The translations under genes and the position numbers were made by a program. 64,000 bases of DNA. Origin: Pseudanabaena sp. ELA607 (lineage in GTDB: Bacteria > Cyanobacteriota > Cyanobacteriia > Pseudanabaenales > Pseudanabaenaceae). Numbering within the stretch: position 1 is the stretch's first letter; every line of letters starts with the position of its first letter. The stretch spans positions 7,200 to 71,199 of the forward strand of contig JBAXSK010000001.1 in NCBI GenBank assembly GCA_037130765.1. The letters run 5' to 3'. This document shows, one piece after another, positions 1 through 64,000 of the stretch. Below the pieces are notes generated by a model that worked only from the letters and a program-made list of their open reading frames with translations, was not told the DNA's origin and searched no databases.

Positions 1-514
1 ACATGAAATTTAGGTTGGCATAGCTTGGTTAAACCCTGCTGCAATAGCCAATTACATCTATTCGCATCAATTGACAATATTGGACAAACTAAGCTAGTCA
101 ATTTCAATTGATCTAGGTTATCTAGATATTAATTGGATGCCAAAATCATGTCACGAAAGCCTATGTCAAGGAGTTTCAAGGAGTTTTAAGAGAGGGAGTC
201 ACTGATTCCTATGCAAACTAGGAATCGATTAGGACGTACCAACTCACTCCTACACACCTTGTGGCTCCACAGCGTCAGCCGATGACAGCTAGCTTGAGCT
301 ATGGGCCAAAACACACAAGTACATTTGCCATCGTGATACAGGTAGTTTCTAGCAGTGGTATCTTCTGATACAATTTCCTTGCCAATAGGCGAGCAGATCA
401 GGTGCTATGTTAAGCAATGTTAATCATTACTGATTTATACCGAGAGTGTTTGGGGGCTATGTGTTAGTTGCCGTCCTAATGCCGTCCTAATTAATATGTG
501 ATTAATACGTGTAT

Positions 515-952
515 TTATTCGTCTTTAGGCAATTTTTGGGCGCTGCTTGCATCTGGGAATTTTCTATTAATTAATTTGACACTAGAAATAATCAGCAAAA
601 AGATTAAGCAGCTAGATATAGCTGTCATCATCTCTTGAAATTTCGGTGAAATGACAATGATAAATCCTTGATCTTTAATCAAACTCGAAAAACTGGATAC
701 ACAAAAAGGCATTAAATACAATCTGAAAATCTGCCAATAATCAATCTCTTGCGGTGCTTGAGGTGACACGCTAAGGATTAACCCTGTACCAATTACAGCA
801 CTGATCCCAAGGGAATTAATCCAGATCTTAGGGGTGGGATCAAAGTGCCAATAAACAGTTACTAAATACCAAATCAAATAGCACCAAAGAGTGATTTTAT
901 CTGGTTTTAGATTACATAAATAATTATTTAAACCCTTAATTAACGCAAGCAT
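515..952 (-). CDS. hypothetical multi-pass membrane protein
   Basis: 145-aa ORF with several hydrophobic helices (LWCYLIWYLVTVYW, ISAVIGTGLILSV, CLIFLLIISSV). No family motif recognised. Confidence 0.4.
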   Translation of the reverse strand: MLALIKGLNNYLCNLKPDKITLWCYLIWYLVTVYWHFDPTPKIWINSLGISAVIGTGLILSVSPQAPQEIDYWQIFRLYLMPFCVSSFSSLIKDQGFIIVISPKFQEMMTAISSCLIFLLIISSVKLINRKFPDASSAQKLPKDE

Positions 953-1161
953 TTTACCGAGAGCATTTTACTGTAATAATTTTACTGAGGGCGTTGCCCC
1001 AAAAAGAATAGCTGAGCTAATCATGATGACTAACTCAGCTATTACTTTGACTTTTTATTGGTTAATATCTAAGGGCTGCATTCCCAATGAATGGTGTAAT
1101 TTAGATAATAGCTTTGACAATAGATTTTAGATCTGCGAATTTTATTCGCAAACTTTACCAA

Positions 1162-1458
1162 CTACCAACCACCGCTACGACGACCGCCACGATTACCGGA
1201 GTCTTCTTTAGGTCTGGCTTTATTGACTTTCAATTGCCGTCCCATCCATTCTGCGCCATCAAGAGCTTCGATACCAGCGGCTTCTTCCGCATCACTTCCC
1301 ATTTCCACAAAACCAAAACCTCTGGGGCGGCTGGTTTCACGGTCTACAGGCAATTGCACATTCTTAACAGTGCCATACTCAGAAAACACTTCTTTCAAGT
1401 CGTCAGAAGTTACCTGATAAGAAAGGTTGCCAACATATATCACGAGACTAATCTCCAA
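1162..1458 (-). CDS. RRM-type RNA-binding protein with Gly/Arg-rich tail (cyanobacterial Rbp family)
   Basis: RNP2 IYVGNL and RNP1 RGFGFVEM motifs, with C-terminal GNRGGRRSGGW. The tracked start is a TTG. A GVG-type internal GVG is not present, but an internal GTG at 1443 would give the more typical MIYVGNLSY N-terminus. Confidence 0.9.
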   Translation of the reverse strand: MEISLVIYVGNLSYQVTSDDLKEVFSEYGTVKNVQLPVDRETSRPRGFGFVEMGSDAEEAAGIEALDGAEWMGRQLKVNKARPKEDSGNRGGRRSGGW

Positions 1459-1735
1459 AACTTCAATTAATTAAACAAAACCCGAAAACAAAACCAACTA
1501 CCAATGGAATATCCGATACAACTTTGCTGCTGCCGAAATAAACCTTGTGCTACGGACACTCTTGCTACAAATAATCTTGCCGCCAAAGCTTAGCTTGTCG
1601 CGAGTTAGTCTGCTCAAGCTAAAAGCACTGTAAACATTTTAGCACTTATTTATGTTTGTTCGTATTGAAATTACAGAGGTTTTAATACAATTTTAATGAG
1701 TGCAACTTATCAATCTGGGGCATCATGGCTTGCTG

Positions 1736-2479
1736 CTATGGCATGATGCCATGAAGTATCTGATAGACTACCGGGGCTAGGAGCAAGGCTGGTAAGTAAG
1801 AGGCGATGCGAATTTGGGTGATTTCTAATAGGTTTAAACTCAAGCCGACGAGGATGATCCCCCCTAGTCCACCCACTAAATGCAATACCGGTGATTCCCC
1901 TTGTTGGGGTAAAAATTGGGTTAAAGTTCCCGCTAATAGTGACAGAGTGCCTTGATATACCAAAACCGACAGGGCAGAAAATCCGACCCCAATACCGTAG
2001 GTGCTAGTGAAAGGTACGCTAATCAAGCCATCTAGAGCAGCTTTGATGTTGAGTAAGGCGGGATCAGCAAATAAACCGTTATTCAAACTACCCAGAATAG
2101 CCATTGGCCCAATGCAGTAAAGCAAGCTAGTGGTAACAAACCCTTCCGTAAATTTGCCGCTGCCTTGGAATTTGCCCTTCAGCCAGTCGCCGATTAGCTC
2201 TAAGCGTTCTTCGATCTGCCACCATTCGCCGCAAATCCCGCCCACAATCAGCAGGGCTAAAGCCAAAATTGTGCCATCAACAAAGCCAATTTTTACTTTG
2301 GTCAAAGCTTGAGCCATGTTGAGGCTAATAAACATGGTGATCAAGCCAATGCTTTGGGTGATAATTTTCTGAAATGAAGGACGTAATCGCCCCCGCACCA
2401 ACAGCCCTACCGTTGTACCCACGATAATTGTGGCGACATTGACCCAAGTACCGCTGGTTTTAGCCCAGAAATCTAGCAT
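1736..2479 (-). CDS. DUF554-family integral membrane protein
   Basis: 247-aa polytopic protein. The N-terminus (GTWVNVATIIVGTTVGLL) and overall layout resemble the DUF554/YdfK family. Confidence 0.55.
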   Translation of the reverse strand: MLDFWAKTSGTWVNVATIIVGTTVGLLVRGRLRPSFQKIITQSIGLITMFISLNMAQALTKVKIGFVDGTILALALLIVGGICGEWWQIEERLELIGDWLKGKFQGSGKFTEGFVTTSLLYCIGPMAILGSLNNGLFADPALLNIKAALDGLISVPFTSTYGIGVGFSALSVLVYQGTLSLLAGTLTQFLPQQGESPVLHLVGGLGGIILVGLSLNLLEITQIRIASYLPALLLAPVVYQILHGIMP

Positions 2480-2557
2480 GATTGCACCTCATGGCTAAAA
2501 CTGTCTGGCTTGAGATGATGAGTTTGGCTTAGATTGCTTGATACTAAAAAAACAGCT

Positions 2558-3712
2558 TTATTCTTCATAGTCCCAAAGTGCTTTGGCGGCATCTTCGTCC
2601 ATAACGCGCTGAGGACGCAGCACTAGTAATAATTGCCCAATAATCCTTGCCGCAACTTCCTTAGCCGCGTCAATATCCTTAAACCATTGCACCACTAGAT
2701 GATCGTTGTCTTCTAGTAAATAATAGCGATCACTTACTTTGTCAGAAATTTGATCAGAGGTTTTATGCTGGGATTCAGTTAATAACTCAGGCTTTCTGCC
2801 GCGATCAATTAACAATAAAATCTCTTCTGGTTTATTAGCTACACTGCTGACAATCTCTTGTCCTGATATTTCTTGGAACATCGCCGTATCTGTCAGCAGC
2901 AAAATGGCATCTTTGGCATCTTGCACCACCTGCCATCCGGGAACTGCCACCCAACCACAATCTAAACCTACGCCTCCTTTGGCAATGGCAAAAGCAGTGT
3001 GGATTTCTTGTTTGGGGAAATCACGACATACAGACACGGGTAAAGGTAAACTGCCGATCACCGGTAAAACCCGTGGGATCGCATCCTCGCCTTCATAGCG
3101 ATAAATCGGTAATCGGGGCGCTTTATTTTCCTTGGGGGTAACCATATCGGTGAGGAGTTGTTCCATCACTTTGCGGGCTGATTCGCTATGGACATATTGC
3201 AACCCTTTGGCAATCAATCGTGCTTTTTGCCCGGGATCAGGTCGTCCCTGATAAGCTCGCCACACCTGATAAGCCACCGCATCCCCCGGATGGCGCGTAA
3301 AGCCTGCGGGTAAATTCGACACGGCTGAGGCTTCTTTGATGGCTTTGACCACTTCTTTGACTTCTAAAACGTCAAGGTTTTTCTGAATGGCTAACTGGGC
3401 CATATCGAGTCGTTCCTGTTGGCTCAGCACCCGCAACTCATAGAGAATATCACTCCCCCGACGGCGAAAATGTTCGATTAATTCGGTCGGTGCGGGCAAT
3501 GTTTCTAAACCCATAAATACTTGGGCCGCGACAACGATTTGATTTTGCTGAATTGGCTCAAAGCCCGTATTCTCGAAAATCGCTAAGGAATTTTCACCCA
3601 GTCTTTGTAAGGCTAGACAAGCTTGCCCCCACTGCACCCATGTCCCTTGTTTTTGGCGCAAAAAAGTGAATAGCTCTTCGCCATCACTGGGCAAAATTTC
3701 ATTGTCTGACAT
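2558..3712 (-). CDS. raf1: RuBisCO accumulation factor 1 (Raf1)
   Basis: The N-terminal signature GTWVQWGQACLALQ...FENTGFEPIQQNQIVVAAQVF is typical of cyanobacterial Raf1. The size (384 aa) fits. Confidence 0.7.
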   Translation of the reverse strand: MSDNEILPSDGEELFTFLRQKQGTWVQWGQACLALQRLGENSLAIFENTGFEPIQQNQIVVAAQVFMGLETLPAPTELIEHFRRRGSDILYELRVLSQQERLDMAQLAIQKNLDVLEVKEVVKAIKEASAVSNLPAGFTRHPGDAVAYQVWRAYQGRPDPGQKARLIAKGLQYVHSESARKVMEQLLTDMVTPKENKAPRLPIYRYEGEDAIPRVLPVIGSLPLPVSVCRDFPKQEIHTAFAIAKGGVGLDCGWVAVPGWQVVQDAKDAILLLTDTAMFQEISGQEIVSSVANKPEEILLLIDRGRKPELLTESQHKTSDQISDKVSDRYYLLEDNDHLVVQWFKDIDAAKEVAARIIGQLLLVLRPQRVMDEDAAKALWDYEE

Positions 3713-3834
3713 AAACTTTGACTGGTGTGAGGGTTAATTGGAGAATTAATAATAAGGAATTAGGAAGTTAGTTAATCAATTAGGGAATTAGTAGCAATCA
3801 AGATTGTTTGTGGTCTATGCCACATGGAGAGCAA

Positions 3835-5646
3835 TTAATCACCATTAAGCTGCAAAATTGCCATGAAAGCTTCTTGGGGGACTTCCACCGTACCGATAGA
3901 TTTCATGCGCTTTTTCCCTTCTTTTTGCTTTTCTAAGAGCTTTTTCTTACGGGAAATATCGCCACCGTAACACTTACTCAGGACGTTCTTGCGTAAAGCT
4001 GCAATATTTTCTCGCGCGAGGATTTTAGCCCCAATCGCTGCTTGGACAGGAATCTGAAACTGTTGCCGAGGAATTAAGTCTTTTAATTTGGCCGCCAAAG
4101 CACGCCCCACATTATAGGCTTTATCCCGATGCACAATGCAGGCGAGGGCATCCACTGGCTCGTTATTCACCAAAATATCCAGCAACACCAAATCATTAGG
4201 GCGATAACCAATCAGTTGATATTCCATGCTGGCATAGCCTTTGGTGCGGGACTTCATCTGATCAAAAAAGTCAGTTACCATCTCGGCTAAGGGCACTTCG
4301 TAAATCAGGGTGACCCGCTCTGGGGTGATGTATTTGGTATCGACAAACACGCCCCGCCGTGTGGTGCATAGTTCCATCAAAGTACCGACATAAACCTGTG
4401 GGGTCATGATTTCTAGCTTCACATAAGGCTCTTCAATCATTTCCCGTTCGTGGGGTGGCGGCAATTCGCTGGGATTGTCAATCATCACCACTTCGCCTTT
4501 GATGCTGGTAATGCGATACACCACCGAAGGCGCAGTCACAATCAGATCTAAGTTATATTCCCGTTCGAGACGCTCTTGGACGATTTCCATGTGCAGCATT
4601 CCCAAAAAGCCGCAGCGGAAGCCGAAACCCATCGCGTTTGAGGTTTCTGGCTCATAGTTGAGAGCCGCATCATTCAGCTTTAGTTTGGTTAAAGCTTCCC
4701 GTAAATCTTCAAACTGATCGGCATCGGTGGGGAACATCCCGCAAAATACCATCGGCTTGGCTTCTTCATAACCAGGGAATGGTTCTAGGGCTGGATTTGC
4801 CGCCGCAGTAATCGTATCGCCGACCCGCGCATGGGCCACGGCTTTGATCGCAGCCGCCAGATAACCTACTTCCCCAGCGTGCAGCTCATCAACTTGGATT
4901 TGATTCGGCGCTAAGATACCCAACTCATCAATCACATAATCTTGGGCCGATGCCATAAAGCGCACCCGATCGCCTTTGCGTACCGTGCCATCCATGACCC
5001 GAAAATAAACAATTACGCCGCGATAAGCATCATAATAACTGTCGAAAATCAAGGCCCGTAATGGCTCATGGGTCGTGTCTTTCGGGGCAGGTACCTTCTC
5101 GACAATTGCTTCTAAAATATCTTGAATGCCAATGCCTTCTTTTGCTGAAGCCCGCACCGCTTCACTGCAATCCAAACCGATTAATTCTTCAATTTCATGG
5201 GCGATGCGTTCGGGATCAGCACCGGGTAAATCAATTTTATTTAAAACGGGAATAATTTCTAAATCATTGGCTAGGGCTAAGTACACATTAGCCAAGGTTT
5301 GCGCTTCGACCCCTTGGGAAGCATCTACCACCAGCAATGCCCCTTCACAAGCCGCTAAACTGCGGGAAACTTCATAGGAAAAGTCAACGTGTCCGGGGGT
5401 ATCAATTAAATTCAGCACATACTCTTCACCGCTTTTGGTGGTGTAGTTCATCCGTGCCGCTTGTAACTTGATCGTAATGCCCCGCTCGCGTTCGAGATCC
5501 ATGTTGTCGAGGAACTGCTCTTTCATTTCGCGGGCAGTCACAGTTCCCGTGTACTGAAGCAGGCGGTCAGCTAGGGTGGACTTACCGTGATCAATGTGAG
5601 CGATAATGGAAAAATTGCGAATCCGCGATACGGGTGCGTTAGTCAT
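3835..5646 (-). CDS. lepA: translation elongation factor 4 (LepA)
   Basis: GTPase motifs [14 protein letters not shown] and NKID. The LepA-specific C-terminus [23 protein letters not shown] is present. Confidence 0.97.
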
Positions 5647-5815
5647 ATACCGAAACGTTGCTTAACATTTGCTATCATAGCGCACTTTTTATGGACTGTT
5701 TTTTTTAGTGTTTTTTTAATAGTTTTTTTGGTGTTTTGAGTAACCCTCCAGCCATTTAAGCTTTACTCCTCAGACTGGACGATATTTGCAATAAGTATTT
5801 TTACTGAGAATATTT

Positions 5816-6295
5816 TTACTGGGAATTTGCGGGATTTTCTCCATCCACCACAGGTGCAAGCAAATCAGGTGCTAATTCCAGCAATTTTTGGCGCAACCAG
5901 TGGCGCTCTAGGTGCAAATCAATGCAGGTAAATAATTCCTGAAAATGAAATGGCTTGGTAATATAACCTTCACCACCCACCGTAAAAGCTTTACCCCGAT
6001 CTAAAATTTCATCAATTGCCGTAATAAAAATCACCGGAATATGTTTAATTTTAGGATTTTCTTTAATTATTTGACAGAGGGTATAACCATCAACTTCAGG
6101 CATTAAAATATCCAGCAAAATTAGATCGATTTTGACTCTTTCTAGGGTTGCCAAAGCCAGATTAGCATTGGGCACAGGATGGGCATAAAAACCTTTTTGG
6201 GGCAATATTTCGTTTAAAAGACGTAAATTACTTGGCTTATCATCCACCACTAAAATATGAATATCACTGGCATCATAAATTGGGATTAACATCAA
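5816..6295 (-). CDS. response regulator, receiver domain only
   Basis: REC motifs: VVDD, phospho-acceptor context LILLDILMP, and YITKPF. No output domain is present. Confidence 0.85.
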   Translation of the reverse strand: MMLIPIYDASDIHILVVDDKPSNLRLLNEILPQKGFYAHPVPNANLALATLERVKIDLILLDILMPEVDGYTLCQIIKENPKIKHIPVIFITAIDEILDRGKAFTVGGEGYITKPFHFQELFTCIDLHLERHWLRQKLLELAPDLLAPVVDGENPANSQ

Positions 6296-6376
6296 ACAGA
6301 TATTCCTTGACTTCGATTAACTTTTGTCAATACAACCATAATTAATCACAGGTGGTTGGCTCAGAATTATCTTATA

Positions 6377-8068
6377 TTAATGCAATTGATGATTATTTTG
6401 ATGTTTTTCGAGGGCATCTTCAATAAAATTTAATAGCTCTTGGTAGGCAAATTCTTCAATCATCCTAGAGACCAATACCATTGCATTAGGAAATATTGTC
6501 TCTAATGTGGCACAGAAACTTTGCAGACCATTAAAGTCAGCTTTTAATACTAACTGCTTAATAGTATTTAAATCATCTTGACCCAGTATGGCTAAGACAT
6601 CATCAGAGGATGCAGTGATTGGTAAATTAACTGCTAAATTATTCCTATAAGATTGATGGTTAGCGATAAAATTGGAGTTATTCTTTTCCCAACAAGTAAC
6701 ATCCTGTGGTTGCGCGGTCAAATAATCAGTATGATGGACTAAATTGGCATAGGGACTATAGGTTTGATCAGGAATTTGATTACTCATATCATCATTAATG
6801 CCATCACTAATTTGACTACTATAAACTGATGTCTGGGGAACTTTAATGGGTAATAAAACGGTAAATTTAGTGCCTAAACCTACGGTACTATCAAAAAATA
6901 TTTGTGCTCCCAAATGTCTGATGAGCCGCTGAAAAATTGCTAAGCCTAAACCCACCCCTTGATCACTATCTCTGCCTGCTTGACCTTGGCTAAATGGTTG
7001 CCAAATTAGTGATTTTTCTTCTGGTAAAATGCCTACTCCTGTATCTGTCACCATCAGGCACAACCAAGCATTATGGTCTATGGGTAGTTGAATAGAATTG
7101 CTAATCGATGAACTAGCTAATAAATCCTGTAATGGTTGATTTAATGTAAGGTAATCAGTGAGTTTTTCTAACTGTAAATCAGTAATTTCTTCTTGATAGC
7201 TTAATTCTAATTTAATGCTGCCCTTTTGCGTAAATTTAACCGCATTATGAATTAAATTTTGTAAAATTTGTCTGACTTTTAAAGCATCAAGATAAATCCA
7301 CTGGGGTACTTTAATCTCAATATCTAAAATTAGCTCCAGATTTTTTCGATTTGATTCTGCCAGAAACTGATCCATAATTTCTTGGATAAAACTTCTGGTA
7401 TGACAGAGATTTAAAGTAGTATGTAAAACATCTGATTCAATGCGAGCTAAATCTAATAATTGATTGACCATTGCTAGCAAGTAATAGCTATTATTCAAAA
7501 TATAAATTAGATATTTACTAGCAGTAGCAGAAATTTCGGGCTGTTCCTGTAAAAGTTGCGTAAAACCAATCATTGCATTTAACGGCGTGCGTAATTCATG
7601 GCTAATATTTTGCAGGAAAATCGTCTTGGATCGATTGGCTACTTCGGCTGCTTCTTTAGCCTTAGCTAGTTGTATTTCATGATTCTTTAATTCTGTGATA
7701 TTGCGAATAATACACACCACTTCATCCGCAGCCAGAGGCGCAATACTGTCCATAAACCAATCTGTTGTCTGATCCGCTAATCTCAAACTATATTCATAGT
7801 TTTCCACCTGCTGATGCTTAATGACTATTCTAGCTAAACTTAACCAGGCTCCATCAATACCGCCATGAAAAAACTCATTAGTTGTGGCTTCAATGATTAA
7901 TTGATTACGGGGATCAGCTAAGTTAATTTGCGTAGGGATAAACTCAATAGAACCATTGAGAGAAATCACCATTACTAAATCAGGAATTGCCGCAAAAAAC
8001 TGTCTTAATTTTAATTCAGACTGAAATAATTTTTGATTTAATAATAAGCTGTCTGAAACATCATTCAT
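6377..8068 (-). CDS. cytoplasmic PAS sensor histidine kinase
   Basis: A PAS-like N-terminus is followed by the H-box SHELRTPLN, N-box NLIHNAVKF, and G-boxes DTGVGI and GLGLAI. No TM segments are evident. There is an extra C-terminal region of about 130 aa. Confidence 0.9.
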   Translation of the reverse strand: MNDVSDSLLLNQKLFQSELKLRQFFAAIPDLVMVISLNGSIEFIPTQINLADPRNQLIIEATTNEFFHGGIDGAWLSLARIVIKHQQVENYEYSLRLADQTTDWFMDSIAPLAADEVVCIIRNITELKNHEIQLAKAKEAAEVANRSKTIFLQNISHELRTPLNAMIGFTQLLQEQPEISATASKYLIYILNNSYYLLAMVNQLLDLARIESDVLHTTLNLCHTRSFIQEIMDQFLAESNRKNLELILDIEIKVPQWIYLDALKVRQILQNLIHNAVKFTQKGSIKLELSYQEEITDLQLEKLTDYLTLNQPLQDLLASSSISNSIQLPIDHNAWLCLMVTDTGVGILPEEKSLIWQPFSQGQAGRDSDQGVGLGLAIFQRLIRHLGAQIFFDSTVGLGTKFTVLLPIKVPQTSVYSSQISDGINDDMSNQIPDQTYSPYANLVHHTDYLTAQPQDVTCWEKNNSNFIANHQSYRNNLAVNLPITASSDDVLAILGQDDLNTIKQLVLKADFNGLQSFCATLETIFPNAMVLVSRMIEEFAYQELLNFIEDALEKHQNNHQLH

Positions 8069-8496
8069 TGTAACTAGATGAGATAGTTTTGCTAACTTGC
8101 CACGTATTTTTTGTCACATATTTACTGATAAACATTATATCGTGATCTAAATCATCGCAACCTAATAGATTAGTCTTAGATTTACAGACTAAATTATCCT
8201 TAAATAATTAATTCAGATATTAGTCATAGAGGTTCGCATTTGACTAATTACCCATAAAATTACTTACAACATAAGCAATTGAGCATAGGCACTCTACGAA
8301 TGCTAGTCTCAAAATTACTCTGTTTAGCGCATTAATTTACAATCAAAAAAATAGAATTAGCTTCTCAAAACAGTTTTTATACTGTCACAGTCCGAAATTA
8401 TAACGTTTTCCTACTTGATACATCAGAGACAAAATGCTTAGTTATTGTATTAATATTGTTTTATTAATAATGATGACGCAACTTCTTTGAATTGCT

Positions 8497-9273
8497 CTAT
8501 GTATCGGTTGGCTGATAGACATAATTAACCGGCGGACGAATGCACAAATAAAGTAACGGGCCGATCAAGGGCAATCCTAAGCACCACCATAACCACTTCC
8601 CTTGCCGACAATTGCGACGACTTAAATCATCCCACAAAATAATCGGTAAGAGGGAATTTAGCAGGCAAAAATCCAACCCCATCACATGAATAAAACGGTC
8701 ACGTTGCCATAGCTGGATAAAATCATTAAAATTTCCTTGCTGCCAACCATAATAAAGAAAATAGCTGGTGATCATTACTAAAATAATTCCTGTGAATTTA
8801 CCGCCAAAAGCTTTGGCCCACCATTTGGGCTTGGTCTGATTGGCTAAAGCAGTTAATTCCGCATTAGTTGCGCTAGTTAAATTAGGCTCGTCTGATTTAT
8901 TGCTGACATCTAGGACAATCTGCGGCTCTGGGTGGCGTAATACCAAGTAGGGCAACATTGCAAATGCCCCGACAAAAAAAGACAACCCGACAAATAAACC
9001 AGTGGGCACGCGCTGCCGTTTGCCTTCCGTACACAAAACCGCTGCATAAATTGCTGGCAAGACCCCCATTAAATTAAATAAACAAACTACATAACCATCA
9101 ATTCCCTGCCATTGTCCCACCACCAAGCGCTTGATTAACTCTGGGGTGTTGGGTTGATCTGCTGGGGCAAAGCCAAAAGCATATATGCCAAAACCTAGCC
9201 ACAGCAAAAACAGAGCTAGTCGTGGCAGAGTTAGCTCAAAGCGCACCACAGATGAACTAGATACATCAGTCAT
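8497..9273 (-). CDS. hypothetical polytopic membrane protein
   Basis: 258-aa ORF with two hydrophobic halves separated by a polar linker. No family recognised with confidence. Confidence 0.45.
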   Translation of the reverse strand: MTDVSSSSVVRFELTLPRLALFLLWLGFGIYAFGFAPADQPNTPELIKRLVVGQWQGIDGYVVCLFNLMGVLPAIYAAVLCTEGKRQRVPTGLFVGLSFFVGAFAMLPYLVLRHPEPQIVLDVSNKSDEPNLTSATNAELTALANQTKPKWWAKAFGGKFTGIILVMITSYFLYYGWQQGNFNDFIQLWQRDRFIHVMGLDFCLLNSLLPIILWDDLSRRNCRQGKWLWWCLGLPLIGPLLYLCIRPPVNYVYQPTDT

Positions 9274-9340
9274 AGATCAGGAATATTAGTTAAAATTAGG
9301 CACTAACCAGAAAATATCTTTATTTAAAGAATTAGGAGAA

Positions 9341-9703
9341 TTACTTAAGAAATTGCTTAATAGTTTTGATTAATTCAGGCGGATGATAAGGCTTGGTCAC
9401 ATAGGCATCAGCCCCCTGTTTGATACCCCAATATTTATCAAATTCTTCACTCTTGGTGGTACACATGATCACAGGCACATTTTTGGTCGCTTCATTGCTT
9501 TTGATCCAACGACACAACTCATAGCCATTCATCTTAGGCATGACTACATCAGTAACCACTACATCCGGTGTCATGGTTTGCAGGTGTTTGACTGCTTCTT
9601 CACCATCATGGGCTTCCATGACTTCAATTCCCTGCTCGCGCAGTTGAGATGAAACCAACTCAAGCACCATGGTGCTGTCATCGACAACTAAAACTTTGGC
9701 CAT
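9341..9703 (-). CDS. CheY-like single-domain response regulator
   Basis: REC motifs VVDDS, VVVTDVVMP and YVTKPY. At 120 aa there is no output domain. Confidence 0.9.
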   Translation of the reverse strand: MAKVLVVDDSTMVLELVSSQLREQGIEVMEAHDGEEAVKHLQTMTPDVVVTDVVMPKMNGYELCRWIKSNEATKNVPVIMCTTKSEEFDKYWGIKQGADAYVTKPYHPPELIKTIKQFLK

Positions 9704-10455
9704 ATATTTTTTCCTTTCAGTTTACCTACCGCATAGTGTTTAATTCAAGGACTATCGAATTCTGATGAGATGAATTACTGACTAGTCGAACTATTGCAGT
9801 AAGAATTATTTATATTAATCTTAGTCTTAAAGGTTAATTACACCAATACTTAGCCTAAATACTCATGCGCCACTGATAATATCTACATAATCACCTTGGA
9901 TGATGCGTAGTTTAAAATATCGCGCCAAGTATCTAGGATAACAAGCTCTAAACTCAACAGAACTTACTCTTTCAAGCATTGCTAAGAAGTTTATTACGCT
10001 TAGGGATGAGCGATGTTACCCACTCCAACTATGGTAAATCGACAGAGCAAAACATAGTCCTGAATCTACAGGAACCATCTGGCGGACTCTGCTGTTAGGT
10101 GACAGCATGAATCCACAACGCCATACTATATTACCAGTACCCGGGATTATGGCTAACTAATGTAACACCAGTTTACCCATTTATTTCACAGTAGATGCAC
10201 CACGAATGCTTCGGGTATATCAGCGTCTAGTTGCTAACCCTTGGCAGTGCAGCTATTTGTTTTTAGTTCTTGACAATTAACTGCATCAGTTAGGTGCTTG
10301 ACCTAGTGGAAATTTCCTAATGCTTACCGCAGTCCGCAGCAAAAATTCACATTATTGTCAAGCAAGATATGATCAGGCAAGATGCCCACCCCATAAAAGT
10401 TTTAGTATTAATACCTGTATTGCTCTAGATAAAAAATGCCATAAACAATATGAGA

Positions 10456-10779
10456 TCAAGCTAAATCTAATGGTTGGGCGCTTTTCATCACCGTTAGCTC
10501 TTGCTCTAACGCATTGACTTTTTCTAAGAGTTTCTGATTAGCATAGGTTAATTCCTGTGCTTTGGTGGACAGATAAGGATCTGACTCCCACCAGTTGATG
10601 CCGATTTCTTTGGCTTTGTCCACCGAAGCTACCAGCAACCGAATCCGAATGCTCAGTAGTTCCACGCTGCCGACGGAGACAGTAATATCGCCCGCTATAA
10701 CAATGCCTTTATCCAAGACTCGTTCGAGAATATCAGCTAGGGAGGAACCACTGGTGCTAGATTTAATGGCTTGATTCAT
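10456..10779 (-). CDS. gvpJ: gas vesicle protein GvpJ (GvpA/J/M family)
   Basis: GvpA-like core LADILERVLDKGIVIAGDITVSVGSVELLSIRIRLLVASVDKA. Its start overlaps the gvpN stop. Confidence 0.8.
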   Translation of the reverse strand: MNQAIKSSTSGSSLADILERVLDKGIVIAGDITVSVGSVELLSIRIRLLVASVDKAKEIGINWWESDPYLSTKAQELTYANQKLLEKVNALEQELTVMKSAQPLDLA

Positions 10780-11657
10780 TAGGGTACTTGGTCTAACAAT
10801 TTGGCAAGGGTTAATTCATCCTCTGGCGAACTACCATAGCGCGAAATCAAGATGTCAAAGCACAGGTCGCGAAATTCCGGTTCTTTGCCAGAAACGGCAA
10901 TGTTATGCTCGTGGCAAATCCGCCCAATGGCTAGGCACGCCCGCAAGCTAGAACTTTTATCCCCCACCACTTGCCGCCGGAAACCACGCACTAAGTTAAG
11001 TAATTTTAAGGCTTGGGTGCGATCCATGCCAACGCGGGTCACGAGAATTTGTTTTTCGGTGTCGATGTCGGCTTCACCAATATTGATCGTGATCATCCGA
11101 TCCAATAAAGCATCTTGGGTGGGATGAACCCCCGCATATTCTTCTTGATTGGAAGTAAAGATGGCCCGAAATTCAGGATGCACCCGAATGTATTCGTTTT
11201 GGGAACTATCGGGGGGCAAAACCAGCAATTTCTCTTCTAATACACTTAATAAAGCATTATTGACTTCGGGACGGGAGCGATTAAACTCATCATAAATGAG
11301 GGTAAAACCTTCTTTAGCTGCCAGGGTCAAGCGGGAGTCAATCCAGCTATGGCGCAGATCATCTTCCACTTTGAGGACGGAGTGAATATAGTTATCCACG
11401 ACTTTTTTGCGGGTGTAGCCAGCATTAGAGCCAATTAATTGGGAAGAGCGTAAATCTTCGTCCCCATAGAGCAATACCATCGGGCGGCCTAAAACCCCTG
11501 CTAAATGCATGGCTAGGGTGGTTTTACCTGTACCAGCAGGGCCGCGTAAATGCACCGCAAAACCTGATTGCAAATAACGGGAGGCTCGTTTGACGATTTG
11601 CTTGGTAAAATCGGTGCTGACAAACTGTTTCGGATTAGCGTGGAGAACTGTAGTCAT
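10779..11657 (-). CDS. gvpN: gas vesicle protein GvpN (AAA+ ATPase)
   Basis: Walker A GPAGTGKT and Walker B LIYDEFNRS. The size and the position after gvpA/gvpC are typical of GvpN. Confidence 0.9.
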   Translation of the reverse strand: MTTVLHANPKQFVSTDFTKQIVKRASRYLQSGFAVHLRGPAGTGKTTLAMHLAGVLGRPMVLLYGDEDLRSSQLIGSNAGYTRKKVVDNYIHSVLKVEDDLRHSWIDSRLTLAAKEGFTLIYDEFNRSRPEVNNALLSVLEEKLLVLPPDSSQNEYIRVHPEFRAIFTSNQEEYAGVHPTQDALLDRMITINIGEADIDTEKQILVTRVGMDRTQALKLLNLVRGFRRQVVGDKSSSLRACLAIGRICHEHNIAVSGKEPEFRDLCFDILISRYGSSPEDELTLAKLLDQVP

Positions 11658-11918
11658 GGATATTTTCAGCTAATAGGATGTATGGATTGATGCATCAGGG
11701 AATCGCGGACAGACTAGGGAATTATGGGTTTGCCGCTATGCACTGCCAGCCACTGACCGTTTCGCCCCGATAAACCTAGATTCCCGATTTATTTTGGAAG
11801 ATATTTACTGAATTTTCTGCAAAGCTAGTTTCAAAGGTGGTTTGAGGAATTGATGACTAGATTTTGTGCCCCTAGCCATCAATCATTCCATTACTCTAAG
11901 TTAATTACTGTTAATTAC

Positions 11919-12938
11919 TTAAAGTTCTGCCAACCGGAGCAATGCATTGAGAATTTCCGAGGGATCAACGCCTAACTTATTAGCTCCTTGAGCCAAGAGT
12001 TCCCGAGCTTGTTCCCGATCATTCATCACATCACCGAGGGAAAGGCTATGGGGTAAACTCGCCACATAATTAATGACAAAATCATCAATAACAGCCGCAG
12101 TAATCACAGGAGCAGGGGATTTCGCCGGTTTAGGCGCGGTGGCAACTGGGGAAATGACTTCTACTACTACCAGATCTGAGTTGTTACCCCATACGCTTTC
12201 ATGGAGTTGCTGGCGAAACTCTCGCAGATCTTGCCGTAGCTCGTTGCCCATAGCTTGGCGTTCTGCCTGTAACTGATTGAGCAGTAATTCTACCGACATT
12301 TCCAAAGCATGGTGTTGATTTTGCCGATGGTGAGCATCTTTGACCGAGGCTTCGCTTCTTTCTTGGGCAATCTGGAGCATTTCCGCAGCTACGGCTTGAC
12401 GGCGTTGGTTTGCTTCATCGCGACGATCACCTTGATCTTGGGCGGCTGCTGTAAGACGATTAGCTCGATTGGTTGCTAATTCTGCCTGTACCCTTTCGTG
12501 AAGTTCGATCACTTCTACCTTGCGACTAAAGGACTCCGCTTGGGCCATAGTCTGGCGATGGCGACTCACTTCTTGTAATTGCAACCGCACACCTAAAGTT
12601 CTGGCTTGGGATTCAGCTTGGCGCTGCTGTTGGTCGGCTGCGGATTGGCTGAGGCGTTCTTGCTGTAATTGTTGGAGAGATTTTTTCATGAGTTCGGCTC
12701 GTTCTTGAGATGATTCAAATCGTTGCTGCTGCTCTTGCCCGGTCACCGAACGACGCACCAGTTCCCCTGCTAATCTTTCCTGACGGCTTTGGTTTAGAGT
12801 TTCCTCTACCAATTTACCTAAATCTTTCTGTTCCTGTTGCCATGATTGTTGCTTGGCTCTCATGCTAGCGGCTAAATCATCACAGGCTTGTCGCCGCTGT
12901 TTACGGGCTATAGCAAAAGTCTGCATCAACGATGCCAT
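11919..12938 (-). CDS. GvpC-like Q/R/E-rich coiled-coil protein at the gvpC position (atypical)
   Basis: It lies between gvpA and gvpN. The N-terminus MASLMQ resembles GvpC starts. A long glutamine/arginine-rich helical region has only degenerate repeats, followed by a distinct C-terminal globular tail. Confidence 0.5.
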   Translation of the reverse strand: MASLMQTFAIARKQRRQACDDLAASMRAKQQSWQQEQKDLGKLVEETLNQSRQERLAGELVRRSVTGQEQQQRFESSQERAELMKKSLQQLQQERLSQSAADQQQRQAESQARTLGVRLQLQEVSRHRQTMAQAESFSRKVEVIELHERVQAELATNRANRLTAAAQDQGDRRDEANQRRQAVAAEMLQIAQERSEASVKDAHHRQNQHHALEMSVELLLNQLQAERQAMGNELRQDLREFRQQLHESVWGNNSDLVVVEVISPVATAPKPAKSPAPVITAAVIDDFVINYVASLPHSLSLGDVMNDREQARELLAQGANKLGVDPSEILNALLRLAEL

Positions 12939-13267
12939 AAGGTTTTCCTCTCTTCAAACCAATCAAACCACTCAAAACTAATGCATCTAAATCTTCAGTC
13001 ACCCAACCCAATTAACTCAGTTAACATTAACTAGTTAACTTCAATCTGATATATTCATGGCAAAATATTTGACCGATCAAATCCCATTTGTGGATGTAGG
13101 AGGATTGTAGCCATGATTCTAATTAGCCATGTTAAGTAAACATAACTGTAGACCGCCTAATCTTGATCAAGAACTCACAACAAATTCTTTTACGCCATTA
13201 TTTTCAGTCCCACTAATTAAGCTCATGGCGCTCCTCCTACCAAACCACACCGCGCAGTATTGGAGAC

Positions 13268-13486
13268 TTAGGCAGCAGGTACAGCCGCAGAAGTGGTCAA
13301 GCCAACTGCTTCAGCATATTTCAGATAAGTTTCTACGGAAGCGATCACAACACGAGCTTCGATGGATAACAGTTCAATCCCCACCAAAGATACGCGAACC
13401 CATGCATCAATTACGATACCTTTGTCCAAGATCCGATCTACCACTTCTGCCAAGCTGGAAGAAGAGTTTACTTTCTCGACTGCCAT
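13268..13486 (-). CDS. gvpA: gas vesicle structural protein GvpA
   Basis: 72 aa, with the near-canonical sequence [55 protein letters not shown]. Confidence 0.97.
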
Positions 13487-14101
13487 AAATTTTCTCCTTA
13501 GGTTCTCTCTTTAAAAAATTAACCAGTCATTAACAGATTACAGGCATAACACCTAAGCAACTATTAAGTTTCGGTGTTATGGGCCAACCAATATCTTTTG
13601 ACCAAATTTAGTCAGCAAGTTCTGTACCTAAATTCCTAACTACCATTGTCACCGCCTAATTAGTTTTATGCAACCGCAAAATTACTGATGGTTGATTAAT
13701 CTTTAGGATTGTGACATTAACACCCTCAATTCAAGATATATTACTTTGATAAAGTACACATAACTTGAGAAAGTGTGTCAAACTGGATGAGATCAAGATT
13801 TAATTCTTGCCAGTGTTTTTATTGTACGCCATTAAGATTTTAGTCTTGCTAATTTTTGATTTTATTAACACCGATTTTTTACATGATATTTTTTGATCTA
13901 TTATGATCTCATAATCATCAGATACTGAGTTTTTAGGCTATCATCGCTCAGATATTTAGTTTAGTATTTCCAGATTAGAGGAATCGTTGAATTGCGAAAT
14001 GATTGTCCAGATTATCTGGAAAAGATTGTATGTGAAAGATGATAAAAGATATGGCAAGTTGCATTATGAACGCAGACCAGCCGAGCAGACCACAAGCTAA
14101 A

Positions 14102-15865
14102 TTACCAAATTCCTAATAGAGTCAGATTCGTATCAGCGTAGTCTATATTTAAGATTTGACGATAGGGCATTAAACTTTGCTGCATACTTTCGAGAGATAC
14201 TTCTTGGTGATGCAGTGTCTGAATGAGATGATCTTTAATTGGTTTGAGGACTAGGCGGATCTGCATGGCGCGAATTGTATCAGGGGCATAGTCTTCGACC
14301 AAAACATGACTACGCATCAGATTAAGTTTGTTGGGATGGGGATGTATGACTAGTTCCGTAATCTCGCCGGTGACTGCTTCGATAAATTGCCGACTGACAT
14401 ACTTCATCACCACCGGTTCTAGGGCAAATTCCACTTCTCCAGCTTCAACATTTTTTTCAATTAATGACCGCCACCGTAAAGATTCTAAGGCATCAATTAA
14501 GGCTGAACCTGCCTGCGAATGCAGATCACGCCTGAGATTAACCAGAGAACTAGCTCTTCTTTTTAGGGCTAACCAATATAATACTGACCGCTCTAAATCT
14601 GAGAGTCGTGCCACCTGCTGATATAATAAACTGCGTAACACATCTCCTAAAGCCAATCCGGTTTGTTGCAGAAATTCCGTTACATTTCCATTAAATAATT
14701 CTTGAATAGTAGTAGCCACAATGCGTAATGCTGCCGGATTGCCGCGATATTGCTGCACTAGGGCGGTTAAACCATTAGTGCCAATCCCTTCAGATGTAGG
14801 AAATGCCGTAAAACCCCGCGCTTGTAATAGAGCTAAAGCCCCTGGTTGCCCTAATCCTGATAAGCGATAGGCTCTGGTTGCACCATCGGGAGTTTGGGCG
14901 GCGGAAATTTCCTTGGGTTGTTCGCGACTCAGGATAATCACACAACTTTGATGTCTTTCGGAACCAACTCGTTCTAATAATTCCCCATAACCATCGCATC
15001 CGGGACGATAGGAGCCAACTAATTCCCCATCTTGTAAAATGGTTTCCATATCGTCTAAAATAATCAGGCAGCGCTTGTGCCGTAATTGCTCAATCAAAGT
15101 TGAAACTGTCTGGGATGGCAGTTTATCTTTCGTCAAACCTTGTAATAATTCGGTAATTATTTGCGTGGTGGGTTGTGCGCCTCTTAAGGAACGCCAAATA
15201 CACACTTCAAAAGCCGGAACATTGGCATTGAGTGGAGGACTACCAGAAATCAAACTTTCCACTAGTTTGACCGCTAAACTAGTTTTGCCAATGCCCCCCA
15301 TGCCGCAAATGGAGACGAGTCGCGCTCGATCCGCCATAATCCAGCGCTGTAAAATTGATAAGTCAGCTTCTCGTCCGTAGAGATGGGGAATATCTGGCGC
15401 TTCTCCCCAATCCACTAGCACCCCACGAGAGGCTCCGCTAGATCCCACCGCTGGCATGGCTGCGGCAACAGTAGTCTGACGGGCATTTTCTGGTAAAACG
15501 GAATGCTGTCCTGAAGCAAAGCCATCGCCGACACTGGGAACCCGTTGTAAGCGATAACCTGCCGCATCTAACCAATCAGGCACTTTTTCCCAACGTAATG
15601 TATTGAGGGGGTGCTGGGTCAGGGCTTCAATCATGCGGTACAAGCCTTTATTGATTTCAACCCGCAAGGCTCCCGAAGTCCACGATAGTTTAAAGGCAAT
15701 TTGTCCGGGACGATAGCGGCACAACAACCCGCGTAAACAAGCTCGTTCAAAGGGTTTAAGTTCTTTACCATCGGCGGTTTCTAAGTCATGATAAAGCCGC
15801 GCCAAATCCCATTGCTGGGCAGCTTCAGCAAAAAATTGCTCAAAGTGGTCAAGATCATTGCTCAT
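14102..15865 (-). CDS. STAND NTPase: N-terminal LuxR/sigma-r4-like HTH plus NB-ARC domain, no C-terminal repeat sensor
   Basis: HTH-like segment LKPFERACLRGLLCRYRPGQIAFKL...RVEINKGLYRMIEAL. NB-ARC motifs are GMGGIGKTSLAV (Walker A), LIILDDME (Walker B), VIILSREQP and GNPAALRIVA. Confidence 0.8.
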   Translation of the reverse strand: MSNDLDHFEQFFAEAAQQWDLARLYHDLETADGKELKPFERACLRGLLCRYRPGQIAFKLSWTSGALRVEINKGLYRMIEALTQHPLNTLRWEKVPDWLDAAGYRLQRVPSVGDGFASGQHSVLPENARQTTVAAAMPAVGSSGASRGVLVDWGEAPDIPHLYGREADLSILQRWIMADRARLVSICGMGGIGKTSLAVKLVESLISGSPPLNANVPAFEVCIWRSLRGAQPTTQIITELLQGLTKDKLPSQTVSTLIEQLRHKRCLIILDDMETILQDGELVGSYRPGCDGYGELLERVGSERHQSCVIILSREQPKEISAAQTPDGATRAYRLSGLGQPGALALLQARGFTAFPTSEGIGTNGLTALVQQYRGNPAALRIVATTIQELFNGNVTEFLQQTGLALGDVLRSLLYQQVARLSDLERSVLYWLALKRRASSLVNLRRDLHSQAGSALIDALESLRWRSLIEKNVEAGEVEFALEPVVMKYVSRQFIEAVTGEITELVIHPHPNKLNLMRSHVLVEDYAPDTIRAMQIRLVLKPIKDHLIQTLHHQEVSLESMQQSLMPYRQILNIDYADTNLTLLGIW

Positions 15866-16478
15866 GGTGAGCCATAACAGCCGTGGTTGAAGATGTTTAT
15901 CTCAAATTAATTTTATTAAACTGAATTTGATCGCAGCTTAACGAACTGTGTTGATATTGACACAATCCTGCGGCATAAACCTTGATTGATGATCAACTCA
16001 AGCCAAGATTATAGGAAAAATTGGTGCAAAGGGATCTCTTGGCATCTGGGAAAAAATTACCTCTGGTGTGTTGCATTGAGATGTTGTACACCATGATTCA
16101 GAGTCCGCTGTGCTAGTTCTTGATGATTAAAAGTTTTTGTGCTTAGTAAATTTTTGTAGTTGAAATTTTTGTGGTTAATATTGATGCCTCATCAAATTAG
16201 AAACGACTGTATCAATTGGCAGACATTTAACTAAATCTGAAGTTACGCCACAATTCACCTAACACACTGTTAGGTAAATCACCCATTGCCCCAGCCGCAA
16301 CTCCTAACAGCCTGCAAGGTGATCTAATTAGGTTACCCACCTATACTCAAAATATGCCGCTAGAGATTGTGAATATTTACCCTAAATATCTTAAATACTT
16401 GTCTATTTTGCCTGCCAAACTTTTACCCGCAAAACTGTTCAACCAACCTGCACGGGATGCACCGCCCCAACTGAGATC

Positions 16479-17273
16479 ATGTATAGCTTAACTTCTCCCC
16501 CAACCAAAAGTGCTTCCTTCTCTAGCGCTGACCGCAACACCACCCTAACCCTACTCAAACAATATCGCCAAGCCCCCCAAGCGCAGATCCGTAACCGCTT
16601 GGTACGCCTCAATTTGGGTTTGGTAACCAAAGAAGTCAGCTTTTGGGCTAAACCTCACACAGAACTTTACGAAGATTTATTACAAGTTGGCGCGATGGGT
16701 TTACTGGGCGCAATTGAGCGGTTTGAAATTGAGCGCGGTTATGCTTTTAGTTCATTTGCAGTGCGTTACATTCGCGGCGAAATCCAACACTATTTGCGGG
16801 ATAAAACCAACACCGTCAAAATGCCCCGCCGTTGGCAAGAAATTTATCAGCAAGGTTTACGGCTAGCCCAAAAGCTGCGCTCTACCTTGGGACGGGAACC
16901 TTCCACGACTGAATTAGCCGCCGCTTTAGAAATTACTCCGGCACAATGGCAAGAAATTCGCCTCGCCCACCAAAACCGCGAACCTTTGAGTTTAGATGCA
17001 CCAATTAAGCAAGATGATAAAGATGCCACTAGCCTGTTAGAGTTGATGCCCGATCCCCACAGCTATAATGAGCATCATGATTGGTCAGGCATTCATCAAG
17101 CTTTAGATCATCTTGAAGGACGTACCCGCATGATTATGGAATTCGTGTTCCTTGAAGATCGCCCCCAAAGAGAAGTAGCTATGATGCTGGGAGTTAGTGC
17201 GGTTACAGTATCACGCCAAGTCAAAAAAGGCTTAGAAACCTTACGTTCTGTCATGGTGGCACAGGCGTGTTAG
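16479..17273 (+). CDS. group-3 sigma-70 family sigma factor (SigF/SigB-type)
   Basis: Region 2 (DLLQVGAMGLLGAIERFE, FSSFAVRYIRGEIQHYLRD) and region 4 HTH (REVAMMLGVSAVTVSRQVKKGL). The exact start is uncertain. Confidence 0.85.
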   Translation: MYSLTSPPTKSASFSSADRNTTLTLLKQYRQAPQAQIRNRLVRLNLGLVTKEVSFWAKPHTELYEDLLQVGAMGLLGAIERFEIERGYAFSSFAVRYIRGEIQHYLRDKTNTVKMPRRWQEIYQQGLRLAQKLRSTLGREPSTTELAAALEITPAQWQEIRLAHQNREPLSLDAPIKQDDKDATSLLELMPDPHSYNEHHDWSGIHQALDHLEGRTRMIMEFVFLEDRPQREVAMMLGVSAVTVSRQVKKGLETLRSVMVAQAC

Positions 17274-17286
17274 TTCAGCAATTCTG

Positions 17287-17994
17287 TCACTCGGTTAATT
17301 CTTTGTGGGTAATGGAATCAAAGAATTCAGTACTTAATGTAGTTAGAGATGGATCGGGCAATTCATCAACTAACTGATGTTGGGGCGGTATATAGGAATG
17401 GCTCACCGAATCATAGGCTAAAACCTCGCCAGTTTCGAGATTATAAACCCAGCCGTAAATATTTAACCGCCCCTGATAAAGCCGAGAGCGCACAATGGGA
17501 TAGGTTTTGAGGTGATCAATTTGGGTCAGCACATTTTCAGCGCTGGTGATTTCCAATAATTCCTTATTAGTCAGGTGGCTATAGTTCTCTTTCACTAAGC
17601 GCCGCGTTCCTTCGGCAAGTTTGAGCCATTCATAAACTAAGGGCATTTCTTCCCGCAGGTGATCGAGTTTGAGTAAGCCATTCATTGCGCCACAATGGGT
17701 GTGACCACAGACAATAATTTGTTCTATTTCTAGAGATTGAATAGCATATTCGAGGGTTGCCCCTTCGCTACTGATGTTTGTGCCATAGGGAGGGATAATA
17801 TTTCCGGCATTGCGCATAATGAAAAGTTCACCCACTTCGGCTTTGGTGAGCAAATTAGGGTCAATGCGCGAGTCAGAGCAGGTAATAAAAAGTACCTTGG
17901 GCTTTTGACTCATACCCAATTTTTCAAATAGTTCTAAATGGGCGGGAAAGTGATGATCTTTAAATTCCCTTAAGCCTCGAATTAATTTGCGCAT
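17287..17994 (-). CDS. ccaA: beta-class carbonic anhydrase, CcaA/IcfA-like
   Basis: MRKLIRGLREF..., CSDSRIDPNLL, GELFIMRNAGN and VCGHTHCGAM closely follow carboxysomal CcaA/IcfA. The C-terminus is shorter than the classical protein. Confidence 0.85.
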   Translation of the reverse strand: MRKLIRGLREFKDHHFPAHLELFEKLGMSQKPKVLFITCSDSRIDPNLLTKAEVGELFIMRNAGNIIPPYGTNISSEGATLEYAIQSLEIEQIIVCGHTHCGAMNGLLKLDHLREEMPLVYEWLKLAEGTRRLVKENYSHLTNKELLEITSAENVLTQIDHLKTYPIVRSRLYQGRLNIYGWVYNLETGEVLAYDSVSHSYIPPQHQLVDELPDPSLTTLSTEFFDSITHKELTE

Positions 17995-18039
17995 AGTTTT
18001 GCGTAATTAGTTTTTATCACATTACCAGAAAGCGTAACT

Positions 18040-18116
18040 TTGACGCGATCACCATATAATTCGCCTAGGTTCAATTCGTGCAGTGTTGGCTGGATATTAT
18101 TTAAAGTTGTATTCAT
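18040..18116 (-). pseudogene. 5' remnant of a nucleotidyltransferase (MNT) gene
   Basis: It reads MNTTLNNIQPTLHELNLGELYGDR..., matching the N-terminus of the intact 19975..20343 protein (MNPTLNNIQPTLHELKLGLKELYGDR). It then runs into the ccaA upstream region. Confidence 0.55.
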
Positions 18117-18190
18117 TTGATCGCTCCTTGCTCAAAGGCTTGATTAACTCTCTCAATTTGTTTCAGCACTTCCATTTTGTGCATCAAAAA

Positions 18191-18633
18191 CTAGAATTCT
18201 TGACTTGGCAAAATTGGTTCAATTAACTTGAATAGTTCAGGAATATCTTTGTTTGTAGTTTTCCAAACTTCATTTAAGTCAGTATCATCATAATCATGGA
18301 TTAAGTTGTCTCTCATGCCTGCCATTACAGCCCTTGCCTGATTTACTCAGTACACAGCTAGACTTCAAGCTTTCGATCTTTCTGGTGCAAAATCATACTT
18401 AATGATTGAGGAATAGGCTGTAATGAGCAAGGAATGTTTAAATTCTGTTTTCTAAATTCCTGAGAAATCCTCTTAGTAGCTTCACCAATAATCAAGAGTT
18501 GATACAAAATAGATGACTGAGTTTTATCATCATCCATAAACTCACTTTTGTTCAAGCCCTGCTTATATTCTAGGATTTTATAAGCAGCTTTAGAGATGTC
18601 AATTAGTGATGTAACGTCTTTATTTGTTGACAT
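18191..18633 (-). pseudogene. hepT: HepT (DUF86/HEPN) toxin gene disrupted by a roughly 100-bp insertion
   Basis: The N-terminal part is ORF 18358..18633. The C-terminal part, AGMRDNLIHDYDDTDLNEVWKTTNKDIPELFKLIEPILPSQEF, is in another frame at 18191..18320. It carries the RxxxxHxY motif seen in paralog 21091..21444. Confidence 0.7.
18323..18425. mobile_element. MITE-like insertion with 10-bp perfect terminal inverted repeats inside hepT
   Basis: CATTACAGCC at 18323..18332 and GGCTGTAATG at 18416..18425 bracket about 100 bp. This segment separates the two halves of the HepT reading frame. Confidence 0.5.
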
Positions 18634-18682
18634 AAAACGTCTTTATTTGTTGACATAAAACGTCTTTATTTGTTGACATAAA
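18614..18682. repeat. perfect 23-bp tandem repeat x3 (acgtctttatttgttgacataaa)
   Basis: Three identical units at 18614, 18637 and 18660. Each unit contains both the MNT stop and the HepT start (ATGTCAACAAATAAAGACG on the coding strand). Confidence 0.9.
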
Positions 18683-18992
18683 TTGTTTGTGCGGTATTCA
18701 AAATTTCTTTTTTGCGTATCCAATTATGACTTCGCTCGATCGCGTTTTTATTAATTAGATCAACTTTCCTATTCATAATTAAAGTTAATTCTTGCTGCAT
18801 CTGGACGCGATCAAATAAGCTCCAGTCAGATTTTTCAGAAAACTTCACTAGGCAATCGATGTCACTATTTGAGCCGAAGTCATCGCGCAGAACGGAACCA
18901 AAAAGGGCAAATTCGACGATCTGCCAACGCTGACAAAATTCGCGGATCTGTGGCATGGGGAGGTTAATATTTGTGACTATTTGAGTATTCAT
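18666..18992 (-). CDS. mntA: MNT-family nucleotidyltransferase antitoxin
   Basis: The motif FGSVLRDDFGSNSDIDCLV (GS...DxD) is present. It is a close paralog of 21416..21757. Confidence 0.85.
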   Translation of the reverse strand: MNTQIVTNINLPMPQIREFCQRWQIVEFALFGSVLRDDFGSNSDIDCLVKFSEKSDWSLFDRVQMQQELTLIMNRKVDLINKNAIERSHNWIRKKEILNTAQTIYVNK

Positions 18993-19047
18993 TGTGTGTT
19001 TCCTCCAAAGGCTTGTCTAACTTGCAATAAAACTTACGATCATTTTT

Positions 19048-19317
19048 CTAAGGGAAGTAACGATAAAATTCTTTGCGGTGTAATGTGCGGATGACTTCTA
19101 CTGTATTGCCAGAAATTTCTATGCCAATGCGATAGTCACCAACTCTAATGCGGTAACGGGTTGAATATCCTTGCATGGCTTTTATGTTCGATAGTTCCTC
19201 TAAGTTCTTAGCTTCAGGCAAAGTTGTAAAGGCAATTTCATAGATGCGTTGATATACTGATGAGCCTTTCAGGTTTTTGAGGTCTTTTAAAAATGACTGG
19301 CGATACTTTACTTCCAT
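19048..19317 (-). CDS. RelE/ParE-family type II toxin
   Basis: 89 aa. The pattern YRIRVGDYRIGIEISGNTVEVIRTLHRKEFY is typical of RelE/ParE toxins. It sits 14 nt downstream of a small antitoxin-like ORF. Confidence 0.8.
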   Translation of the reverse strand: MEVKYRQSFLKDLKNLKGSSVYQRIYEIAFTTLPEAKNLEELSNIKAMQGYSTRYRIRVGDYRIGIEISGNTVEVIRTLHRKEFYRYFP

Positions 19318-19331
19318 TTTAGTCTTCCAAT

Positions 19332-19553
19332 TTAATCCTCTAAAAAGGCTAGAGCTTCGGCAGGGGAGTAAAGAGGAGTGTTTTTACCTTCATCCATTGC
19401 TTTATTGAGACAATAATCTTCTATGGCTTCGCTAAGATTTTCTAGAGAGATGTTGTCGGTGGGTAAAAGTTGCCGCCAAATCTCGATGGGAATGACAACT
19501 GCGGTGGGCTGTCCTTCTTGGTTAGTTATATACTCAAGGTTTAATAGGGGCAT
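19332..19553 (-). CDS. putative antitoxin partnered with the RelE/ParE toxin
   Basis: 73-aa acidic protein immediately upstream of the toxin. Its N-terminus resembles Phd/YefM-style antitoxins (QPTAVVIPIEIWRQL). Confidence 0.6.
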   Translation of the reverse strand: MPLLNLEYITNQEGQPTAVVIPIEIWRQLLPTDNISLENLSEAIEDYCLNKAMDEGKNTPLYSPAEALAFLED

Positions 19554-19649
19554 AACATTTACCTTGGTGAATGCTTTTCATAAAATCTGCTTTCATTATA
19601 TCAAAAGTTTTTGTGTTACTCATGCGCTTAACGATTCTCTTAAATCGTG

Positions 19650-20015
19650 TCAATTTTCTCTCTGCTCAAAAAACTCTTCGGCATAAACGATCTGTTCAGC
19701 CGCTTTGTCAAGAGTTACTTCATTTGATTTTCCGTAGTCGCCCATTTGTCTTAGCTCCTGTGCTTCAATTAAGTAGCGATGAAAATGAGTTGGCACTTCG
19801 CCTTCTTTAACGAATTCGCGACCAAAACCTGAGATCACAGCAGAGTGTTTTGAATAGGAAAGATTTTTGTCTAACAAGATGGCAGAAACCACATAGAACA
19901 TGGTGTAGTAACTTCGGGCGGCGGAGTATCCTGCATATCCATTATTCAGAAGTAATTTGGCGGCGGCGAGGCTATCACGTGCTTGTTGTAAGAGTTCGTC
20001 TTTGTCTGTGGTCAT
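19650..20015 (-). CDS. HEPN domain protein (toxin-like partner of the upstream nucleotidyltransferase)
   Basis: 121-aa helical protein with ELRQMGDYG near the C-terminal third. It overlaps the nucleotidyltransferase gene by about 40 nt. Confidence 0.8.
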   Translation of the reverse strand: MTTDKDELLQQARDSLAAAKLLLNNGYAGYSAARSYYTMFYVVSAILLDKNLSYSKHSAVISGFGREFVKEGEVPTHFHRYLIEAQELRQMGDYGKSNEVTLDKAAEQIVYAEEFFEQREN

Positions 20016-20343
20016 AGAGGTTAATTCCTTCTCGGCGGATGTTTAATAATAATGGGCTAATGTGATTTAGATATTCTTTTTCATTGATAAATAGACAGCT
20101 TACAACGGTGTCATATTGGAGAGAGATTTTTGAGATGATTTCGCCTGTGTTACTAATTTCATCGCAGGGTTTAACTTTACCGTGCAGGACTACAAGTATA
20201 TCAATATCAGAGTCTGGGGTTGCTTCGTTTCTTGCTTGAGAGCCATAGAGCGTTATGTAGGCTAGGCGATCACCATATAGCTCCTTTAAGCCTAGTTTTA
20301 ATTCGTGCAATGTTGGCTGGATATTATTTAAAGTTGGGTTCAT
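19975..20343 (-). CDS. nucleotidyltransferase domain protein (MNT-like antitoxin)
   Basis: The motif YGSQARNEATPDSDIDILVV (GS...DxD) is present. Confidence 0.85.
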   Translation of the reverse strand: MNPTLNNIQPTLHELKLGLKELYGDRLAYITLYGSQARNEATPDSDIDILVVLHGKVKPCDEISNTGEIISKISLQYDTVVSCLFINEKEYLNHISPLLLNIRREGINLYDHRQRRTLTTST

Positions 20344-20380
20344 TTTCTGGAAAAAGTATTGCTGGTATTGGACTTTGATT

Positions 20381-20683
20381 CTATTTATCTAGAAATGCTA
20401 GAGCTTCAGTGTGTGAATAAATTGGACTATTTCTACCTTCATCAATTACTGTGCCTTTCATTCTTAAAGCATCAGCACAAAACTCTATCTCACCTTCCCA
20501 GTAAATATATCGACCTTTTTTGTCTAAACTGACTTTAGCAAAAAAGTTAGGTTCTTGAAGTGGTTGAAATACCTTGCCTTGTTGAATCACTGGGATGAAA
20601 TCAGCTACAACGCTTATTCCATCAGAATATTCTAGAACTAACTTGAAGTTCTCAATTGGCGAGACTCGACTGATTTTATACAT
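20381..20683 (-). CDS. DUF2442 domain protein
   Basis: The likely true start is MYKISRVSPIENFKLVLEYSDG at 20683; the tracked 134-aa form would overlap the upstream gene. The pattern is DUF2442-like, and it sits 11 nt after a DUF4160 gene. Confidence 0.7.
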   Translation of the reverse strand: MYKISRVSPIENFKLVLEYSDGISVVADFIPVIQQGKVFQPLQEPNFFAKVSLDKKGRYIYWEGEIEFCADALRMKGTVIDEGRNSPIYSHTEALAFLDK

Positions 20684-20694
20684 GGTTATTTTCT

Positions 20695-20955
20695 CTAATC
20701 TAAAGGTTCTAGCTTGTGAGGTGATTTTCCTGATTGACAAAGTTCCCAGTTTTCCATTAGTTCCTGTTGATGTAAGGCAATCCATTCTAAAAACATCGAT
20801 CGCACTCGATTAGGAACCTTGCCTTTGATGATGGAGATCGGTGAGATACCGACAATGATTTCATGTTCGCCATAGGATGCATGGATATGTGGTGGGGTAG
20901 GATCGTCATAGAATACCCTGATTGTAATTCCATAAAATTCTGAAATGATTGGCAT
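20695..20955 (-). CDS. DUF4160 domain protein
   Basis: The N-terminus MPIISEFYGITIRVFYDDPTPPHIHASYGEHE is the typical DUF4160 signature. Confidence 0.8.
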   Translation of the reverse strand: MPIISEFYGITIRVFYDDPTPPHIHASYGEHEIIVGISPISIIKGKVPNRVRSMFLEWIALHQQELMENWELCQSGKSPHKLEPLD

Positions 20956-20986
20956 AAGCTGTTTTTGATTGAAGTTATTCCCATTG

Positions 20987-21057
20987 TATCAAAAGTCTTT
21001 GTGTTACTCATGCGCTTAACTATTCTCTTAAATCGCATCAACTATTTGAGTATTCAT
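20987..21057 (-). pseudogene. collapsed remnant of a two-gene cassette
   Basis: It reads MNTQIVDAI-stop, which resembles the start of 22225..22635 (MNTQLVDSI). This is followed by ...VKR-ATGA-MSNTKTFDTM. The 49-nt stretch 20987..21035 recurs at 19599..19647. Confidence 0.4.
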
Positions 21058-21090
21058 TGTATGTTTCCCCCAAAGGCTTTGTAAATGATA

Positions 21091-21444
21091 TCAATCAAGT
21101 TCTGCGTTATCTTCTGTTGGTAAAAGCGGTAGTATAAATTCTAGAAGATTAGGGATTTGTGAATTTGCAACTTGCCAAGTTAAGTTCAAATCAACTTGAT
21201 TATAATCGTGTATTAGTTTATCGCGCATTCCCGCGATTTGCTTCCATAGTATTTCTGGATGGGCTTCTCGAAATTCAGGCGATAGGCGTTTGACGATTTC
21301 TCCCAAAATCGCAATTTCGTATACAACCGAAAAGTGAATGCGCTTTTCTGCTAAAAATTGTTGCTTGGTAGCTCCTTCCATCAGTTCAGCAATATTAGAA
21401 CAGACTGTGGCAATATCAAGCAGATAGGCTGGATCTCGTTTCAT
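21091..21444 (-). CDS. hepT: HepT (DUF86, HEPN-type) toxin
   Basis: GMRDKLIHDY (RxxxxHxY) motif. It overlaps the upstream MNT gene by 29 nt. Confidence 0.85.
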   Translation of the reverse strand: MKRDPAYLLDIATVCSNIAELMEGATKQQFLAEKRIHFSVVYEIAILGEIVKRLSPEFREAHPEILWKQIAGMRDKLIHDYNQVDLNLTWQVANSQIPNLLEFILPLLPTEDNAELD

Positions 21445-21757
21445 AAATCACCTGTGCAGTATTTAAAATTGCTTTGCGTCGAATCCAATTTGGGCTGTCT
21501 ATAACGGCTTGCTTGCTAACTAAGTCAACTTTTCGATGAAATATATCTTCTAGTTGCCATTCCATTGTTACCAAGTCTAGAAGACTATTTTGTGAGTTAG
21601 GAGCAAATACGACCAAGCAATCGATGTCACTATCGGGTCGAAAGTCATCGCGCAGGACGGAACCAAAGAGGGCAAATTCGACGATCTGCCAACGCTGACA
21701 AAATTCTCGAATCTGTGACATGGGGAGATTAATGTTTGTGATTAATTGAGTATTCAT
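21416..21757 (-). CDS. mntA: MNT-family nucleotidyltransferase antitoxin
   Basis: The motif FGSVLRDDFRPDSDIDCLV is present. It is a paralog of 18666..18992. Confidence 0.85.
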   Translation of the reverse strand: MNTQLITNINLPMSQIREFCQRWQIVEFALFGSVLRDDFRPDSDIDCLVVFAPNSQNSLLDLVTMEWQLEDIFHRKVDLVSKQAVIDSPNWIRRKAILNTAQVIYETRSSLSA

Positions 21758-21799
21758 TTCATCGCTCCTTGCTCAAAGGCTTTGTTAATCAATTTTAGT

Positions 21800-22228
21800 C
21801 TAAGTTTCTTTCGGAGGATGCCAACCTGCGCTAATCCATTCTCGTCTAACCATCAATGCACAGGTATTGTTAAGTTGCAAAGCCAGAACTGTAGCGCGTC
21901 CACAGGCTGTACGCCCGACAATATATGTACCATCTTCTGACCAAGTAAAATGTCGATGCCATTTTTGGGTGCGAGGGTTGAATAACTGCACTAAACGATC
22001 TGTTTCTGGATCTTGTCTATGGGTTTGAGTTCCTTTAAAGTTGTTGCATAATCTACAGGCGAGCCATAGGTTCTTTTCGTCATCCGTTCCGCCTTGAGAT
22101 TTGGGAATAATGTGATCAATTTCTAGCATTCCCAAAACATATTTTTGCTGACTACGACAATAGCCACAGCAATCTTTTGCTGCTGTCCGAACCCTAGCTC
22201 TAGTTTCTTCGGAAATCTTGCTACTCAT
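21800..22228 (-). CDS. HNH endonuclease
   Basis: CCGYCRSQ...EIDHIIPKSQGG...NLWLACRLCNNFKG matches the HNH/zinc-hook pattern. Confidence 0.85.
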   Translation of the reverse strand: MSSKISEETRARVRTAAKDCCGYCRSQQKYVLGMLEIDHIIPKSQGGTDDEKNLWLACRLCNNFKGTQTHRQDPETDRLVQLFNPRTQKWHRHFTWSEDGTYIVGRTACGRATVLALQLNNTCALMVRREWISAGWHPPKET

Positions 22229-22635
22229 GCGCTTAATGGTTGTCTTAGTCCACGTTTGACGCTTTCATTTAAGGCTTGGGCTTTGCGAAGTAGTCCTGCT
22301 TGATAAATTTCCATTAACATTTCTAGTTCGGATTGCTCGTCTGTGGTCAGGGTTCTTTCTTGTTGGGTTTGTAAGAGTTGACTTAATCTTTGATCTTGAG
22401 ATGGTTCCATCTGAAGTTCGGTGAGGGTGATTATTTGTTGATCGCTTAGGGTTGATAGGTGGGCTAAGTTTTGGTTAGGTTCTTGTTTGGGGAATTCGGG
22501 TTGAGACGGGGATATTTGGGTGTTGGGAATTGGGCTGAAGAGGTCAGTTAGTAACTTGTCTCTTAGTAATGAGCGATCTTCTTCGGGGAGGGACTTGATT
22601 AACTGGGCGATCGAATCGACTAATTGAGTATTCAT
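22225..22635 (-). CDS. hypothetical acidic/Gln-rich protein translationally coupled to the HNH nuclease
   Basis: 136 aa. Its stop overlaps the HNH start in ATGA. The C-terminal helical segment is LTTDEQSELEMLMEIYQAGLLRKAQALNESVKRGL. No family recognised. Confidence 0.5.
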   Translation of the reverse strand: MNTQLVDSIAQLIKSLPEEDRSLLRDKLLTDLFSPIPNTQISPSQPEFPKQEPNQNLAHLSTLSDQQIITLTELQMEPSQDQRLSQLLQTQQERTLTTDEQSELEMLMEIYQAGLLRKAQALNESVKRGLRQPLSA

Positions 22636-22668
22636 TGAATATTTCCTCCTATGGTTTTTTTAACACGA

Positions 22669-25206
22669 TCAATTTGTTCCACTTTTATGATTTATTTGAA
22701 GACTTTTTCGCCTTTCAATTTCAGAGATCGGCAGCAAAAGATTTGCTCGTCTTTTTGCTTTCATTTCTTGACTGGCGTTTGGTGGATCGGTAAGATTTAG
22801 GCATTCAGCTAAAATTGTATTGGCATTGTAATAATTCTTTAATGCTTGCCTTGCTTCAGAAGTCATTCCGTTTTTTGGGTTTTGCCAGTCATGCCCGATC
22901 TGACGATGTTCAATCATAACTTTTCGTAGGTCTTCAGCCCATAAATGACAAGCTTCTGAACCATCCCATTGATCGCCATCGATTCCAAATGATTGCGGTA
23001 TATGCTGCTCCAAATTTTTAAGAGAATTCTCTAATTCGTGATATCCCAAATATTCTGCTAATTCAATTGCTTTTATTATATAGCTTCGGTTGTGAGGAAG
23101 TCTCGGTGCATTTTCATGAAGTTGAAGGCGATCATTATTTGATTTTGAATAATCCATTGCTCTTGGTAAATCTATATCTAATTGACATTCAACTAGACGA
23201 TCAAGCATTATGTAAAGACCATCTCGTGTTTCCTTTTCTATTTCAAGATTCTTTTTAGCTGTAATTGACAATATCCCCTCCAATTGATTGTCTATAAGCA
23301 ATTCATTTCCTATAGAATTTGGGTTAGAACAATTTGTATCTGTATAATCATTTAAAATGTCTTCTATAGTTATTGCTCTAATTGTTGCCTCCCCATACTT
23401 TGTTTTTCCTTCAATAGTCTGAGATTTTTTGAGTAGGCTTAATAGTATTTCTTGTAAATATGGATATCCCACAATTATGGCAGTGATTGTATCTTCCATT
23501 TGCTGTAAAAAACTATTTGGCTCGGATAACATTTCAACTGTAAACAAGAAAATTTCACGCCATTGGCGATCACCAAGATTCATAAACAGTTTCTGAAGAT
23601 CTTCAGTACCATTTTCAACACGATTCGCAATATCTCTCGCAACAAAATATTCATGCCAAGTCAAATGTCCAAAATAGTATTCATCATGATCTATAGTTAG
23701 CAATCCACTTCTATTAGTAATTTGGTCGTGCAATAGCTCTCTTGTACAATTTTCCTCATCACTCAAACCTTGCAAGCTGTTAATGCCAAGAAATTCATTT
23801 AGGTATCGTTGCAATTCATATTCTAAAAAATCTTTCTTCTCTTTAAATGTTTGTCTTGCTAAATACAAAACAAAATCATTAAAGCTATTATTTGATTTAG
23901 ATGTAAAATTTTTATTTTTATTCCACTCATGTACTAAAACATCAAACGCATACTCATAAAGCTGATAGCGTTTATCGGCAAGTTTTCCATTCTTAAAAAA
24001 TGTCTTACAAATTAAAGTGAGATTAATGGGGGTTTGAGCCAAGGCTTTGATTTGAGATTTATTTTTATCTTGAATTGCAGAAATTAATTCATTAGATGTT
24101 CTATCAGTATAGTGTTTATCTTTATATTCTTGATAATATTGTTTAATAAAGCTCTCAATAGCTACATCATCCAAATCAACAATATTAATATACAAGTATC
24201 TAGAATCATCTCGTTTTGCTGATGCCGAACGACAGGTAATCACAGCTTTATTTCGAGGGTATTTGGTTAAAATAAATTCATCAATGTATTTTTCTACTTT
24301 CTGCCTGTAATCCATTGACACTTCATCTAGACCATCTAATAAAATTAATAGATTTCCTTTATTTAAAATATACTCTATTTCTTCTGGTGAAACTCCTAAC
24401 GGGTTCCAACTGTTGACAATCACATCAAATATTTTTGATTTTTCTGTACTCTGCCAATCTTCAGTCCTAAGTTTAAAGTAAAAAGGTACTAAATCAGGAA
24501 ATAGTTCACCTGTAATACAGTGCATTGCTAAGAATTTCAGAGAATTTGTCTTACCTGCACCTGCTTTTCCTAGCAAAGCGATCGGTTTTATGATTGTTTT
24601 ACTTTGCTCGTAGTGGCTTTTTAGACAATCAATCAAAGGCATACGCCTCTTAGAGTTTGAGTCGCAAGAAATTTCAACATGAAAATCCTTAACATTTCTA
24701 TGTTGACCATCAGCAAATCGAATATCCTCACACCGTAGCTCAATCCAATCTCTAACTTTGTCTCGCACATTTTGGACTATGTTATTTCCATGACTATTGC
24801 GATCGCTTCCAAGTGTTGTTACTTCTTGAGTGCGATTGGGAGTAAGGATATTTTGGGAATTAGTTGGGGGGTGGGGGCGGCTTAATGTTTCGCTATCAAC
24901 TCCATCAGGACTAATATCGGGGTGAACAAAATCTGGCATATGTTGCCGAAATAAATAAACCAAATTATCCTGATGTGAATTTCCACGTCCAAATTTTATG
25001 CCGAAGTGATTGCACACCTCTTTCAGTCTGTGAGATACGATAGTAGTATCTTCAGGATTACATACATCTTGTCTTTTGCGTATAGCTTTTGCTATTTCTT
25101 TCTTAGTTTTTCCATCACGGATCAAAAGATTTACAAAAGTCAATAATTTGTCATTGACAGGTTTTTGCAATTCTTCAAACTTAGCTAAAAACTGCTGTTT
25201 GTCCAT
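22669..25206 (-). CDS. NACHT-family STAND NTPase with N-terminal HTH-like module
   Basis: Walker A LLGKAGAGKTNS and Walker B LLILLDGLDEV. The N-terminal roughly 90 aa (KKEIAKAI...IVSHRLKEVCNHFGI) resemble the HTH heads of 14102..15865 and 55675..57408. The C-terminal roughly 400 aa are helical with no obvious repeats. Confidence 0.85.
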   Translation of the reverse strand: MDKQQFLAKFEELQKPVNDKLLTFVNLLIRDGKTKKEIAKAIRKRQDVCNPEDTTIVSHRLKEVCNHFGIKFGRGNSHQDNLVYLFRQHMPDFVHPDISPDGVDSETLSRPHPPTNSQNILTPNRTQEVTTLGSDRNSHGNNIVQNVRDKVRDWIELRCEDIRFADGQHRNVKDFHVEISCDSNSKRRMPLIDCLKSHYEQSKTIIKPIALLGKAGAGKTNSLKFLAMHCITGELFPDLVPFYFKLRTEDWQSTEKSKIFDVIVNSWNPLGVSPEEIEYILNKGNLLILLDGLDEVSMDYRQKVEKYIDEFILTKYPRNKAVITCRSASAKRDDSRYLYINIVDLDDVAIESFIKQYYQEYKDKHYTDRTSNELISAIQDKNKSQIKALAQTPINLTLICKTFFKNGKLADKRYQLYEYAFDVLVHEWNKNKNFTSKSNNSFNDFVLYLARQTFKEKKDFLEYELQRYLNEFLGINSLQGLSDEENCTRELLHDQITNRSGLLTIDHDEYYFGHLTWHEYFVARDIANRVENGTEDLQKLFMNLGDRQWREIFLFTVEMLSEPNSFLQQMEDTITAIIVGYPYLQEILLSLLKKSQTIEGKTKYGEATIRAITIEDILNDYTDTNCSNPNSIGNELLIDNQLEGILSITAKKNLEIEKETRDGLYIMLDRLVECQLDIDLPRAMDYSKSNNDRLQLHENAPRLPHNRSYIIKAIELAEYLGYHELENSLKNLEQHIPQSFGIDGDQWDGSEACHLWAEDLRKVMIEHRQIGHDWQNPKNGMTSEARQALKNYYNANTILAECLNLTDPPNASQEMKAKRRANLLLPISEIERRKSLQINHKSGTN

Positions 25207-25305
25207 CTTGCCCCATCACTAAGCCCTTGCAGCCGACAATGCCCATGATACTATATAGCTATAGAAAAGTTAAGTGATCGCACCAATAAAAAACGCAAAA
25301 AGATC

Positions 25306-25761
25306 ATGACTCAGGCAATAGTAAAACAAACACTTTATGACACCGATCTTAATCTGTGGCTAGAGACAGTAATCGCTCAATTGCGATCCGGTGATTTGCA
25401 AAATGTTGATGTTGAAAATTTGATAGAGGAGTTAGAGGGTTTGGCAGGTAGAGATAAGCGGGAGGTTGCTAGTTGTCTGAAAACTCTTATTGAGCATCTT
25501 CTCAAGCGTTGTTATGTGGACATGCCCAACGAATTTAGAGGATGGGAAGTAACAATTAGAACTCAAAGATTTGAGTTAGAACAAATTCTCGAACAATCGC
25601 CAAGTCTCAAGCGTCACTTTGTCGAAAGCTTTGATAAATGTTTCAAGGTTGCAGTTAAAGATGTACAAGGGAATTATCCACAGTATCAATTACCCGATAC
25701 ATGGCAATTTGGATGTGATATCGACTCCATGTTAAATCAGGAATTTTGGCATAAGGGATAA
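25306..25761 (+). CDS. DUF29 family protein
   Basis: LYDTDLNLWLE...VENLIEELEGLAGRDKREVASCLKTLIEHLLK is the typical DUF29 pattern. Confidence 0.75.
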   Translation: MTQAIVKQTLYDTDLNLWLETVIAQLRSGDLQNVDVENLIEELEGLAGRDKREVASCLKTLIEHLLKRCYVDMPNEFRGWEVTIRTQRFELEQILEQSPSLKRHFVESFDKCFKVAVKDVQGNYPQYQLPDTWQFGCDIDSMLNQEFWHKG

Positions 25762-25988
25762 ATACCAATTCTTGCCTGATATTTTACTGGATTAAGCTGT
25801 GAGTAAGTCGGCATTGCACTAGACAAAATTTATGTGCATTTTTGTTTGTGCGTTTTTGCACAAGTGTCTTGGGTAGTGCATTTTTGCATATTTGTAATTG
25901 TTCTAATAGTTTCTCCTAAACTATATCTACAGAATTCAAATCTTAATCATAGGGTTTGACTGATATATCTTTTCATGGTGAATGTAAA

Positions 25989-26777
25989 ATGATTACATCG
26001 TCCAGACACGTTTGCATGATTGCTGTGCCGGTAGCTGTATCTGTATTGCTTCCTCAATTTGTTCAACCTGAATCAGTTACTGCTGGCACGATCACTCAAT
26101 CTTTTGATGAAGCATCGCAAGGATGGAGTTTTAACTTTGACGGTAATTTTTCATCTCCCCGTTATAACGCTGCACGTATTAACGGGAATAGTCTCCGTCT
26201 TTGGATCAATAGTGATAACACATCCAATATTCCATCTGATCCTAGAGTACCTTCAGGTGAATCTTTTAAAGGTGTTGTATATTTTTTCCGCGAGTTTTCT
26301 TTTCCTGAGAAGTTTTCTGATGCAAAACTCAATATTACAATTGGAGCAGATGATCAGGTAACTGCTGACCTGAATGGTCATGTTTTAGGATCACGTAAGT
26401 TGTTTGATAGAGAGACTAATGTTCCTGTACAAGGGGCAATGACAGATGGGAACTTTCAACAAAAGCCTACCACTTTTATCAGTAATTTCACGCCATTATC
26501 ATTTGATGATTCCAGTAAATTTCAGGCAGGGCGCAACATTTTAAGATTCCTATTCAACAACACATTCGATGGCTCTAATCCTTTTGCTCCTGTCCGACCT
26601 ATGACCATTCCTGGTGATCAATCAGCACTTCATGCCAACGGTAGTATTAGCTATAATGTGCCCAATAAACCAGTGCCATTACCAGGTCTATTGCCTGGTA
26701 TAGCTGTAGCTTTCCTCTTTGGGGTAAAACGGATCGTGAACCGCAGTAGTCAGAAAGCTACAAAAACTGCTCTTTAA
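25989..26777 (+). CDS. secreted hypothetical protein with possible PEP-CTERM-like C-terminal anchor
   Basis: The ATG at 25989 gives a signal-like N-terminus, MITSSRHVCMIAVPVAVSVLLP. The C-terminus is VPLPGLLPGIAVAFLFGVKRIV, a P-rich motif followed by a TM helix and a basic tail. Confidence 0.45.
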   Translation: MITSSRHVCMIAVPVAVSVLLPQFVQPESVTAGTITQSFDEASQGWSFNFDGNFSSPRYNAARINGNSLRLWINSDNTSNIPSDPRVPSGESFKGVVYFFREFSFPEKFSDAKLNITIGADDQVTADLNGHVLGSRKLFDRETNVPVQGAMTDGNFQQKPTTFISNFTPLSFDDSSKFQAGRNILRFLFNNTFDGSNPFAPVRPMTIPGDQSALHANGSISYNVPNKPVPLPGLLPGIAVAFLFGVKRIVNRSSQKATKTAL

Positions 26778-26906
26778 CTAGGTTTTATTCTCTATTCTGT
26801 AGTAACTAGCCAAATTCCAAGAACCTTGCTAAGTGAGGTTCTTTTTCTTATCTGTAAATTCTGTATTGCTATCGTAATACCGATATAGCAAAATTGCTAT
26901 TTCTAT

Positions 26907-26987
26907 ATTTCCCCCTCATCTGGCAAATCCTTTGGCGCACTAGCTTAGGCTTAATGATGCTAACAGTCATCGCCTTATTTCTCGAAG
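26907..26987. repeat. 81-bp direct repeat, copy 1
   Basis: It aligns with 27752..27832, with about 8 mismatches counted by eye. Confidence 0.85.
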
Positions 26988-27015
26988 GCTTAAAAAGTGA
27001 AGCAAAAAATAAACT

Positions 27016-27525
27016 CTAATCCAAAATCGCCAAACTGTGAGGATTTTCAAGCTTCAGCAAACGGCTTTTCTTAATCAAATTTCCGTAGCAAATAATTAAC
27101 TTTTTTTGTTGATGAGCAGAAGTCGCGATCGCATATTCACTTTCTGGCAAATCAATCTGCACTTGTCGCTTAGCGATCGTATCCTGAACAGTAATTTTTC
27201 CCAATCTTGCATTACGAGGGCGATAGAGCTTGATCACATCTCCTTCCACAGTAGAAACCATCGCATCAAAATTTGGGATCTCCTGACCTGAAACCGCCGC
27301 ATAAAGCACATCAGGATCTAAATCAGCATTGTTTGCCCATTGAATAGTTCCCAATTCAGGATCTATATATACACTCTCAAAAAAATTTCTATCTTTTAAT
27401 GGCGCAAAAACACCAGTAAACTCAATCATTTTTGACAAGTCAACAACTCCCTCCATGCCATCTTCAAACTGCAAATGGAGTTTGTAATCCGTAAATGGTT
27501 TCACCATCAAAATATCTTGTAGCAT
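27016..27525 (-). CDS. DUF2442 domain protein with C-terminal extension
   Basis: The N-terminal half, VKPFTDYKLHLQFEDGMEGVVDLS...GTIQWANNADLDPDVLY, is DUF2442-like. It has an extra tail of about 85 aa. Confidence 0.7.
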   Translation of the reverse strand: MLQDILMVKPFTDYKLHLQFEDGMEGVVDLSKMIEFTGVFAPLKDRNFFESVYIDPELGTIQWANNADLDPDVLYAAVSGQEIPNFDAMVSTVEGDVIKLYRPRNARLGKITVQDTIAKRQVQIDLPESEYAIATSAHQQKKLIICYGNLIKKSRLLKLENPHSLAILD

Positions 27526-27527
27526 AA

Positions 27528-27785
27528 TTATTCCAAAGGTTCAATTGTCTTTAAAGGTTTATTTTTCGTTGCTAGTTCCCAGTTCTCTAAAAGCTCTGCT
27601 TGATGTAAATTCGCCCACTCGACAACTAATTTCTTTACTTTTGACGGTATTTGCCCAGCTAACAAACTTGCAGGAGAAGTACGAATCAGTGCTTTTTGAC
27701 CATTGTAACGAACACTGATAATAACACCTTGATTTTCTATGCGATCGCCTAATTTCCCTCTCATCTGGCAAACCCTCTGGCGCAC
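27528..27785 (-). CDS. DUF4160-like protein lacking the canonical N-terminus
   Basis: The C-terminal part, GQIPSKVKKLVVEWANLHQAELLENWELATKNKPLKTIEPLE, parallels 20695..20955. The N-terminal HIH region is replaced by sequence from the 81-bp repeat. Confidence 0.55.
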   Translation of the reverse strand: MRQRVCQMRGKLGDRIENQGVIISVRYNGQKALIRTSPASLLAGQIPSKVKKLVVEWANLHQAELLENWELATKNKPLKTIEPLE

Positions 27786-27832
27786 TAGCTTAGGCTGAAT
27801 GATGCTGACATTGATCGCCTTATTTATCGAAG
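27752..27832. repeat. 81-bp direct repeat, copy 2
   Basis: It aligns with 26907..26987 and overlaps the 5' end of ORF 27528..27785. Confidence 0.85.
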
Positions 27833-28481
27833 CTCTCAGAAATTGAATTATAAATTGAATTACGGATCAACTAGCTTCTAGAGATGAACTTTCCATCTTG
27901 GACTTGTGACCCATGCCAATTTCTCAACCAGTTGTAAATTAGTCAAGAGAAAGCCCCTTTATTTGGCAACAACAATGAATCCTACAGAAAAACCACAAAT
28001 CTAACCTTACGCCATCAGATAAATCTCGAAGCATATACTCGAAGCATATATTTTAAATATGTATTGCAAGTCAGAAATTCAATATGTTTTTATAACTCAT
28101 AGATTTGCACTCCCCTTACTTATTTGCTTTTAAAAAGCTAAAAATACTACTCATAAAATGCTATTACTTTTAACTGCTTTTTGAATTGCCCTACCAATTG
28201 TCTTTGAAATTGATCAATCACTATATCAAATTTACGCTATTTAAATAATTGATTCCCCAACTTATGCGAATAATTTTTGACTAGGATAGCCCTGTATTAG
28301 ATGAACATAAGAATTTTTAGGAAGGCGCTTATCAGTTAATTTTATTTGATATTACATTAATTTTCGCTGAATTATTAACACTCATGAACTAAAACTTATC
28401 GCAAATCCTTACCATAAAACTGCATAAATTTAATTTGATAGAGGTCATGATCTAGCAATATAAGCATCTCTTTGAATTGGG

Positions 28482-28513
28482 CTTTTACCTTAACCTATCC
28501 TTTACCTTAAGGT
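28482..28513 (+). promoter_or_regulatory. putative Pho box (SphR/PhoB site) upstream of pstS
   Basis: CTTAACCT at 28489..28496 and CTTTACCT at 28500..28507 are spaced 11 bp apart. They are flanked by CTTTTACC and CTTAAGGT. This matches the cyanobacterial PyTTAAPyPy(T/A) repeat consensus, about 270 bp upstream of the pstS ATG. Confidence 0.4.
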
Positions 28514-28770
28514 AGTATCATCACTTGAGTCTTGCTGATTAAAATCTTGTATTTAGCTGCAAGTTTTTAACCCCTGAACTGCGCCTAAAAATGTCTCTCA
28601 GCAGTTATACACTCTATGGTTTTATTAGAGTAATACCCCGATAGCTGACCGTAAAATTGGGCTTAAAATTGCATCATCTAAATATCGTGTTATTTAAGCC
28701 TTTATTGATTCAGTAATCTCAAGAAATTCACCCTAATAAAACATCACATCGTTTCATCAAAATCATCACT

Positions 28771-29904
28771 ATGCGCCCTAGCTTAAAACTATCTCGCCGT
28801 AAGGCACTCTACTTATCCCTTGGTGGTGTTGGCTTTGCCTTGGCAGCTTGCTCTACCCCTGCGCCTGCACCTAGCCCTAGTCCGGCGACATCAACCTCTG
28901 GTGCTGCTGATAAGCCCGCTGCTGGCGGTGCATCTGGAGGCGCACAATTAGCTGGTGGCAAGACTGTAACCCTTAGCGGTGCTGGAGCTTCGTTCCCTGC
29001 CCCCCTATACCAACGCTGGTTTGCTGACTTTAACAAAAAGTACTCCAATGTGCAAATTAGTTACCAGTCCGTTGGTAGCGGCGCTGGTGTAAAACAGTTT
29101 ATTGGTAGTACGGTTGACTTTGGTGCTAGCGACACCGCCATGAAAGAAGATGAAATTGCCAAAGTTGCTAAAGGTGCAGTATTGCTACCGGTAACCGCAG
29201 GTAGCATTGTGTTGGCATACAATGTCCCCGATGTTAAAGAAATCAAGCTGAGTCGCGAAGTTTACAGCAATATCTTTTTAGGCAAGATCACCAAGTGGAA
29301 TGATCCAGCAATTGCCAAGCTCAATGAAGGTGTGAAGCTGCCTGACTTGGCCATCTCCGTAGTTTATCGTTCTGACGGCAGTGGTACTACCGGTGTATTC
29401 ACCAAGCACTTGAGTGCAGTGAGTGCCGAGTGGAAATCTGGTCCTGGGGAAGGCAAATCAGTGCAATGGCCCACAGGTACTGGTGCTAAAGGCAATGAAG
29501 GTGTAACGGCTCAAGTACAGCAAACTGCTGGTGCAATCAGTTACACTGAGTATGGCTATGCGGTACAGAACAAGATTTCCTTTGCCACCATCGAAAATAA
29601 AGCTGGCAAATATATCAAGGCTGATCCCGAAAGTGGTTCAAAGTCCCTTGCATCCATTGAGCTACCAGCCAGTTTAATCTCTTTTGAAGCAGATCCCAAA
29701 GGTGACGGTGCTTACCCCATTGTTTCTTATACTTGGTTGTTGGTCTACAAGAAGTATGACGATCCAGCAAAAGCAGAAGTGATTAAAGCCATGTTGGAAT
29801 GGGCTATCACCGAAGGACAAAAGACCAGCGCAGATTTAGGTTATATTCCTTTACCTGCCGAGGTTGTGACTAAGATCAAGCCTGTGATTGCTACGATCTC
29901 CTAG
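28771..29904 (+). CDS. pstS: phosphate ABC transporter substrate-binding protein PstS
   Basis: Lipoprotein-type signal (LAACS). PstS motifs GAGASFPAPLYQRW, YQSVGSGAG, FGASD and YRSDGSGTT. Confidence 0.95.
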   Translation: MRPSLKLSRRKALYLSLGGVGFALAACSTPAPAPSPSPATSTSGAADKPAAGGASGGAQLAGGKTVTLSGAGASFPAPLYQRWFADFNKKYSNVQISYQSVGSGAGVKQFIGSTVDFGASDTAMKEDEIAKVAKGAVLLPVTAGSIVLAYNVPDVKEIKLSREVYSNIFLGKITKWNDPAIAKLNEGVKLPDLAISVVYRSDGSGTTGVFTKHLSAVSAEWKSGPGEGKSVQWPTGTGAKGNEGVTAQVQQTAGAISYTEYGYAVQNKISFATIENKAGKYIKADPESGSKSLASIELPASLISFEADPKGDGAYPIVSYTWLLVYKKYDDPAKAEVIKAMLEWAITEGQKTSADLGYIPLPAEVVTKIKPVIATIS

Positions 29905-29945
29905 TCATGATCTAGTAGTAAATTGCCCCTTGCATCTTTACGCTA

Positions 29946-29992
29946 AAACAGGGTTAAGCCTAGAAGAGAGTAGTCTCTGGCTTGCCCTGTTT
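29946..29992 (+). terminator. long intercistronic stem-loop between pstS and pstC (partial terminator or mRNA stabiliser)
   Basis: The sequence aaacagggttaagcctagaagagagtagtctctggcttgccctgttt forms a near-perfect extended hairpin followed by only TT. Confidence 0.45.
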
Positions 29993-30052
29993 GGCATAAC
30001 CTAGCATCGATTTTAGAAATTTGATCCTAATTCATCGTCAAAATTTGCATCA

Positions 30053-31012
30053 ATGAGTTCTGAACCTTTAAACACAGAAATTAGATTGCCCCATCGCTCT
30101 GATCTTTCCCAAAATCTGGATCAAGGCTTTGTCTGGCTCACCCGCATATTTGGGCTTGGTATTCCCCTAGTTTTAATCTCCATGATTATTAAAGTAGGGA
30201 TAGATGCTTTACCAGCGGTTGGTAAATATGGGATCGGCTTCCTATTTTCTAGTGATTGGGATGTGACTAGAAATGCTTATGGAGTCTTACCACAGATTTA
30301 TGGCACACTGGTTAGCTCTTTTATTGCTTTATTGATTGCCGTGCCTATTGGCATTGGTGTTGCGGTCATTTTGAGTGAACAGTTTGATTTTTTACCTCCC
30401 AAAGCGCAAGAAGCCCTTGTATTTTTGGTAGAACTGCTCGCAGCAATTCCCAGTGTGGTTTATGGTCTATGGGGAATTTTTGTTTTAATCCCTATTATCA
30501 AGCCTGTGGGTGATTTTCTCTATAACAATTTTAAATGGTTTCCATTATTTAGCACACCGCTTAGCGGCACTGGGATGCTGCCAGCGGCCGTAGTTTTGGC
30601 AGTGATGATTTTACCCACTATTGCGTCAATTTCTCGCGAAGCTTTGATTTCCTTACCTAAAGATATGCGTCAAGCTTCTATGGGTTTGGGCGCTACCCGT
30701 TGGGAAACCATCATTCAAGTTTTAATCCCAGCGGCTTTTTCTGGGATTGTGGGGGCAATCATGCTCGCCTTGGGTAGAGCGATGGGCGAGACTATGGCTG
30801 TCACCATGTTGATTGGTAACTCCGCCAAGATTAATGCTTCTATTTTGGCTCCTTCCAATTCGATTGCCGCCAAACTAGCTAACGAATTTGCCGAAGCTTC
30901 TGATTTACAGATTTCCGCATTAATGTATGCCGCGTTGATTCTATTTGGTTTAACCCTATTAGTTAATATTTTTGCCGAATTACTGATCATGCGCGTCCAA
31001 AAAATCAAGTGA
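30053..31012 (+). CDS. pstC: phosphate ABC transporter permease PstC
   Basis: 319-aa polytopic protein with an EAA-type loop (SREALISLPKDMRQASMGLGATRWE). It lies after pstS. Confidence 0.93.
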   Translation: MSSEPLNTEIRLPHRSDLSQNLDQGFVWLTRIFGLGIPLVLISMIIKVGIDALPAVGKYGIGFLFSSDWDVTRNAYGVLPQIYGTLVSSFIALLIAVPIGIGVAVILSEQFDFLPPKAQEALVFLVELLAAIPSVVYGLWGIFVLIPIIKPVGDFLYNNFKWFPLFSTPLSGTGMLPAAVVLAVMILPTIASISREALISLPKDMRQASMGLGATRWETIIQVLIPAAFSGIVGAIMLALGRAMGETMAVTMLIGNSAKINASILAPSNSIAAKLANEFAEASDLQISALMYAALILFGLTLLVNIFAELLIMRVQKIK

Positions 31013-31104
31013 TGGTGATCATGATTTTGGCTTAACTACAGCAAAGTTCGTCTCCGCAACTACTGTAATTTTCTGATGTCACATTCCTAGGTTTTTCTTC
31101 CCTT

Positions 31105-32028
31105 ATGACCACTGAACCTCAAAATCACCCATCCAGCAATTCGCCCATAGAAAGCTTAAAGCGTAATACTTCTTCACCGCGCACGCTTTTTGGTAATCTG
31201 ATGACTGGCCTTACGGTTAGTGCATCAGTTTTCGCCATGCTGGCCCTTACGGCAGTACTGTCTTATGTAATTATCAAAGGTGCGAGCCGGATCAACTTCG
31301 GTGTTTTCACTCAACTACCACCGGCCCCTGGCATCGAAGGTGGTGGTTTTGGTAATGCCATCATTGGCACATTGCTTATGGTTGGCATTGCGGCTGTAAT
31401 CAGTGTTCCCTTTGGGATTATGGCAGCAATTTTTGTCTCTGAATTTGGCGAGAAAAAGCCCATTGTTTTCTGGATTCGCTTTGCCACAAACGTTTTGAGT
31501 GGCGTTCCGTCCATCGTCGTTGGTGTATTTACTTACGGCATTATTGTAATTAAAGGCGGATTTTCCCTAGGGTTGGGCTTTTCCGCTTTTGCTGGTGGTG
31601 TAGCCTTATCGGTATTAATGCTGCCAATTATTGTTCGCACTAGCGAAGAAAGTTTGAAATTAGTACCCCAAGAGATTCGTCAAGCAGCCGTAGGGATTGG
31701 TGCAACCAACTTCCAAACGGTTTTCTTTGTGGTTTTGCCCGCAGCTTTACCGGCAATCATCACAGGGGCGATGTTGGCAGTGGCGCGGGCCGCAGGAGAA
31801 ACAGCACCTCTGATCTTTACCGCATTATTCAGTCAGTTCTGGTCCAATGGAATTTTCGAGAAAACCGCTTCATTAGGGGTACTTGTATATAATTTTGCCA
31901 TTGTGCCGGGTGGTCCTCAGTTTATTAACCAACAACAATTGGCATGGGCTGGTTCCCTAGTTTTAGTGCTGATGATCTTAATTACTAGTATTCTTTCTCG
32001 TCTGGCTACGGGTAAGAGAATTTACTAG
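31105..32028 (+). CDS. pstA: phosphate ABC transporter permease PstA
   Basis: 307-aa polytopic protein with the loop SEESLKLVPQEIRQAAVGIGATNFQ. It lies after pstC. Confidence 0.93.
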   Translation: MTTEPQNHPSSNSPIESLKRNTSSPRTLFGNLMTGLTVSASVFAMLALTAVLSYVIIKGASRINFGVFTQLPPAPGIEGGGFGNAIIGTLLMVGIAAVISVPFGIMAAIFVSEFGEKKPIVFWIRFATNVLSGVPSIVVGVFTYGIIVIKGGFSLGLGFSAFAGGVALSVLMLPIIVRTSEESLKLVPQEIRQAAVGIGATNFQTVFFVVLPAALPAIITGAMLAVARAAGETAPLIFTALFSQFWSNGIFEKTASLGVLVYNFAIVPGGPQFINQQQLAWAGSLVLVLMILITSILSRLATGKRIY

Positions 32029-32040
32029 GAATTATAGAAC

Positions 32041-32201
32041 TCACCTTACGCAGATAGAAAATCTGCCCTCATCCCCCAGCCCCTTCTCCCAGAGCAGGAG
32101 AAGGGGAGCAAGAGCCATTTTTAGCTTTTTCCTTGTTCCCCTCTCCCTTTTTGGGAGAGGGGCTAGGGGTGAGGGTCTTATAACCTTCTGCGTAACATGA
32201 G
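32041..32201. mobile_element. MITE with terminal inverted repeats and a 9-bp target-site duplication
   Basis: The ends tcaccttacgcaga... and ...tctgcgtaacatga are inverted. The exact direct repeat TTATAGAAC occurs at 32032..32040 and 32202..32210. Internal GC-rich palindromic arms are present. Confidence 0.7.
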
Positions 32202-32234
32202 TTATAGAACATATTTTTTCATACACGAATTAAC

Positions 32235-32295
32235 TACCCTCATCTTCAACTCTTCTTTAGACTGCCTTTAGGGAAGAGAGCTAGGATGAGGGTAA
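32235..32295. repeat. small hairpin repeat (taccctcatc ... gatgagggta)
   Basis: Inverted arms around a loop of about 40 nt. It belongs to the same family as 32536..32598. Confidence 0.6.
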
Positions 32296-32535
32296 ATTTT
32301 TATGTTTATAGTGAATCAAGATCAGAATCGGACTGTTTGCATATGATTAGGACTTACGCAAATCAACCAAAAACTAAAGTTCTTGGCTCAAAGCAGAAAG
32401 TCGGTTAAAACTGACTAGAGAAAGCCTTAAAACAACCTGTTTCAACGGGCTTAAGCTTTTAGCCCCCAATTTATTGCAGAGCAAGTGCTTGTATTTACTG
32501 CAATTTCCCCATAAAACCCTTGTGAGGATAGCATA

Positions 32536-32598
32536 AAATTTACCCTCATCCCTAAGCATTCTCCATTGGTTGGAAAGAGCTAGGATGAGGGTAAATTT
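32536..32598. repeat. small hairpin repeat (aaatttaccctcatcc ... ggatgagggtaaattt)
   Basis: Perfect 16-nt inverted arms, located just downstream of the nuclease gene stop. It may double as a terminator. Confidence 0.6.
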
Positions 32599-32623
32599 AG
32601 CAAAGGTTTAGAACTGAACTAGC

Positions 32624-35029
32624 TTAGGGATAAGCCACAAAGTTAGCCGCTGTCAAAGCATTTAGCGTATTGTTGTAGTTGAGCAAAGTGGCTAACAGTT
32701 CGCTGCCATTGCGAATTTCCGTTTTAGTCCCATTTTGCGTAATAGCAAAACCACCAACACCGAAAGTAATGCCAACATTCAAGCCAATGCGATCTCCTTG
32801 AGATTGACTGAAATCTTGAATGGTATCGCTATCCACGCCAAGGGTTCCCAAAACGAATAAATCTGCACCACCGCCACCAACCAGTAAATCCTTGCCAGTA
32901 CCACCGATGAGGGTATCAATGCCATCGCCACCATAAAGACGATCCACACCAGCATTACCCGTGAGAGTGTCATTGCCAGTGCCGCCGTCGATGATGTCAT
33001 TACCCGAACCACCGGTTAATATATCGTCACCGCCACCACCACTGAAGTTATTATTTCCAGTAGTTGCTGAAGCGTTAATATTGTCGTTGTTATTACCACA
33101 GGCGATGATGTTGGCAGTGGCTCCAGTCAAGACAGTTCCGTTTTGGTCCGACTGAGTAGTATTAATATTTACTTGGTCTGTGACAATTATATTGAAGTTC
33201 GCCAATCCACTAGTTAAAGTGCCATCGCTAGCTTGGACGGAAATGGCATTTGTCCCCGTAGCTGTAGGAGTCCCAGAGAAGGTTCTCGTATTGCTATCGA
33301 AGTTCAACCAAGTGGGTTTCTGAGTGATGGCATAGCTCAAAGTAGTGCCCGCATCAGGATCAGCGAAGATATTACTCGGTAAAACGAAGGAGAATGCTTT
33401 ACCGTTTTGAGCTTGTTGGCTAGCAATTGGATTAATGTTGACCGGCGCTTCGTTAACATTGTTAATGCTAACGGTGAAGGTTTTATCGGTGTAAAGACCA
33501 CCATTATCAGTGGAACGCACAACTACGCTATAGCTAGATTTAGCCTCAAAGTTAGGAGCAGCATTAATCAGCAATTGATTGCCGCTAATTGTGAAAGCAG
33601 CATTGTCATTAGTTCCAGCCACAAAGCTGTAGGAGAAAGTATCACCGATAGTTGGATCGGTAGTAGTGAAAGTACCGATTGCACTGTTAGCCGCGACATT
33701 CTCATTAATGGCAGTGGCACTGAGGGCGATATTGGTCGGCGCACTGTTCAGATTTAGCCCAACAACGATCGGATCATGGTCGGAGGTGCGGAAGGGATCA
33801 ACGCTGTAGAAGCTGCTGACCTGACCAGCAGACTTAAACTCGGTGTTGTAATCTAGGACGGTCGGCTCATCAGAGTTGATATGCCACTTTGCCGCACCAG
33901 TTACTTGGCTGTTCAGACTGCCGCTTGCCAGTGCATGATCTAGCGAACCCCACTGACCATTAAACTGGTAGGAATAGGATTCGGGACCGAACAGGCTGGT
34001 GTAACCTGCGTTGGTCAGCGTAGTGATGGGGTCTTCCAAACGGTAGGCGTTGAGGTCGCCCAAAATTAAATAATCAGAATCAGCAGTGCCAGTGGGGTTG
34101 GTGGCTAACCATGCTGCCAATTGTTGTGCCGCCGCAGTACGAGTGGCATTGGACTGACCTTGACCGTCCAGTTGGTCAGCATCACCATTCAAGTTCGCTG
34201 CCGATCCCTTAGATTTGAAGTGGTTGATGACGGCGGTAAAAGTTTCGTTGGTTGGCGTGCCGTTGGCTAAGCGTTCAAAGGTGGTCGCCAGTGCCGGACG
34301 TTGCACCCGATTTCCCGTATCTTGGGCGAAGATGCCTGTGGTGAGGGCAGCAGCATTAGTGCCAGGGGCGATTCGCACCGCGTTGGTTTTGTAAATGAAG
34401 CCAACGGTGATTTCGTCACCACCAAAAAGACCGCCACTCAGAGCCGAAGCAGGTGGGGTCACAAAGGCGTAAGTGCCAGGAGCAGTGGCGGCATTGAGGG
34501 CATTGACCAATTGCTGTACAGCGCTGGCAGAACCAAAGCCGTCATTTTCCATTTCGTTGTAGCCGAAAACATCGGCGTTCAAGCCCAGAACTTCTTGAAC
34601 GGTTTTGTCGATTTGGCGTTTTAATTCGGTTGCATTGCTGGCTCCGCGAGAAGTGGGGAAGCCGCCATCAATCAACCCATCGCTGTTAGCATCCAATCCA
34701 TTGCCATTAAAGAAGTTGAGTAGGTTGGCACTGGCAACCCGAAGAGTACCGCCGACTACTGGAGGTGTGGTTGAACGAGGATTGCTGGCAACAAAGTTAG
34801 CTGGAGTGGTTGTTTGCACTCGATAACCTTCAAAACGCTCATCAAGAACGCCACTAATACTGGCGATCGTATCGCCCCCTCTAAGTGTATTTGTGGCACT
34901 CAAGGGCTGACCACCACGGGCATGAATCGTGGGATCTGGGTTTTGGGTGCTGCTACCGTCATCCAAGAATGATGTAGTTGTCTTGGAGATTAGCCAAATA
35001 GTTGGCATAGCCAGTGACGCTAGGGGCAT
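32624..35029 (-). CDS. nuclease fragment 3/3: endonuclease/exonuclease/phosphatase catalytic domain, two cadherin-like domains, RTX Ca-binding repeats
   Basis: EEP motifs LRVASANLLNFF and SDHDPIVVGL. Cadherin-like ...VSINNVNEAP. RTX nonapeptides GGGGDDILTGGSGNDIIDGGTGNDTLTGNAGVDRLYGGDGIDTL. Confidence 0.8.
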   Translation of the reverse strand: MPLASLAMPTIWLISKTTTSFLDDGSSTQNPDPTIHARGGQPLSATNTLRGGDTIASISGVLDERFEGYRVQTTTPANFVASNPRSTTPPVVGGTLRVASANLLNFFNGNGLDANSDGLIDGGFPTSRGASNATELKRQIDKTVQEVLGLNADVFGYNEMENDGFGSASAVQQLVNALNAATAPGTYAFVTPPASALSGGLFGGDEITVGFIYKTNAVRIAPGTNAAALTTGIFAQDTGNRVQRPALATTFERLANGTPTNETFTAVINHFKSKGSAANLNGDADQLDGQGQSNATRTAAAQQLAAWLATNPTGTADSDYLILGDLNAYRLEDPITTLTNAGYTSLFGPESYSYQFNGQWGSLDHALASGSLNSQVTGAAKWHINSDEPTVLDYNTEFKSAGQVSSFYSVDPFRTSDHDPIVVGLNLNSAPTNIALSATAINENVAANSAIGTFTTTDPTIGDTFSYSFVAGTNDNAAFTISGNQLLINAAPNFEAKSSYSVVVRSTDNGGLYTDKTFTVSINNVNEAPVNINPIASQQAQNGKAFSFVLPSNIFADPDAGTTLSYAITQKPTWLNFDSNTRTFSGTPTATGTNAISVQASDGTLTSGLANFNIIVTDQVNINTTQSDQNGTVLTGATANIIACGNNNDNINASATTGNNNFSGGGGDDILTGGSGNDIIDGGTGNDTLTGNAGVDRLYGGDGIDTLIGGTGKDLLVGGGGADLFVLGTLGVDSDTIQDFSQSQGDRIGLNVGITFGVGGFAITQNGTKTEIRNGSELLATLLNYNNTLNALTAANFVAYP

Positions 35030-37445
35030 TGACTTGAGTAAATTGGTCTAAGCGATCGCCACCTGACAAACCAACTTGACCATAGCGACCGAGCTTAAAG
35101 GTTTCCGTGACGGTTAAGGCCCCACTGCTAGAACTGACATTGACCAGCATCCCTTCGTAGCGTTCCAATGCTGTTGTATCCACTACAGGTAATACGACAT
35201 TGGTGATGGAGGGAAGATCTGCTGCTCCTAAGTCAACCACACTAGCAATGGTGAGTTGGGTCAGGCTGCTGTTGCCAGTCCCAGCGATGTTAGTTGAGCT
35301 AGAAGTGTATTCGCTAACGGTTCCCGTGACCTGAACCTTACGCCCCACTGCACCAGTGAAAAGTCCGCTAGGATCGTATACAAAGATGCCTTCGGAAGTT
35401 GCGGAGTTGCTATCAGCATCAGCATCTTCTTCTTGGACGTAGAAGCCGTTGAGTTTGGTGGAACCTTGGAAAGCGCGGGTGACAATGCCTTCGATCGCTA
35501 GGGTTCCCGTCAGAGCAGCCGTGGCACCACTGCCTTGAATATCATGGATTTTGGTAATAACTGTACTGCTCAACCCAGGTGAGCCAACCCCATTGGTGGC
35601 AGGACTTTGGGTCAACACCCCAAGCTGACCCGTTCGGGCATAGGTATATTTTGGAGCAGTGGTAGACTGACCATCCCAAACAGCAGAAACAGAGTTGGCA
35701 CCAGCGGTTGCACCAACTGCTACACCCGCGTGACCCGCCACTACAGCAGAATCATCTGTACGAGATACGGGCTGAATCACACTGCCATCAGATGCGTTAA
35801 TAGTCGTAGTTTTGTAATTGAAGCCTGTCACCAGTTGACCATTGGCATCAAACAGTGCCACCGCGTCCGCACTGCCTAGCCCAGGGCCTCCCGTGGCGAT
35901 GACCGCCGTGCCGGTGGAAAGTCCCCAAGCCGTGCGAAACGCTGCTGCATCGGTGGTATTGACTACAATGAGGCTTGCTCCAGGGTTCAAGCTCAAGGTC
36001 GTAGCAGAAAGGACAGCAGCGGCTGAGTCTGAAAAGTTTGCCGAATCATCGTCCCATTTCCAGCCAGTCAGGTCGATCGCCGTTGTGCCGTAGTTGTAGA
36101 TCTCGAAAAAGTCACCACCTGTGGAGTTTGAGTTGACTTCTGTAATCAGTACTTTAGGTAAAGGAGTCGGTACAAGCGTCGTGAAGTCATAGGCGGTTGC
36201 ACCTGTCAAGCCTGCCCAAGCATTGCCTGCATGATCGGTAATGGCTGTATTGCTTGCCTCTAGGTAATAGGATGTGCCTGTATCGAGATTGGCAGTTGGG
36301 TTAATGGTAACGGTGTTGTAGGCAATGGTTACTTTGGTATCGGTAGCGGCGATCGTTTCGACTATGCTGTTGTCGCTGGTTTTCTTGATCACAAAGCTGC
36401 CCGCGCCTGCTTTGACAGCCTCATCAAACTTGAGTACCAGATTAGAATTGACTGCTACATTAGTGCCATTGTCGGCGGGTGAACTGCTAGCTAGAGTCGG
36501 TGCGGTTGTGTCGGTTACGTCTGCCCCAATGTTGATCCAATTGCCTTGGAACTGTTGTTCGGCGGCAGGTAAGTCCTTGGAAACTACACTTTTACCTGGC
36601 CAAATGGTGTCACCGTTATCTTGCAATAGCTGCACCAAAGTACCTTGGGCTGTACTTAAAACATCAACAATCGTTTCAAAACTGCCGCCAGTTACGTCTC
36701 GGAGAACGTCCAGATTCACATTTAACTCAGTGGCTGGGTTGCTCGTGCCATCCCAACGGAAGAGGCGGAAATCGTTGGTTACTTCGGTGCTGGCTGAGCC
36801 TGAAGGTCCTGCGAGAATCAGGTAGCCACCGCCTACGGATTTTTCGATGGAGCGAATACCACGACCGCCTAGATTGAGTTCGATCGGTGTGCCGAAGGTT
36901 GGGGTATTCGTGCCGCCTGAGGTGATTAATCCTGATAGGGTAACTGGGACGATAATCGCTTTTTGCCGCAAGCTAGTATCCGATTGTGGAGCGCGGAAAC
37001 CTAGCAAGAGTTGTGTACCGTCTTGGGATGCGGTCATGCCCTCAATGGAGAAACCATTTAGGTTTTCAGGAATCACACCGACTGCGGATGAAGCTGTCAA
37101 GCCAAAGTAATTGGCTCCCTTGCCGTGGGCATTGCTGCTATCCCATGCACTTAAGGCGTTTTCTAGTTCGGTATTTTTACCGACATAGGTAAATTGCGTA
37201 TTTGCGCCAGTGCCAGAAACGGTGACAGCAAAAATGTTTTCGCGGCTGACCTGCTCGCTGCCATCTTTCTTGTTGCTGTGGGAGCCGATGAAGTACAATG
37301 TGTCGCCAATGCGGGTGCTGGCTTCTAAATCAACTTCGTTAGTACCAGTTCCCAAACCAGTGCCAAAGTTCCATTCTGCTACTGCCGCGCCGCCTGTACG
37401 AGCATAAACCCGCAGTGCGCTAGCTTCATCGTCTCCAACTACCAT
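34959..37445 (-). CDS. nuclease fragment 2/3: propeller/phytase-like module, Big_5 Ig domain, lamin-tail domain (LTD), ExeM/NucH N-terminal region
   Basis: LTD: VLITEVNSNSTGGDFFEIYNYGTTAIDLTGWKW. ExeM/NucH signature: ITKIHDIQGSG...IEGIVTRAF...GFYVQEED...EGIFVY. Confidence 0.75.
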   Translation of the reverse strand: MVVGDDEASALRVYARTGGAAVAEWNFGTGLGTGTNEVDLEASTRIGDTLYFIGSHSNKKDGSEQVSRENIFAVTVSGTGANTQFTYVGKNTELENALSAWDSSNAHGKGANYFGLTASSAVGVIPENLNGFSIEGMTASQDGTQLLLGFRAPQSDTSLRQKAIIVPVTLSGLITSGGTNTPTFGTPIELNLGGRGIRSIEKSVGGGYLILAGPSGSASTEVTNDFRLFRWDGTSNPATELNVNLDVLRDVTGGSFETIVDVLSTAQGTLVQLLQDNGDTIWPGKSVVSKDLPAAEQQFQGNWINIGADVTDTTAPTLASSSPADNGTNVAVNSNLVLKFDEAVKAGAGSFVIKKTSDNSIVETIAATDTKVTIAYNTVTINPTANLDTGTSYYLEASNTAITDHAGNAWAGLTGATAYDFTTLVPTPLPKVLITEVNSNSTGGDFFEIYNYGTTAIDLTGWKWDDDSANFSDSAAAVLSATTLSLNPGASLIVVNTTDAAAFRTAWGLSTGTAVIATGGPGLGSADAVALFDANGQLVTGFNYKTTTINASDGSVIQPVSRTDDSAVVAGHAGVAVGATAGANSVSAVWDGQSTTAPKYTYARTGQLGVLTQSPATNGVGSPGLSSTVITKIHDIQGSGATAALTGTLAIEGIVTRAFQGSTKLNGFYVQEEDADADSNSATSEGIFVYDPSGLFTGAVGRKVQVTGTVSEYTSSSTNIAGTGNSSLTQLTIASVVDLGAADLPSITNVVLPVVDTTALERYEGMLVNVSSSSGALTVTETFKLGRYGQVGLSGGDRLDQFTQVNAPSVTGYANYLANLQDNYIILG

Positions 37446-37689
37446 CCAGTTGGCATCTAGGGCTATGGCTGTGGAGGCATCAGAACTGCCTAAGGTAGTT
37501 CCGGCATTGGGTGTAAAGGTTTGGGTGCTACCAACGCTTCCCAGATCCCCAAAGTTAAGTCCTAAGTCGCTCTTTGTGGAACCGATAATCGCAGCAGCAT
37601 TACCGCCGAGGAAAGCAGAGTTATTGAAAACTAAACTAATATTGCTTAAGTCATTGGCATTAGCGTTGTTGGTTGCTGTGCCAGTGAAG

Positions 37690-38913
37690 CTAAGTTCTGC
37701 TGTGGTGGTGCTGGTGCGGGTCAGGACGGCGGTAAGTCCAGTGGGTACGTTGGGTAATGGTGGCTTTGCTACCCGTAATCAGGTTGTCGCCGTTGCTGCC
37801 AGTGAAACTATCGCTGCCCGTGAGAGTAATGATGATTTTGTCGTTGATGGAACCATCAAAGGCACGAGCTTCGTTGAGTGTGCTGGTGCTGTAACTCAAG
37901 GTAGGCGTGCCACCAGCAGATGCCGTGGTGAAATTCCAAGCCGTGCTGCCAGTGATTCCTGCAAAATTATTTCCAGCAGTATCTTTAATCGCTCCTGCGG
38001 AAATTTCTACATAATATCCAGTTCCTGCAATCAGGTCATTGGTAGGATTGATCGTTACTGTAGAACCACTAACGGTAACTTGAGCAGAGGTGACAGCGAT
38101 CGTTTCGACTACAGCATTGTCCGATGATTGCTTAATGACAATATTGCCAGTTCCCTTTTGGATATTCTCGTTAAAAGTGACCTGTAGGTTATTGCCAACA
38201 ACTACCGCAGTTGCATCGTCTGCTGGTGAAAGTGTAGCGATCGTGGGAGCAGTTGTGTCACTCCCTCCTGAAGTAATAGTGAAATCATCGATCGCTAGAC
38301 CCGCATCATTTCCTGTATTTTCAGTGTCAACCCACCGCAACCAAAATTGTTGGTTGTTGGCAATATTAAGCCCAGTAATTGTTGAACTTATGCTAGTAGG
38401 ATTTGTATTTCCATTCAGCGCTCCATTAGCTGCAACAGCTGGGGCTCCTGTAAAATTTAGAGCAGTGAATGGTGTCCAAGTACCAGAGGTAAGATCTGTT
38501 GCTCCAATTTGATAAGAAAAAGCGAGGACGTTTTGGGTTGTTGTACTACTTCTCCATTGCTCTCCCTTATAGCTAATAAGTAAGCTTGTAATATTACTGC
38601 CAGTAGTATTAGTTAAACTAACACCAAAAGCAGGGGTCGTTCCCCCAGATGCTAACGAACCCAACGCTCTTTCCGGAGGATTAGCACCAGTAGTACCATA
38701 ACTGTAAATCCCTCCTGCATTGTTTGCCCCATTATCAACAAACAAGCTAGTAGCACTAGTACCTGTTCCAGATAACTTCACTGCATACCAGTTACTTGCA
38801 AGAGAAGTAATAGGAACTGTTGACGAAGATGCAGATGGTAAGAATGATGCAACAGCAGTGGTAGGTAGTGTATCAAAATTTTCAGTATATGAACCATTGA
38901 AATTAACAGGCAT
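37690..38913 (-). CDS. nuclease fragment 1/3: N-terminal beta-rich module plus SbsA/Big_5-type Ig-like domain
   Basis: DTTAPTIATLSPADDATAV...VTINPTNDLIAGTGYYVEISAGAIKDTAGN is a Big_5-like pattern. No signal peptide is present. The frame is lost after ...GSKATIT. Confidence 0.7.
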   Translation of the reverse strand: MPVNFNGSYTENFDTLPTTAVASFLPSASSSTVPITSLASNWYAVKLSGTGTSATSLFVDNGANNAGGIYSYGTTGANPPERALGSLASGGTTPAFGVSLTNTTGSNITSLLISYKGEQWRSSTTTQNVLAFSYQIGATDLTSGTWTPFTALNFTGAPAVAANGALNGNTNPTSISSTITGLNIANNQQFWLRWVDTENTGNDAGLAIDDFTITSGGSDTTAPTIATLSPADDATAVVVGNNLQVTFNENIQKGTGNIVIKQSSDNAVVETIAVTSAQVTVSGSTVTINPTNDLIAGTGYYVEISAGAIKDTAGNNFAGITGSTAWNFTTASAGGTPTLSYSTSTLNEARAFDGSINDKIIITLTGSDSFTGSNGDNLITGSKATITQRTHWTYRRPDPHQHHHSRT

Positions 38914-39621
38914 AGCAATTCCTCATTAAAAAATGATCGTTATCTCTAAAAGTCAGGAAAGTTAACTCATTAGCTAATTGCAGCTAACAAGTAAACTGCA
39001 ATTACTTAGGTATTAAGGGCGATCGCCATTAGCAATCATCCATAATGTCTAGCGAAACTCAAGCGGGAAAAGATTCGATCGCCTCAAAAACAACCGAGAA
39101 TATGATTGGCAAAACCAGTTAGTATCTTCTCTAACAAGACTTATGCTAAGATCTCGTCTCGCTAAATTTAGCGGCAAACATTTCTAAGTGACTGCGTGAA
39201 AATCAAAGGAATTGAAATCAAAAGCAATCACAAACAGATCGCAAATGAAACTTCAGCGATCACCATAACTTAGCTACTCTAAGTTGTTAAAAATATTAAA
39301 TAAAATGAACTGTGATCAATGTACAACTAAAATGCCCTCTCTTGGGTTAAGGGCTGTTATAGAAAAGATTATGTAAAACCGATATTTACTGCATTTTTGC
39401 AACCTCTTGGCACTTTAAGTAACTGTGGATATAGTAATAATCCTGAAATTATCGATAACTTTTATTAAGATATTTTCATGATAGTTATGGTTATCAGTGT
39501 AAATTTCCACTTTCAATCATGGGAAAGTAAATTTTCTCTTAAGTAAAGAGAAGTGTTTACCCCAACAGTGCAATATGGATTCAGTCATCTTTGCCTTTGG
39601 GAATGTATTCCTAATTAATTA

Positions 39622-40509
39622 ATGCCTCCTCTGAACTATCCCCAAGCAACTATCGGTATTATTGGCGGCAGTGGTTTATATGCCATGAATGCCCTAACGA
39701 ATGTGCGGGAAATTAGCCTTGAGACTCCTTTTGGCAAACCGTCTGACGCTTTGATTTATGGACAAATTGACGGCGTAGCTGTGGTGTTTTTGGCACGACA
39801 TGGACGGCATCATCATCTCTTGCCCAGCGAAGTGCCCTACCGCGCTAATGTCTATGCCATGAAACAATTGGGGGTGCAATATTTACTCTCGGTGTCGGCG
39901 GTGGGTTCATTACAGGAATATGCCCGCCCCTTAGATTTGGTGATTCCCGATCAGTTTATTGACCGGACTCATAATCGCGCTAGCACATTTTTTGGGGATG
40001 GCATTGTGGCTCATATCGCTTTTGCTGAACCAGTGTGCAAAGAATTATCTAAGTTGGTCGCCCAAGTAGCAGAGGGCTTAGATTTGGGGCGAATCAAAGT
40101 GCATCGGGGCGGGGCATATTTGTGTATGGAAGGGCCCGCATTTTCCACGAAAGCGGAATCTTTTCTCTATCGCAGTTGGGGGGCTAAAGTGATTGGCATG
40201 ACCAATTTACCAGAGGCAAAATTAGCCAGAGAAGCCGAAATCGCCTATGCAACTTTGGCTATGGTGACCGATTATGACTGTTGGCATGAGGAACACACCA
40301 GCGTTAGTGTGGATTTAGTGGTGGCAAATTTGCAGAAAAATGCTGCTAATGCCCAAAAAGTGATCCAAGCTGTTGTAGAACGCATCGCCAAACATCCACC
40401 CGAATCTACGGCTCACAGTGCTTTAGAAGCGGCAATTTTAACTCGTTTAGCCGATGTGCCTGCGGCAACTTTGAGCCGATTGCAGCCCATTTTGCAAAAG
40501 TATTTGTAA
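39622..40509 (+). CDS. mtnP: S-methyl-5'-thioadenosine phosphorylase
   Basis: [23 protein letters not shown] and GMTN...EA are MTAP/PNP-family motifs. 295 aa. Confidence 0.9.
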
Positions 40510-40563
40510 AACTATTTCTAGTCAATCAAATTAAGAATGGTACGGCTTGAATGTAATAAATAG

Positions 40564-40667
40564 CACCACCCCGTCAGGCATAGCCTGCCACCCCTCCAAG
40601 GGAGGGGAATTACAGACAAGATTAAAATTCCCCTCCCTTGGAGGGGTACGCCACAGGCGGGGGGTGG
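40564..40667. repeat. GC-rich hairpin repeat element (MITE-like)
   Basis: Inverted arms caccaccccgtcaggc...cccctccaagggaggggaatt and aattcccctcccttggaggggtacgcc...ggggggtgg. One arm recurs at 49399..49466. Confidence 0.7.
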
Positions 40668-40860
40668 TCAAGTTCTTTTAATGTACCAAAATAATTTTAA
40701 ATGACTATAGTATTTATAAAACTATGGACAAAGAAATAAACCTAGTACTCGATTATGATGTAAAACAATCATGACGCACTTTATGATTGATCAGTGACTT
40801 ATCCTATGAAAACTGCTCAATCTAGTTGCATTTCTAGTTTAATTTCTGCCACTAATCTCT

Positions 40861-41214
40861 ATGACAAATTCTAATTCTAAATCCAACTCTAAAGCCAATT
40901 CTGATAATACCAAAGATGCGGTTAATGAGAACCCTAGCCCATTTAAAAGCTTATCTGGAGCCGCAATTGCGGCCACTTTAGCCACGGTTACCTATGGTTT
41001 TACTAATTTAGTCACCGTTAAACTCAATGCGGCTCCTTTGCAAACCACGAATACTTTTGCTAATCGGGTGGCAACATTGGTGCGTACTGCTTTATTAGGC
41101 TTAGGCTCTGGGGCCACGATGATTTTTAGTGTGATTGCTTTGGGCTTAACTTTACTAGCATTGCGGGAAATTTTGTCGAGTTTAAAGTTAATTGGAGCTA
41201 AATCAGAAAAATAA
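40861..41214 (+). CDS. small membrane protein, hypothetical
   Basis: 117 aa with a polar Ser/Asn-rich N-terminus and two hydrophobic helices. Confidence 0.4.
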   Translation: MTNSNSKSNSKANSDNTKDAVNENPSPFKSLSGAAIAATLATVTYGFTNLVTVKLNAAPLQTTNTFANRVATLVRTALLGLGSGATMIFSVIALGLTLLALREILSSLKLIGAKSEK

Positions 41215-41251
41215 TCGTTCAATTCATGAATCAATTATCAATCAATTGTTC

Positions 41252-41677
41252 TTACAGCAAAGGAGCAATAAATTTTTGATTAGCCCGCACATAACATCGA
41301 TAGGGTTCGCCATCACGACTACGCACAAACATCCAAGGTTTTTGATGTTCATCTAGGGCGTTAATATTCACCTCATCAGAACCACCGCGCCCAACATCTG
41401 CCTGTAAAACCGTGCCTTGGCTAAATACCCGCAATGATTTTCCTGTGGTACTAGGAATATCCCGACAATGTAATTTTGGTGCAATTACTTGCCACAAACT
41501 ACCCGGACTATCTTTATTTCTGTCAGGCAATGTAGCCCCAAAAACATTAGTAAAATTACTGTAATAGTTACCTTGAGCATCCGGCAATATGGGAGCAGCT
41601 TCTACTTGGCTAGAACTCGTAGTAATTATGGCGCATAAAAGCAAAGAGGGCACATATTTGAGCATAGATTTAGGCAT
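41252..41677 (-). CDS. secreted hypothetical protein (possible SH3-like fold)
   Basis: Signal peptide MLKYVPSLLLCAIITTSSSQVEA. No catalytic motif recognised. Confidence 0.4.
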   Translation of the reverse strand: MPKSMLKYVPSLLLCAIITTSSSQVEAAPILPDAQGNYYSNFTNVFGATLPDRNKDSPGSLWQVIAPKLHCRDIPSTTGKSLRVFSQGTVLQADVGRGGSDEVNINALDEHQKPWMFVRSRDGEPYRCYVRANQKFIAPLL

Positions 41678-41974
41678 AATGATTTAATTGTTTGAATTAA
41701 TTAATATTGATTAGTATTGATTCGCTAATGATTTACTTAATGAGTCAAGAGTAATTATCTTAATTAAATAGCTAATCTAAGACAAAAGACTGATTAAATC
41801 ATGGTAGGTTCCTGCCTAGAATCAATCCTAAAATGCTATCTTAATTTAATTAATATGTAATTCTAGATAGGAATTCCAAGAAAAAATCTAGCATCAATCA
41901 GAAATAAATAGCTCTATTATTACGCCATTGCAATTATTAATTAAACAGCAAAATTACTGCAAACTAAACTAGAT

Positions 41975-42478
41975 ATGTTAATGCTTTTATTTTATGTTGG
42001 TGATGATCTTTATGCCCTAGATTGTCGTTATGTGGTCGAAGTGGTTCCACGGGTAATTTTGCGGCAAATTCCTCAAGCCCCATCTTATGTCGCTGGACTT
42101 TTCAACTATCGAGGCAAAATTGTTCCCGTAATTGATTTATGCCATTTAATTCAAGGTAAACCTAGTAGCGGAAATTTGAGTACACGCATTATTATGGTTA
42201 GCTATACCGACACGAAAAATCGGCAGCAATCCTTAGGAATTATGGCAGAAAGAGTTACGGAAACTTTGAATGCGCCAAATCATATTTCCCATAATATTAA
42301 TTCAGAGCAACCGGCATCAGATGAGGCTAAATTTGATCGACAAAATCCTTATTTAGGAGAAATATTCATGGCTGAAAAAGGCTTGATTCAGCGAATTCGC
42401 CTCGAATATTTGTTCCTAGATCATCAACATCAGTATTTATTAGTTAATGGAGCAGACGATGATTCAGTCACAAATTGA
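41975..42478 (+). CDS. cheW: CheW-like coupling protein
   Basis: LLFYVGDDLYALDCRYVVEVVP...APSYVAGLFNYRGKIVPVIDL is the CheW domain pattern. Confidence 0.85.
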   Translation: MLMLLFYVGDDLYALDCRYVVEVVPRVILRQIPQAPSYVAGLFNYRGKIVPVIDLCHLIQGKPSSGNLSTRIIMVSYTDTKNRQQSLGIMAERVTETLNAPNHISHNINSEQPASDEAKFDRQNPYLGEIFMAEKGLIQRIRLEYLFLDHQHQYLLVNGADDDSVTN

Positions 42479-43859
42479 AACTTTCCTACAGCAGAAATTT
42501 GGGATTACAGCTAAAATCATCGGCTCAGATATGGTGCGCCAAGCTATTGAAAAGCGTCGCCTCGCTGCTAATTTACCCGATATGGAAGCTTATTGGTATC
42601 ACTTGCAAAGTAATGCCTTTGAATTAAATCAATTAATTGAATTAATTGTTATTCCTGAAACTTGGTTCTTTCGTGATTGGTATCCCTTCAATTTTTTAAA
42701 TGAATATCTCGCTACCGAGTGGTTACCAGCCCGTCATGGTCGCCCCTTAAAGATTTTAAGTATGCCTTGTGCTTCCGGAGAAGAGCCTTATTCTATTGCC
42801 ATGATGCTCTTAAATAGTGGCATGAAGCCATCTCAATTTGTGATTGACGGCTTAGATATTAGTCAAGATGCCATTAATAAAGCACGCATGGGCGTTTATA
42901 CTAATAATTCTTTTCGTGGTAATAATTTAGGTGCTAGCTTAGAATTTCAAAGACGTTATTTCACTGTAATTGATCATGAAAATCAGCCGAATCAAATTGT
43001 ATATTATCAATTACACGAAGAGATTAAATCCTGCGTTAAATTTGACATAGCCAACCTATTAGATATTAATTATTGCAATGATATTGAAGCCTATGATTTA
43101 ATTTTTTGTCGTAATGTTCTAATTTATTTTGATGGTGAATCCCGTCAAAAAGCTATTAAAAATATACATCAACTTCTTGTTAATCAGGGCTTACTTTTTG
43201 TGGGACATGCCGAGAGTAGTGTGATCATGGAAACTCGCTTATTTAACGCTATTCGTCATCCTTTTACTTTTGTCCATCGTAAAAAATCAGCTTCAGAAAC
43301 TTATCTAGAAACGCCCTTAAAATTAGCTCCTTTGGATCATGCAACTAATCATTTAGCTGCCCCTAATCAGCCACAAAATCTGACAATTAGACCTATATCA
43401 AATGCGCCAAAGTCTCTAACTAAAAGAGCAAATTACGAGGATCTATCGCCGCAGAAAATAATTAATCAGAAAGTAACCCATAAATTAGAGGCATCCTCTA
43501 TTCAGGATAAATCATCGCCATTATTATCAAATCAGTCTAATAATTTATCAGATGGTTTGGCTAATGCTCAAGAGTTAGCTGATCGCGGTTATTTAAATCA
43601 AGCTAGGGATATATGTCAGAGTTATATTACGCAGAATAGCACTGATGCTAATGCCTATGTTTTATTAGGCCAAATTCATCAAGCTCAAGGTATAGAAAAA
43701 CTGGCGATCCAAAATTTTGAAAAAGCACTTTATCTAGCCCCCGATCACTATGAGGCTTTGCTCCATTTGGCTTTAATTAAAGAAAATCAAGGGGATGTAA
43801 TGGCAGCGAGTGTTTTACGCCAAAGAATTCAGGAATTGCCAAAATTTCGTAATCAGTAA
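42447..43859 (+). CDS. cheR: CheR-type methyltransferase with C-terminal TPR domain
   Basis: CheR motifs ETWFFRD, ILSMPCASGEEPYSIAM and IFCRNVLIYF. The C-terminus has TPR-like repeats. It overlaps cheW by 32 nt. Confidence 0.85.
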   Translation: MEQTMIQSQIETFLQQKFGITAKIIGSDMVRQAIEKRRLAANLPDMEAYWYHLQSNAFELNQLIELIVIPETWFFRDWYPFNFLNEYLATEWLPARHGRPLKILSMPCASGEEPYSIAMMLLNSGMKPSQFVIDGLDISQDAINKARMGVYTNNSFRGNNLGASLEFQRRYFTVIDHENQPNQIVYYQLHEEIKSCVKFDIANLLDINYCNDIEAYDLIFCRNVLIYFDGESRQKAIKNIHQLLVNQGLLFVGHAESSVIMETRLFNAIRHPFTFVHRKKSASETYLETPLKLAPLDHATNHLAAPNQPQNLTIRPISNAPKSLTKRANYEDLSPQKIINQKVTHKLEASSIQDKSSPLLSNQSNNLSDGLANAQELADRGYLNQARDICQSYITQNSTDANAYVLLGQIHQAQGIEKLAIQNFEKALYLAPDHYEALLHLALIKENQGDVMAASVLRQRIQELPKFRNQ

Positions 43860-44012
43860 TTATAGTCAGAATAGGAAGCAATAGATTTCCTAAAACCTTG
43901 GTGGGACCGGCATCTTGCCCGCCCCACTAGCAGTATCTGATTAATTTCTATTCTCTATCAAATCAGAAACAACTATATTCTAAACTTCTAAACCAAATCT
44001 TAAATGAATAGT

Positions 44013-44456
44013 TTAGATTGCTTGCTGTAATGGCTTCCAGCTAACTTCTCTAGCGCTGGCAACTTCCACAACAACTTTGACGCGGCTATCTTGAGATGGC
44101 AAATCATTCAAAATCGCCAATTCTTCCTTAGATAAGAATTTCCCTTCAATCAACCACACCACCAAACCCTTAGACTTAGGTGACAAAGCCCCAAGACGCA
44201 ATTGAATTTGCGGTGGAATGAAATAACGGCGGACTTCATGCTTGCCCAAATGGGAAGGACGCACCCCATGCACGGCGGTTAAATAGCTGGAAATATCCCC
44301 CAAACCTCGCGCCGTGATGAACAAAATATCATAACCAGCATTTTTGAGGCGTAGTTGATAGCGACCTTCATAGCCGCCCTCAGGTGGCACGTACATCGCC
44401 AATGCCCCAGCTTTTTCTAGATCTTTGACAATGCTAGCGGTCGCAATCAGTGGCAT
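44013..44456 (-). CDS. ndhN: NAD(P)H-quinone oxidoreductase subunit N
   Basis: MPLIATASIVKDLEKAGALAMYVPPEGGYEGRYQLRLKNAGY matches the conserved NdhN N-terminus. Confidence 0.85.
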   Translation of the reverse strand: MPLIATASIVKDLEKAGALAMYVPPEGGYEGRYQLRLKNAGYDILFITARGLGDISSYLTAVHGVRPSHLGKHEVRRYFIPPQIQLRLGALSPKSKGLVVWLIEGKFLSKEELAILNDLPSQDSRVKVVVEVASAREVSWKPLQQAI

Positions 44457-45149
44457 ATTTCCTCCGGTGTGTTACTTTTGATCGATTTATGGTGTGTTTG
44501 GTGATAATTGCATGGGAATTTATGGGCAGTGGCTGGTTAGGTTACAGGGTTTGTAACTCATCCATCCCGCGAAAATTGCGCTGCTCATCAGGCGAATTTT
44601 AATCTGCCTAGAAGCATGGCCAAGATTGTAATGCCAGTATAGAGCTATTTGGTGGTTTTGGCTGGAGTTAACCACTTGGGGCACAATCTTTGCAGTTATT
44701 GCTAGCTATTGCTCATCACTGGGCAGCACAATCTATCAGTATTTTACAATATAAAATGAATAAATGATTTAATCAAATCAATGATTTGCTAATAAATTAA
44801 GTAGCGATATTTAACTGAAAACACCAATATGATTTGGTAAAGGACAAATTTTAGGGCAATAAGCCGCTAGATTTAAATTTGAGACGCGATAATCATAACT
44901 CTTCAATTTTTCTGCGGATGGTCACAGTAGACCTATGGCAGAGCTTATAATTAAAACGTATGCCATAGATTAACGGTCGTCATCAATCGCCATTATCTAA
45001 TAGTCATTGTTCAGGTGTTACCAATTTCACATACCGTAAATAACAGTCAGTAAATAACAGCGCAAATAACACCGCCCGACTTAGTACTGCTGTGTAAATA
45101 TTCTGCAAATATTCTTTTAATTATTCCTCCAATTTAGTCCCCAGTCAGC

Positions 45150-46967
45150 ATGGAAGCCATCCGTAAGCAAGTTACCGACAATCTTGACCAATTGCTTGAT
45201 ATTCTCCCCCCAAAATTGCGTGATAGCTTGGAGCTATGTGGGCGACTCGATCATCTTGTGGAAATTGTCATGGATTTGGGACGCTCTCCCGAAGCCCGTT
45301 ACACTGACTGCACTAAATATCTCAGTGATGATCCCGTAAACCGCGAGGATCTGGAAGTTTGTGTGCAACGGGTGGGCGAATTTGGCGAAGATAACCGCGC
45401 TGGCATTGAACGCACTTTGCACCGCATCAGTGCCATCCGCAACCGCAAAGGCATCATTATTGGCTTAACTTGTCGGGTGGGACGAGCGGTTTATGGCACT
45501 ATTGCAATGATTCGCGATTTGGTAGAAACGGGACAATCTATTTTGCTACTCGGTAAGCCGGGCATGGGTAAAACCACTGCTTTACGGGAAATCGCCCGGG
45601 TTCTTGCCGATGATCTCAATAAGCGAGTGGTCATTATTGACACTTCTAACGAAATTGCGGGCGATGGCGATATTCCGCATCCTGCCATTGGTCGAGCGCG
45701 GCGGATGCAGGTCACAAAGCCAGAATTACAGCATCAGGTGATGATTGAAGCAGTCGAAAATCATATGCCTGAAGTAATCGTGATTGACGAAATTGGTACG
45801 GAACTGGAAGCTCTTGCCGCGCGGACTATTGCGGAACGGGGCGTGCAATTAGTCGGCACAGCCCACGGCAATCAACTGGCTAATTTAATTAAAAATCCCA
45901 CCCTTTCTGATTTAATTGGCGGGATTCAATCGGTGACCTTGGGAGATGAAGAAATGCGTCGCCGAGGGTTACCGCAAAAAAGTATTTTGGAACGGAAAGC
46001 CCAGCCCACTTTCGATATTGCCGTCGAAATGTGGGAACGTTATCGCTGGGGGGTACATACGGATGTGGCAGCCACCATTGACTTATTACTGCGAGATCGC
46101 GAACCAGGCAAGCAAATTCGGGCGGTGAGTGAAATTGGCGAAGTGATCATTACCGAAGAAAAAGCCAAGGTTCCCGAAATCGCTAAACCAGCAATGGGTA
46201 AAGGTTGGCGCTCATCAGGCAGAATGAAGCCTTTACCGCTAGAAGTATCGCCACGGCGCGAGGGTAATGAGTTGGCTTTTTTGAGTGGTGACGATTCTAG
46301 TCATAGTTCTCAGACAATCAGTGGCGAGAATTTACAAAATCCCTCAGTAAATATCCGCCAGAATGTAACTGATTTGCGTTCCCAATCGTCTCTAATCGAT
46401 AACGAACTTACCGATGATGACGACACAGCGTTAATGAGTGAGGGCGGTTTTCGGGAACAAGCCGACGCTTTATATGTATACCTCTATGGTGTGAGCCGCC
46501 ACCAAACGGAACAGATTGCCCAGACGCTCCATTTACCGATTGTGATTACCCGTGAGGTGGATAGTGCCGATGTGGTTTTAGCGTTGCGTACTCAAATTCG
46601 CAATCATTCTAAAGTTCGACACATTGCTGAAAGTCGTCGCATTCCAATTCATTCCATTAAGAGCAGTACTTTACCGCAGATTACCCGTGCTTTACGGCGG
46701 ATGCTCCACATTGACGAAAGCCCCACCGATGCCATGACAGATTTACAGATGTTTGGCTATGGTGATTCGGAAGATGAGATCGAAGCCTTAGAAGAAGCCC
46801 GTTTAGCTGTGGAGCAGATTGTGATTCCTAAAGGGCAGCCGGTGGAATTATTGCCCCGTTCGGCGACGATTCGCAAAATGCAACACGAACTAATTGAACA
46901 TTATCATTTACGTTCGGTGAGCTTTGGCACAGAGCCGAATCGTCGCCTTAGGGTTTATCCTAGCTAG
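45150..46967 (+). CDS. ycf45: Ycf45-like AAA ATPase with C-terminal R3H domain
   Basis: Walker A GKPGMGKTT and Walker B VIVIDEIGT (SpoIIIAA-like). The R3H-type C-terminus is RKMQHELIEHYHLRSVSFGTEPNRRLRVYP. Confidence 0.8.
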   Translation: MEAIRKQVTDNLDQLLDILPPKLRDSLELCGRLDHLVEIVMDLGRSPEARYTDCTKYLSDDPVNREDLEVCVQRVGEFGEDNRAGIERTLHRISAIRNRKGIIIGLTCRVGRAVYGTIAMIRDLVETGQSILLLGKPGMGKTTALREIARVLADDLNKRVVIIDTSNEIAGDGDIPHPAIGRARRMQVTKPELQHQVMIEAVENHMPEVIVIDEIGTELEALAARTIAERGVQLVGTAHGNQLANLIKNPTLSDLIGGIQSVTLGDEEMRRRGLPQKSILERKAQPTFDIAVEMWERYRWGVHTDVAATIDLLLRDREPGKQIRAVSEIGEVIITEEKAKVPEIAKPAMGKGWRSSGRMKPLPLEVSPRREGNELAFLSGDDSSHSSQTISGENLQNPSVNIRQNVTDLRSQSSLIDNELTDDDDTALMSEGGFREQADALYVYLYGVSRHQTEQIAQTLHLPIVITREVDSADVVLALRTQIRNHSKVRHIAESRRIPIHSIKSSTLPQITRALRRMLHIDESPTDAMTDLQMFGYGDSEDEIEALEEARLAVEQIVIPKGQPVELLPRSATIRKMQHELIEHYHLRSVSFGTEPNRRLRVYPS

Positions 46968-47001
46968 GGAAACTTATCTTAAAAATCCATGTTTTCCAAT
47001 A

Positions 47002-47880
47002 TTACCAATTATCGAGGAGTTTCGGTAACGTACTCTCAGTTAAGAAGCGTTTGCCGTCAGCACCTGTTCTAGACAAAATATCTTCCATGGATTCATAGGG
47101 TTTGACCAGTCGAGATTCAAAGACTTTCTTAGCCGTACTTTTAGCCGTAGTGATACCCACTTGGGATAACTTGGCGGTTAATGGTAAAACAGCCAGATTA
47201 TTGAGTCCATCAAGAACTAATTTTGCTCTTTCCGGATCGTATTCCAATTTGTTCGGCTTGCTTACCTTAGCCTTGGTGGGATTGGTTTTGGTTGACTTAG
47301 TTTTGGTTGTATTGGAGTTACTTGATTCAGGCTTGCTAGCAGGAGGATTGACCGATTCAGTAACTGCAATATATTTCTGAATTGTTTTTTGTACGATAGA
47401 CTCTAATTTAGATTCATTCACTAATTGAGATGCCAACTTCTCCTCAAAATTATCCATCCGAGATGCCAAAGTATTAATCTGAGCTAAAATCAGCTTTAAC
47501 TCATTCGGTAGCTTAGATTCACTAGGATGATTAATAACTGTATTCAGTGGATTGTCCTGTGACCTCAACAGCGATCTAAAAAAATCATATTGTTCTAGAA
47601 CACTTGACTCTAGCTGCGGTGGCACAATATAAGCCTGAATGGAAGTAAATTGCTCGTCTATTTGTTCCGCCTTAAGTGCCGCATAATATTCCAAATAACC
47701 TTCTAGAATTGCAAAGGAAATTGGCGATATTTTGCGGACAATAATCGGTTTAATGGTATCGCGCACTTGCAAAAACAGATTAGCCAGAGTCTCTATCTGA
47801 CTCTCCTCAAATTGATTGCGATGGGCGGAATCTGGGGCGATGATCGTTTCAAGATCGATAGAAAATGGTACAAAACTCAT
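47002..47880 (-). CDS. ParB/Srx-like N-terminal domain protein with degenerate arginine patch and HhH-like C-terminus
   Basis: The N-terminus HRNQFEESQIETLANLFLQVRDTIKPIIVRK...FAILEGYLEYYAA follows the ParB-N pattern, but EGYLEY replaces GERR. It is coupled (ATGA) to the upstream ParA-like gene. Confidence 0.6.
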   Translation of the reverse strand: MSFVPFSIDLETIIAPDSAHRNQFEESQIETLANLFLQVRDTIKPIIVRKISPISFAILEGYLEYYAALKAEQIDEQFTSIQAYIVPPQLESSVLEQYDFFRSLLRSQDNPLNTVINHPSESKLPNELKLILAQINTLASRMDNFEEKLASQLVNESKLESIVQKTIQKYIAVTESVNPPASKPESSNSNTTKTKSTKTNPTKAKVSKPNKLEYDPERAKLVLDGLNNLAVLPLTAKLSQVGITTAKSTAKKVFESRLVKPYESMEDILSRTGADGKRFLTESTLPKLLDNW

Positions 47881-49301
47881 GAAGGTAATCCTATTTTTTC
47901 AAGAATTTCATTAGCTAGTTCTTCAAACTCTGCGGCTGACATCGAATCAGGCTTAAAGTCAAAGATCGATAAAGGATCAGGAATTTGCAGATCGCCAACG
48001 GTCACAGAATGATCCAGCGCTCGCGATAAGTCTTCTCTCTGAAAAATTCTCGTTTCTAATACAGGCAATCCATATCGATCTTTTACCACATTTTCTTGTT
48101 TGGGCAAAGTCACTTCAATATACTTCGCATTGGTCAATATTTTAGAAGGCAAAACTCCTAAAACATTAATTTCTGCTCGATTTGTGAGAACTCGAAATTC
48201 ATTTATTTCTTCCAAAAAGTTTTTGACGTTGCGTAAACCTTCGTTAGCAAATGGTTTGAGATCAGAGGGAATAATTAAATAATCACAAGCGATTAGAGCA
48301 ATTTTAGCGTATAAATTCAGTGAAGGAGGTGTATCAATTAAAACCACATCATATACATCTTTCACCAGTTCCAATTTCTTGACTAAATAGTTTTTAGCAG
48401 CATCCTTATTCGCCAAAATCGCTTCTTGACCAATCAAATTAATATGAGCCGGAATTACATCCACTTTGGGATAAGTGAAAGTTCCTTGTAAGGCAACATC
48501 AGGCAGATATTTCTCTTTGGGCGAGGCGATCACATGATAAACATTGCTGTCTCTGAGGGTGTCATCTTCTTCGGTGACAAACTTCATTAACCCTGCGGCA
48601 AAGGTTGTATTAGCTTGGCTATCGAGATCCACAATTAAAACTCGTTTGCCCTTCTTGCTCAAAGCCGCAGCCAAATTAATCACTGTGGTGGTTTTACCCA
48701 CGCCGCCTTTGTTGTGATAAATTGCGATGGTTTTCATATTTACTGTCTCTGGCTTGGGAATTATGATTTGATCCGTATCAGGATCAGGTAATGGATCTGG
48801 GTCAGCCTGACTGGGAATTAGCTGATCTGAAGTTGGCAGATCTGCAATTACAGCACCGCTTCCCTCCAGCCCCGCCAACTTGTTTTTACCGATGATATTT
48901 CTAATCGCCGCAATTTGATGGGCAATTTCAACCCCTTGACATCGAAAACTTAGCTTAACTTGCTCCCCAACCAACTCATAGATCCGAAAATCTTTACCAT
49001 TAGTCAGAATGCCATACACAACCCGCAATTGTGTTAAATAGTATGATAGCTTCCTCACATAAAAGTCAAGATTTTTGCTGGGACTTTTAGCTTCTATGAC
49101 CACACAAATTTTAGGCGCTGGATCGACAGCACTGGGAAAAACTTGGGATGTCAGGGCTAAAAAATCTAAGCGAATGCTGCCTAAAGCTACCTCCTGATGC
49201 CATTTACTCGGATCGTAGCCAAGGGCAGGCAAAAGATACTGCACAATTAATTTACTTTCAACCTCGCTCTCATTGCGGCACAGACTCGGATCAAAATTCA
49301 T
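47877..49301 (-). CDS. fusion protein: N-terminal PD-(D/E)xK (HsdR-N-like) domain plus ParA/Soj-type ATPase
   Basis: N-terminus: ESEVESKLIVQYLLPALGY...RLDFLAL...VVIEAKSP...GILTNGKDFRIYEL. C-terminus: deviant Walker A NKGGVGKTT, IVDLDSQ, VLIDTPP. Confidence 0.8.
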   Translation of the reverse strand: MNFDPSLCRNESEVESKLIVQYLLPALGYDPSKWHQEVALGSIRLDFLALTSQVFPSAVDPAPKICVVIEAKSPSKNLDFYVRKLSYYLTQLRVVYGILTNGKDFRIYELVGEQVKLSFRCQGVEIAHQIAAIRNIIGKNKLAGLEGSGAVIADLPTSDQLIPSQADPDPLPDPDTDQIIIPKPETVNMKTIAIYHNKGGVGKTTTVINLAAALSKKGKRVLIVDLDSQANTTFAAGLMKFVTEEDDTLRDSNVYHVIASPKEKYLPDVALQGTFTYPKVDVIPAHINLIGQEAILANKDAAKNYLVKKLELVKDVYDVVLIDTPPSLNLYAKIALIACDYLIIPSDLKPFANEGLRNVKNFLEEINEFRVLTNRAEINVLGVLPSKILTNAKYIEVTLPKQENVVKDRYGLPVLETRIFQREDLSRALDHSVTVGDLQIPDPLSIFDFKPDSMSAAEFEELANEILEKIGLPS

Positions 49302-49398
49302 GATTACTATATGTTTTAACCATATACTTAAAAAGTAATATCATGATATAAATATATTTGAACCAAGCATATTTATATCGTCATTTAAAATTATTTTG

Positions 49399-49466
49399 GC
49401 ACATTAAAAGAACTTGACCACGCCCCGCCTGCGGCGTACCCCTCCAAGGAAGGGGAATTTTAATAC
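49399..49466. repeat. solo arm of the 40564..40667 hairpin element
   Basis: It is the near-exact reverse complement of 40621..40687 (ggcacattaaaagaacttgaccacgccccgcctgcggcgtacccctccaaggaaggggaattttaat). Confidence 0.75.
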
Positions 49467-49483
49467 GCAATTTTAAATTTACG

Positions 49484-50611
49484 TCATCCTTGGCGGATCT
49501 GTTGCCATAATTGCTGATATTCTGCCGTGATCTCTGGGCTGAGGGGGTAGAGGATTTCACTTTGATCCCAGATGGCTGATGGCATCACCTTCAACGGATC
49601 TTGTTTTAAACGATCCGGCAATTGAGGCAAAATCCGGCTTGATGTGGGCATGGCATCCCCAAGGGCCGCTAACTGCATCGCCCCATGATCCCCCAAACAA
49701 AAATTCATCCACTGACTAGCAACATTAAGATAGCCCGCATCAGGGTTAGCCTCAGCCCCTTTAGGTAAAACCCATAAATCCGCCCACAGAGCCGTACCTT
49801 CTTGGGGTACTACGGCTTTGACATTAGGATACTGCCGTAAAACGCGATGGGCATCGTTAGACCAAGTGACCGTTACCCAAGCATCATCACTGAGCATCGC
49901 TTGCAACCCATGATCGGAACTATAAAACAACACCTGCTGATGTAATTGCTGTAAATCTTTGACCAACTGTTCCCGCTGTGGCCCTTTAGGTAAAGGCGAG
50001 TTATAGGAAAAACCTTGTTTTTTTAGCACCAAACCAATCACTTCTCTAGCATCATCAGGCAGCACTAACTTACCCCGCAATTCCGGTCGCCACAGATCAG
50101 CCCATGCCAAAGGATTTTTGAGCCGAGAATCCGTAAATTTTTCTAATTTATCACTGCGGTAAGTAATCACCGTACTACCCCATCGATAGGGGATACCCCA
50201 CACCGTCTCAGGACTAGCACTATCAGCCATTGCCAGCTTTTGCCAACGCCGATCTAAAAATTGCCATTGGGGAACTTGGGCTAATAATTTAGGGGGCAAA
50301 GGTTGCAAATAATTTTGTTTAACTGCTGACCACAACCAACTATCACCTAAACTGATCACATGGGGTAATTTTTCTCTGTCATTAGCGCCACTATTTTTCT
50401 GTAATTCCAACCAAATCTTTTGGGGGGTATTTTCAGTTTTTAATTCGGCTGGACGGCTAGTTTCTTTCTCAAAATTACTCAATAGTTTGCTAGGAATTGC
50501 CCCTACTAAACCTAAAATTCGTAATCGATTGGGATCGCTAAATAGACTACAACCTGCGGTTCCCACCAAGGCCAACCCACTGAGGTATAAGAATTTGCGG
50601 CGTTTAATCAT
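49484..50611 (-). CDS. periplasmic solute-binding protein, PotD/spermidine-putrescine-like family
   Basis: Lipoprotein/Tat-like signal RRKFLYLSGLALVGTAGC. The fold pattern is SBP family 1 (GIPYRWGSTVITYR). The substrate is not determinable. Confidence 0.65.
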   Translation of the reverse strand: MIKRRKFLYLSGLALVGTAGCSLFSDPNRLRILGLVGAIPSKLLSNFEKETSRPAELKTENTPQKIWLELQKNSGANDREKLPHVISLGDSWLWSAVKQNYLQPLPPKLLAQVPQWQFLDRRWQKLAMADSASPETVWGIPYRWGSTVITYRSDKLEKFTDSRLKNPLAWADLWRPELRGKLVLPDDAREVIGLVLKKQGFSYNSPLPKGPQREQLVKDLQQLHQQVLFYSSDHGLQAMLSDDAWVTVTWSNDAHRVLRQYPNVKAVVPQEGTALWADLWVLPKGAEANPDAGYLNVASQWMNFCLGDHGAMQLAALGDAMPTSSRILPQLPDRLKQDPLKVMPSAIWDQSEILYPLSPEITAEYQQLWQQIRQG

Positions 50612-50739
50612 ATTGTTAACAATTTTTGATTTTTCTCATCACACTCAAGGATCATTGCAATGATGACAGATTGATGCATTGAGTTACAATCTCTCAGGTA
50701 AAATATGTTAATACTGACAATCACCCCCTAGCAGACGCA

Positions 50740-51456
50740 ATGCCTACTCTCGGTGTAAATATTGATCACATCGCTACCCTTCGCCAAGCCCGACGTTCTA
50801 CCGATCCCGATCCAGTCATGGCAGCAGTCATTATCGAACTTGCTGGAGCCGATGGCATCACGGTTCACTTACGGGAAGACCGTCGCCATATCCAAGATAG
50901 GGACGTGCGTCTGTTGAGGCAAACTGTACGGACTAGACTGAATCTGGAAATGGCAGCTACCCCAGAAATGGTGGCTATTGCCTTAGATGTTAGACCGGAC
51001 TATGTGACCTTAGTCCCCGAAAAACGGGAGGAACTAACCACCGAAGGAGGATTGGACATCCTCAAGCGGGGCGTTAGGTTGTCAAAAATCGTAGCGGAAC
51101 TACAGGGCGCAAATATTCCGGCTAGCCTATTTATTGAGCCAGACGATGAGCAAATTCGCGCCGCTGCTTCGACGGGAGCGCAGTTTATTGAGTTGCATAC
51201 CGGAACCTATGGCAGCACCCAAACTGAAGCCGAGCAAAACCATGAATTAGGCATTCTGAAGCGTTGTGCTGAGCTAGCTTTGAGCTTAGGTTTACGACTT
51301 AATGCGGGGCATGGCTTAAATTATCGCAATACCCGACCCATTGTAGAAATTCCAGGTATGGAAGAGCTTAATATTGGTCACAGCATTGTCAGTCGCGCCA
51401 TATTGGTGGGACTAGATCGCGCCGTCAGAGACATGAAAGCGATCACCACGCTTTAA
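50740..51456 (+). CDS. pdxJ: pyridoxine 5'-phosphate synthase
   Basis: [29 protein letters not shown] and NAGHGL motifs. Confidence 0.93.
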
Positions 51457-51693
51457 TTCAACCCTTTAACTAAAAATTTAGCTTTAATAAATCAGGTTCT
51501 CAATTAGTAGATTTTGCCCCTAGTTGCTTTGAAGCAAAGATCTTCGACTTCCTTTTATCTGATTTTTTAATCAAACTAAACCATGAATCCTAGAGAGATT
51601 ACTAATATATCTCCCTAGGATTTGTTTTAATCACTGTTTATCAACATTTTTAGGAATGTTTTTACTCCTGAGTTATTGCCATAAATACGTCAG

Positions 51694-53049
51694 TTACAGC
51701 AAATCTTTTAGAATAGCAACTAATTTATGAGCCGCTCCAGTATCACCACAGACTTCTTTTAAGTCTTGCTTAATTTGCGCCAGACGTACCGGATCGGCTA
51801 ACAAATCTGTCACTACGGCAGCAATGTCAGCCGGAACAACTACCTGTACCATTTCGGGTACAATTTGCCGCCTCGCCCAAATATTAGGCCAAGCTAAAAA
51901 ACGTCCTTCCCGCTGTACTGCCCTAGCCGCCAAGTAATTAACTAGCCGCACCAATAAATTACCCACTATTGGCAACCGAATCATTAACCCCACCAAGCCA
52001 TCCCATGCCTGCATCGCATCAGCAATATTGGTAGGCATGACCATTACCATCGGCACATGGAGCGCGGCTAATTCAGCGGTATTAGCCCCAGCCGTTGTCA
52101 CACAGACCGTACTGTTGCGATACAAATCATGGGCCGGAAATTCTTGGTATAGCTCCACCATCGTACCTTGGGGCGTGCGTAACACCGGACGCTGATCAGG
52201 CAACTCAATTAAAGTGGCCGTAGTTCCCCCGACTTTGATCATGGCTTCTCCCGGACGGGCAAAGTCAAGTAATTGGGGCAGCGAAACCGTCGGCGCGAGG
52301 GCAAAACGAAATTGTGCTGTGGGTAGTTGACGGGCTAATTCATCAGCTACGCCCAAAAACAACGGCACACCCAGCCGTAATTTCATGCCCTTAGATCCCG
52401 GTAATAGGGTAATGATGGGATCTTTGGGGATGACATCAGAATCCAGACTAGAGGTGTTTTGCGCCGTGTCTACCATCAAATCCCCAATTACAGTCACCTT
52501 AGAGGCAAAAGTTACGGGAATGCCCTGGGCCACAGCTTCATTACGCACCGCAAACCGATCCACCCAGCGCCACCATCGGGCTTCCCATTCCGCATAAATC
52601 ACCGTGCCATAACCCAGCCGTTTGCCAATCACCACGGGATAAAACTGATCGCCACCCAAAAATAACACCACCCCTTGGGGATACCAATCCCATTGATCCG
52701 GAGAATTATGGTGAGAATGATTAACCTGATCTTCTAACTCAGACTTTTGGAGCGTGATCCCGTGAGACGTTTTGCCCCACAGCAGGAAATCCATAAAACT
52801 TTTAGCTGGCAAAACCCGCGCCACCAAAGGAAACTGGGCGGCAATTTCTGCCTCTTGTCCTGAAGCATTACTACAGGGCGACAAAATAATTGACACCCGA
52901 ATCTCCACAGCCCAAGTCTCAACCTCTGCGGCCAGAGCGCACAACGTCGGATAGACCCAAGTTGCTAGTTCCCCTGGGCCATTAGATAAAATAAGCAAAT
53001 CTCGCCTAGATTGATTGTGATTTATAGCATTTGCCGTCATACTCGCCAT
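51694..53049 (-). CDS. LpxB-related (lipid-A-disaccharide synthase-like) glycosyltransferase family protein
   Basis: 451 aa with a GT-B-like layout, LLILSNGPGE at the N-terminus and TAGANTAELAALHVPMVMV near the C-terminus. The family assignment is tentative. Confidence 0.5.
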   Translation of the reverse strand: MASMTANAINHNQSRRDLLILSNGPGELATWVYPTLCALAAEVETWAVEIRVSIILSPCSNASGQEAEIAAQFPLVARVLPAKSFMDFLLWGKTSHGITLQKSELEDQVNHSHHNSPDQWDWYPQGVVLFLGGDQFYPVVIGKRLGYGTVIYAEWEARWWRWVDRFAVRNEAVAQGIPVTFASKVTVIGDLMVDTAQNTSSLDSDVIPKDPIITLLPGSKGMKLRLGVPLFLGVADELARQLPTAQFRFALAPTVSLPQLLDFARPGEAMIKVGGTTATLIELPDQRPVLRTPQGTMVELYQEFPAHDLYRNSTVCVTTAGANTAELAALHVPMVMVMPTNIADAMQAWDGLVGLMIRLPIVGNLLVRLVNYLAARAVQREGRFLAWPNIWARRQIVPEMVQVVVPADIAAVVTDLLADPVRLAQIKQDLKEVCGDTGAAHKLVAILKDLL

Positions 53050-53133
53050 TTCGTCCCCAGAACTGTCAACATACGTCCATAATCACGGTAAAGTAAAAGC
53101 AACTCATTTGTGTGAAGCATACGCAGCAAGCAT

Positions 53134-54021
53134 GTGGATTTAGTAACGTTTTTTGACTCAAGTAAACCAGTAATTGGCGTAATTCATCTCTTGCCTTTAC
53201 CTACCTCGCCACGGTGGGGCAATAGCTTAAAAGAGGTAATTGATCGCGCTGAACAGGAAGCCACAGCCCTTGCCGCTGGAGGGGTTCAGGGTATTTTAAT
53301 CGAAAATTTTTTTGATGCCCCTTTTACTAAAGGCAGTGTTGATCCAGCGGTGATCAGCGCCATGAGCTTGATCGTACAGCGGGTCATGCAAATGGTTGAT
53401 ATTCCTGTGGGTATCAATGTGTTGCGTAATGATGGTCGTAGTGCCCTAGCCATTGCCAGTTGCGTCGGGGCGAAATTTATCCGCGTCAATGTGTTGACCG
53501 GCGTAATGGCCACAGATCAAGGTGTAATCGAAGGTGATGCCTATGGCTTACTGCGTTATCGCCGCGAATTAGGTTGTGACGTAAAGATTTTTGCTGATGT
53601 TTTAGTCAAGCACGCCCAACCGGTATCCATTGCCAAGTTATCGGTAGCGGTGCAAGATACGCTGCAAAGAGGTTTAGCTGATGCGGTGATTTTATCGGGT
53701 TGGTCTACGGGTAGTCCTCCTGCCATTGATGATCTCCATGAAGCCCATTTTGCCTGTGGTGGTAGTCCTTTATTTATTGGCTCTGGAGCCACTTGGGAAA
53801 ATATCCCGCAGTTGTTATCCTATGCCGATGGCGTAATTGTCTCTAGTTCCCTAAAACGCAATGGCCAAATTCAACAGCCCATCGATCCGATTCGGGTCAG
53901 CCGATTTATGGAGGCAGTGCGTCGCCACCAAAACACCGTGCGGGCTGGTTTAGCCGTTGATCCGTCCCATCAGGGTAAAGGAATTAACCCTAGTGCAGCC
54001 ACTTCAGTATCAGTAACTTAA
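53134..54021 (+). CDS. btpA: BtpA/SgcQ family protein (photosystem I biogenesis BtpA)
   Basis: VIGVIHLLPLPTSPRW...GILIENFFDAPF...GINVLRND are typical BtpA motifs. Confidence 0.85.
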   Translation: MDLVTFFDSSKPVIGVIHLLPLPTSPRWGNSLKEVIDRAEQEATALAAGGVQGILIENFFDAPFTKGSVDPAVISAMSLIVQRVMQMVDIPVGINVLRNDGRSALAIASCVGAKFIRVNVLTGVMATDQGVIEGDAYGLLRYRRELGCDVKIFADVLVKHAQPVSIAKLSVAVQDTLQRGLADAVILSGWSTGSPPAIDDLHEAHFACGGSPLFIGSGATWENIPQLLSYADGVIVSSSLKRNGQIQQPIDPIRVSRFMEAVRRHQNTVRAGLAVDPSHQGKGINPSAATSVSVT

Positions 54022-54243
54022 GCTAGCTAATTAGCTGCACAATTTAAGCATCAACAGTAAAGCTACTCTGGGTAATTGAAATACTCAGGGTAGTTTTGCG
54101 TTTGTCGGCTTTTTACTTTGACTGACGATCAATGGATTATTAATAGATTATAGTTGCGTTGTGACTTGATCGCACTGCATCGCCTCTGGTGGTGCTAGTG
54201 TGTATTGGCGAAATAGATTTCTAGGGAGGTATAGATTAGAGAT

Positions 54244-55119
54244 ATGGCTAAACGCTCGGAAACTTGGTTGCAAACTTGGTCTCGCCCTTTAACTGCCGGA
54301 CTAGCTGCCATCGGTTTTAGTTTAACTACTTATTTAACAGTGACTCATTTCCTAGGGCAAAAAGTAGCTCTCTGTAATACTGAAGGCTCCGGTTGTGATC
54401 TAGTTCTCAATAGTGAGTATGCCAAAATTTTTGGGATTCCCCTCACTGTATTTGGTGCAGCCGCCTATTTAACCCTTGGTTCCTTGGCGCTAGGATCATT
54501 TTTGTGGAAGAAGCCCGATCCTAAACAACAGCAAGCTTGGCAGGAATTAACCGGCTTTTTATTATTTTTAGGTTCTACCGCCACTTTTGTTTTTAGTGGT
54601 TATTTGATGTACCTGCTGGCTTCCGGTAGCATTGGTGGCAAGCCCCAGTTTTGTTTGTATTGCATCAGTTCAGCGGTTACCATGACCAGCATTTGGCTGA
54701 TTACCGTGTTTGGCAATCGCTGGAAAGATGTGGGTAATCTATTTTTCTCCGGCGCTATTGTTGCTTTGATTGTGATTACTGGTGCGGTGGGCGTTTATGG
54801 TGTGCAGCAACGGCTAATTATCCAAGGCAGCAGTTTTGCCGGACGCTTAGCCACCCACCTCAAAGAAACCGATGCCAGAATGTACGGCGCTTATTGGTGT
54901 CCCCATTGCCAAGATCAAAAGAAAAAATTTGGTGATGCTGCTAAGTTAGTCCCATACGTCGAATGCGATCCTAAAGGTCCTGATCCTAAGCCTGAACTCT
55001 GCCGCAGCAAAGGCGTAACTGGTTTTCCAACGTGGGAAATTGGCGGCAAAATGTATCCAGGCGATCGCTCTTTGCCCGAATTAGCCGATTTATCCAATTA
55101 CTTGGGGCCACGGGAATAA
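54244..55119 (+). CDS. vitamin K epoxide reductase (VKOR) fused to a thioredoxin-like domain
   Basis: Membrane VKOR part with loop cysteines (CNTEGSGC) and CLYC. C-terminal Trx-like YWCPHCQDQK. Confidence 0.85.
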   Translation: MAKRSETWLQTWSRPLTAGLAAIGFSLTTYLTVTHFLGQKVALCNTEGSGCDLVLNSEYAKIFGIPLTVFGAAAYLTLGSLALGSFLWKKPDPKQQQAWQELTGFLLFLGSTATFVFSGYLMYLLASGSIGGKPQFCLYCISSAVTMTSIWLITVFGNRWKDVGNLFFSGAIVALIVITGAVGVYGVQQRLIIQGSSFAGRLATHLKETDARMYGAYWCPHCQDQKKKFGDAAKLVPYVECDPKGPDPKPELCRSKGVTGFPTWEIGGKMYPGDRSLPELADLSNYLGPRE

Positions 55120-55674
55120 TTGATGAGGCTCAATCTTGAATTCCATTTATTTTAATAATTCAATAAGAATCTTTGAATCATCACTAATATGATTGTTAAA
55201 TCCTTAATTTGTGCGATTATCAATCACAAATTAGCCACTTTAAGGGTAGAAAATCATAAAATCATGGCGAACAATTGTTGCTAATGTCTCACCAGAGATA
55301 AAAATTTGCATCTTAAGCACCTAGATTTATAATCTAGTTCAGATCCTGTTGGGACTAAGATAGAATAAGTTTAGGTTTTTAAGACAAAAGTTTAGGTTGC
55401 TTACGATCAAAGCTTATACTTTGCTTTTATAATGGAGAGATATGCTCCCTCTTATAGAATCAAAAATCTCAAGTGAGCCATTCACGAGATCTGAGATATG
55501 GCGTTACCTAAACCTATAATTTCAATTATTTTGACCCTATTGATTTGAAAAGATTATCCAGTAATATTTTTAGGGTCTGAAGAATTGATACTTAATGCTC
55601 CCAAGCGATAAACTCGTGATTTTTCTCTAGGGATCTATCTATACAAATCAACTACTGCGCGACAAACAGAAGGC

Positions 55675-57408
55675 ATGGACTACCAAGTTAATGGAGCGCC
55701 AATTCCATTCAATTCAGACAACTTATTGGCAGAGAGTTTAGCCTTAGTTGCTGAAGATTATAAAATTTCTCCGGCTGAGCATCAGGCTTTGCTCTTAGTT
55801 CTCTCTGGCAGGAGCATCGATGATATTGCTGAAATGCTCAATCTCAAACCCGTAACTGTACGCAAGCGTTTGGGTGAAGTTTATCAAAAGTTCGGGATTT
55901 ATGGCGCAGGCCCCGGCAAACTGGCTAAGTTGCAGCATATGCTGTTGACTTTGAGCCAAACCCATGCGAGCGGAAATACTTCCTCCCACAGGCCCAAATA
56001 TGCCGAGGTTAACAGTCAATTTGACTCGCAACCCCGTCAGTCAGCGCGTCGTGGTCGGGCTGCTGAGCGTTCTGGTAGCAGTTATGGGACAAAATCAGCT
56101 ACTGCGACTAGTCCTAGTCGAGCTTTTTCGGCTAAGGGTAGCGAAACAACTGCCCCTACTTTTGGCAAAAAAACAGCCACTGGAGGAGCGCCCATTGATT
56201 TACGGCAACTACGCATTAACATACCTGTACTAGATGAGTCATCATCAGACGGAGTTGATGCGCCTAGTGTTCTTGATGCGAATGCCGATGCTAGTTCGGT
56301 TCCGGCGATTATCTCCAGCTATACCAAAGAACTCACCTCAGCACTGATCGGACAATACGATTTAATGGTGATTTGGGGCCCGTTTGGCATTGGTAAATCC
56401 TATCAACTCAAGCAAATAGCTGATGTTTTGTCTTACAGCGCTCGGTCGCAATGGGGGCATAACTTGCTATGTTGGCGCTATGTTTGCGATGGTAAAGCAA
56501 CGGTAAAAGAAGTGGCGGAGGCTTGGCAAGCTTGGCATCAAAACATTGATCCCCATGCCGCCCATGACCCCGACTTAATTTTGATCCCCGAAGAGGCTAA
56601 TGAAACTCTTGCAGAGAAAGGAAATACCGAAAATATCCCGCCTGCGGAAGGAATTAGTAACGCTGCCTCTGGCGAAGATGGCTCTAACAGCGATCCCGAC
56701 TATAGCCAAAACCTGATTGCCCAATGGTGTGCCCTAAGTGCGCAAGAGCCACTGATTCTGTGTTTAGATGATTTGCCCAATACCCTAGAATGGCAGCACT
56801 TTTTGCAGCAATGGGTAGCGGTGACGGAAAAAATGCCGCAATCTCCCAAGCTGTGTTGTACCTGTGCTGCTAAAACTACTTGGCTAGCCAGTTTAGCTGC
56901 TAGTTCAGCGCGGTTATACCTGTGGGAATGTGAAGGCATCGACTTGGCTATTGCCCAGAAATGTCTGGCAAAATGGCAACTCCAAGGCGACCTAAGCCAT
57001 TGGCAAACCTTGGTGTACTTATATCGGGGTTCGCCGCGTCACCTCAGACGCACTGCGGATCTGATTAATAATTTATTTAGTGGCAAGATTCATGAATTTT
57101 TGCTGTTAGATGAAATCTATGTCGATGAAGCAACCCAAAAACAGTTACAGGAGCAAATTCGTCGCTGCGAACCCATCCAACTAAAGATATTAGCGACTTT
57201 GGCTAAGGCTAGTAACCCCTTGACCCTATCCCAATTAGGGCAAAATATTGGCAAAATGCCGATCATGGAGCGGTTAAATCATCTTGAAGCGTTGCGCTGG
57301 CAAAGTCTGATTGAAATTTATCCCACCAGTGATGATCATCCGCAAACCCGTTATGGTTTGCCCCCCGTGGTGCGTGAAGTTTACCAACAGGCACTGACGG
57401 CGGCATAA
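55675..57408 (+). CDS. N-terminal LuxR-type HTH plus P-loop (STAND-like) NTPase
   Basis: HTH: ISPAEHQALLLVLSGRSIDDIAEMLNLKPVTVRKRLGEVYQKFGI. An S/T/A-rich linker of about 120 aa follows. Walker A is WGPFGIGKS and Walker B is LILCLDDLP. Confidence 0.7.
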   Translation: MDYQVNGAPIPFNSDNLLAESLALVAEDYKISPAEHQALLLVLSGRSIDDIAEMLNLKPVTVRKRLGEVYQKFGIYGAGPGKLAKLQHMLLTLSQTHASGNTSSHRPKYAEVNSQFDSQPRQSARRGRAAERSGSSYGTKSATATSPSRAFSAKGSETTAPTFGKKTATGGAPIDLRQLRINIPVLDESSSDGVDAPSVLDANADASSVPAIISSYTKELTSALIGQYDLMVIWGPFGIGKSYQLKQIADVLSYSARSQWGHNLLCWRYVCDGKATVKEVAEAWQAWHQNIDPHAAHDPDLILIPEEANETLAEKGNTENIPPAEGISNAASGEDGSNSDPDYSQNLIAQWCALSAQEPLILCLDDLPNTLEWQHFLQQWVAVTEKMPQSPKLCCTCAAKTTWLASLAASSARLYLWECEGIDLAIAQKCLAKWQLQGDLSHWQTLVYLYRGSPRHLRRTADLINNLFSGKIHEFLLLDEIYVDEATQKQLQEQIRRCEPIQLKILATLAKASNPLTLSQLGQNIGKMPIMERLNHLEALRWQSLIEIYPTSDDHPQTRYGLPPVVREVYQQALTAA

Positions 57409-57437
57409 TTATAAGTTTTTTGTGATTATGTTTGTAG

Positions 57438-58814
57438 TTAGGATTTCTGAGGATAATCAAGCTCTTGTTCTTTAGTAATTAATTTAGACTCATCGGCTAA
57501 ATTTGCTACTAAAGAACAAACTGCTACTGAGGCGCTGACATTAACTGTGGCTTGAAAACAGTTGACTACTGGGTTAATGGCAATTAGTAAAACCATAATT
57601 GCATCTAAGGGTATGCCTAAGGGCTTAAATAAAATATCTAGGGCTTGTAATGTAGCAATACCAATCGCCCCCGAAGAAGATATAGCGCCAAACATACTGC
57701 CGATAATAATTAAACAAGTATGGCTAAAGGTGAGGTTCATGCCATAGAGTTCACTGGCAAAAAGCGCCACAGTCACAAAATAGGCTACAGTACCATAGCG
57801 AAAAGCCACCACACCAATGGGAATGCCTGCATTAACTGATTTAGCGTCGAAATTTAATGACTCGCTTAAACACTGAATGGCAGAAGGGATACTGCTAGTG
57901 GAGTTAGCTGTAGCCATAGTCAAAATGGTATATTCTTCACTGGCTAACCAAACCTGTTGAAATGAAGCTTTGGAGCGAAACCAGACAATCAGAAAATTAG
58001 CCCCATAGACTATTAATAAGGTGGCAATGCTCACCACAATAAATTTCAGCATTAAGCCTAAGATAGAAGTGCCGCCATTGGCAGCTTGTGCCGCTAATAG
58101 ACTAAATAAACCGATCGGCATTAAAGCGTTAACCCATTTCACTATTTTGTTAAATGAGTCATAAACTTCTTCTAGTCCATCAATCATTCGATTTCTCATA
58201 TCAGAACGATTAATTAAACCCAAAGCTACACCAAATAAAACTGAGAAAAATACTACCTGTAGGGTGCGGTTTTGGGCTAATGCATTAAAGATATTGCTGG
58301 GAATAGTTGATGCTAAAAGATCAAGAAAAGGATTTTCTGGGGTCGGTATGACAGGATTATTAAGATTTATTTCGTAATTAATTCCTTTATTATTAATTTC
58401 TGCGCCAAGGGAAGCTAAAGTATTTGCATTGAGGTTAGCCCCTGGTTGGGAAATGACGCTAATTAATAAAGATAAAAGTGCTGTCACTACCTGAGCGGAT
58501 ATGAAAATGGTAATCATTTTGAAGACAAATCCCCCAGCATTAGGTAGCTTCGTAATTTTGCACGCACTAATAATAATTGCTGTTAATACGATGGGTAAAA
58601 CACAAAGACGGAGCAAATCTAGATAGGATTTGCCAATAAATTGCAGCGATTTAGCGACATTAGGTAGGGTCAAGCCTAAAACTACCCCGATTACGGCACT
58701 TAGAGCTAAAGCATAGGGACTGGTAAAAAACTTCCAGAATTGCGCAGAAAGTTTATTTGCTTGGGTCTTTGATTGCGATTTTGACTGGGGCGATATCTGC
58801 GGCGGCTTTTTCAT
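57438..58814 (-). CDS. dicarboxylate/amino acid:cation symporter (DAACS/SDF family), copy 2
   Basis: 458-aa polytopic protein. It aligns over its full length with 59130..60503 (LRLCVLPIVL, MATANSTSSIPSAIQC, GIPLDAIMVLLIAINP). Confidence 0.8.
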   Translation of the reverse strand: MKKPPQISPQSKSQSKTQANKLSAQFWKFFTSPYALALSAVIGVVLGLTLPNVAKSLQFIGKSYLDLLRLCVLPIVLTAIIISACKITKLPNAGGFVFKMITIFISAQVVTALLSLLISVISQPGANLNANTLASLGAEINNKGINYEINLNNPVIPTPENPFLDLLASTIPSNIFNALAQNRTLQVVFFSVLFGVALGLINRSDMRNRMIDGLEEVYDSFNKIVKWVNALMPIGLFSLLAAQAANGGTSILGLMLKFIVVSIATLLIVYGANFLIVWFRSKASFQQVWLASEEYTILTMATANSTSSIPSAIQCLSESLNFDAKSVNAGIPIGVVAFRYGTVAYFVTVALFASELYGMNLTFSHTCLIIIGSMFGAISSSGAIGIATLQALDILFKPLGIPLDAIMVLLIAINPVVNCFQATVNVSASVAVCSLVANLADESKLITKEQELDYPQKS

Positions 58815-58913
58815 TTTTTGAGTGATTTCTTATCACTTTGATGATTGAATTAAATCTATTAATAATTACAATAATTACTAGTAATTATTTAGCATTTAGC
58901 AGCTCATTAGTAA

Positions 58914-58952
58914 TTAACCGCAAAAATTAGATTCCCTATTTTTTGCGGTTAA
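58914..58952 (-). terminator. stem-loop downstream of DAACS copy 1
   Basis: The sequence ttaaccgcaaaaa-ttagattccctat-tttttgcggttaa has 13-nt perfect arms. The T-run lies within the stem, so a terminator function is uncertain. Confidence 0.35.
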
Positions 58953-59129
58953 TAATGAACATTTAAACAAATATTTATCAAATATTTAATAACCAGCATT
59001 ATCAAGTTAAATAGTCATAAAATGTTTGGATAAACTGGTTGATAAATCCTGATTTTTTATGAGTTATTTCTACAATTTATATTGTTATATTTGCTTGTGA
59101 TAGCTAATAGCCAAATTTACACAAATTTT

Positions 59130-60503
59130 TTACACGGTTTTAGCTTCAATATCTAAATCATCTTCGTCATCATCATCAAATTTAGCATCATCTTTGCGAT
59201 GTTTTACTAATGGCGAAATCATCGCACAGGCAGACACTGAACCGCTGACGTTGATTGTAGCTCTAAATGGGCTGATGATAGGATCGATAGCAATGAGCAA
59301 CACCAAAATTGCATCTAGGGGCAAACCAAGGGGACGAAATACGACATCTAAAGTGGCTAATGTCGCCAGTCCAGAGGAGCCAGCAGAGGCTAAAGCCGCA
59401 AACATGGCTCCAGTCACTACTAATAAAATTTGATCAACTCTAATAGGTAAATTGTAAAGTTGTGAAGCAAAAACCGCTGTAATCACAAAATAGGCAACAT
59501 TGCCATAACGGAAAGCAATTACGCTAATAGGCAGGCCAGCATTAACTAATTGTTCGTCAAAATGTAGCTTATCTACTAAACATTGAATTGCTGAGGGCAA
59601 ACTACTAGATGCATTTGCTGTTGCCATGGTTAGGAGGGTATATTCTTCGCTGGCATCCCATACTTTTTGTAATGAAGCTCGCGAGCGAATCCACAAAATT
59701 AAGAAACTAATAATATATAGTCCTACTAAAGTACTGACTGTAATAATCACAAACTTCAGCATTACAATGATTGTTGCCGCTCCAGTTTTAGCAATTTGCA
59801 CCGATAGCAAACTAAATAAGCCTAAAGGCAATAAAGCATTAACCCATTTCACAATTTTACGAAACGAATCGTATACTTCTTCTAAAGCATGAACTACCCT
59901 AGTCTTAGCGGTAGAATTACTGATCATGCCTAAAGCAACGCCAAAAGTCACCGCAAAAACTACCACCTGCAAGCTATGATTTTCTGCGAGGGCTTCAAAG
60001 ATATTACTAGGAATTGCTGAAGTAAATAACTCTAGTAATTGATTTTTCTCTACGGCAATTGGTTTATTTAAATTAATTTCAGAATCAATGCCACTGAAGT
60101 TAATTTGTGCCCCCAAAGAGTCAAGGGTATTTTGATTTAAGTTGCGTCCTGGGCCAAAAGTAAATGCTATAAAATAACCAATTGCCCCAGCCGCAAATTG
60201 AGAAAATATCAAGATGCCAACTAGCTTCATGACAAAGCTTCTAATATTAGGCAGTTGAGTTAAACGACTAGCACTAATAATCACTGCGGAAAGCAAAATT
60301 GGTAAAACACAAAGCTTTAGTAGATCTACATAGCCTTTACCAATAAATTCTAGGGATTTGGCTAGATCTTTATTGCTAAATCCCAGCCATATACCGAGTA
60401 AAATACTGCCAAAAATTGGATAGGGGCCATGGGTTAGCTTCCGCAATTTTTTGAGATTACTTAATGATGAAATATCAAATTTGAATGAGTTAAACTGTGA
60501 CAT
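59130..60503 (-). CDS. dicarboxylate/amino acid:cation symporter (DAACS/SDF family), copy 1
   Basis: 457 aa, a paralog of 57438..58814. It has an acidic C-terminal tail (DDAKFDDDDEDDLD). Confidence 0.8.
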   Translation of the reverse strand: MSQFNSFKFDISSLSNLKKLRKLTHGPYPIFGSILLGIWLGFSNKDLAKSLEFIGKGYVDLLKLCVLPILLSAVIISASRLTQLPNIRSFVMKLVGILIFSQFAAGAIGYFIAFTFGPGRNLNQNTLDSLGAQINFSGIDSEINLNKPIAVEKNQLLELFTSAIPSNIFEALAENHSLQVVVFAVTFGVALGMISNSTAKTRVVHALEEVYDSFRKIVKWVNALLPLGLFSLLSVQIAKTGAATIIVMLKFVIITVSTLVGLYIISFLILWIRSRASLQKVWDASEEYTLLTMATANASSSLPSAIQCLVDKLHFDEQLVNAGLPISVIAFRYGNVAYFVITAVFASQLYNLPIRVDQILLVVTGAMFAALASAGSSGLATLATLDVVFRPLGLPLDAILVLLIAIDPIISPFRATINVSGSVSACAMISPLVKHRKDDAKFDDDDEDDLDIEAKTV

Positions 60504-60537
60504 ATTGAGTTATTTAATCCTAGGCAAGAATTAGGTT

Positions 60538-61491
60538 TTATTGATTATTTTGTTTGGTCTTTTTATATTTCTGTAATAGGTCATTGACTGCCTGAGATTT
60601 ATATTGAATATCTAAGTAGAGGTCTACATAGTCCACTAGAGGAGTATTTTCAAGGGAAGTGGCCATAGCACGAGTATCATTAGTTTCAGCTAAAACTACT
60701 GTGCGTAACTTAATTGATAAATCCGGACTAGATAAAACAATCCCCCGCACTTCTAGTTCATCACGGAACAAAGCAAAAACTGTGCCGTTAACTACTGCAT
60801 CCACGGCTTTTTCCCAAGTGGCAAACTTTTTAATTACTGCATTAGGGAAAATATTTTCGGCATATTTGATATAGACTGTGCCATCTAAAACCCCAATTGT
60901 GCCTTTAAAATTTTTCCGGTCACGGATCAAAATTGTCTCGATAGTTCTGCCATTAGCTTCTTCTTGGGCTAGTAACAGCCGATTGATTAATAAAGCTTGG
61001 CGAAAATTGAGATAGGGTTTGGAATAATGAACTTTTTGCCCGCGAGGTAAAGATCTTGCTAACTTGGAAATGGCAATATCTCCTTCGCCTTTATATATTG
61101 CTTCTACTACCTCATCAAAAGTTTTAGGGGAGCGAATAAATTTAGCTTTAACCCCTAATGATTCGGCTATTTCTTTAGCAATATCAACGTCAACTCCAAT
61201 CAAGTTCCCTTTTTCGTCTTCACCAAAAAATGGCAGATTATCGTTGCCGAGCATGACAACTTTAAGCTCATTTCTCCTTTTGATTTCTTCCAAAATATTG
61301 ATATTGACGGTTAGTTTGGGCGGCGACTGAATTATTTGCGATTTTGGCGGGACTTGCTCTATGGATGGCGGAACTTCTACCACACCTTCTTCCATCTGAG
61401 CGTATGTATTACTTGGTATACCCGTCACTAAAAATATAATTAATAGCAGCAGGGCAATGAATTCACCTATGCGCCAATTTTTCATGATCAC
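60538..61491 (-). CDS. family-3 (amino-acid type) solute-binding protein
   Basis: Signal/anchor FIALLLLIIFLVTGIPSNTYA. SBP_bac_3 pattern LKVVMLGNDNLPFFGEDEKGNLIGVDVDIAKEIAESLGVK...GDIAIS. Confidence 0.8.
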   Translation of the reverse strand: MIMKNWRIGEFIALLLLIIFLVTGIPSNTYAQMEEGVVEVPPSIEQVPPKSQIIQSPPKLTVNINILEEIKRRNELKVVMLGNDNLPFFGEDEKGNLIGVDVDIAKEIAESLGVKAKFIRSPKTFDEVVEAIYKGEGDIAISKLARSLPRGQKVHYSKPYLNFRQALLINRLLLAQEEANGRTIETILIRDRKNFKGTIGVLDGTVYIKYAENIFPNAVIKKFATWEKAVDAVVNGTVFALFRDELEVRGIVLSSPDLSIKLRTVVLAETNDTRAMATSLENTPLVDYVDLYLDIQYKSQAVNDLLQKYKKTKQNNQ

Positions 61492-61976
61492 CTAAAGCCT
61501 AAATTACAAAATGATAGCAACAGTATAAGCCCTGTAATACATCGAGTGAATTAGTACCCAACAATGAGAATTGCTATATTTTAGCTGTCAATTTATCTTA
61601 CGCTTAAGATGAGCTTACTCGCAATATTGCTTAGATACACATAGAATGATAAAAATTATAAAATAATTAACTCAAGTTATTCACAATAACTAACCATAGT
61701 TTAGCCAGAAGAAATATTGAGGAAATTATAATTTAAAAGTAATTTTTCATGGTGAATTAAAGTATTAGTAACTCAAAATAACTACAAAAAATTTGTTTTA
61801 AAATTTCAACAATACATTTATTAGCGAACATCTGTAGACAATGCGCCCCAAATACATATTGCAAATTAATCATAAATTTATCCGATTATTCGCGCTGCTA
61901 AACATAGCCAAATGGCTTTATTTCCAGTTATTTGCTTCAAATCAAATTTAAAATTAAATTACTTATGCTATCAATA

Positions 61977-63848
61977 CTAGTTTGCCGCCCACCAAGCTAA
62001 AGCGTACTTTTGTTGAGGCAAGTTAATCGCTGGACTGGTGAAGATCACTCTTAACTTATATCGTCCGGTTTTGGGGACAGGGACAAAAATATGCTGCACA
62101 TTGTCCACAGCACTCACCGATGACCAAATACTTTGGCTAATATCGTTGTCTTCGGCGCGTAGTAAATGTAATTGCAATTGATTGATGCCTGCGTCAGTAA
62201 AACTTTCACCTAGATCAAATCTCTGATTATTATTTTTGTCGTTGAGTTTAACGGCTCGATCCCAAGTTAAAGTAGCCGCCACAAAACCATTTTCTGCTAT
62301 TACCTGATCAATGAGGTAATCTTGATAGTTGCTCACATTGATCCTATCGGTATTCCAGCCAATAGACGGGACTGGGCCGGGAGGAAACTGTCCGGCACTA
62401 TATTGCTTTAGGGCCCGACTAGCATTGAGATGTCCCGCGCCAAAGTGACGGCTGAGGGGATGGGAAATTTTCTTGTCGGTATAAACTTCGGTATCTAACC
62501 AGTTGCGCTCATAGGGATCGATCAGGGTGCGGGTCATACCCAAGCGTTTGCCGTCCCCTTGATCTTTGATTTTGTCGGCGGAATTCATCAAAACTGCTTT
62601 AATAACTTCATGGCGACGGGCCACAGCATTCCATTTCCCCGCCGCAATTTGTCGATCTGCATATTCATGTAAAAGGGCAATTACCCCAGTAACATGGGGA
62701 GTCGCAAAACTAGTGCCACTGGAAGCAATGATTTTGCCATCTAATTTAGGCAATTTGATGTTGTTGCCTGGGGCAATAATCGATAGAGATCGCCTGCCAT
62801 CAATGGGACTCTCTAACCCCGCTGTCCAAACACCATCTTTATTCAGATCGGTGAAATATTCCCCTTGATCGTACATTCCGTTACCGTTACGATCAATAAA
62901 TGGCTCATCAATCAGATTGCCCCGATCTAAAACGGTATATACGCCCTGTTCGTCCTGCTTAGAAAAGCCCACTACCATGCCATTGCATAGATCAGTAGGA
63001 ATGGGAATGCCCCCTTTACCTTGATTTCCCGCCACAACAGGCAAAATATCATACTGACTACTCAGCCAATCTAAACCAAGGGTCAATAAAGCTCGCCCAT
63101 CTAATTGGGCATCGGGGCGGGGATCTTCATTGAGTGGTTCACCAAAACTAAAGTTAATCGCTCGCACCTGGGTTGATGAGTTCATGGACAATTTGTTTTG
63201 TGCCACATTGAGTAAGCCTTGCACTGCTACCAAAGCCTCGGGCTGACTATCGGTGGGTACTTGGGCATAGGCAGAAGAAGTTAGCTGGGCATTAGGGGCG
63301 ATACCACGCTCGATTTTATGTTGACTAATTATGACTGCGGCGACTTGATTGGCGTGATCATCATTATTACGGCTGGGGCGGGGTGGTAAATTGCGAAACA
63401 TCACCCGACTGGGTTTGACATAAAATCGATCTGCGACCTGTAAACGGTTGACGATTTTATCAACCCCCAAACGTACTGGGCGGCCAATCTCGACTTGCCC
63501 CAAGGAAATTCCTTTGCCCGTCAGGTTATAAGGAGCTTTTTGCAGCCGCCGCGCATCAATGCCATTGGTATCAACAGAAGTATCTAAACTCACCGCAGCT
63601 AGGGGCATCAGGGCGATGGCAGTAGTGGCCAAGGCTGTGGTGCAAGCAAGCCTAATCAGTCCCCCTAAATAATTAGATGAATAATTAGATGGCTTGGTTA
63701 ATCCGCGTAAGCTGATGGTCTGCAATGAACGGCTAGGTATGGTAGATCTGGTAATTTGGGGCATCGGCACAGAAATTGACGGCATCTCTTTAATATTTGA
63801 CTGATTTTTCACGACTCGATCCTCTGCACCGCTTACTAAATTACCCAT
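61977..63848 (-). CDS. S8 (subtilisin-like) peptidase with C-terminal beta-rich domain
   Basis: His motif DDHANQVAAVI and Ser motif SGTSFATPHVTGVIALL. The first triad motif reads GKGISLGQVEIG, with Glu where Asp is expected. Confidence 0.8.
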   Translation of the reverse strand: MGNLVSGAEDRVVKNQSNIKEMPSISVPMPQITRSTIPSRSLQTISLRGLTKPSNYSSNYLGGLIRLACTTALATTAIALMPLAAVSLDTSVDTNGIDARRLQKAPYNLTGKGISLGQVEIGRPVRLGVDKIVNRLQVADRFYVKPSRVMFRNLPPRPSRNNDDHANQVAAVIISQHKIERGIAPNAQLTSSAYAQVPTDSQPEALVAVQGLLNVAQNKLSMNSSTQVRAINFSFGEPLNEDPRPDAQLDGRALLTLGLDWLSSQYDILPVVAGNQGKGGIPIPTDLCNGMVVGFSKQDEQGVYTVLDRGNLIDEPFIDRNGNGMYDQGEYFTDLNKDGVWTAGLESPIDGRRSLSIIAPGNNIKLPKLDGKIIASSGTSFATPHVTGVIALLHEYADRQIAAGKWNAVARRHEVIKAVLMNSADKIKDQGDGKRLGMTRTLIDPYERNWLDTEVYTDKKISHPLSRHFGAGHLNASRALKQYSAGQFPPGPVPSIGWNTDRINVSNYQDYLIDQVIAENGFVAATLTWDRAVKLNDKNNNQRFDLGESFTDAGINQLQLHLLRAEDNDISQSIWSSVSAVDNVQHIFVPVPKTGRYKLRVIFTSPAINLPQQKYALAWWAAN

Positions 63849-64000
63849 AACTTATGCTGACTTTTCCCTAGATAGAAGCAATGATGCCTCGTCAAATCCT
63901 GAAATTTAAATTCAATAGATGAAATATAACGGATAAAATACTCCGGTAAATCTCCCTTCGTTAGTATAGCCTGCGTTTTTCAGGCTCTTGTGGATCATCT

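Follow-up and report, generated by a model that had tools for sequence, protein, structure and literature searches.

In the genome of Pseudanabaena sp. ELA607, a gene coding for a 587-aa protein of the STAND class lies next to gvpA, raising the question of whether this protein governs the gas-vesicle genes or serves another target. The window, i.e., the whole stretch of 64,000 nucleotides analyzed here, holds the gene at 14102..15865 on the minus strand, as established from its open reading frame and translation, its orthologues and an AF2 model. The earlier note had placed it 615 nt upstream of gvpA on the same strand, with a divergent sigma factor gene on its other side; both neighbors were found there, gvpA at 13268..13486 (minus strand; Pfam Gas_vesicle, NCBIfam GvpA at 135.7 bits) and the sigma gene 613 nt away. 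Genome comparison appears to tie the STAND gene to this sigma gene and to a palindrome, not to the gas-vesicle genes. A literature search returned no paper on the 587-aa protein, on the palindromic box or on an NB-ARC regulator of cyanobacterial gvp or sigF genes.

Architecture and relatives of the STAND protein

The evidence supports the assignment of the 587-aa protein as a STAND-class transcription regulator associating an HTH and an NB-ARC domain. It is organized, in order, as a predicted LuxR/sigma-4-type HTH head, a disordered linker, an NB-ARC NTPase, a winged helix and a short helical tail that is conserved. The NTPase core (aa 169-387; 14705..15361, minus strand) was delineated by Pfam, by invariant residues and by profile matches in the PDB (ZAR1, Roq1, Sr35 and PH0952). 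NB-ARC is matched with an E-value of 9e-10 (38.6 bits vs. a gathering cut-off of 23.5) and NACHT is also matched (E 1.5e-6). The protein contains the motifs GMGGIGKTSLAV (aa 187-198), LIILDDME (aa 266-273) and GNPAALRIVA (aa 375-384), in which Walker A (GMGGIGKT, aa 187-195, encoded at 15281-15304) and Walker B (LIILDD, aa 266-272) follow the GxxGxGK[ST] and hhhhDD patterns. In 31 aligned orthologues, G188, G190, G191, G193, K194, T195, D271, D272, R314 and the G375-N-P377 triplet are invariant, the last marking the GxP helical domain, for which the AF2 model predicts helices, followed by the strands of the winged helix (469-482). The winged helix (aa 423-482) and the tail (aa 484-587), encoded together at 14105..14599 on the minus strand, were defined from AF2 secondary structure; the conserved stretch LEPVV (E483 and P484 invariant) may stand where the MHD-type histidine would be expected.

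The model as a whole (pLDDT 79.8) ends with this winged helix and ~100 aa of helices, and its best Foldseek matches are Apaf-1, CED-4 and plant NLRs (E 2e-11 to 1e-8) as well as MalT (8bob) and PH0952 (6mfv). Pfam detected no repeat family that could form a C-terminal sensor (TPR, WD40 or LRR), and the open frames of the orthologues span 528-612 aa. The tail itself is conserved, with V523, E524, D525, A527, Q535, I536, R537, L540, P542 and K544 invariant in the 31 orthologues. The tetrahelical head (aa 1-108; 15542..15865, minus strand), defined by conservation, AF2 and VIA-align, has no HTH match with E ≤ 0.01 among Pfam and NCBIfam families, GerE and Sigma70_r4 included, and a profile search of the PDB gave nothing relevant. 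It has 36 invariant columns in 16 orthologues and is modeled with a pLDDT of 85 and a pTM of 0.79. VIA-align placed at its top NarL (Z 7.0), DosR (6.8), VqmA (6.7) and RcsB (6.7), over 65-67 residues with rmsd of 2.2-3.0, together with ChrA and StyR (Z 6.2-7.0 and 65-69 residues for the six), these scores being modest and, below 8, middling; GerE (Z 5.2) and chains of sigma region 4 (Z 5-5.9) came further down. Foldseek against the PDB returned LuxR/NarL/GerE and sigma-4 families only at E > 0.6 and nothing at E ≤ 0.001. By predicted fold, at Z 5-7, the head is tentatively LuxR/NarL/GerE-like and, next, sigma region 4-like. The prediction of a head homodimer (two copies of aa 1-108) scored 0.00 vs. 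a mark of 0.42, which weighs neither way on binding. The description from which we started, i.e., an HTH head and a complete NB-ARC core without a C-terminal repeat sensor, therefore holds, by predicted fold for the HTH and by motifs, Pfam and AF2 for the rest.

STAND transcription factors are well understood for a few models only, namely MalT, GutR and AfsR. MalT from Escherichia coli likewise associates an NTP-dependent STAND core with a LuxR-type HTH. However, it carries its HTH at the C-terminus and binds maltotriose through a large helical-repeat sensor, whereas here the HTH is N-terminal, the sensor absent and the core of the NB-ARC (AP-ATPase) type, so that the MalT-family order of NTPase, arm, sensor and LuxR HTH is not found. 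GutR from Bacillus subtilis and the AfsR-type large SARPs are dedicated activators of neighbor genes in which an N-terminal DNA-binding head precedes an NB-ARC-type NTPase; unlike the 587-aa protein, both carry C-terminal TPR sensors, and AfsR has as its head an OmpR-type winged helix with BTAD rather than a LuxR-type domain. The architecture is common in cyanobacteria, yet to our knowledge no STAND transcription factor has been characterized from them. The cyanobacterial 'SigR'-type proteins (Sigma70_r4_2 and NB-ARC, with TPR_MalT or WD40) also combine NB-ARC with a sigma-4/LuxR-like head; in the accessible part of the survey describing them they are catalogued by Pfam only, with repeat domains and with no target or operator proposed, whereas the head of the 587-aa protein escapes Pfam (PMC11119718).

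A pattern-based search of contig loci yielded mostly NB-ARC paralogues, with full-length orthologues at 3/80 loci, and synteny was therefore redone by genome search. Within one cyanobacterial family, which is Pseudanabaenaceae from the source names of the homologues, the STAND protein is inherited vertically and as a single-copy orthologue. It occurs in 68 of the 71 family genomes (E ≤ 1.5e-99, 48-84% identity), the next tier of matches starting from 5.7e-81 with ≤44% identity and mostly 700-1280-aa frames. In a wider sample, strict orthologues were found in 30/30 family genomes (E ≤ 7e-47), matches outside the family being weaker than 3e-30. A profile of the N-terminal domain nevertheless matches 60/271 sampled genomes of other families, and Sigma70_r4_2 and NB-ARC architectures are catalogued in cyanobacteria in the part of the survey available (PMC11119718), which bears out the suggestion of the earlier note that HTH and NB-ARC regulators form an expanded family. 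Its count of three HTH-STAND proteins in the window stands only in part: a 577-aa protein (55675..57408) has Sigma70_r4_2 (26.1 bits vs. a cut-off of 25.7), the stretch GPFGIGKS and a winged-helix part resembling that of the 587-aa protein (E 4e-12), but Pfam found no HTH match in the 845-aa NACHT protein at 22669..25206.

Since the NB-ARC core resembles bacterial NLR-related defense proteins, and a toxin-antitoxin island and a NACHT gene are located 2.5-9 kb away, one could envision an NLR-like conflict or anti-phage protein with the HTH as effector or adaptor. This is highly improbable: PADLOC, which would report Avs or bNACHT systems, matched none of its families; the gene is present in single copy across the family, including in genomes of 2.3-2.8 Mb, rather than patchily; the rows of its tree group by genus; and it lies outside the island, from which sigF and a carbonic anhydrase gene separate it.

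The gas-vesicle neighborhood

The reading of the STAND protein as a gas-vesicle regulator acting through the 615-nt region upstream of gvpA draws on gene order, as gvpA, a 339-aa ORF (without 33-residue-type tandem repeats at the DNA level), gvpN and gvpJ follow downstream on the same strand as the STAND gene, an arrangement kept in the sole congener (G004/L001). With proteins 82-84% identical, this synteny is of little weight. Haloarchaeal GvpD, acting with GvpE, is also a P-loop protein encoded beside gvp genes; it differs in lacking an HTH and in targeting the activator GvpE, and the 587-aa protein has no GvpD match in Pfam and no conserved gvp linkage.

Indeed, among the 53 genomes possessing both the orthologue and gvpA, the two are adjacent only in this genome (G000) and in its congener; they are 0.6-3.9 Mb apart in 10 one-contig genomes and on separate contigs in 41. 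Whether the orthologue stays beside gvp genes was a check set in advance, and none of 20 loci from other genera has gvpA, gvpN or gvpJ within ~8 kb of it, the linkage not being conserved outside the genus. Moreover, all 15 genomes in which gvpA had no match retain the orthologue, seven of these genomes being ≥95% complete, and the conserved box described below is absent from 13487..14101 at ≤2 mismatches. A direct role in gvpA control, as proposed by the earlier note, is thus very unlikely. An indirect route via the sigma factor may exist: in the part of the study available, the gvpA promoter of Nostoc punctiforme depends on the group-3 factor SigJ, so that one regulator of cyanobacterial gvpA has been published (PMC6495340). 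The adjacency to gvpA is a recent genus-level rearrangement without demonstrated regulatory meaning and therefore offers no clue to how gvp genes are regulated across cyanobacteria, an outcome that is negative yet useful.

Palindromic boxes and the divergent sigma gene

The divergent neighbor (16479..17273, plus strand) codes for a group-3 (SigF-type) sigma factor, as judged from Pfam regions r2, r3 and r4 and from NCBIfam PRK07408 (324 bits), and is the proposed target of the STAND protein. Naming it SigF or SigJ was rejected, both paralogues of this genome matching one NCBIfam SigF subfamily model (324 and 376.6 bits). An orthologue is present in 71/71 family genomes (E ≤ 1e-60, both paralogue tiers counted).

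Two boxes of the CCTAACA-N3-TGTTAGG type lie between the genes. The distal one, a perfect palindrome (CCTAACA-CAC-TGTTAGG, 16258..16274), precedes the ATG codons of sigma and STAND by 205 and 393 nt, respectively; the proximal one (CCTAACAGCCTGCAAGG, 16303..16319), 45 bp further, has kept its left half while its right half is degenerate. In the 4.56 Mb of the genome, the distal box is the only perfect site, with no site at one mismatch and 10 at two, vs. 0, 0 and 14 for the reversed pattern used as control. Across the family, the exact core CCTAAC-N5-GTTAGG was found in 60/71 genomes (63 sites, ~1 per genome); in 57 of these it precedes the sigma orthologue by 74-345 nt, including the congener and all of genus g8, in which the STAND gene is elsewhere; these 57 genomes are non-independent kin, one genus supplying 48 of them. 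The 14-base box occurs in 27/30 sampled family genomes vs. 4/271 of other families, which is chance level, and none of the latter four has a sigF-type or HTH-STAND gene nearby. Of 22 sigma upstream regions inspected, 16 hold a second box at ≤3 mismatches, the other six (G001, G007, G008, G068, G069 and G024-type variants) showing a more degenerate second copy by eye.

The sigma gene has a predicted promoter at 16319..16347 (plus strand), with a -35-like GTGATC, 17 nt and a -10-like TATACT, a pattern read by eye. Similarly, in 22/22 sigma upstream regions the proximal box abuts, by eye, a pattern of AGGTG.., 17 nt and TAnnnT. A simple sigma-70 scan did not call this promoter; scanning 12900-16600 for promoters and terminators gave counts at shuffle level and no terminator after the STAND gene.

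An RNA hairpin was rejected as the meaning of the palindrome, the stem letters being invariant across 12 genera with only the center varying, without compensatory changes, and a second, half-degenerate copy existing. Known cyanobacterial elements include the NtcA operator (GTA-N8-TAC), the SigF promoter (TAGGC/GGTAA; PMC2532724) and the J-box (PMC6495340), none of which is alike.

In 8 genomes from 5 of the 12 genera (G000, G003, G009-G011 and G064-G066), the STAND and sigma genes are divergent neighbors that flank the boxes, as they are in two Tumidithrix records (L002 and L003). In genus g7, ~0.9 Mb separates the two genes; here a box precedes the STAND gene by ~90-100 nt in 3/4 genomes (0, 1 and 2 mismatches in G015, G013 and G012; none in G014), representing one evolutionary event, and a degenerate box with 1-2 mismatches lies upstream of sigma in the three readable genomes. 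The STAND upstream regions of genus g8 (10 loci of 48 genomes) and of the congener have no box at ≤3 mismatches; autoregulation is hence not general and most genomes are without a direct positional link.

The boxes could accordingly belong to another transcription factor, LuxR-type or unrelated, with the STAND gene a mere neighbor or, in g7, a co-regulated member having other targets. This explanation fits the box-less STAND upstream regions just mentioned and the short HTH-NB-ARC homologues of other cyanobacterial families, which have a sigF-type neighbor at 0/20 loci. We consider it rather unlikely. Because the box is unique in the genome, its binder should be a dedicated local regulator, usually encoded beside its target; no other DNA-binding regulator gene is conserved beside sigma, none having been found in 7 genomes with STAND elsewhere; and the box and the strict orthologue are limited to the same family. 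Since the homologues of other families are not sigma-linked, the STAND-sigma link, if real, would be family-specific.

A putative NTP switch for a group-3 sigma factor

The reading that we favor, at about even chances, is that the STAND protein acts as a MalT-like NTP-switch activator dedicated to the SigF-type sigma gene, binding to the boxes being deduced from genomic position. STAND proteins such as MalT and Apaf-1 are established to oligomerize in the NTP-bound state, and MalT binds cooperatively to several boxes that lie immediately before the -35 or overlap it. By analogy, the NTP-bound protein would oligomerize, its HTH heads would occupy the high-affinity palindrome and, cooperatively, the weaker box abutting the sigma -35, and the sigma gene would be switched on in a class-II-like manner, as with LuxR at the lux box. 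The lux box is also a palindromic operator of ~20 bp beside the -35, and the center of the proximal box is predicted near -43; LuxR differs in being switched by an acyl-homoserine lactone on its N-terminal domain and not by an NTPase. In this scheme, the domain anatomy, the range of the orthologue and the presence, uniqueness, conservation and location of the boxes are observed, whereas we infer which protein binds them, whether it activates or represses, where the promoter lies and what the input is. As the protein is devoid of a repeat sensor, either its conserved C-terminal tail or a partner probably conveys the signal.

This locus offers an unusually clean test system: the regulator is single-copy, each genome has one perfect operator, and the only candidate target is a sigma factor gene. 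In model strains, the group-3 sigma class controls pili, motility, secretion and hormogonium traits. If the favored reading is true, an NTP-driven switch would sit atop a group-3 sigma cascade. More tentatively, and at somewhat less than even chances, a sensor-less NB-ARC switch with a LuxR-type head may serve a family-specific group-3 sigma gene as its dedicated activator, through a two-box operator unique in each genome, a module that would be universal in one early-branching cyanobacterial family and that, standing beside gvpA in this genus, may possibly have brought buoyancy under the same switch.

The STAND protein and its distribution

The earlier note is borne out in its description of the STAND gene (14102..15865, minus strand): the product is a 587-aa protein, and the three quoted motifs are present in it as parts of an NB-ARC core that is complete and passes the Pfam gathering score (aa 169-387, E 9e-10). 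In the PDB, a 31-orthologue profile matched plant NLRs as well as PH0952, an archaeal STAND protein, and Foldseek matches of the AF2 model (pLDDT 79.8) include Apaf-1, CED-4, plant NLRs and MalT. Because Walker A, Walker B, R314 and the G-N-P motif show no variation across the alignment of 31 orthologues, the NTPase is, judging from sequence, probably active. In the AF2 model, a winged helix (aa 423-482) is followed only by ~100 aa of conserved helices up to the C-terminus, and neither Pfam nor the model revealed a repeat sensor, in agreement with the earlier note. Since such a sensor is lacking, a ligand or partner would most plausibly bind at the invariant C-terminal tail (V523-K544, plus the terminal Y..NL.LLG[LI]W). 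Regarding the N-terminal 108-aa head, labelled LuxR-like HTH in the earlier note, no named family was found by Pfam, NCBIfam and PDB profile searches; the label is reasonable at the level of the predicted fold, with middling scores. Indeed, the head modelled alone by AF2 is a confident four-helix domain (pLDDT 85) whose closest structures are LuxR/NarL/GerE-type DNA-binding domains and then sigma region 4 (Z 5-7).

Full-length homologues annotated 'NB-ARC domain-containing protein' occur in records of Pseudanabaena, Tumidithrix, Thalassoporum and Synechococcus PCC 7502. Among the 71 Pseudanabaenaceae genomes, 68 contain one clear orthologue (E<=1.5e-99, frames 528-612 aa), with paralogues, mostly of 700-1280 aa, appearing from E 5.7e-81 on; the three genomes without orthologue have completeness of 82, 83 and 97%. 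Other cyanobacterial families possess short HTH-NB-ARC homologues in 60/271 sampled genomes, in many cases as a single copy; stand-alone heads of about 175 aa and forms of 1200-1300 aa accompany them. The homologues compared (L151-L170) are 31-40% identical over residues about 10-495 and are devoid of the C-terminal tail. Within the window, a second, far more divergent HTH-STAND-like protein of 577 aa (55675-57408, plus strand) carries a Sigma70_r4_2 HTH (aa 32-66), a stretch resembling a P-loop (GPFGIGKS) and a winged-helix region similar to that of the STAND protein (E 4e-12), with no NTPase match in Pfam.

Gas-vesicle genes and the wider neighbourhood

The earlier note saw in this gene a possible gas-vesicle regulator on account of its position, which is correctly described: gvpA (13268..13486, minus strand) lies 615 nt downstream and a SigF-type group-3 sigma factor gene (16479..17273, plus strand) diverges 613 nt upstream. 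Downstream, gvpA, a 339-aa ORF, gvpN and gvpJ follow on the same strand; next come two response regulator genes, with an unknown ORF and then a histidine kinase gene between them, and finally lepA. This order is kept as far as lepA in the sole congener, G004. The linkage fails outside the genus: gvpA was found in 56/71 family genomes, and the STAND orthologue adjoins it only in the window's genome (G000) and G004. The two genes are 0.6-3.9 Mb apart in the 10 genomes having both on one contig and on separate contigs in 41, and gvpA, gvpN, gvpJ and the 339-aa ORF were found in 0/20 orthologous loci (~8 kb each side). No conserved gene follows the STAND orthologue outside G000 and G004, and the orthologue is retained in 15/15 genomes without a gvpA match. 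The view that regulation of cyanobacterial gvp genes is wholly without an established case needs softening, as two reports describe a SigJ-dependent promoter for Nostoc punctiforme gvpA (PMC6495340, PMC7204071). Control of gas-vesicle genes by the STAND protein is not supported and appears very improbable, what chance it keeps lying mostly in an effect that might pass indirectly through the sigma factor.

The gas-vesicle genes of this genome are split, the window (10456-13486) containing only gvpA, the 339-aa ORF, gvpN and gvpJ. Two GvpL/GvpF-family genes are located on other, short contigs (C368 and C281), and no further Gas_vesicle-family gene was found elsewhere in the genome. The 339-aa ORF (11919-12938, minus strand) is Q/E/R-rich and coiled-coil-like, has no family match in Pfam or NCBIfam and no tandem repeat at the DNA level, and is kept in the congener with 78% identity; given its location and composition, a divergent GvpC is a possible identity. 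Beyond the sigma gene are a beta-carbonic anhydrase gene, a dense island of toxin-antitoxin-like small pairs (three MNT/HepT-type pairs, ParE/RelB, a HEPN and nucleotidyltransferase pair, DUF2442, HNH) and, after it, the gene of an 845-aa NACHT and NCH2 protein without PADLOC match, island and NACHT gene together spanning 18358-25206 (minus strand). Further on, an ExeM/NucH-type extracellular nuclease is seemingly split over two overlapping ORFs (32624-37445, minus strand), model positions 1-162 matching the C-terminus of an 828-aa ORF (34959-37445) and positions 160-546 the N-terminus of an 801-aa ORF (32624-35029); possible causes are a frameshift, an error in sequencing or breakage of the gene.

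The sigma gene and its two palindromic boxes

G000 has two group-3 sigma paralogues, 53% identical to each other, of which the window's sigma gene is one; as a single NCBIfam SigF subfamily model matches both, this match does not choose between SigF and SigJ of model strains. Two group-3 matches are found in 64/71 family genomes: a short sigma of about 264-290 aa, as in the window, and a long one with a ~90-aa N-terminal extension, scoring higher on the SigF model (in G000 at C23:10500-12255). The palindromic boxes are seen only at the short sigma, the long one being absent among exact-box matches.

The SigF-type gene is the upstream divergent neighbour of the STAND gene in 8 genomes from 5/12 genera, and in two named Tumidithrix records (L002, L003). 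In genus g8 (48 genomes), a phycobilisome-like protein and a GHL10 hydrolase stand there instead. On a 22-orthologue tree, sigma-adjacent loci are scattered, requiring at least 3 changes, and include sister groups of g8; the pairing would fit an ancestral state lost several times, on a tree whose backbone lacks resolution and whose root is a midpoint only. In one g8 genome (G061, locus L145), a 250-aa LRR protein and an alpha/beta hydrolase flank the sigma gene, families also found upstream of STAND in other g8 genomes (L081-L087). This pair may reflect an earlier arrangement with STAND and sigma close together, with orthology judged by Pfam and length only.

A word search revealed an element common to five sigma-adjacent intergenic regions, rarely reached by shuffles. 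Its distal copy (16258-16274) is a perfect palindrome, ACCTAACA-N3-TGTTAGGT; a second copy (16303-16319), 45 bp nearer the sigma gene, is degenerate in its promoter-side half, and in small-genome genera the inter-box distance is only about 26-30 bp. The exact 12-base core occurs in 60/71 family genomes, about once per genome (63 sites). From site and sigma coordinates, 57 of these sites lie 74-345 nt upstream of a sigma orthologue, including in G004 and all g8 genomes, where STAND is hundreds of kilobases off or on another contig; two precede a STAND orthologue (G013, G015), three lie elsewhere, and for the last (G060) no sigma gene was called on its contig. A reversed-pattern control gave 0-5 sites per genome, and it is therefore the position of the core, not its count, that is special. 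G000 has 1 perfect box, 0 with one mismatch, and two-mismatch matches at control level. In a class-wide sample, the 14-base box was found in 27/30 family genomes versus 4/271 others, a chance level, with no sigF-type or HTH-STAND gene near these four. The strict STAND orthologue has the same range, the head profile reaching E<=7e-47 in 30/30 family genomes and never better than 3e-30 in the 60/271 others matched.

Who binds the boxes, and to what effect

LuxR-type heads bind palindromes as dimers, and the STAND protein, with its predicted LuxR-type head, is thus the putative binder, the more so as its gene and the sigma gene diverge from the two sides of the boxes in five genera. The uniqueness of the box in the genome points to a regulator that is local and dedicated. 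The main rival, in our view rather unlikely, is that the boxes belong to another factor: in 7 genomes with STAND elsewhere, no further regulator gene is conserved next to sigma, which speaks for the STAND protein. So does genus g7, in which STAND and sigma are ~0.9 Mb apart: a box with conserved half-sites and variable centre precedes the STAND start by ~90-100 nt in 3/4 genomes, standing directly ahead of a TTGACA hexamer in one (G012), and a degenerate box is still present before the sigma gene. Factors that regulate their own gene usually have a box both there and at the target. Against the STAND protein count the absence of a box before its gene in 10 g8 loci and G004, and the finding of a sigF-type neighbour in 0/20 loci of other-family homologues (31-40% identical, about 450-550 aa).

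In 22/22 sigma upstream regions, the proximal box runs into AGGTG, followed by 17 nt and a TAnnnT hexamer; in the window, these patterns give a -35-side hexamer GTGATC (16319-16324, plus strand) and TATACT (16342-16347, plus strand). If this predicted promoter holds, the centres of the proximal and the perfect box would fall near -43 and -88, respectively. A cooperative, oligomerising activator requires a strong distal site combined with a weak -35-overlapping one, following the logic of MalT, and it is on this arrangement that we propose such an activator here. The STAND protein would oligomerise in an NTP-dependent manner, the oligomer would load its heads onto both boxes, and the sigma gene would thereby be activated. 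On the best-supported reading, to which we give about an even chance, the STAND protein is an NTP-switch regulator akin to MalT and dedicated to the neighbouring SigF-type sigma gene, on which it would act via a unique two-box operator.

Established STAND transcription factors are MalT, GutR and AfsR. The literature searched, supplements aside, yielded no paper on this STAND protein or its box. Architectures combining Sigma70_r4_2 and NB-ARC have already been catalogued in cyanobacteria (PMC11119718). Synechocystis SigF recognises TAGGC/GGTAA promoters and autoregulates (PMC2532724); that promoter bears no resemblance to the box described here. Three features would be new: a short form lacking the sensor, an orthologue kept as a single copy across the family, and the naming of a concrete operator with its target. 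The STAND protein acting on its sigma gene would be a known kind of regulator carrying a clean and directly testable prediction.

Follow-up and report, generated by a model that had tools for sequence, protein, structure and literature searches.

Organization of the locus

We analyzed a window of 64,000 nt from Pseudanabaena sp. ELA607 and focused on three genes, g1, g2 and g3, which the ORF listing places co-directionally on the minus strand. The main features are as follows.

25306..25761, plus strand: divergent DUF29 gene (Pfam DUF29, 1e-36)
22669..25206, minus strand: g1, a chimeric STAND protein of 845 aa (ORF and Pfam)
24922..25206, minus strand: head of g1, a probable LuxR/GerE- or sigma-r4-like HTH (profile of homologous heads)
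22225..22635, minus strand: g2, an antitoxin-like protein of 136 aa (family alignment and AF2 model)
21800..22228, minus strand: g3, an HNH nuclease of 142 aa and putative toxin (Pfam HNH)

A spacer of 33 nt (22636..22668) lies between the g1 stop and the g2 ATG, a strong Shine-Dalgarno sequence (GGAGG) is found 9 nt 5' of this ATG, and the g2 stop overlaps the g3 start in ATGA. An earlier note on this DNA had described three tightly packed co-directional genes with this gap and this overlap, and the ORFs agree exactly. Between g1 and g2 we found neither a terminator nor a convincing promoter. In other Pseudanabaena strains the DUF29 gene identifies the orthologous locus, and DUF29 is also found upstream of the STAND gene in loci L006/L017, L008, L009, L015, L100, L101 and L145.

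g1 combines a NACHT-NCH2 body with a head from a second STAND family

Pfam placed a NACHT domain at residues 208-362 of g1 (E 1.3e-15, 58.1 bits against a cutoff of 26.7), and the translation contains both Walker motifs, A (GKAGAGKT) and B (LLILLDGLDEV), confirming the NACHT NTPase that had been recognized in this 845-aa protein. The C-terminal 400 or so residues had been described as having no recognisable repeats, yet a catalogued domain, NCH2, occupies residues 725-826 (E 2.2e-15, 57 bits against a cutoff of 27). The protein is thus ordered as an HTH-like head (residues 1 to about 95), a P/T/N/Q-rich linker, NACHT, and a helical C-terminal region with NCH2. g1 is 100% identical to protein P0121 of Pseudanabaena sp. 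ELA607. Over the head it shares 91% identity with the TPR-STAND protein P0127, and over the body 79-81% identity with NACHT proteins bearing another head. g1 is a chimera, because its head and linker derive from the local TPR-STAND family and are set on a NACHT-NCH2 body.

The assignment of the head to a LuxR or sigma-r4 type HTH held in part. The g1 head itself has no Pfam match, but a profile of homologous heads matched the DNA-binding domains of RhlR (6e-6) and GerE (2e-4). The values weakened to 6e-4 for RhlR and 0.07 for GerE without the homolog P0219, which matches Pfam GerE at 1.5e-7. An AF2 model of the head has five helices (pLDDT 73), and a Foldseek search with this model returned nothing significant (E > 5). 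We conclude that the head is probably a LuxR/GerE- or sigma-r4-like helix-turn-helix.

g3 is an intact HNH nuclease and g2 appears built like an antitoxin

The 142-aa product of g3 matches Pfam HNH (E 2.1e-14), as expected from the earlier note; it has an intact catalytic core and is basic (pI 9.08). All family-invariant residues are kept (C21/C24, H39, N53, C58/C61, N62 and the C-terminal GRATV..L.LNN..GWHPP), including the catalytic and Zn-binding residues that are invariant in the HNH family. Copies in other Pseudanabaena are 96-99% identical to g3, and the family as a whole maintains 65-75% identity across phyla in more than 1000 clusters. When the PDB was searched by sequence with the HNH protein, the best matches were the HNH domains of Cas9 and IscB, which work inside targeting complexes.

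The 136-aa g2 protein is acidic (pI 4.66) and 14% Gln, in keeping with its description as acidic and Gln-rich. Its N-terminal 'MNTQLVDS..LPEE' module is helical and is joined through a disordered linker rich in P and Q to a conserved C-terminal domain of three helices; the AF2 model has helices at 3-33, disorder at 33-56, and helices at 65-128 with pLDDT 80-91. The family alignment indicates that the three-helix domain is specific to the HNH family of g3. The 'MNTQLVDS' module is common to small unrelated proteins upstream of PIN, MazF-like and DUF433-system toxins. Most g2 family members begin with an RHH-like 'ITLPDEVYQRA' segment, and two of them carry Pfam RHH_5. The g2 of the window is without RHH, as are all STAND-linked g2 proteins, and loss of this DNA-binding start is confined to the STAND-linked ones. 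Searches with g2 gave no Pfam family and no PDB sequence or fold match, and we found no precedent for it in structures or the literature. From the alignment and the model, g2 seems to be built like an antitoxin or inhibitor.

The g2-HNH pair is widespread and independent of its neighbors

The two genes form a conserved module in Cyanobacteria, Chloroflexi, Acidobacteria and Myxococcota. Among 79 informative g2-seeded genome loci, an intact HNH gene lay at -3 to +12 nt of g2 in 43 and a disrupted one beside g2 in 16, giving an HNH gene or remnant in 59; g2 persisted while HNH was disrupted or absent in 36. All six HNH-seeded loci (Chloroflexi, Acidobacteria, Cyanobacteria) had a g2-family ORF of 125-144 aa upstream with a 4-nt overlap, and the other neighbors at these six loci were unrelated. 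A plasmid of Aulosira also bears the pair. The family-wide pairing and the ATGA overlap support the view that g2 and HNH are tightly coupled, and the architecture of g2 resembles that of an inhibitor or antitoxin; on both points the earlier note is supported.

No further gene was conserved around the pair, nor was a methylase or other self-protection gene. The upstream ORF ran in the same direction in just 27 of 67 loci, and most gaps measured 50-270 nt, which argues that the pair has its own promoter. Of 69 general-type loci, only 3 had a STAND NTPase no more than about 6 kb away. For the most part, then, the pair is widespread without a NACHT neighbor, an observation that the earlier note had named as counting against its proposal of a STAND-triggered operon.

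The pair heads an array whose junctions resemble STAND gene tails

In the window, g2-HNH is cassette 1 of a co-directional toxin-antitoxin array at 18.1-25.2 kb, in the order g2-HNH, MNT-HepT, DUF4160-DUF2442, MNT-HEPN, RelB-ParE, MNT-HepT. Pfam matches on the surrounding genes bear out the toxin-antitoxin-rich neighborhood reported before. The array has the following features.

22628..22705, minus strand: junction element 1 (last g1 codons, 33-nt spacer, RBS and first g2 codons)
21750..21785, minus strand: junction element 2, HNH stop to MNT start (34/36 match to element variant)
21091..21757, minus strand: cassette 2, MNT-HepT toxin-antitoxin pair (Pfam)
21416..21757, minus strand: MNT of cassette 2 (Pfam NTP_transf_2, 2.9e-17)
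21091..21444, minus strand: HepT of cassette 2 (Pfam HepT-like, 8.9e-22)
20381..21082, minus strand: cassette 3 (Pfam, element scan, repeats D3/D5)
21050-21082, minus strand: junction element 3, in cassette 3 (element scan)
from 21057, minus strand: dead g2 stub MNTQIVDAI*, in cassette 3
21002-21030, minus strand: scar of a g2-end/HNH-start junction, in cassette 3
20695..20955, minus strand: DUF4160 of cassette 3 (Pfam)
20381..20785, minus strand: DUF2442 of cassette 3 (Pfam)
18109..20343, minus strand: further cassettes (Pfam, element scan, repeats, tail-like translations)
19650..20343, minus strand: MNT-HEPN (Pfam)
19614-19642, minus strand: second g2/HNH-junction scar (repeats)
19048..19553, minus strand: RelB-like/ParE (Pfam)
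18985-19017, minus strand: junction element 4 (element scan)
18358..18992, minus strand: MNT/truncated HepT, with junction element 4 (Pfam)
18109-18144, minus strand: junction element 5, with a 44-aa MNT stub (element scan)

Of the last 45 nt of junction element 1, 34 match L008/L012, compared with 25/45 for the best of 20,000 random 45-mers. Its shifted-frame translation, VEQIDRVKKTIGGNI, aligns with the TPR-STAND tail APKQIERVNKAFRGNIQ, and junction element 1 is a decayed copy of the 3' tail of a TPR-STAND gene. Similarly, junction element 2 translates in frame 1 as KLINKAFEQGAM, against RVNQAFEQGAKQ in the STAND tail, and every junction copy in the window translates as a STAND-tail pseudo-copy. 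The window holds five copies, all on the minus strand, versus 0 in 30 shuffles. Elsewhere the element occurs one to four times in Pseudanabaenales-type loci (L006-L017, L087-L106) and never in other loci. The array junctions are decayed copies of the last 8-19 codons of the STAND gene plus RBS and ATG. Cassette order differs between strains, and no ORF resembling an integrase was noticed from 14 to 29 kb of the window.

STAND genes and cassettes are permuted between strains

None of the closest NACHT orthologs of g1 (58-81% identity) has an intact g2-HNH pair downstream. In L001-L005 (72-81% identity) the next gene encodes a multi-HTH protein, with no nuclease and no junction element. In L006 the order is NACHT, MNT, HepT, and then a pseudogenised g2-HNH, in which g2 holds an in-frame TAA and HNH an in-frame TAG and a truncation. 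Homologous NACHT genes thus largely stand without an adjoining nuclease, the other finding that had been named in advance as unfavorable to the proposed operon. The NACHT/g2/HNH trio was seen in the Pseudanabaena sp. ELA607 genome only.

A broader association emerged within Pseudanabaenales: in 18 of 26 informative loci, an HTH-headed STAND gene precedes g2 at a distance of 0-33 nt. This adjacency spans two diverged clades, with an identity of about 62% for g2 and of 30-75% for the STAND bodies. The STAND gene before g2 is normally of the TPR type, and only in this window does it have a NACHT body. The STAND stop overlaps the g2 start in ATGA in L008, L011 and L102, and a lone STAND-g2-HNH trio sits between ATP-grasp-like and ABC-transporter genes, with no array, in L097, L099 and L102. 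We also observed an intact STAND gene without HNH (L008, L015, L101), an intact g2-HNH pair without a STAND gene (L013), and MNT-HepT cassettes between the STAND gene and g2 (L015, L017). The STAND heads near g2 fall into at least three sequence types, all HTH-like. When the window is compared with P0127 and L008, the head and g2-HNH are kept and the NTPase/sensor body is swapped. Such exchange of heads, bodies and tails between NACHT and TPR STANDs at a single locus clearly illustrates the diversification of bacterial NLR-like genes. In addition, 'MNTQLVDS' antitoxin and PIN pairs of two other families (L122/L123 and L127/L130) lie 70-100 nt downstream of NB-ARC/TPR STAND genes.

Interpretation

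We lean toward the explanation that g2-HNH is an autonomous type II TA-like cassette captured behind a chimeric STAND gene. It is favored by the pairing in 59/79 g2-seeded and 6/6 HNH-seeded loci, by the lack of other conserved neighbors and the rarity of nearby STAND genes, by the antitoxin-like build of g2 (RHH-like starts in the family, the N-module of PIN and MazF-like antitoxins, a disordered linker), and by the decay of HNH while g2 stays (36/79), a pattern typical of TA modules. It is also favored by NACHT orthologs without the pair, by the retention of STAND and HNH each alone, and by the presence in g3 of every invariant catalytic and Zn-binding residue. Capture is suggested by the five junction copies and by the stubs and scars of deleted g2-HNH cassettes. 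This explanation is weakened by the STAND-g2 adjacency in 18/26 loci with its ATGA overlaps and lone trios, and by the lack of a terminator or convincing promoter between g1 and g2.

Under this explanation, the basic HNH DNase g3 would be the toxin and the acidic g2 its cognate inhibitor, presumably binding g3 via the conserved C-terminal helical domain, with the two translationally coupled through ATGA. In Pseudanabaenales, the module would have shed the RHH-like N-terminus found in free-standing versions and come to lie, as the cassette nearest the promoter, at the 3' end of an HTH-headed STAND gene. STAND-g2 adjacency would then exist because cassettes are captured at the STAND 3' end, and recombination between STAND-tail copies may shuffle, delete and insert them. 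g1 and g2-g3 are probably co-transcribed. The NACHT protein would most likely be an independent NLR-like sensor with the DNA-binding head as its output, such that HNH need not serve as the NACHT effector, nor NACHT be needed by HNH. The sensor-effector operon of the earlier note is only partly borne out, because the pair is self-contained, widespread, and first of several stacked cassettes: g2 does follow HTH-headed STAND genes in one lineage, but the pair is autonomous elsewhere and each partner can be kept alone.

It is possible, although we consider it doubtful, that Pseudanabaenales have a true three-component system in which an HTH-headed STAND is the sensor and regulator, g2 a labile inhibitor, and HNH the effector. 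The regulator role of RHH would have passed to the head of the STAND protein, much as tripartite toxin-antitoxin systems such as omega-epsilon-zeta have a separate regulator, and ligand- or phage-triggered STAND oligomerisation would change operon transcription or sequester g2, freeing the nuclease. Loss of the RHH-like start in STAND-linked g2 proteins only, together with STAND heads that are always HTH-like though of different types, would fit such a division of labor. The lineage-wide adjacency, in places with ATGA overlap, the isolated trios among ordinary genes, the retention of head and g2-HNH across body swaps, and the PIN pairs behind NB-ARC/TPR STANDs also point this way, and DNA-binding adaptor heads on bacterial NACHT proteins are described in the literature (10.1101/2022.07.19.500537). 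However, g2-HNH is autonomous everywhere outside Pseudanabaenales, the STAND gene stays intact after HNH loss or decay (L006 included) and the pair without a STAND, MNT-HepT can intervene between STAND and g2, and the NACHT orthologs in L001-L005 have no nuclease. PADLOC and NCBIfam recognized no known system, and the junction repeats supply a purely recombinational reason for the adjacency. An extension of this idea, which we regard as unlikely, is that HTH-headed STANDs of Pseudanabaenales head swappable multi-effector operons, sensing an invader, controlling stacked TA cassettes, and recruiting them via tail copies. The STAND, with a TPR or NACHT body, would act through its DNA-binding head or conserved tail, and g2-HNH would be the primary cassette. 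If true, the STAND would be an NLR-like sensor whose effectors form an exchangeable array encoded by separate genes, and cassette capture would follow a new mechanism.

Two further explanations leave the STAND gene aside. In one, which seems improbable to us, g2-HNH is a two-subunit sequence-directed nuclease (restriction-like, nicking or homing), with g2 supplying DNA targeting through the RHH of most members and its C-terminal domain tethering HNH. The RHH-like starts are consistent with this, the unusual conservation of HNH across phyla suggests a constrained cellular target or partner, and the Cas9/IscB domains that best match it are parts of targeting complexes. The window g2, however, is without RHH, its N-module is common to antitoxins of PIN and MazF-like toxins, no self-protection gene such as a methylase is conserved nearby, and g2 often outlives HNH, which a targeting subunit should not do. 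We give very little credence to the other, that the adjacency carries no meaning and that the small genes are remnants in decay, no longer functional. The island does hold stubs, scars and truncated cassettes, and relatives have pseudogenised copies, but both g2 and g3 ORFs are intact in the window, g2 is preceded by a strong Shine-Dalgarno sequence, and g3 keeps every invariant residue and is nearly identical to other Pseudanabaena copies.

The captured-cassette explanation suggests a likely role for a very widespread unannotated pair, in which the HNH gene always follows that of a 'hypothetical' 125-145-aa protein, namely a TA-like family with a putative DNase toxin. That a gene lies next to a STAND/NLR gene within a variable island does little to support a sensor-effector link; here, junctions made of STAND-tail copies offer a recombinational explanation. 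The locus is nevertheless a concrete case where a TA module may have come under the control of an NLR-like regulator.

Comparison with known systems

PADLOC and NCBIfam recognized no known defense system at the locus. PADLOC models gave no match for g1 and only generic TPR matches for the STANDs of L008/L011. We rejected Erebus EruA as an identity for g1 (NCBIfam 30.5 bits against a cutoff of 1000), as well as Avs or another antiviral STAND with fused effector, since g1 matches no curated PADLOC model. g3 aligns partially to many PADLOC PtuB models (best E 2.1e-13) and shares with PtuB a C-terminal extension after the HNH core. In Septu, including retron-Septu, PtuB is the HNH partner of the PtuA ATPase, whereas the partner of g3 is a 136-aa helical protein. 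Septu was rejected because g3 scored 16.7 bits against the NCBIfam PtuB cutoff of 150 and a PtuA-type ATPase is absent among the island ORFs, g1 having no PADLOC match.

The pair is closer in design to type II TA modules, among them tripartite ones such as omega-epsilon-zeta and the neighboring MNT-HepT and RelB-ParE pairs, being bicistronic, translationally coupled and independent of its neighbors. g2 is small, acidic and partly disordered like their upstream proteins, would share with them a swappable N-module and a toxin-specific C-domain, and differs in having no Pfam family; g3 is likewise a basic enzyme encoded downstream, and the putative toxin decays while the antitoxin-like protein stays. 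In the literature we found no type II module, described or tested, whose toxin belongs to the HNH family of g3. Colicin E-type HNH DNases are paired with Im immunity proteins, and g3/g2 similarly join a basic HNH DNase to a small acidic partner, all-helical, which presumably binds the nuclease directly and so blocks it. However, there is no sequence or fold match, the gene order is reversed, and colicins are secreted whereas the g2-HNH setting is intracellular.

Chromosomal integron arrays, such as Vibrio superintegrons, are rich in toxin-antitoxin cassettes. The window is likewise a co-directional stack of compact, apparently promoterless cassettes with a repeated junction and strain-variable order. 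The integron repeat is the attC hairpin, whereas the repeat in the window is a copy of the STAND gene 3' end with RBS and ATG; no integrase was seen in the island, where homologous recombination is presumed instead.

DNA-binding 'adaptor' heads, which may switch on a transcriptional response, are among the classes listed for bacterial NACHT proteins (10.1101/2022.07.19.500537). bNACHT genes have been reported in operons only rarely, and Cyanobacteria are rich in bNACHT paralogs. g1 has the same tripartite plan as bNACHT proteins (Kibby et al., 10.1101/2022.07.19.500537; Kaur, Burroughs, Iyer, Aravind, eLife 2020/2021), with a probable adaptor/effector at the N terminus, a NACHT NTPase next and the helical NCH2 sensor at the C terminus, and differs from them by a head and linker that come from the local TPR-STAND family.

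Three minus-strand genes and the head of g1

The earlier note had proposed a split defence operon triggered by a STAND NTPase, with a NACHT gene (g1) as sensor, a small protein (g2) as inhibitor and an HNH nuclease (g3) as effector. The layout that it described is real, with three ORFs on the minus strand:

22669..25206, minus strand: g1, ORF of 845 aa (Pfam NACHT, E 1.3e-15; NCH2, E 2.2e-15)
22225..22635, minus strand: g2, ORF of 136 aa, without a Pfam family
21800..22228, minus strand: g3, ORF of 142 aa (Pfam HNH, E 2.1e-14)

The 33-nt gap between g1 and g2 and the ATGA overlap of the g2 stop with the g3 start are both present, as are the NACHT and HNH domains that had been assigned to g1 and g3. 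GGAGG lies 9 nt ahead of the g2 ATG. When we scanned g1-g2 for promoters and terminators, the signals were no better than those in shuffles, and the scan neither split nor joined the genes; an Rfam search of 17-27 kb of the window found no match. The g1 protein is 100 % identical to P0121, a protein of Pseudanabaena sp. ELA607. The small protein is acidic (pI 4.66, 14 % Gln) and the nuclease basic (pI 9.08), and g3 retains every residue that is invariant in its family: two CxxC pairs, H39, N53, N62 and the C-terminal GRATV..L.LNN..GWHPP.

The head of g1 had been called a LuxR/sigma-r4-like HTH. Pfam found no match to this head in g1 itself, but a profile of homologous heads matched LuxR-type DNA-binding domains (RhlR, 6e-6; GerE, 2e-4), and after removal of the GerE-positive homolog P0219 the values were 6e-4 for RhlR and 0.07 for GerE. 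An AF2 model of the head is a five-helix domain (pLDDT 73), for which Foldseek returned no significant match, the top ones being VraR and SigmaE region 4 with E > 5. Because Pfam is blind to the g1 head, the profile is weaker without P0219 and the Foldseek matches are non-significant, we consider an HTH domain probable from the homolog sequences, but not proven.

Distribution of the g2-HNH pair

We scanned for the g2 family using one genome per species, which yielded 80 loci, one of them without room to judge HNH. In 43 loci an intact g3-type HNH gene starts between -3 and +12 nt relative to the g2 stop; HNH was disrupted in 16 and absent in 20. Besides the pair, no conserved gene was found in the neighbourhoods of g2-family loci, and only 3 of the 69 general-type loci had a STAND NTPase of any kind no farther than about 6 kb away. 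Only 27 of 67 loci have an upstream ORF in the same orientation as the pair, and the gaps are mostly 50-270 nt, which argues that g2-HNH has its own promoter. The g3-type HNH family is large, with 65-75 % identity across phyla, and in all six loci found from HNH seeds (Chloroflexi, Acidobacteria, Cyanobacteria) HNH is preceded by an ORF of the g2 family that overlaps it by 4 nt, the neighbours being ordinary genes, e.g. peptidase M20, nitroreductase and CN-hydrolase. No relevant g3 homolog turned up in phage records and we found a single plasmid copy of the pair, annotated 'hypothetical protein' and 'HNH endonuclease', so the phage and plasmid collections do not support a mobile-element origin. 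In three Nostocales-type loci (L149, at 2996-4477; L019; L024), a free-standing RHH-type g2-HNH pair has an NB-ARC STAND gene downstream of it, at distances of 70 nt to about 1.5 kb; although this is another STAND neighbour, it is probably background.

Proteins of the g2 family are ~129 aa long with a strongly conserved C-terminal half, and most have an RHH-like start, 'ITLPDEVYQRA'. The window g2 has an N-terminal module, 'MNTQLVDS.Q.I.SLP.EE', in place of RHH. This module, which has no Pfam family, is joined elsewhere to unrelated C-terminal halves, namely in small proteins encoded ahead of PIN, MazF-like and DUF433-system toxins. In metagenome loci L121-L138, 'MNTQLVDS.Q.I.SLP.EE..L..KL' forms a promiscuous 30-aa head on many cyanobacterial antitoxin-like proteins, and 4 of 16 such genes, from two families (L122, L123, L127, L130), follow NB-ARC/TPR STAND genes at a distance of 70-100 nt. 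In the AF2 model of g2 (pLDDT 69), a helical hairpin at the N-terminus is followed by a disordered linker (33-56) and a C-domain of three helices predicted with confidence; neither Foldseek with this model nor a profile search against PDB sequences gave more than non-significant helical matches. Among g2-family loci HNH has often decayed while g2 was kept, an asymmetry that toxin-antitoxin modules are expected to show, and g2 looks like an antitoxin.

Junction elements in the cassette array

The claim of a neighbourhood dense in toxin-antitoxin genes held up, as Pfam shows stacked cassettes: MNT-HepT, DUF4160-DUF2442, MNT-HEPN, RelB-like-ParE and MNT-truncated HepT. Near 18.1 kb the array gives way to a gene that by eye is carbonic-anhydrase-like. 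The spacer between g1 and g2 matches the tail of a TPR-type STAND gene at 34 of 45 nt, compared with a maximum of 25/45 among 20,000 random 45-mers. We dropped the idea that this spacer is specifically the remnant of a TPR-STAND gene since replaced, because the same sequence lies before four other cassettes in the window. The repeats and associated remnants are:

22628-22660, 21750-21785, 21050-21082, 18985-19017 and 18109-18144, minus strand: junction elements, a repeated element of ~35-60 nt
21031-21057, minus strand: dead g2 stub MNTQIVDAI*, ahead of the DUF4160-DUF2442 cassette
21002-21030 and 19614-19642, minus strand: two g2-end/HNH-start scars (TAAGCGCATGAGTA; repeats D3/D5), before DUF4160-DUF2442 and RelB-ParE

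The junction element has the core ACAAAGCCTTTGGAGGAAACATACA-ATGAATAC, or a variant with GAGCAA, and carries an RBS, an ATG, the first codons and the inverted repeat CAAAG-C-CTTTG. An ungapped scan found the five window copies, all on the minus strand, versus 0 in 30 shuffles; they precede g2, three MNT starts and the dead stub. Pseudanabaenales-type loci (L006-L017, L087-L106) contain 1-4 copies and the other loci none. Read in the right frame, every copy is a decayed STAND C-terminus, ..KQIERVNKAFGGNIQ* or ..RVNQAFEQGAKQ*. Judged from these reading frames, the junction element is a repeated unit and itself a copy of a STAND tail. The stub and scars are footprints of deleted g2-HNH cassettes. 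Cassette order is not constant between strains. Because the junctions are tail copies and the order varies, recombination between tail copies would suffice to place a toxin-antitoxin cassette behind a STAND gene.

Genes of toxin-antitoxin type also flank the NACHT gene on the side away from the array: a second DUF4160-DUF2442 pair (27016-27785, minus strand) and a DUF29 gene (25306-25761, plus strand). In relatives (L006, L145) a HicAB pair is inserted between DUF29 and the STAND gene.

STAND genes ahead of g2 in Pseudanabaenales

Among Pseudanabaena-type g2 loci from genomes and metagenomes (61-95 % identity), g2 follows a STAND gene by 0-33 nt in 18 of 26 informative cases. The STAND gene is of the TPR type (AAA_16/nSTAND + TPR) in 17 of these 18, and its stop overlaps the g2 start in ATGA in L008, L011 and L102. 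The TPR-type bodies are only 30-75 % identical, with the last ~70 residues better conserved. At the fixed locus of L097, L099 and L102, where the trio stands isolated, flanked by an ATP-grasp-like and an ABC-transporter gene, body identity is 50-100 % versus 87-100 % for the tail. The STAND gene is intact without HNH in L008, L015 and L101; in L013 g2-HNH is intact without any STAND gene, after a RelB-like gene and a deleted ParE; and in L015 and L017 MNT-HepT separates the STAND gene from g2. We conclude that coupling of STAND gene and pair is dispensable both ways in this lineage.

The g1 gene itself is chimeric. Its head shares 91 % identity with the head of the TPR-STAND protein P0127, and heads like that of g1 are also found on TPR bodies (L008, L015, L101). 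Heads of the L011 kind are carried by TPR bodies in L011 and L091 and, in a more distant form, by NACHT bodies in L001-L004, and the L102 head looks like an XRE-type HTH by eye. The NACHT body is AT-rich (31.5-34.5 % GC at window 23001-25000, versus ~40-45 % for g2-HNH and the rest), and this composition is consistent with import of the body by recombination. STAND mosaics combine at least three HTH-like head types with two bodies (NACHT-NCH2 or AAA-TPR), joined via a conserved linker, ..RP..PTNPQNIP.PE.IPEL..LEFIGRD. A second STAND protein of the window (14102-15865, minus strand; 587 aa; Pfam NB-ARC, 9e-10), just outside the cassette array, has an N-terminal region that by eye resembles a further HTH-type head.

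The closest NACHT orthologs, L001-L005 (72-81 % identity), have neither g2-HNH nor the junction element. They have a 379-386-aa multi-HTH protein 40-60 nt downstream (e.g. L002, 8525-9685), reduced to a 97-aa remnant in L001, with about five HTH repeats (HTH_23, HTH_7, Sigma70_r4). These Pfam repeats led us to reject a nuclease or DDE transposase, and the protein is thus no obvious alternative effector. The 58 % ortholog L006, which is the same locus as L017 (Pseudanabaena CAN_BIN31), has the DUF29 flank in common with the window and the order NACHT->MNT->HepT->g2->HNH, its pair being broken: g2 contains an in-frame TAA, and HNH is truncated and contains an in-frame TAG. For ortholog P0122 the contig stops 48 nt past the NACHT gene and is uninformative on downstream genes. 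Since L001-L005 lack the pair and that of L006 is broken, the NACHT/g2/HNH trio is specific to the ELA607 genome.

Origin of the trio and comparison with known systems

Taken together, we lean toward g2-HNH being an autonomous, previously unannotated toxin-antitoxin-like module that was captured in the first cassette position after a chimeric HTH-NACHT gene. Alternatively, an HTH-STAND protein would regulate or trigger g2-HNH in a genuine three-component system; this reading is supported by the lineage-specific adjacency of STAND genes and g2, by the trios that stand isolated and by the missing RHH wherever g2 is STAND-linked. The split sensor/effector operon draws on that same adjacency, but the pair is autonomous elsewhere and L001-L005 lack the nuclease, and we regard a three-component system as possible though less likely than capture of an autonomous pair.

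We found no published description of the g2-HNH pair or of a STAND-g2-HNH system in the open-access literature. Neither the trio nor the TPR-STANDs were recognised by PADLOC or NCBIfam as a known defence system; PADLOC had no match for g1, and no known defence model fits the trio. Scores for PtuB (Septu) on the g3 side and for EruA on the g1 side fell far below the model cutoffs. Bacterial NACHT genes are rarely in operons according to the literature, and DNA-binding heads have already been catalogued as 'adaptors' on bacterial NACHT proteins (10.1101/2022.07.19.500537).

What the first reader, a model, noticed from the sequence alone, without database searches (positions are those of the whole stretch)
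47002..49301. PD-(D/E)xK nuclease-ParA fusion coupled to a degenerate ParB-like/HhH protein
The 474-aa protein joins an HsdR-N-type restriction-endonuclease fold to a ParA/Soj ATPase. The nuclease part reads EVESKLIVQYLL..LGY, RLDFLAL, VVIEAKSP, GILTNGKDFRIYEL. A Pro/Asp-rich linker follows, and the ATPase carries the deviant Walker A NKGGVGKTT.

Its stop overlaps (ATGA) the start of a 292-aa protein. That protein's N-terminus follows the ParB/Srx pattern but has EGYLEY in place of the GERR arginine patch. Its C-terminus looks like a helix-hairpin-helix DNA binder.

The pair sits between housekeeping genes, next to a solo MITE arm. It is unlike a canonical chromosomal parAB because of the extra nuclease head, the lost CTP/arginine motif and the absence of an origin context. 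It could be a DNA-targeting defence or anti-plasmid module, or a cargo-positioning system with a novel adaptor.
Basis: partly seen in the sequence, partly recalled or inferred. Interest (0 to 1): 0.65.

Follow-up and report, generated by a model that had tools for sequence, protein, structure and literature searches.

The report
Cyanobacterial nuclease-headed ParA with ParB-like partner
This two-gene operon, kept on the chromosome of many cyanobacteria, encodes a ParA-type DNA-partition ATPase that carries a restriction-nuclease-like head, plus a stripped-down ParB-like DNA-binding partner; it looks like an unstudied housekeeping system acting on the nucleoid rather than a defence module.

Summary
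ORF 47877-49301(-) encodes a 474-aa fusion. It has a PD-(D/E)xK head of the HsdR_N type with invariant E15, D46 and E70-x-K72. A disordered Pro/Asp linker follows, then a Soj/ParA ATPase with the Walker A motif NKGGVGKTT. Its stop overlaps (ATGA) ORF 47002-47880(-). That 292-aa protein has a high-confidence ParB/Srx fold in which GERR is replaced by G-Y-L-E-Y. It has no HTH domain, and continues with a coiled coil, a basic linker and a C-terminal HhH domain.

The pair is not a sporadic or mobile module. The head motif was found in 453 GTDB species genomes, and every complete gene among the 80 loci inspected is the same fusion. These loci span Pseudanabaena, Nostocales, Oscillatoriales and Leptolyngbya-like lineages. 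Nearly every locus that extends past the fusion gene has the homologous partner immediately downstream, usually overlapping or abutting it. Flanks are housekeeping genes and are not syntenic. I found no copy on PLSDB plasmids or IMG/VR contigs, and no PADLOC match.

The head is as conserved as the ATPase. Some lineages swap the partner's HhH for Rho_N/SAP, which points to generic DNA binding. My best reading is a cyanobacteria-specific, centromere-independent ParA/ParB-like system acting on the nucleoid, with a probably active nuclease. I found no published characterisation.

The parts
47877..49301 (-). Gene for the 474-aa PD-(D/E)xK-ParA fusion protein
   Evidence: ORF list and sequence. Homologues at 63-79% identity occur throughout Pseudanabaena. 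The same architecture is present in all complete genes of the 80 GTDB loci.
48867..49301 (-). N-terminal PD-(D/E)xK (HsdR_N_2-type) nuclease-like head, aa 1-145
   Evidence: Pfam HSDR_N_2, E 2.3e-4. AF2 topology alpha(11-26)-beta-beta-beta-alpha(78-91)-beta. tblastn gives 36% identity over 104 aa to the head of Thermus type IIG 'N-6 DNA methylase' enzymes. Between-group identity is 0.59, as high as the ATPase domain.
49086..49094 (-). E70-A-K72 of the catalytic D...ExK motif; D46 is at 49164-49166 and E15 at 49257-49259
   Evidence: E70 is invariant. K72, D46 and E15 are at least 90% conserved across the main family and a paralogous fusion family.
48744..48866 (-). Pro/Asp-rich flexible linker, aa 146-186
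   Evidence: pLDDT below 30. Length and sequence vary between homologues.
47880..48743 (-). ParA/Soj-type ATPase domain, aa 187-474
   Evidence: AAA_31, E 2.6e-52. Foldseek matches Soj and ParA structures (9a6n, 2bej, 6iub) at E about 1e-14. phmmer against PDB hits the M. smegmatis ParA-like protein, H. pylori Soj and T. thermophilus Soj.
48687..48713 (-). Deviant Walker A NKGGVGKTT, aa 197-205, with signature Lys198
   Evidence: Read directly from the sequence. Invariant in alignment A1.
47877..47880 (-). ATGA stop/start overlap coupling the two genes
   Evidence: An overlap of 4 or 1 nt, or a gap of 0-5 nt, is seen in nearly all 75 related loci.
47002..47880 (-). Gene for the 292-aa ParB/Srx - coiled coil - HhH partner
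   Evidence: ORF. It is homologous to the downstream gene in all 75 loci that have one (phmmer E 1e-50 to 4e-11). Sources name family members 'ParB N-terminal domain-containing' or 'helix-hairpin-helix domain-containing' protein.
47563..47880 (-). ParB/Srx-fold domain, aa 1-106
   Evidence: AF2 pLDDT 94-98. Foldseek matches Noc 7nfu (E 2.5e-4, rmsd 2.6 A), ParB 6sdk and 7bm8, sulfiredoxin, PadC and KorB. The family profile hits Noc and Spo0J.
47686..47703 (-). E-G-Y-L-E-Y, aa 60-65, in the position of ParB Box II GERR(xRA)
   Evidence: The HMM alignment to Noc places G-d-f-e-Y-y-A opposite G-E-R-R-W-R-A. The family consensus is D-G-H-F-E-Y-Y-A-A, with G61 and Y65 invariant and E64 nearly so.
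47350..47505 (-). Long helix or predicted coiled coil, aa 126-177
   Evidence: A single helix spanning 126-177 in the AF2 model, pLDDT 62-80. Coiled-coil-type Pfam noise hits occur across the family.
47236..47349 (-). Disordered basic K/T/S/P-rich linker, aa 178-215, partly encoded by a 30-nt tandem duplication at 47258-47317
   Evidence: pLDDT below 50 for aa 178-207. Direct repeat D1. The region is expanded in Pseudanabaena homologues and short or absent elsewhere.
47005..47235 (-). C-terminal helix-hairpin-helix-type domain, aa 216-292
   Evidence: AF2 pLDDT 88-97. The family profile hits AF1531 2i5h and a 'DNA-binding protein' 27ae. HHH_6, DUF655 and HHH_3 hits occur in 22, 21 and 10 of 38 members. 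Three lineages have Rho_N/SAP here instead.
49302..49483 (.). Upstream intergenic region with an AT-rich imperfect palindrome (49340-49384) and a dispersed GC-rich repeat (49418-49455)
   Evidence: No operator-like motif is shared with the upstream regions of the other loci, so a regulatory role is not shown.

Best explanation
The pair is a chromosomal, vertically inherited operon specific to cyanobacteria. It is a divergent relative of ParAB that works on bulk DNA (the nucleoid) rather than on a parS centromere.

Shown:
- Protein 1 is a Soj/ParA-type ATPase with all nucleotide-handling residues intact.
- It carries a PD-(D/E)xK head on a flexible tether. The head's metal and catalytic residues are as conserved as the ATPase.
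- Protein 2 keeps only the ParB/Srx fold of ParB. It lacks the CTP-binding arginines, the HTH domain and the N-terminal ParA-activating peptide.
- Protein 2 ends in a generic DNA-binding module, HhH, which some lineages replace with Rho_N/SAP.
- The two genes are translationally coupled nearly everywhere.

Inferred mechanism:
- The ATP-bound ParA dimer binds the nucleoid non-specifically. The conserved Arg422 lies at the position of the Soj DNA-binding arginine.
- The partner dimerises through its coiled coil and coats DNA through its HhH domain and basic linker.
- The partner uses its ParB/Srx domain to contact ParA and stimulate its ATPase, as ParB and PadC do.
- The resulting ATP-driven cycling distributes the tethered nuclease heads over the chromosomes.

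The most likely biological role is organisation, separation or processing of the multiple chromosome copies of these polyploid cells. The head would act as an ATP- and partner-gated DNA-binding or cleaving module.
For: Architecture and motifs.

ATPase resembles Soj/ParA.

ParB/Srx fold with GERR replaced and no HTH.

HhH, and its replacement by Rho_N/SAP, argue for sequence-independent DNA binding.

Wide conservation of fusion plus partner with gene coupling: 453 GTDB species hits, and 80 of 80 inspected loci carry the head on a ParA.

The head is at least as conserved as the ATPase (0.59 against 0.56 between groups; 0.74 against 0.61 within the non-Pseudanabaena group). The partner is at 0.27.

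Housekeeping, non-syntenic flanks.

Not on plasmids or viral contigs.

No defence-model match.

In the representative library of 1.84 billion proteins, the head subfamily is essentially confined to these fusions. There are 32 hits at E<=1e-30; the full-length ones are 437-541 aa (one of 650 aa carries an extra N-terminal domain) and the rest are shorter, probably fragments.

Metatranscriptome contigs cover the whole operon, and one 2.7-kb contig spans both genes.

A review states that cyanobacteria lack a classical ParABS (PMC7766704). Cyanobacterial orders rank low for detectable chromosomal parB (dataset S1 of PMC12704722).
Against: - No experiment bears on function. DNA binding, ATPase stimulation and nuclease activity are all inferred.
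- The head's fold rests on a medium-confidence model (pLDDT 65-90) and sub-threshold or borderline Pfam hits. No solved-structure match for it was obtained.
- Distribution beyond the 80 listed loci, for example picocyanobacteria, Synechococcus elongatus and Synechocystis, was not established. 'Many cyanobacterial lineages' is a lower-bound statement, not proof of universality.
- A constitutively expressed active nuclease tethered to the nucleoid needs tight control, and the sequence does not show how that would work.
- Expression evidence is weak. RNA contig depth is about 0.3 of DNA depth, similar to neighbouring genes, and DNA carry-over is possible.
Confidence: 0.5

Rival explanations
1. 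DNA repair, recombination or processing machine. The ParA-like ATPase is not a positioning motor but an ATP switch. It gates the PD-(D/E)xK nuclease on particular DNA structures, such as junctions, catenanes or DNA trapped at the septum. The HhH/ParB-like protein acts as the DNA-structure sensor.
For: The catalytic residues of the head are conserved as strictly as the ATPase. HhH modules are typical of repair proteins, and the family profile matches AF1531/DUF655. The distribution is housekeeping-like.
Against: The ATPase is closest to bona fide partition ATPases (Soj/ParA), not to repair ATPases. The ParA-then-ParB-fold gene order with coupling is the hallmark of partition loci. No repair genes are consistently adjacent.
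Confidence: 0.2
2. Positioning system for a non-DNA cargo, analogous to McdAB for carboxysomes. ParA patterns on the nucleoid, and the partner is an adaptor that also binds some protein assembly.
For: ParA/MinD ATPases position many protein cargos, and cyanobacteria already use McdAB (PMC7182216). Foldseek also matches Cyanothece McdA (6non, E 6e-12). The partner evolves fast and has a coiled coil and a disordered region, like many adaptors.
Against: Both identifiable ends of the partner are nucleic-acid-related (ParB/Srx and HhH or Rho_N/SAP), and there is no obvious cargo-binding domain. The nuclease head has no rationale in protein-cargo positioning. There is no conserved linkage to any cargo operon.
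Confidence: 0.1
3. Ordinary chromosomal ParABS orthologue whose ParB has merely diverged in sequence. It would still recognise a centromere and segregate origins.
For: The gene order is parA then parB-like, with coupling. The ParB/Srx fold is closest to Noc and Spo0J. Databases label some members 'chromosome partitioning protein'.
Against: - There is no HTH domain.
- GERRxRA is replaced by G-[HYD]-[FL]-E-Y-Y-A.
- There is no LG-R/K-GL peptide.
- No NCBIfam ParB model matches, and ParA_partition scores 87.6 against a cut-off of 180.
- There is no parS consensus within 64 kb, and the window has no origin genes.
- The C-terminal DNA binder is interchangeable between generic modules.
Confidence: 0.1
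4. Defence or anti-plasmid module. A ParA-guided restriction-like nuclease destroys foreign DNA.
For: The head is related to nuclease heads of type I and type IIG restriction enzymes. Its catalytic residues are intact.
Against: - The operon is conserved across many cyanobacterial orders with divergence that tracks taxonomy.
- Neighbours are housekeeping genes.
- There are no copies on plasmids or viral contigs.
- There is no PADLOC system match.
- There is no methyltransferase or other self/non-self component in the operon.
Confidence: 0.07

Closest known systems
Chromosomal ParA(Soj)-ParB(Spo0J)-parS partition system (type Ib)
   Same: It has a deviant Walker A ATPase closest in sequence and fold to Soj/ParA. 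The downstream, translationally coupled gene has a ParB/Srx-fold N-domain closest to Noc and Spo0J.
   Different: ParA has an extra 145-aa PD-(D/E)xK head and a 40-aa linker. The ParB-like protein lacks the GERR arginine patch, the HTH parS-binding domain, the N-terminal ParA-activating peptide and the usual C-terminal dimerisation domain. Instead it has a coiled coil plus HhH, or Rho_N/SAP in some lineages. No parS was found in the window.
Type Ia plasmid ParA proteins (P1 ParA, F SopA) and Vibrio ParA2
   Same: These are ParA ATPases with an additional N-terminal DNA-interacting domain. They also appear among the Foldseek matches (3ez2, 7npe).
   Different: Their N-terminal extension is a winged-HTH or helical domain used for operator binding and autoregulation. 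It is not a nuclease fold with catalytic residues. They are plasmid or secondary-chromosome systems with canonical ParB and parS.
PadC (Myxococcus xanthus) and Noc: ParB/Srx-fold proteins repurposed away from centromere binding
   Same: The ParB/Srx domain is used as a module outside classical segregation. PadC recruits ParA through this domain. Both appear in the Foldseek list (6ryk, 7nfu).
   Different: PadC and Noc retain nucleotide (CTP) binding motifs, whereas this family has lost the arginines. PadC binds bactofilin, and Noc binds specific DNA sites and the membrane. This family binds, by inference, bulk DNA through HhH.
McdA-McdB carboxysome positioning system of cyanobacteria
   Same: It is a cyanobacterial two-gene ParA-type system with a fast-evolving partner that contains a coiled coil (PMC7182216). 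McdA is a weaker structural match.
   Different: McdA has no nuclease head. McdB has neither a ParB/Srx fold nor an HhH domain. This operon has no linkage to carboxysome genes.
Nuclease heads of type I (HsdR) and type IIG/IIL restriction enzymes (Pfam HSDR_N, HSDR_N_2)
   Same: The same PD-(D/E)xK subfamily by Pfam. Identity is 30-36% to the heads of Thermus type IIG enzymes and to HsdR_N proteins. The D...ExK and TNG motifs are conserved.
   Different: The head is fused to a ParA ATPase, not to a helicase motor or a methyltransferase with a target-recognition domain. No modification partner is present. The subfamily is tight and essentially restricted to these fusions.

Membership tests
ParA/MinD superfamily, Soj/ParA-type partition ATPase | Deviant Walker A KGGxGK[ST] with signature lysine | tested here: met
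   NKGGVGKTT at aa 197-205, invariant in 17 homologues.
ParA/MinD superfamily, Soj/ParA-type partition ATPase | Profile match above curated threshold and fold match to solved ParA/Soj structures | tested here: met
   AAA_31 177.7 bits (cut-off 27) and CbiA 73.2 bits. Foldseek matches Soj and ParA at E about 1e-14 with target-normalised TM 0.73-0.80. phmmer against PDB.
ParA/MinD superfamily, Soj/ParA-type partition ATPase | Conserved catalytic Asp residues (Walker A' DxD and Walker B) and the Arg at the Soj DNA-binding position | tested here: met
   D225, D227, D323 and R422 are invariant in A1. The equivalence of R422 to the Soj DNA-binding Arg comes from my motif comparison (QREDLSRA against PRNVRLSEA) and is an inference.
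ParA/MinD superfamily, Soj/ParA-type partition ATPase | Meets an NCBIfam equivalog cut-off for a named ParA (ParA_partition, RepA, SopA, MinD) | tested here: not met
   The best hit is ParA_partition at 87.6 bits against a cut-off of 180. The protein is a superfamily member but not any curated equivalog.
ParA/MinD superfamily, Soj/ParA-type partition ATPase | ATP-dependent dimerisation, non-specific DNA binding and partner-stimulated ATPase | not testable with these tools
   Requires biochemistry.
Canonical ParB (CTP-dependent parS clamp) | ParB/Srx N-terminal fold | tested here: met
   AF2 pLDDT 94-98. Foldseek matches Noc, ParB and Srx. The family profile hits Noc and Spo0J. 36 of 38 family members hit ParB_N.
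Canonical ParB (CTP-dependent parS clamp) | Box II arginine patch GERRxRA for CTP binding and hydrolysis | tested here: not met
   The aligned segment is E-G-Y-L-E-Y-Y-A in the window protein and D-G-H-F-E-Y-Y-A in the family consensus. All three arginines are replaced.
Canonical ParB (CTP-dependent parS clamp) | Central helix-turn-helix parS-binding domain | tested here: not met
   The ParB/Srx domain (aa 1-106) runs into one long helix (aa 126-177). There is no HTH in the model or in Pfam.
Canonical ParB (CTP-dependent parS clamp) | N-terminal basic ParA-activating peptide (LG-R/K-GL) | tested here: not met
   The protein begins MSFVPFSIDL, five residues before the first strand, with no basic peptide. 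The motif is as defined in PMC12704722.
Canonical ParB (CTP-dependent parS clamp) | parS centromere sites (TGTTNCACGTGAAACA-like) near the locus | tested here: inconclusive
   There is no match with up to 2 mismatches in the 64-kb window. The rest of the genome was not available.
Canonical ParB (CTP-dependent parS clamp) | Encoded directly downstream of parA in one operon | tested here: met
   ATGA overlap in the window. The same coupling is seen in about 75 loci.
PD-(D/E)xK nucleases, HsdR_N / HSDR_N_2 type | Profile match to PF13588 or PF04313 at gathering score | tested here: inconclusive
   The window protein scores 21.6 bits against a cut-off of 25. Most homologues carry precomputed PF13588 hits of unstated score, and the Nostoc orthologue is marked 'weak'.
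PD-(D/E)xK nucleases, HsdR_N / HSDR_N_2 type | Alpha-beta-beta-beta-alpha-beta core with D on strand 2 and ExK on strand 3 | tested here: met
   The AF2 model has helix 11-26, strands 34-40, 43-50 and 64-71, helix 78-91 and strand 94-100. D46 and E70/K72 fall on strands 2 and 3. Model confidence is moderate.
PD-(D/E)xK nucleases, HsdR_N / HSDR_N_2 type | Catalytic residues conserved across the family | tested here: met
   E70 is invariant. D46, K72 and E15 are at least 90% conserved over 25 diverse heads, including a paralogous fusion family. One degenerate outlier is P0302.
PD-(D/E)xK nucleases, HsdR_N / HSDR_N_2 type | Structural match to a solved PD-(D/E)xK nuclease | not tested
   Foldseek was run on the full-length model, and the 50 matches shown were all to the ATPase domain. 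The domain could not be submitted alone. The profile search against PDB sequences found nothing.
PD-(D/E)xK nucleases, HsdR_N / HSDR_N_2 type | Mg2+-dependent DNA cleavage | not testable with these tools
   Requires an enzyme assay.
Known anti-phage or anti-plasmid defence systems (PADLOC-DB 2.0) | Full-length match of the components to a defence-system model | tested here: not met
   Only a 45-residue P-loop match to PDC-M28B and a marginal REase_MTase_IIG hit (E 0.008) were found. There was nothing for the partner.
Known anti-phage or anti-plasmid defence systems (PADLOC-DB 2.0) | Patchy distribution, mobile or defence-island context | tested here: not met
   The pair is conserved across many cyanobacterial orders. 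Flanks are housekeeping genes. It is absent from plasmids and viral contigs.
McdAB carboxysome positioning | Partner is a small, largely disordered McdB without known folds, and the locus is often near carboxysome genes | tested here: not met
   The partner has a confident ParB/Srx fold and an HhH domain. No carboxysome shell genes are adjacent.

The most novel reading that the evidence does not exclude
Cyanobacteria are reputed to lack a classical ParABS. They may use this operon as a centromere-independent partition or processing machine for their many chromosome copies. In this reading, a ParA ATPase patterns itself on the nucleoid while carrying an active, ATP- and partner-gated endonuclease. 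A ParB/Srx protein that has lost CTP switching and parS recognition acts as a sequence-independent DNA-coating activator. This would be the first ParA-family system whose motor subunit is itself a nuclease. It would link chromosome spacing to DNA cutting, for example to separate entangled or septum-trapped copies.
Probability: 0.2. Interest if true: 0.8.

Novelty: new variant of a known kind. Interest (0 to 1): 0.55.

Why it matters
How polyploid cyanobacteria organise and apportion their chromosome copies is an open question. Reviews state that they lack a classical ParABS (PMC7766704).

This pair is a widely conserved ParA/ParB-derived operon with two unusual features. The ATPase carries a strictly conserved nuclease-type head. 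The ParB-like partner has lost both its nucleotide switch and its centromere reader. That makes it an obvious, genetically testable candidate for the missing function.

It would also widen the known repertoire of ParA/MinD systems and of ParB/Srx-fold proteins. It may explain why surveys based on the ParB Pfam model detect chromosomal parB in only 30-70% of cyanobacterial species (PMC12704722 dataset S1). Members of this family straddle that model's threshold.

Tried and rejected
- **Canonical parS search.** A search of the window found nothing with up to 2 mismatches.
- **Shared operator upstream.** I looked for a shared operator or palindrome upstream of the operon in 78 loci. Only the generic cyanobacterial HIP1 palindrome recurs. 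The window's AT-rich palindrome at 49340-49384 is not conserved, so I make no regulatory claim.
- **Promoter and terminator scan.** Counts did not differ from shuffled sequence.
- **Synteny.** None of ten window neighbours is found within 6 kb of the operon in any of the 80 loci. Clustering of neighbours shows only lineage-local synteny.
- **Head profile against PDB sequences.** No hit.
- **Foldseek of the full-length model.** The matches shown were all to the ATPase domain, so the head's fold was not independently matched.
- **PADLOC.** No system match.
- **Plasmid and viral searches.** Negative for both proteins.
- **Literature.** Nine full-text searches and five papers read. None describes a nuclease-ParA fusion or this ParB-like/HhH partner in cyanobacteria. 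One search was wasted on a wrong match mode.
- **McdAB idea.** Rejected on partner architecture.
- **Menshen-like defence.** Menshen has a ParB-DUF262 component (PMC12065111). Rejected because its components and distribution differ.

Full report
**1. The observation.** The TGA of the first overlaps the ATG of the second at 47877-47880. Every quoted peptide is present.

Pfam finds a strong ParA-type ATPase in the fusion: AAA_31 at E 2.6e-52 and CbiA at E 2.4e-20, covering aa 189-431. It also finds a sub-threshold HSDR_N_2 match at aa 17-114 (E 2.3e-4; 21.6 bits against a cut-off of 25). The second protein gives only a sub-threshold ParB_N match at aa 10-72 (E 7.5e-4). NCBIfam places the ATPase in the ParA superfamily, but it stays below every equivalog cut-off. 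NCBIfam gives nothing for the partner except a marginal Noc hit.

**2. The weak calls hold up at family level.**

*Nuclease-like head.*
- In 17 Pseudanabaena-type homologues, E13, E15, D46, E70, A71, K72 and N101 are invariant.
- The wider alignment has 25 heads. It includes Nostocales, Oscillatoriales, Leptolyngbya-like lineages and a paralogous fusion family. There E70 and T100-N101 are invariant, and E15, D46 and K72 are at least 90% conserved.
- The AlphaFold model (mean pLDDT 67; head 65-91) shows helix 11-26, three strands, helix 78-91 and further strands. This is the PD-(D/E)xK core, with D46 on strand 2 and E70-x-K72 on strand 3. Residues 146-186 are disordered.
- tblastn of the head against 72,556 plasmids finds only remote relatives. 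These are the N-terminal heads of Thermus type IIG 'N-6 DNA methylase' enzymes (36% identity over 104 aa) and HsdR_N-domain proteins. That ties the head to genuine restriction nuclease modules.
- I could not get an independent structural match for the head. Foldseek takes only the whole model, and the listed matches were all to the ATPase. A profile search of PDB sequences found nothing.

*ATPase.* It is closest to chromosomal Soj/ParA proteins. Foldseek matches 9a6n, 2bej, 6iub and 8ray at E about 1e-14, and Cyanothece McdA more weakly. phmmer against PDB agrees. The Walker A motif including Lys198 and Lys203, the DLD motif, the Walker B Asp323 and Arg422 are all invariant. Arg422 lies at the position of the Soj DNA-binding arginine; that equivalence is my own motif comparison.

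*Partner.*
- A 38-sequence family profile hits Noc (7nfu, E 2.9e-6), Spo0J (6sdk, E 7e-6) and Caulobacter ParB. At the C-terminus it hits the HhH protein AF1531 (2i5h, E 2e-4).
- AlphaFold (mean pLDDT 82) gives four parts. There is a ParB/Srx domain at aa 1-106 with pLDDT 94-98, and one long helix at aa 126-177. A disordered basic K/T/S/P-rich stretch follows at aa 178-207. The C-terminal helical domain at aa 216-292 is confident (pLDDT 88-97).
- Foldseek returns Noc (rmsd 2.6 A over 88 columns), ParB-CDP, sulfiredoxin, PadC and KorB.
- 36 of 38 family members hit ParB_N, 22 hit HHH_6, 21 hit DUF655 and 10 hit HHH_3.
- In the HMM alignment, ParB's G-E-R-R-W-R-A is opposite G-d-f-e-Y-y-A. This reads E-G-Y-L-E-Y-Y-A in the window protein and D-G-H-F-E-Y-Y-A in the consensus, so all three arginines are gone.
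- There is no HTH domain and no N-terminal basic ParA-activating peptide.

**3. Distribution changes the interpretation.** A scan of one genome per GTDB species with two head peptides found 453 loci that encode a relative. The 80 retained loci include many lineages:
- about 30 Pseudanabaena species;
- Nostoc, Anabaena, Calothrix, Scytonema, Nodularia and Fortiea;
- Komarekiella and Sphaerospermopsis;
- Microcoleus, Phormidium, Oscillatoria and Laspinema;
- Hormoscilla and Coleofasciculus;
- Leptolyngbya, Elainella and Baaleninema;
- a member of the Chroococcidiopsidaceae.

In every locus where the gene is complete, the head is followed by a Walker A motif 170-245 residues downstream. The fusion is therefore the rule. 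In about 75 loci the next gene starts at -4, -1 or 0 to +5 nt and encodes a protein of 227-324 aa. All of these are homologous to the window's partner, with phmmer E from 1e-50 to 4e-11.

A profile search of the partner returns 437 proteins. Sources name them 'ParB N-terminal domain-containing protein', 'helix-hairpin-helix domain-containing protein' or 'hypothetical'. They come from Nostoc, Calothrix, Chlorogloeopsis, Symploca, Microcoleus, Crocosphaera and others.

In the library of 1.84 billion representatives, the head profile has only 162 hits at E<=1e-3 and 32 at E<=1e-30. The full-length strong hits are fusions of 437-541 aa, plus one of 650 aa with an extra N-terminal domain, and the rest are shorter, probably fragments. 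The head subfamily therefore essentially exists only as this fusion. A second, more distant fusion family also appeared, with Walker A context 'MIITVFNNKGGVGKTT'. A member is named from Myxacorys, a cyanobacterium.

**4. Context.** The window is ordinary cyanobacterial chromosome:
- Raf1, LepA, a two-component pair, a sigma factor and a carbonic anhydrase;
- a phosphate ABC transporter, CheW/CheR and NdhN;
- a ycf45-like AAA/R3H protein;
- a solute-binding protein, PdxJ, BtpA, VKOR and dicarboxylate symporters.

No dnaA or dnaN was found among the annotated ORFs, and there is no second ParA. Two STAND NTPases lie 22-33 kb away and are not adjacent.

None of the window's neighbours recurs near the operon elsewhere. 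Neighbour clustering shows only lineage-local synteny: CoaX upstream in most Pseudanabaena, and IleS and glycosyltransferases in Nostocales. The Nostoc NIES-4103 locus is flanked by GatB, DnaJ and cysteine synthase. The head is absent from IMG/VR viral contigs. The partner is absent from PLSDB. PADLOC gives no system match.

The operon, not its surroundings, is what is conserved. This is the signature of a core, vertically inherited function and the opposite of a defence island.

**5. Selection.**

| Region | Identity between Pseudanabaena group and the rest | Identity within the rest |
|---|---|---|
| Head | 0.59 | 0.74 |
| ATPase domain | 0.56 | 0.61 |
| Partner | 0.27 | 0.37 |

(All.) The nuclease-like head is under at least as strong constraint as the motor, which argues for a working active site or an equally demanding interface.

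The partner's C-terminus is interchangeable. In Laspinema, Hormoscilla and Coleofasciculus the HhH is replaced by Rho_N/SAP, which scores above the Pfam cut-off. In those proteins ParB_N also passes its cut-off. Two unrelated generic nucleic-acid binders in the same position imply that the job of this end is sequence-independent DNA binding.

**6. Expression.** Three freshwater metatranscriptome runs hold 87-95% of the region's k-mers. One 2,706-nt contig spans 46629-49331 and so covers both genes. Depth is low, about 10 against 31 in the matching DNA run. pdxJ reaches 80-160 against 21 in DNA. The evidence is therefore compatible with low co-transcription but does not exclude DNA carry-over.

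**7. Mechanism (inferred).** The ParA dimer, once ATP-bound, binds the nucleoid. The partner dimerises through its long helix and coats DNA through its HhH domain and basic linker. Its ParB/Srx domain contacts ParA to trigger ATP hydrolysis. ParB does this through its N-terminal region, and PadC recruits ParA through its own ParB/Srx domain (PMC12704722). The two nuclease heads, on 40-residue tethers, are thereby delivered to and released from DNA in an ATP-dependent cycle.

The partner has neither a centromere reader nor a CTP clamp, so the system should be centromere-independent. Most cyanobacteria are polyploid, and reviews state they lack a classical ParABS (PMC7766704). The most economical role is therefore spacing, separating or processing chromosome copies. 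What the nuclease cuts, and whether it cuts at all, is unknown.

**8. Known relatives and novelty.** The closest known system is ParABS, but four defining ParB features are tested and not met. The ParA also meets no curated equivalog. Other points of comparison:
- Type Ia ParAs offer a precedent for an N-terminal DNA-interacting extension.
- PadC and Noc offer precedents for repurposed ParB/Srx domains.
- McdAB offers a precedent for a cyanobacterial ParA-type system with a non-ParB partner.

None of these combines a nuclease head with the motor.

Databases already hold hundreds of members under generic names, so the genes are not new. However, nine full-text searches and five papers gave no description or experiment on this pair. 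A recent survey of the ParB-CTPase fold lists cyanobacterial orders among the lowest for detectable chromosomal parB: Pseudanabaenales 54%, Cyanobacteriales 41% and Thermosynechococcales 32%. Members of this family score on both sides of the ParB_N cut-off. Part of that patchiness may therefore be this family; this is my inference and was not tested.

I rate it a new variant of a known kind: uncharacterised, widely conserved and readily testable.

**9. Limits.**
- I could not examine the rest of this genome, so I cannot say whether a canonical parAB or parS exists elsewhere in it.
- I could not establish presence or absence in picocyanobacteria or the standard unicellular model strains.
- The head's fold rests on a medium-confidence model and on motif conservation.
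- All functional statements are inference.

Noticed in passing
window 49418-49455 (+) and 40630-40667 (-): A 38-nt GC-rich element (CCACGCCCCGCCTGCGGCGTACCCCTCCAAGGAAGGGG) occurs twice in the window. In metagenome and metatranscriptome contigs, the bin containing it has about 85 times the depth of its flanks. Contigs break there with many different continuations.
   Followed up: partly
L034, L036, L039, L045, L047, L050, L051, L054, L059, L061, L068, L072, L077, L080 and others, about 100-1500 nt upstream of the fusion gene, opposite strand: In many non-Pseudanabaena cyanobacteria a second, plain ParA-like gene lies divergently next to the fusion gene. It encodes 294-304 aa with an 'MKGGVGKTT' Walker A motif, and its best PDB matches are Soj and ParA. 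This suggests a possible three-gene module. It is not present in the window.
   Followed up: partly
L037:7476-8261, L043:7371-8096, L068:7470-8150 (partner genes): In three lineages (Laspinema, Hormoscilla, Coleofasciculus) the partner's C-terminal HhH domain is replaced by a Rho_N/SAP domain that scores above the Pfam cut-off. L033 has a third, unassigned C-terminus.
   Followed up: yes
proteins P0315, P0317, P0322, P0325, P0329, P0344, P0378 (not in the window): This is a second, paralogous family of HsdR_N-like head plus ParA fusions of about 460-500 aa, with Walker A context 'MIITVFNNKGGVGKTT'. A cluster member is named from the cyanobacterium Myxacorys almedinensis. P0318 and P0321 may be a third type ('HSKGGxGxTT'). 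Their partners were not examined.
   Followed up: partly
window 47258-47317: A 30-nt tandem duplication (70% identical) lies inside the partner gene. It encodes part of the basic T/K/S-rich linker (TKTKSTKTNPTKAKVSK). This linker is expanded in Pseudanabaena and short or absent in other lineages.
   Followed up: partly
window 47005-47007 (last codon of the partner): The partner ends in a tryptophan (..LLDNW), and the family consensus is IIDxW close to the C-terminus. From memory, cyanobacterial McdB proteins are also noted for a conserved C-terminal Trp. This is probably coincidence, since here the Trp sits in the last helix of the HhH domain.
   Followed up: no
window 14102-15865 (-) and 22669-25206 (-): Two STAND-type NTPases are present: an NB-ARC protein of 587 aa and a NACHT plus NCH2 protein of 845 aa. 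A DUF29 gene lies at 25306-25761 and a DUF2442 gene at 27016-27525. These are possible conflict-system genes, unrelated to and 22-33 kb away from the finding.
   Followed up: no
window 32624-38913 (-): This is a cluster of large secreted-type proteins with Big_5, He_PIG, lamin-tail and RTX repeats. Local GC is raised to 0.50-0.53 against about 0.42 elsewhere.
   Followed up: no
L001, L007, L011, L023, downstream of the partner gene: In four Pseudanabaena genomes, three small co-directional genes follow the operon. The last has an HNH-like motif. They are not present in the window.
   Followed up: no
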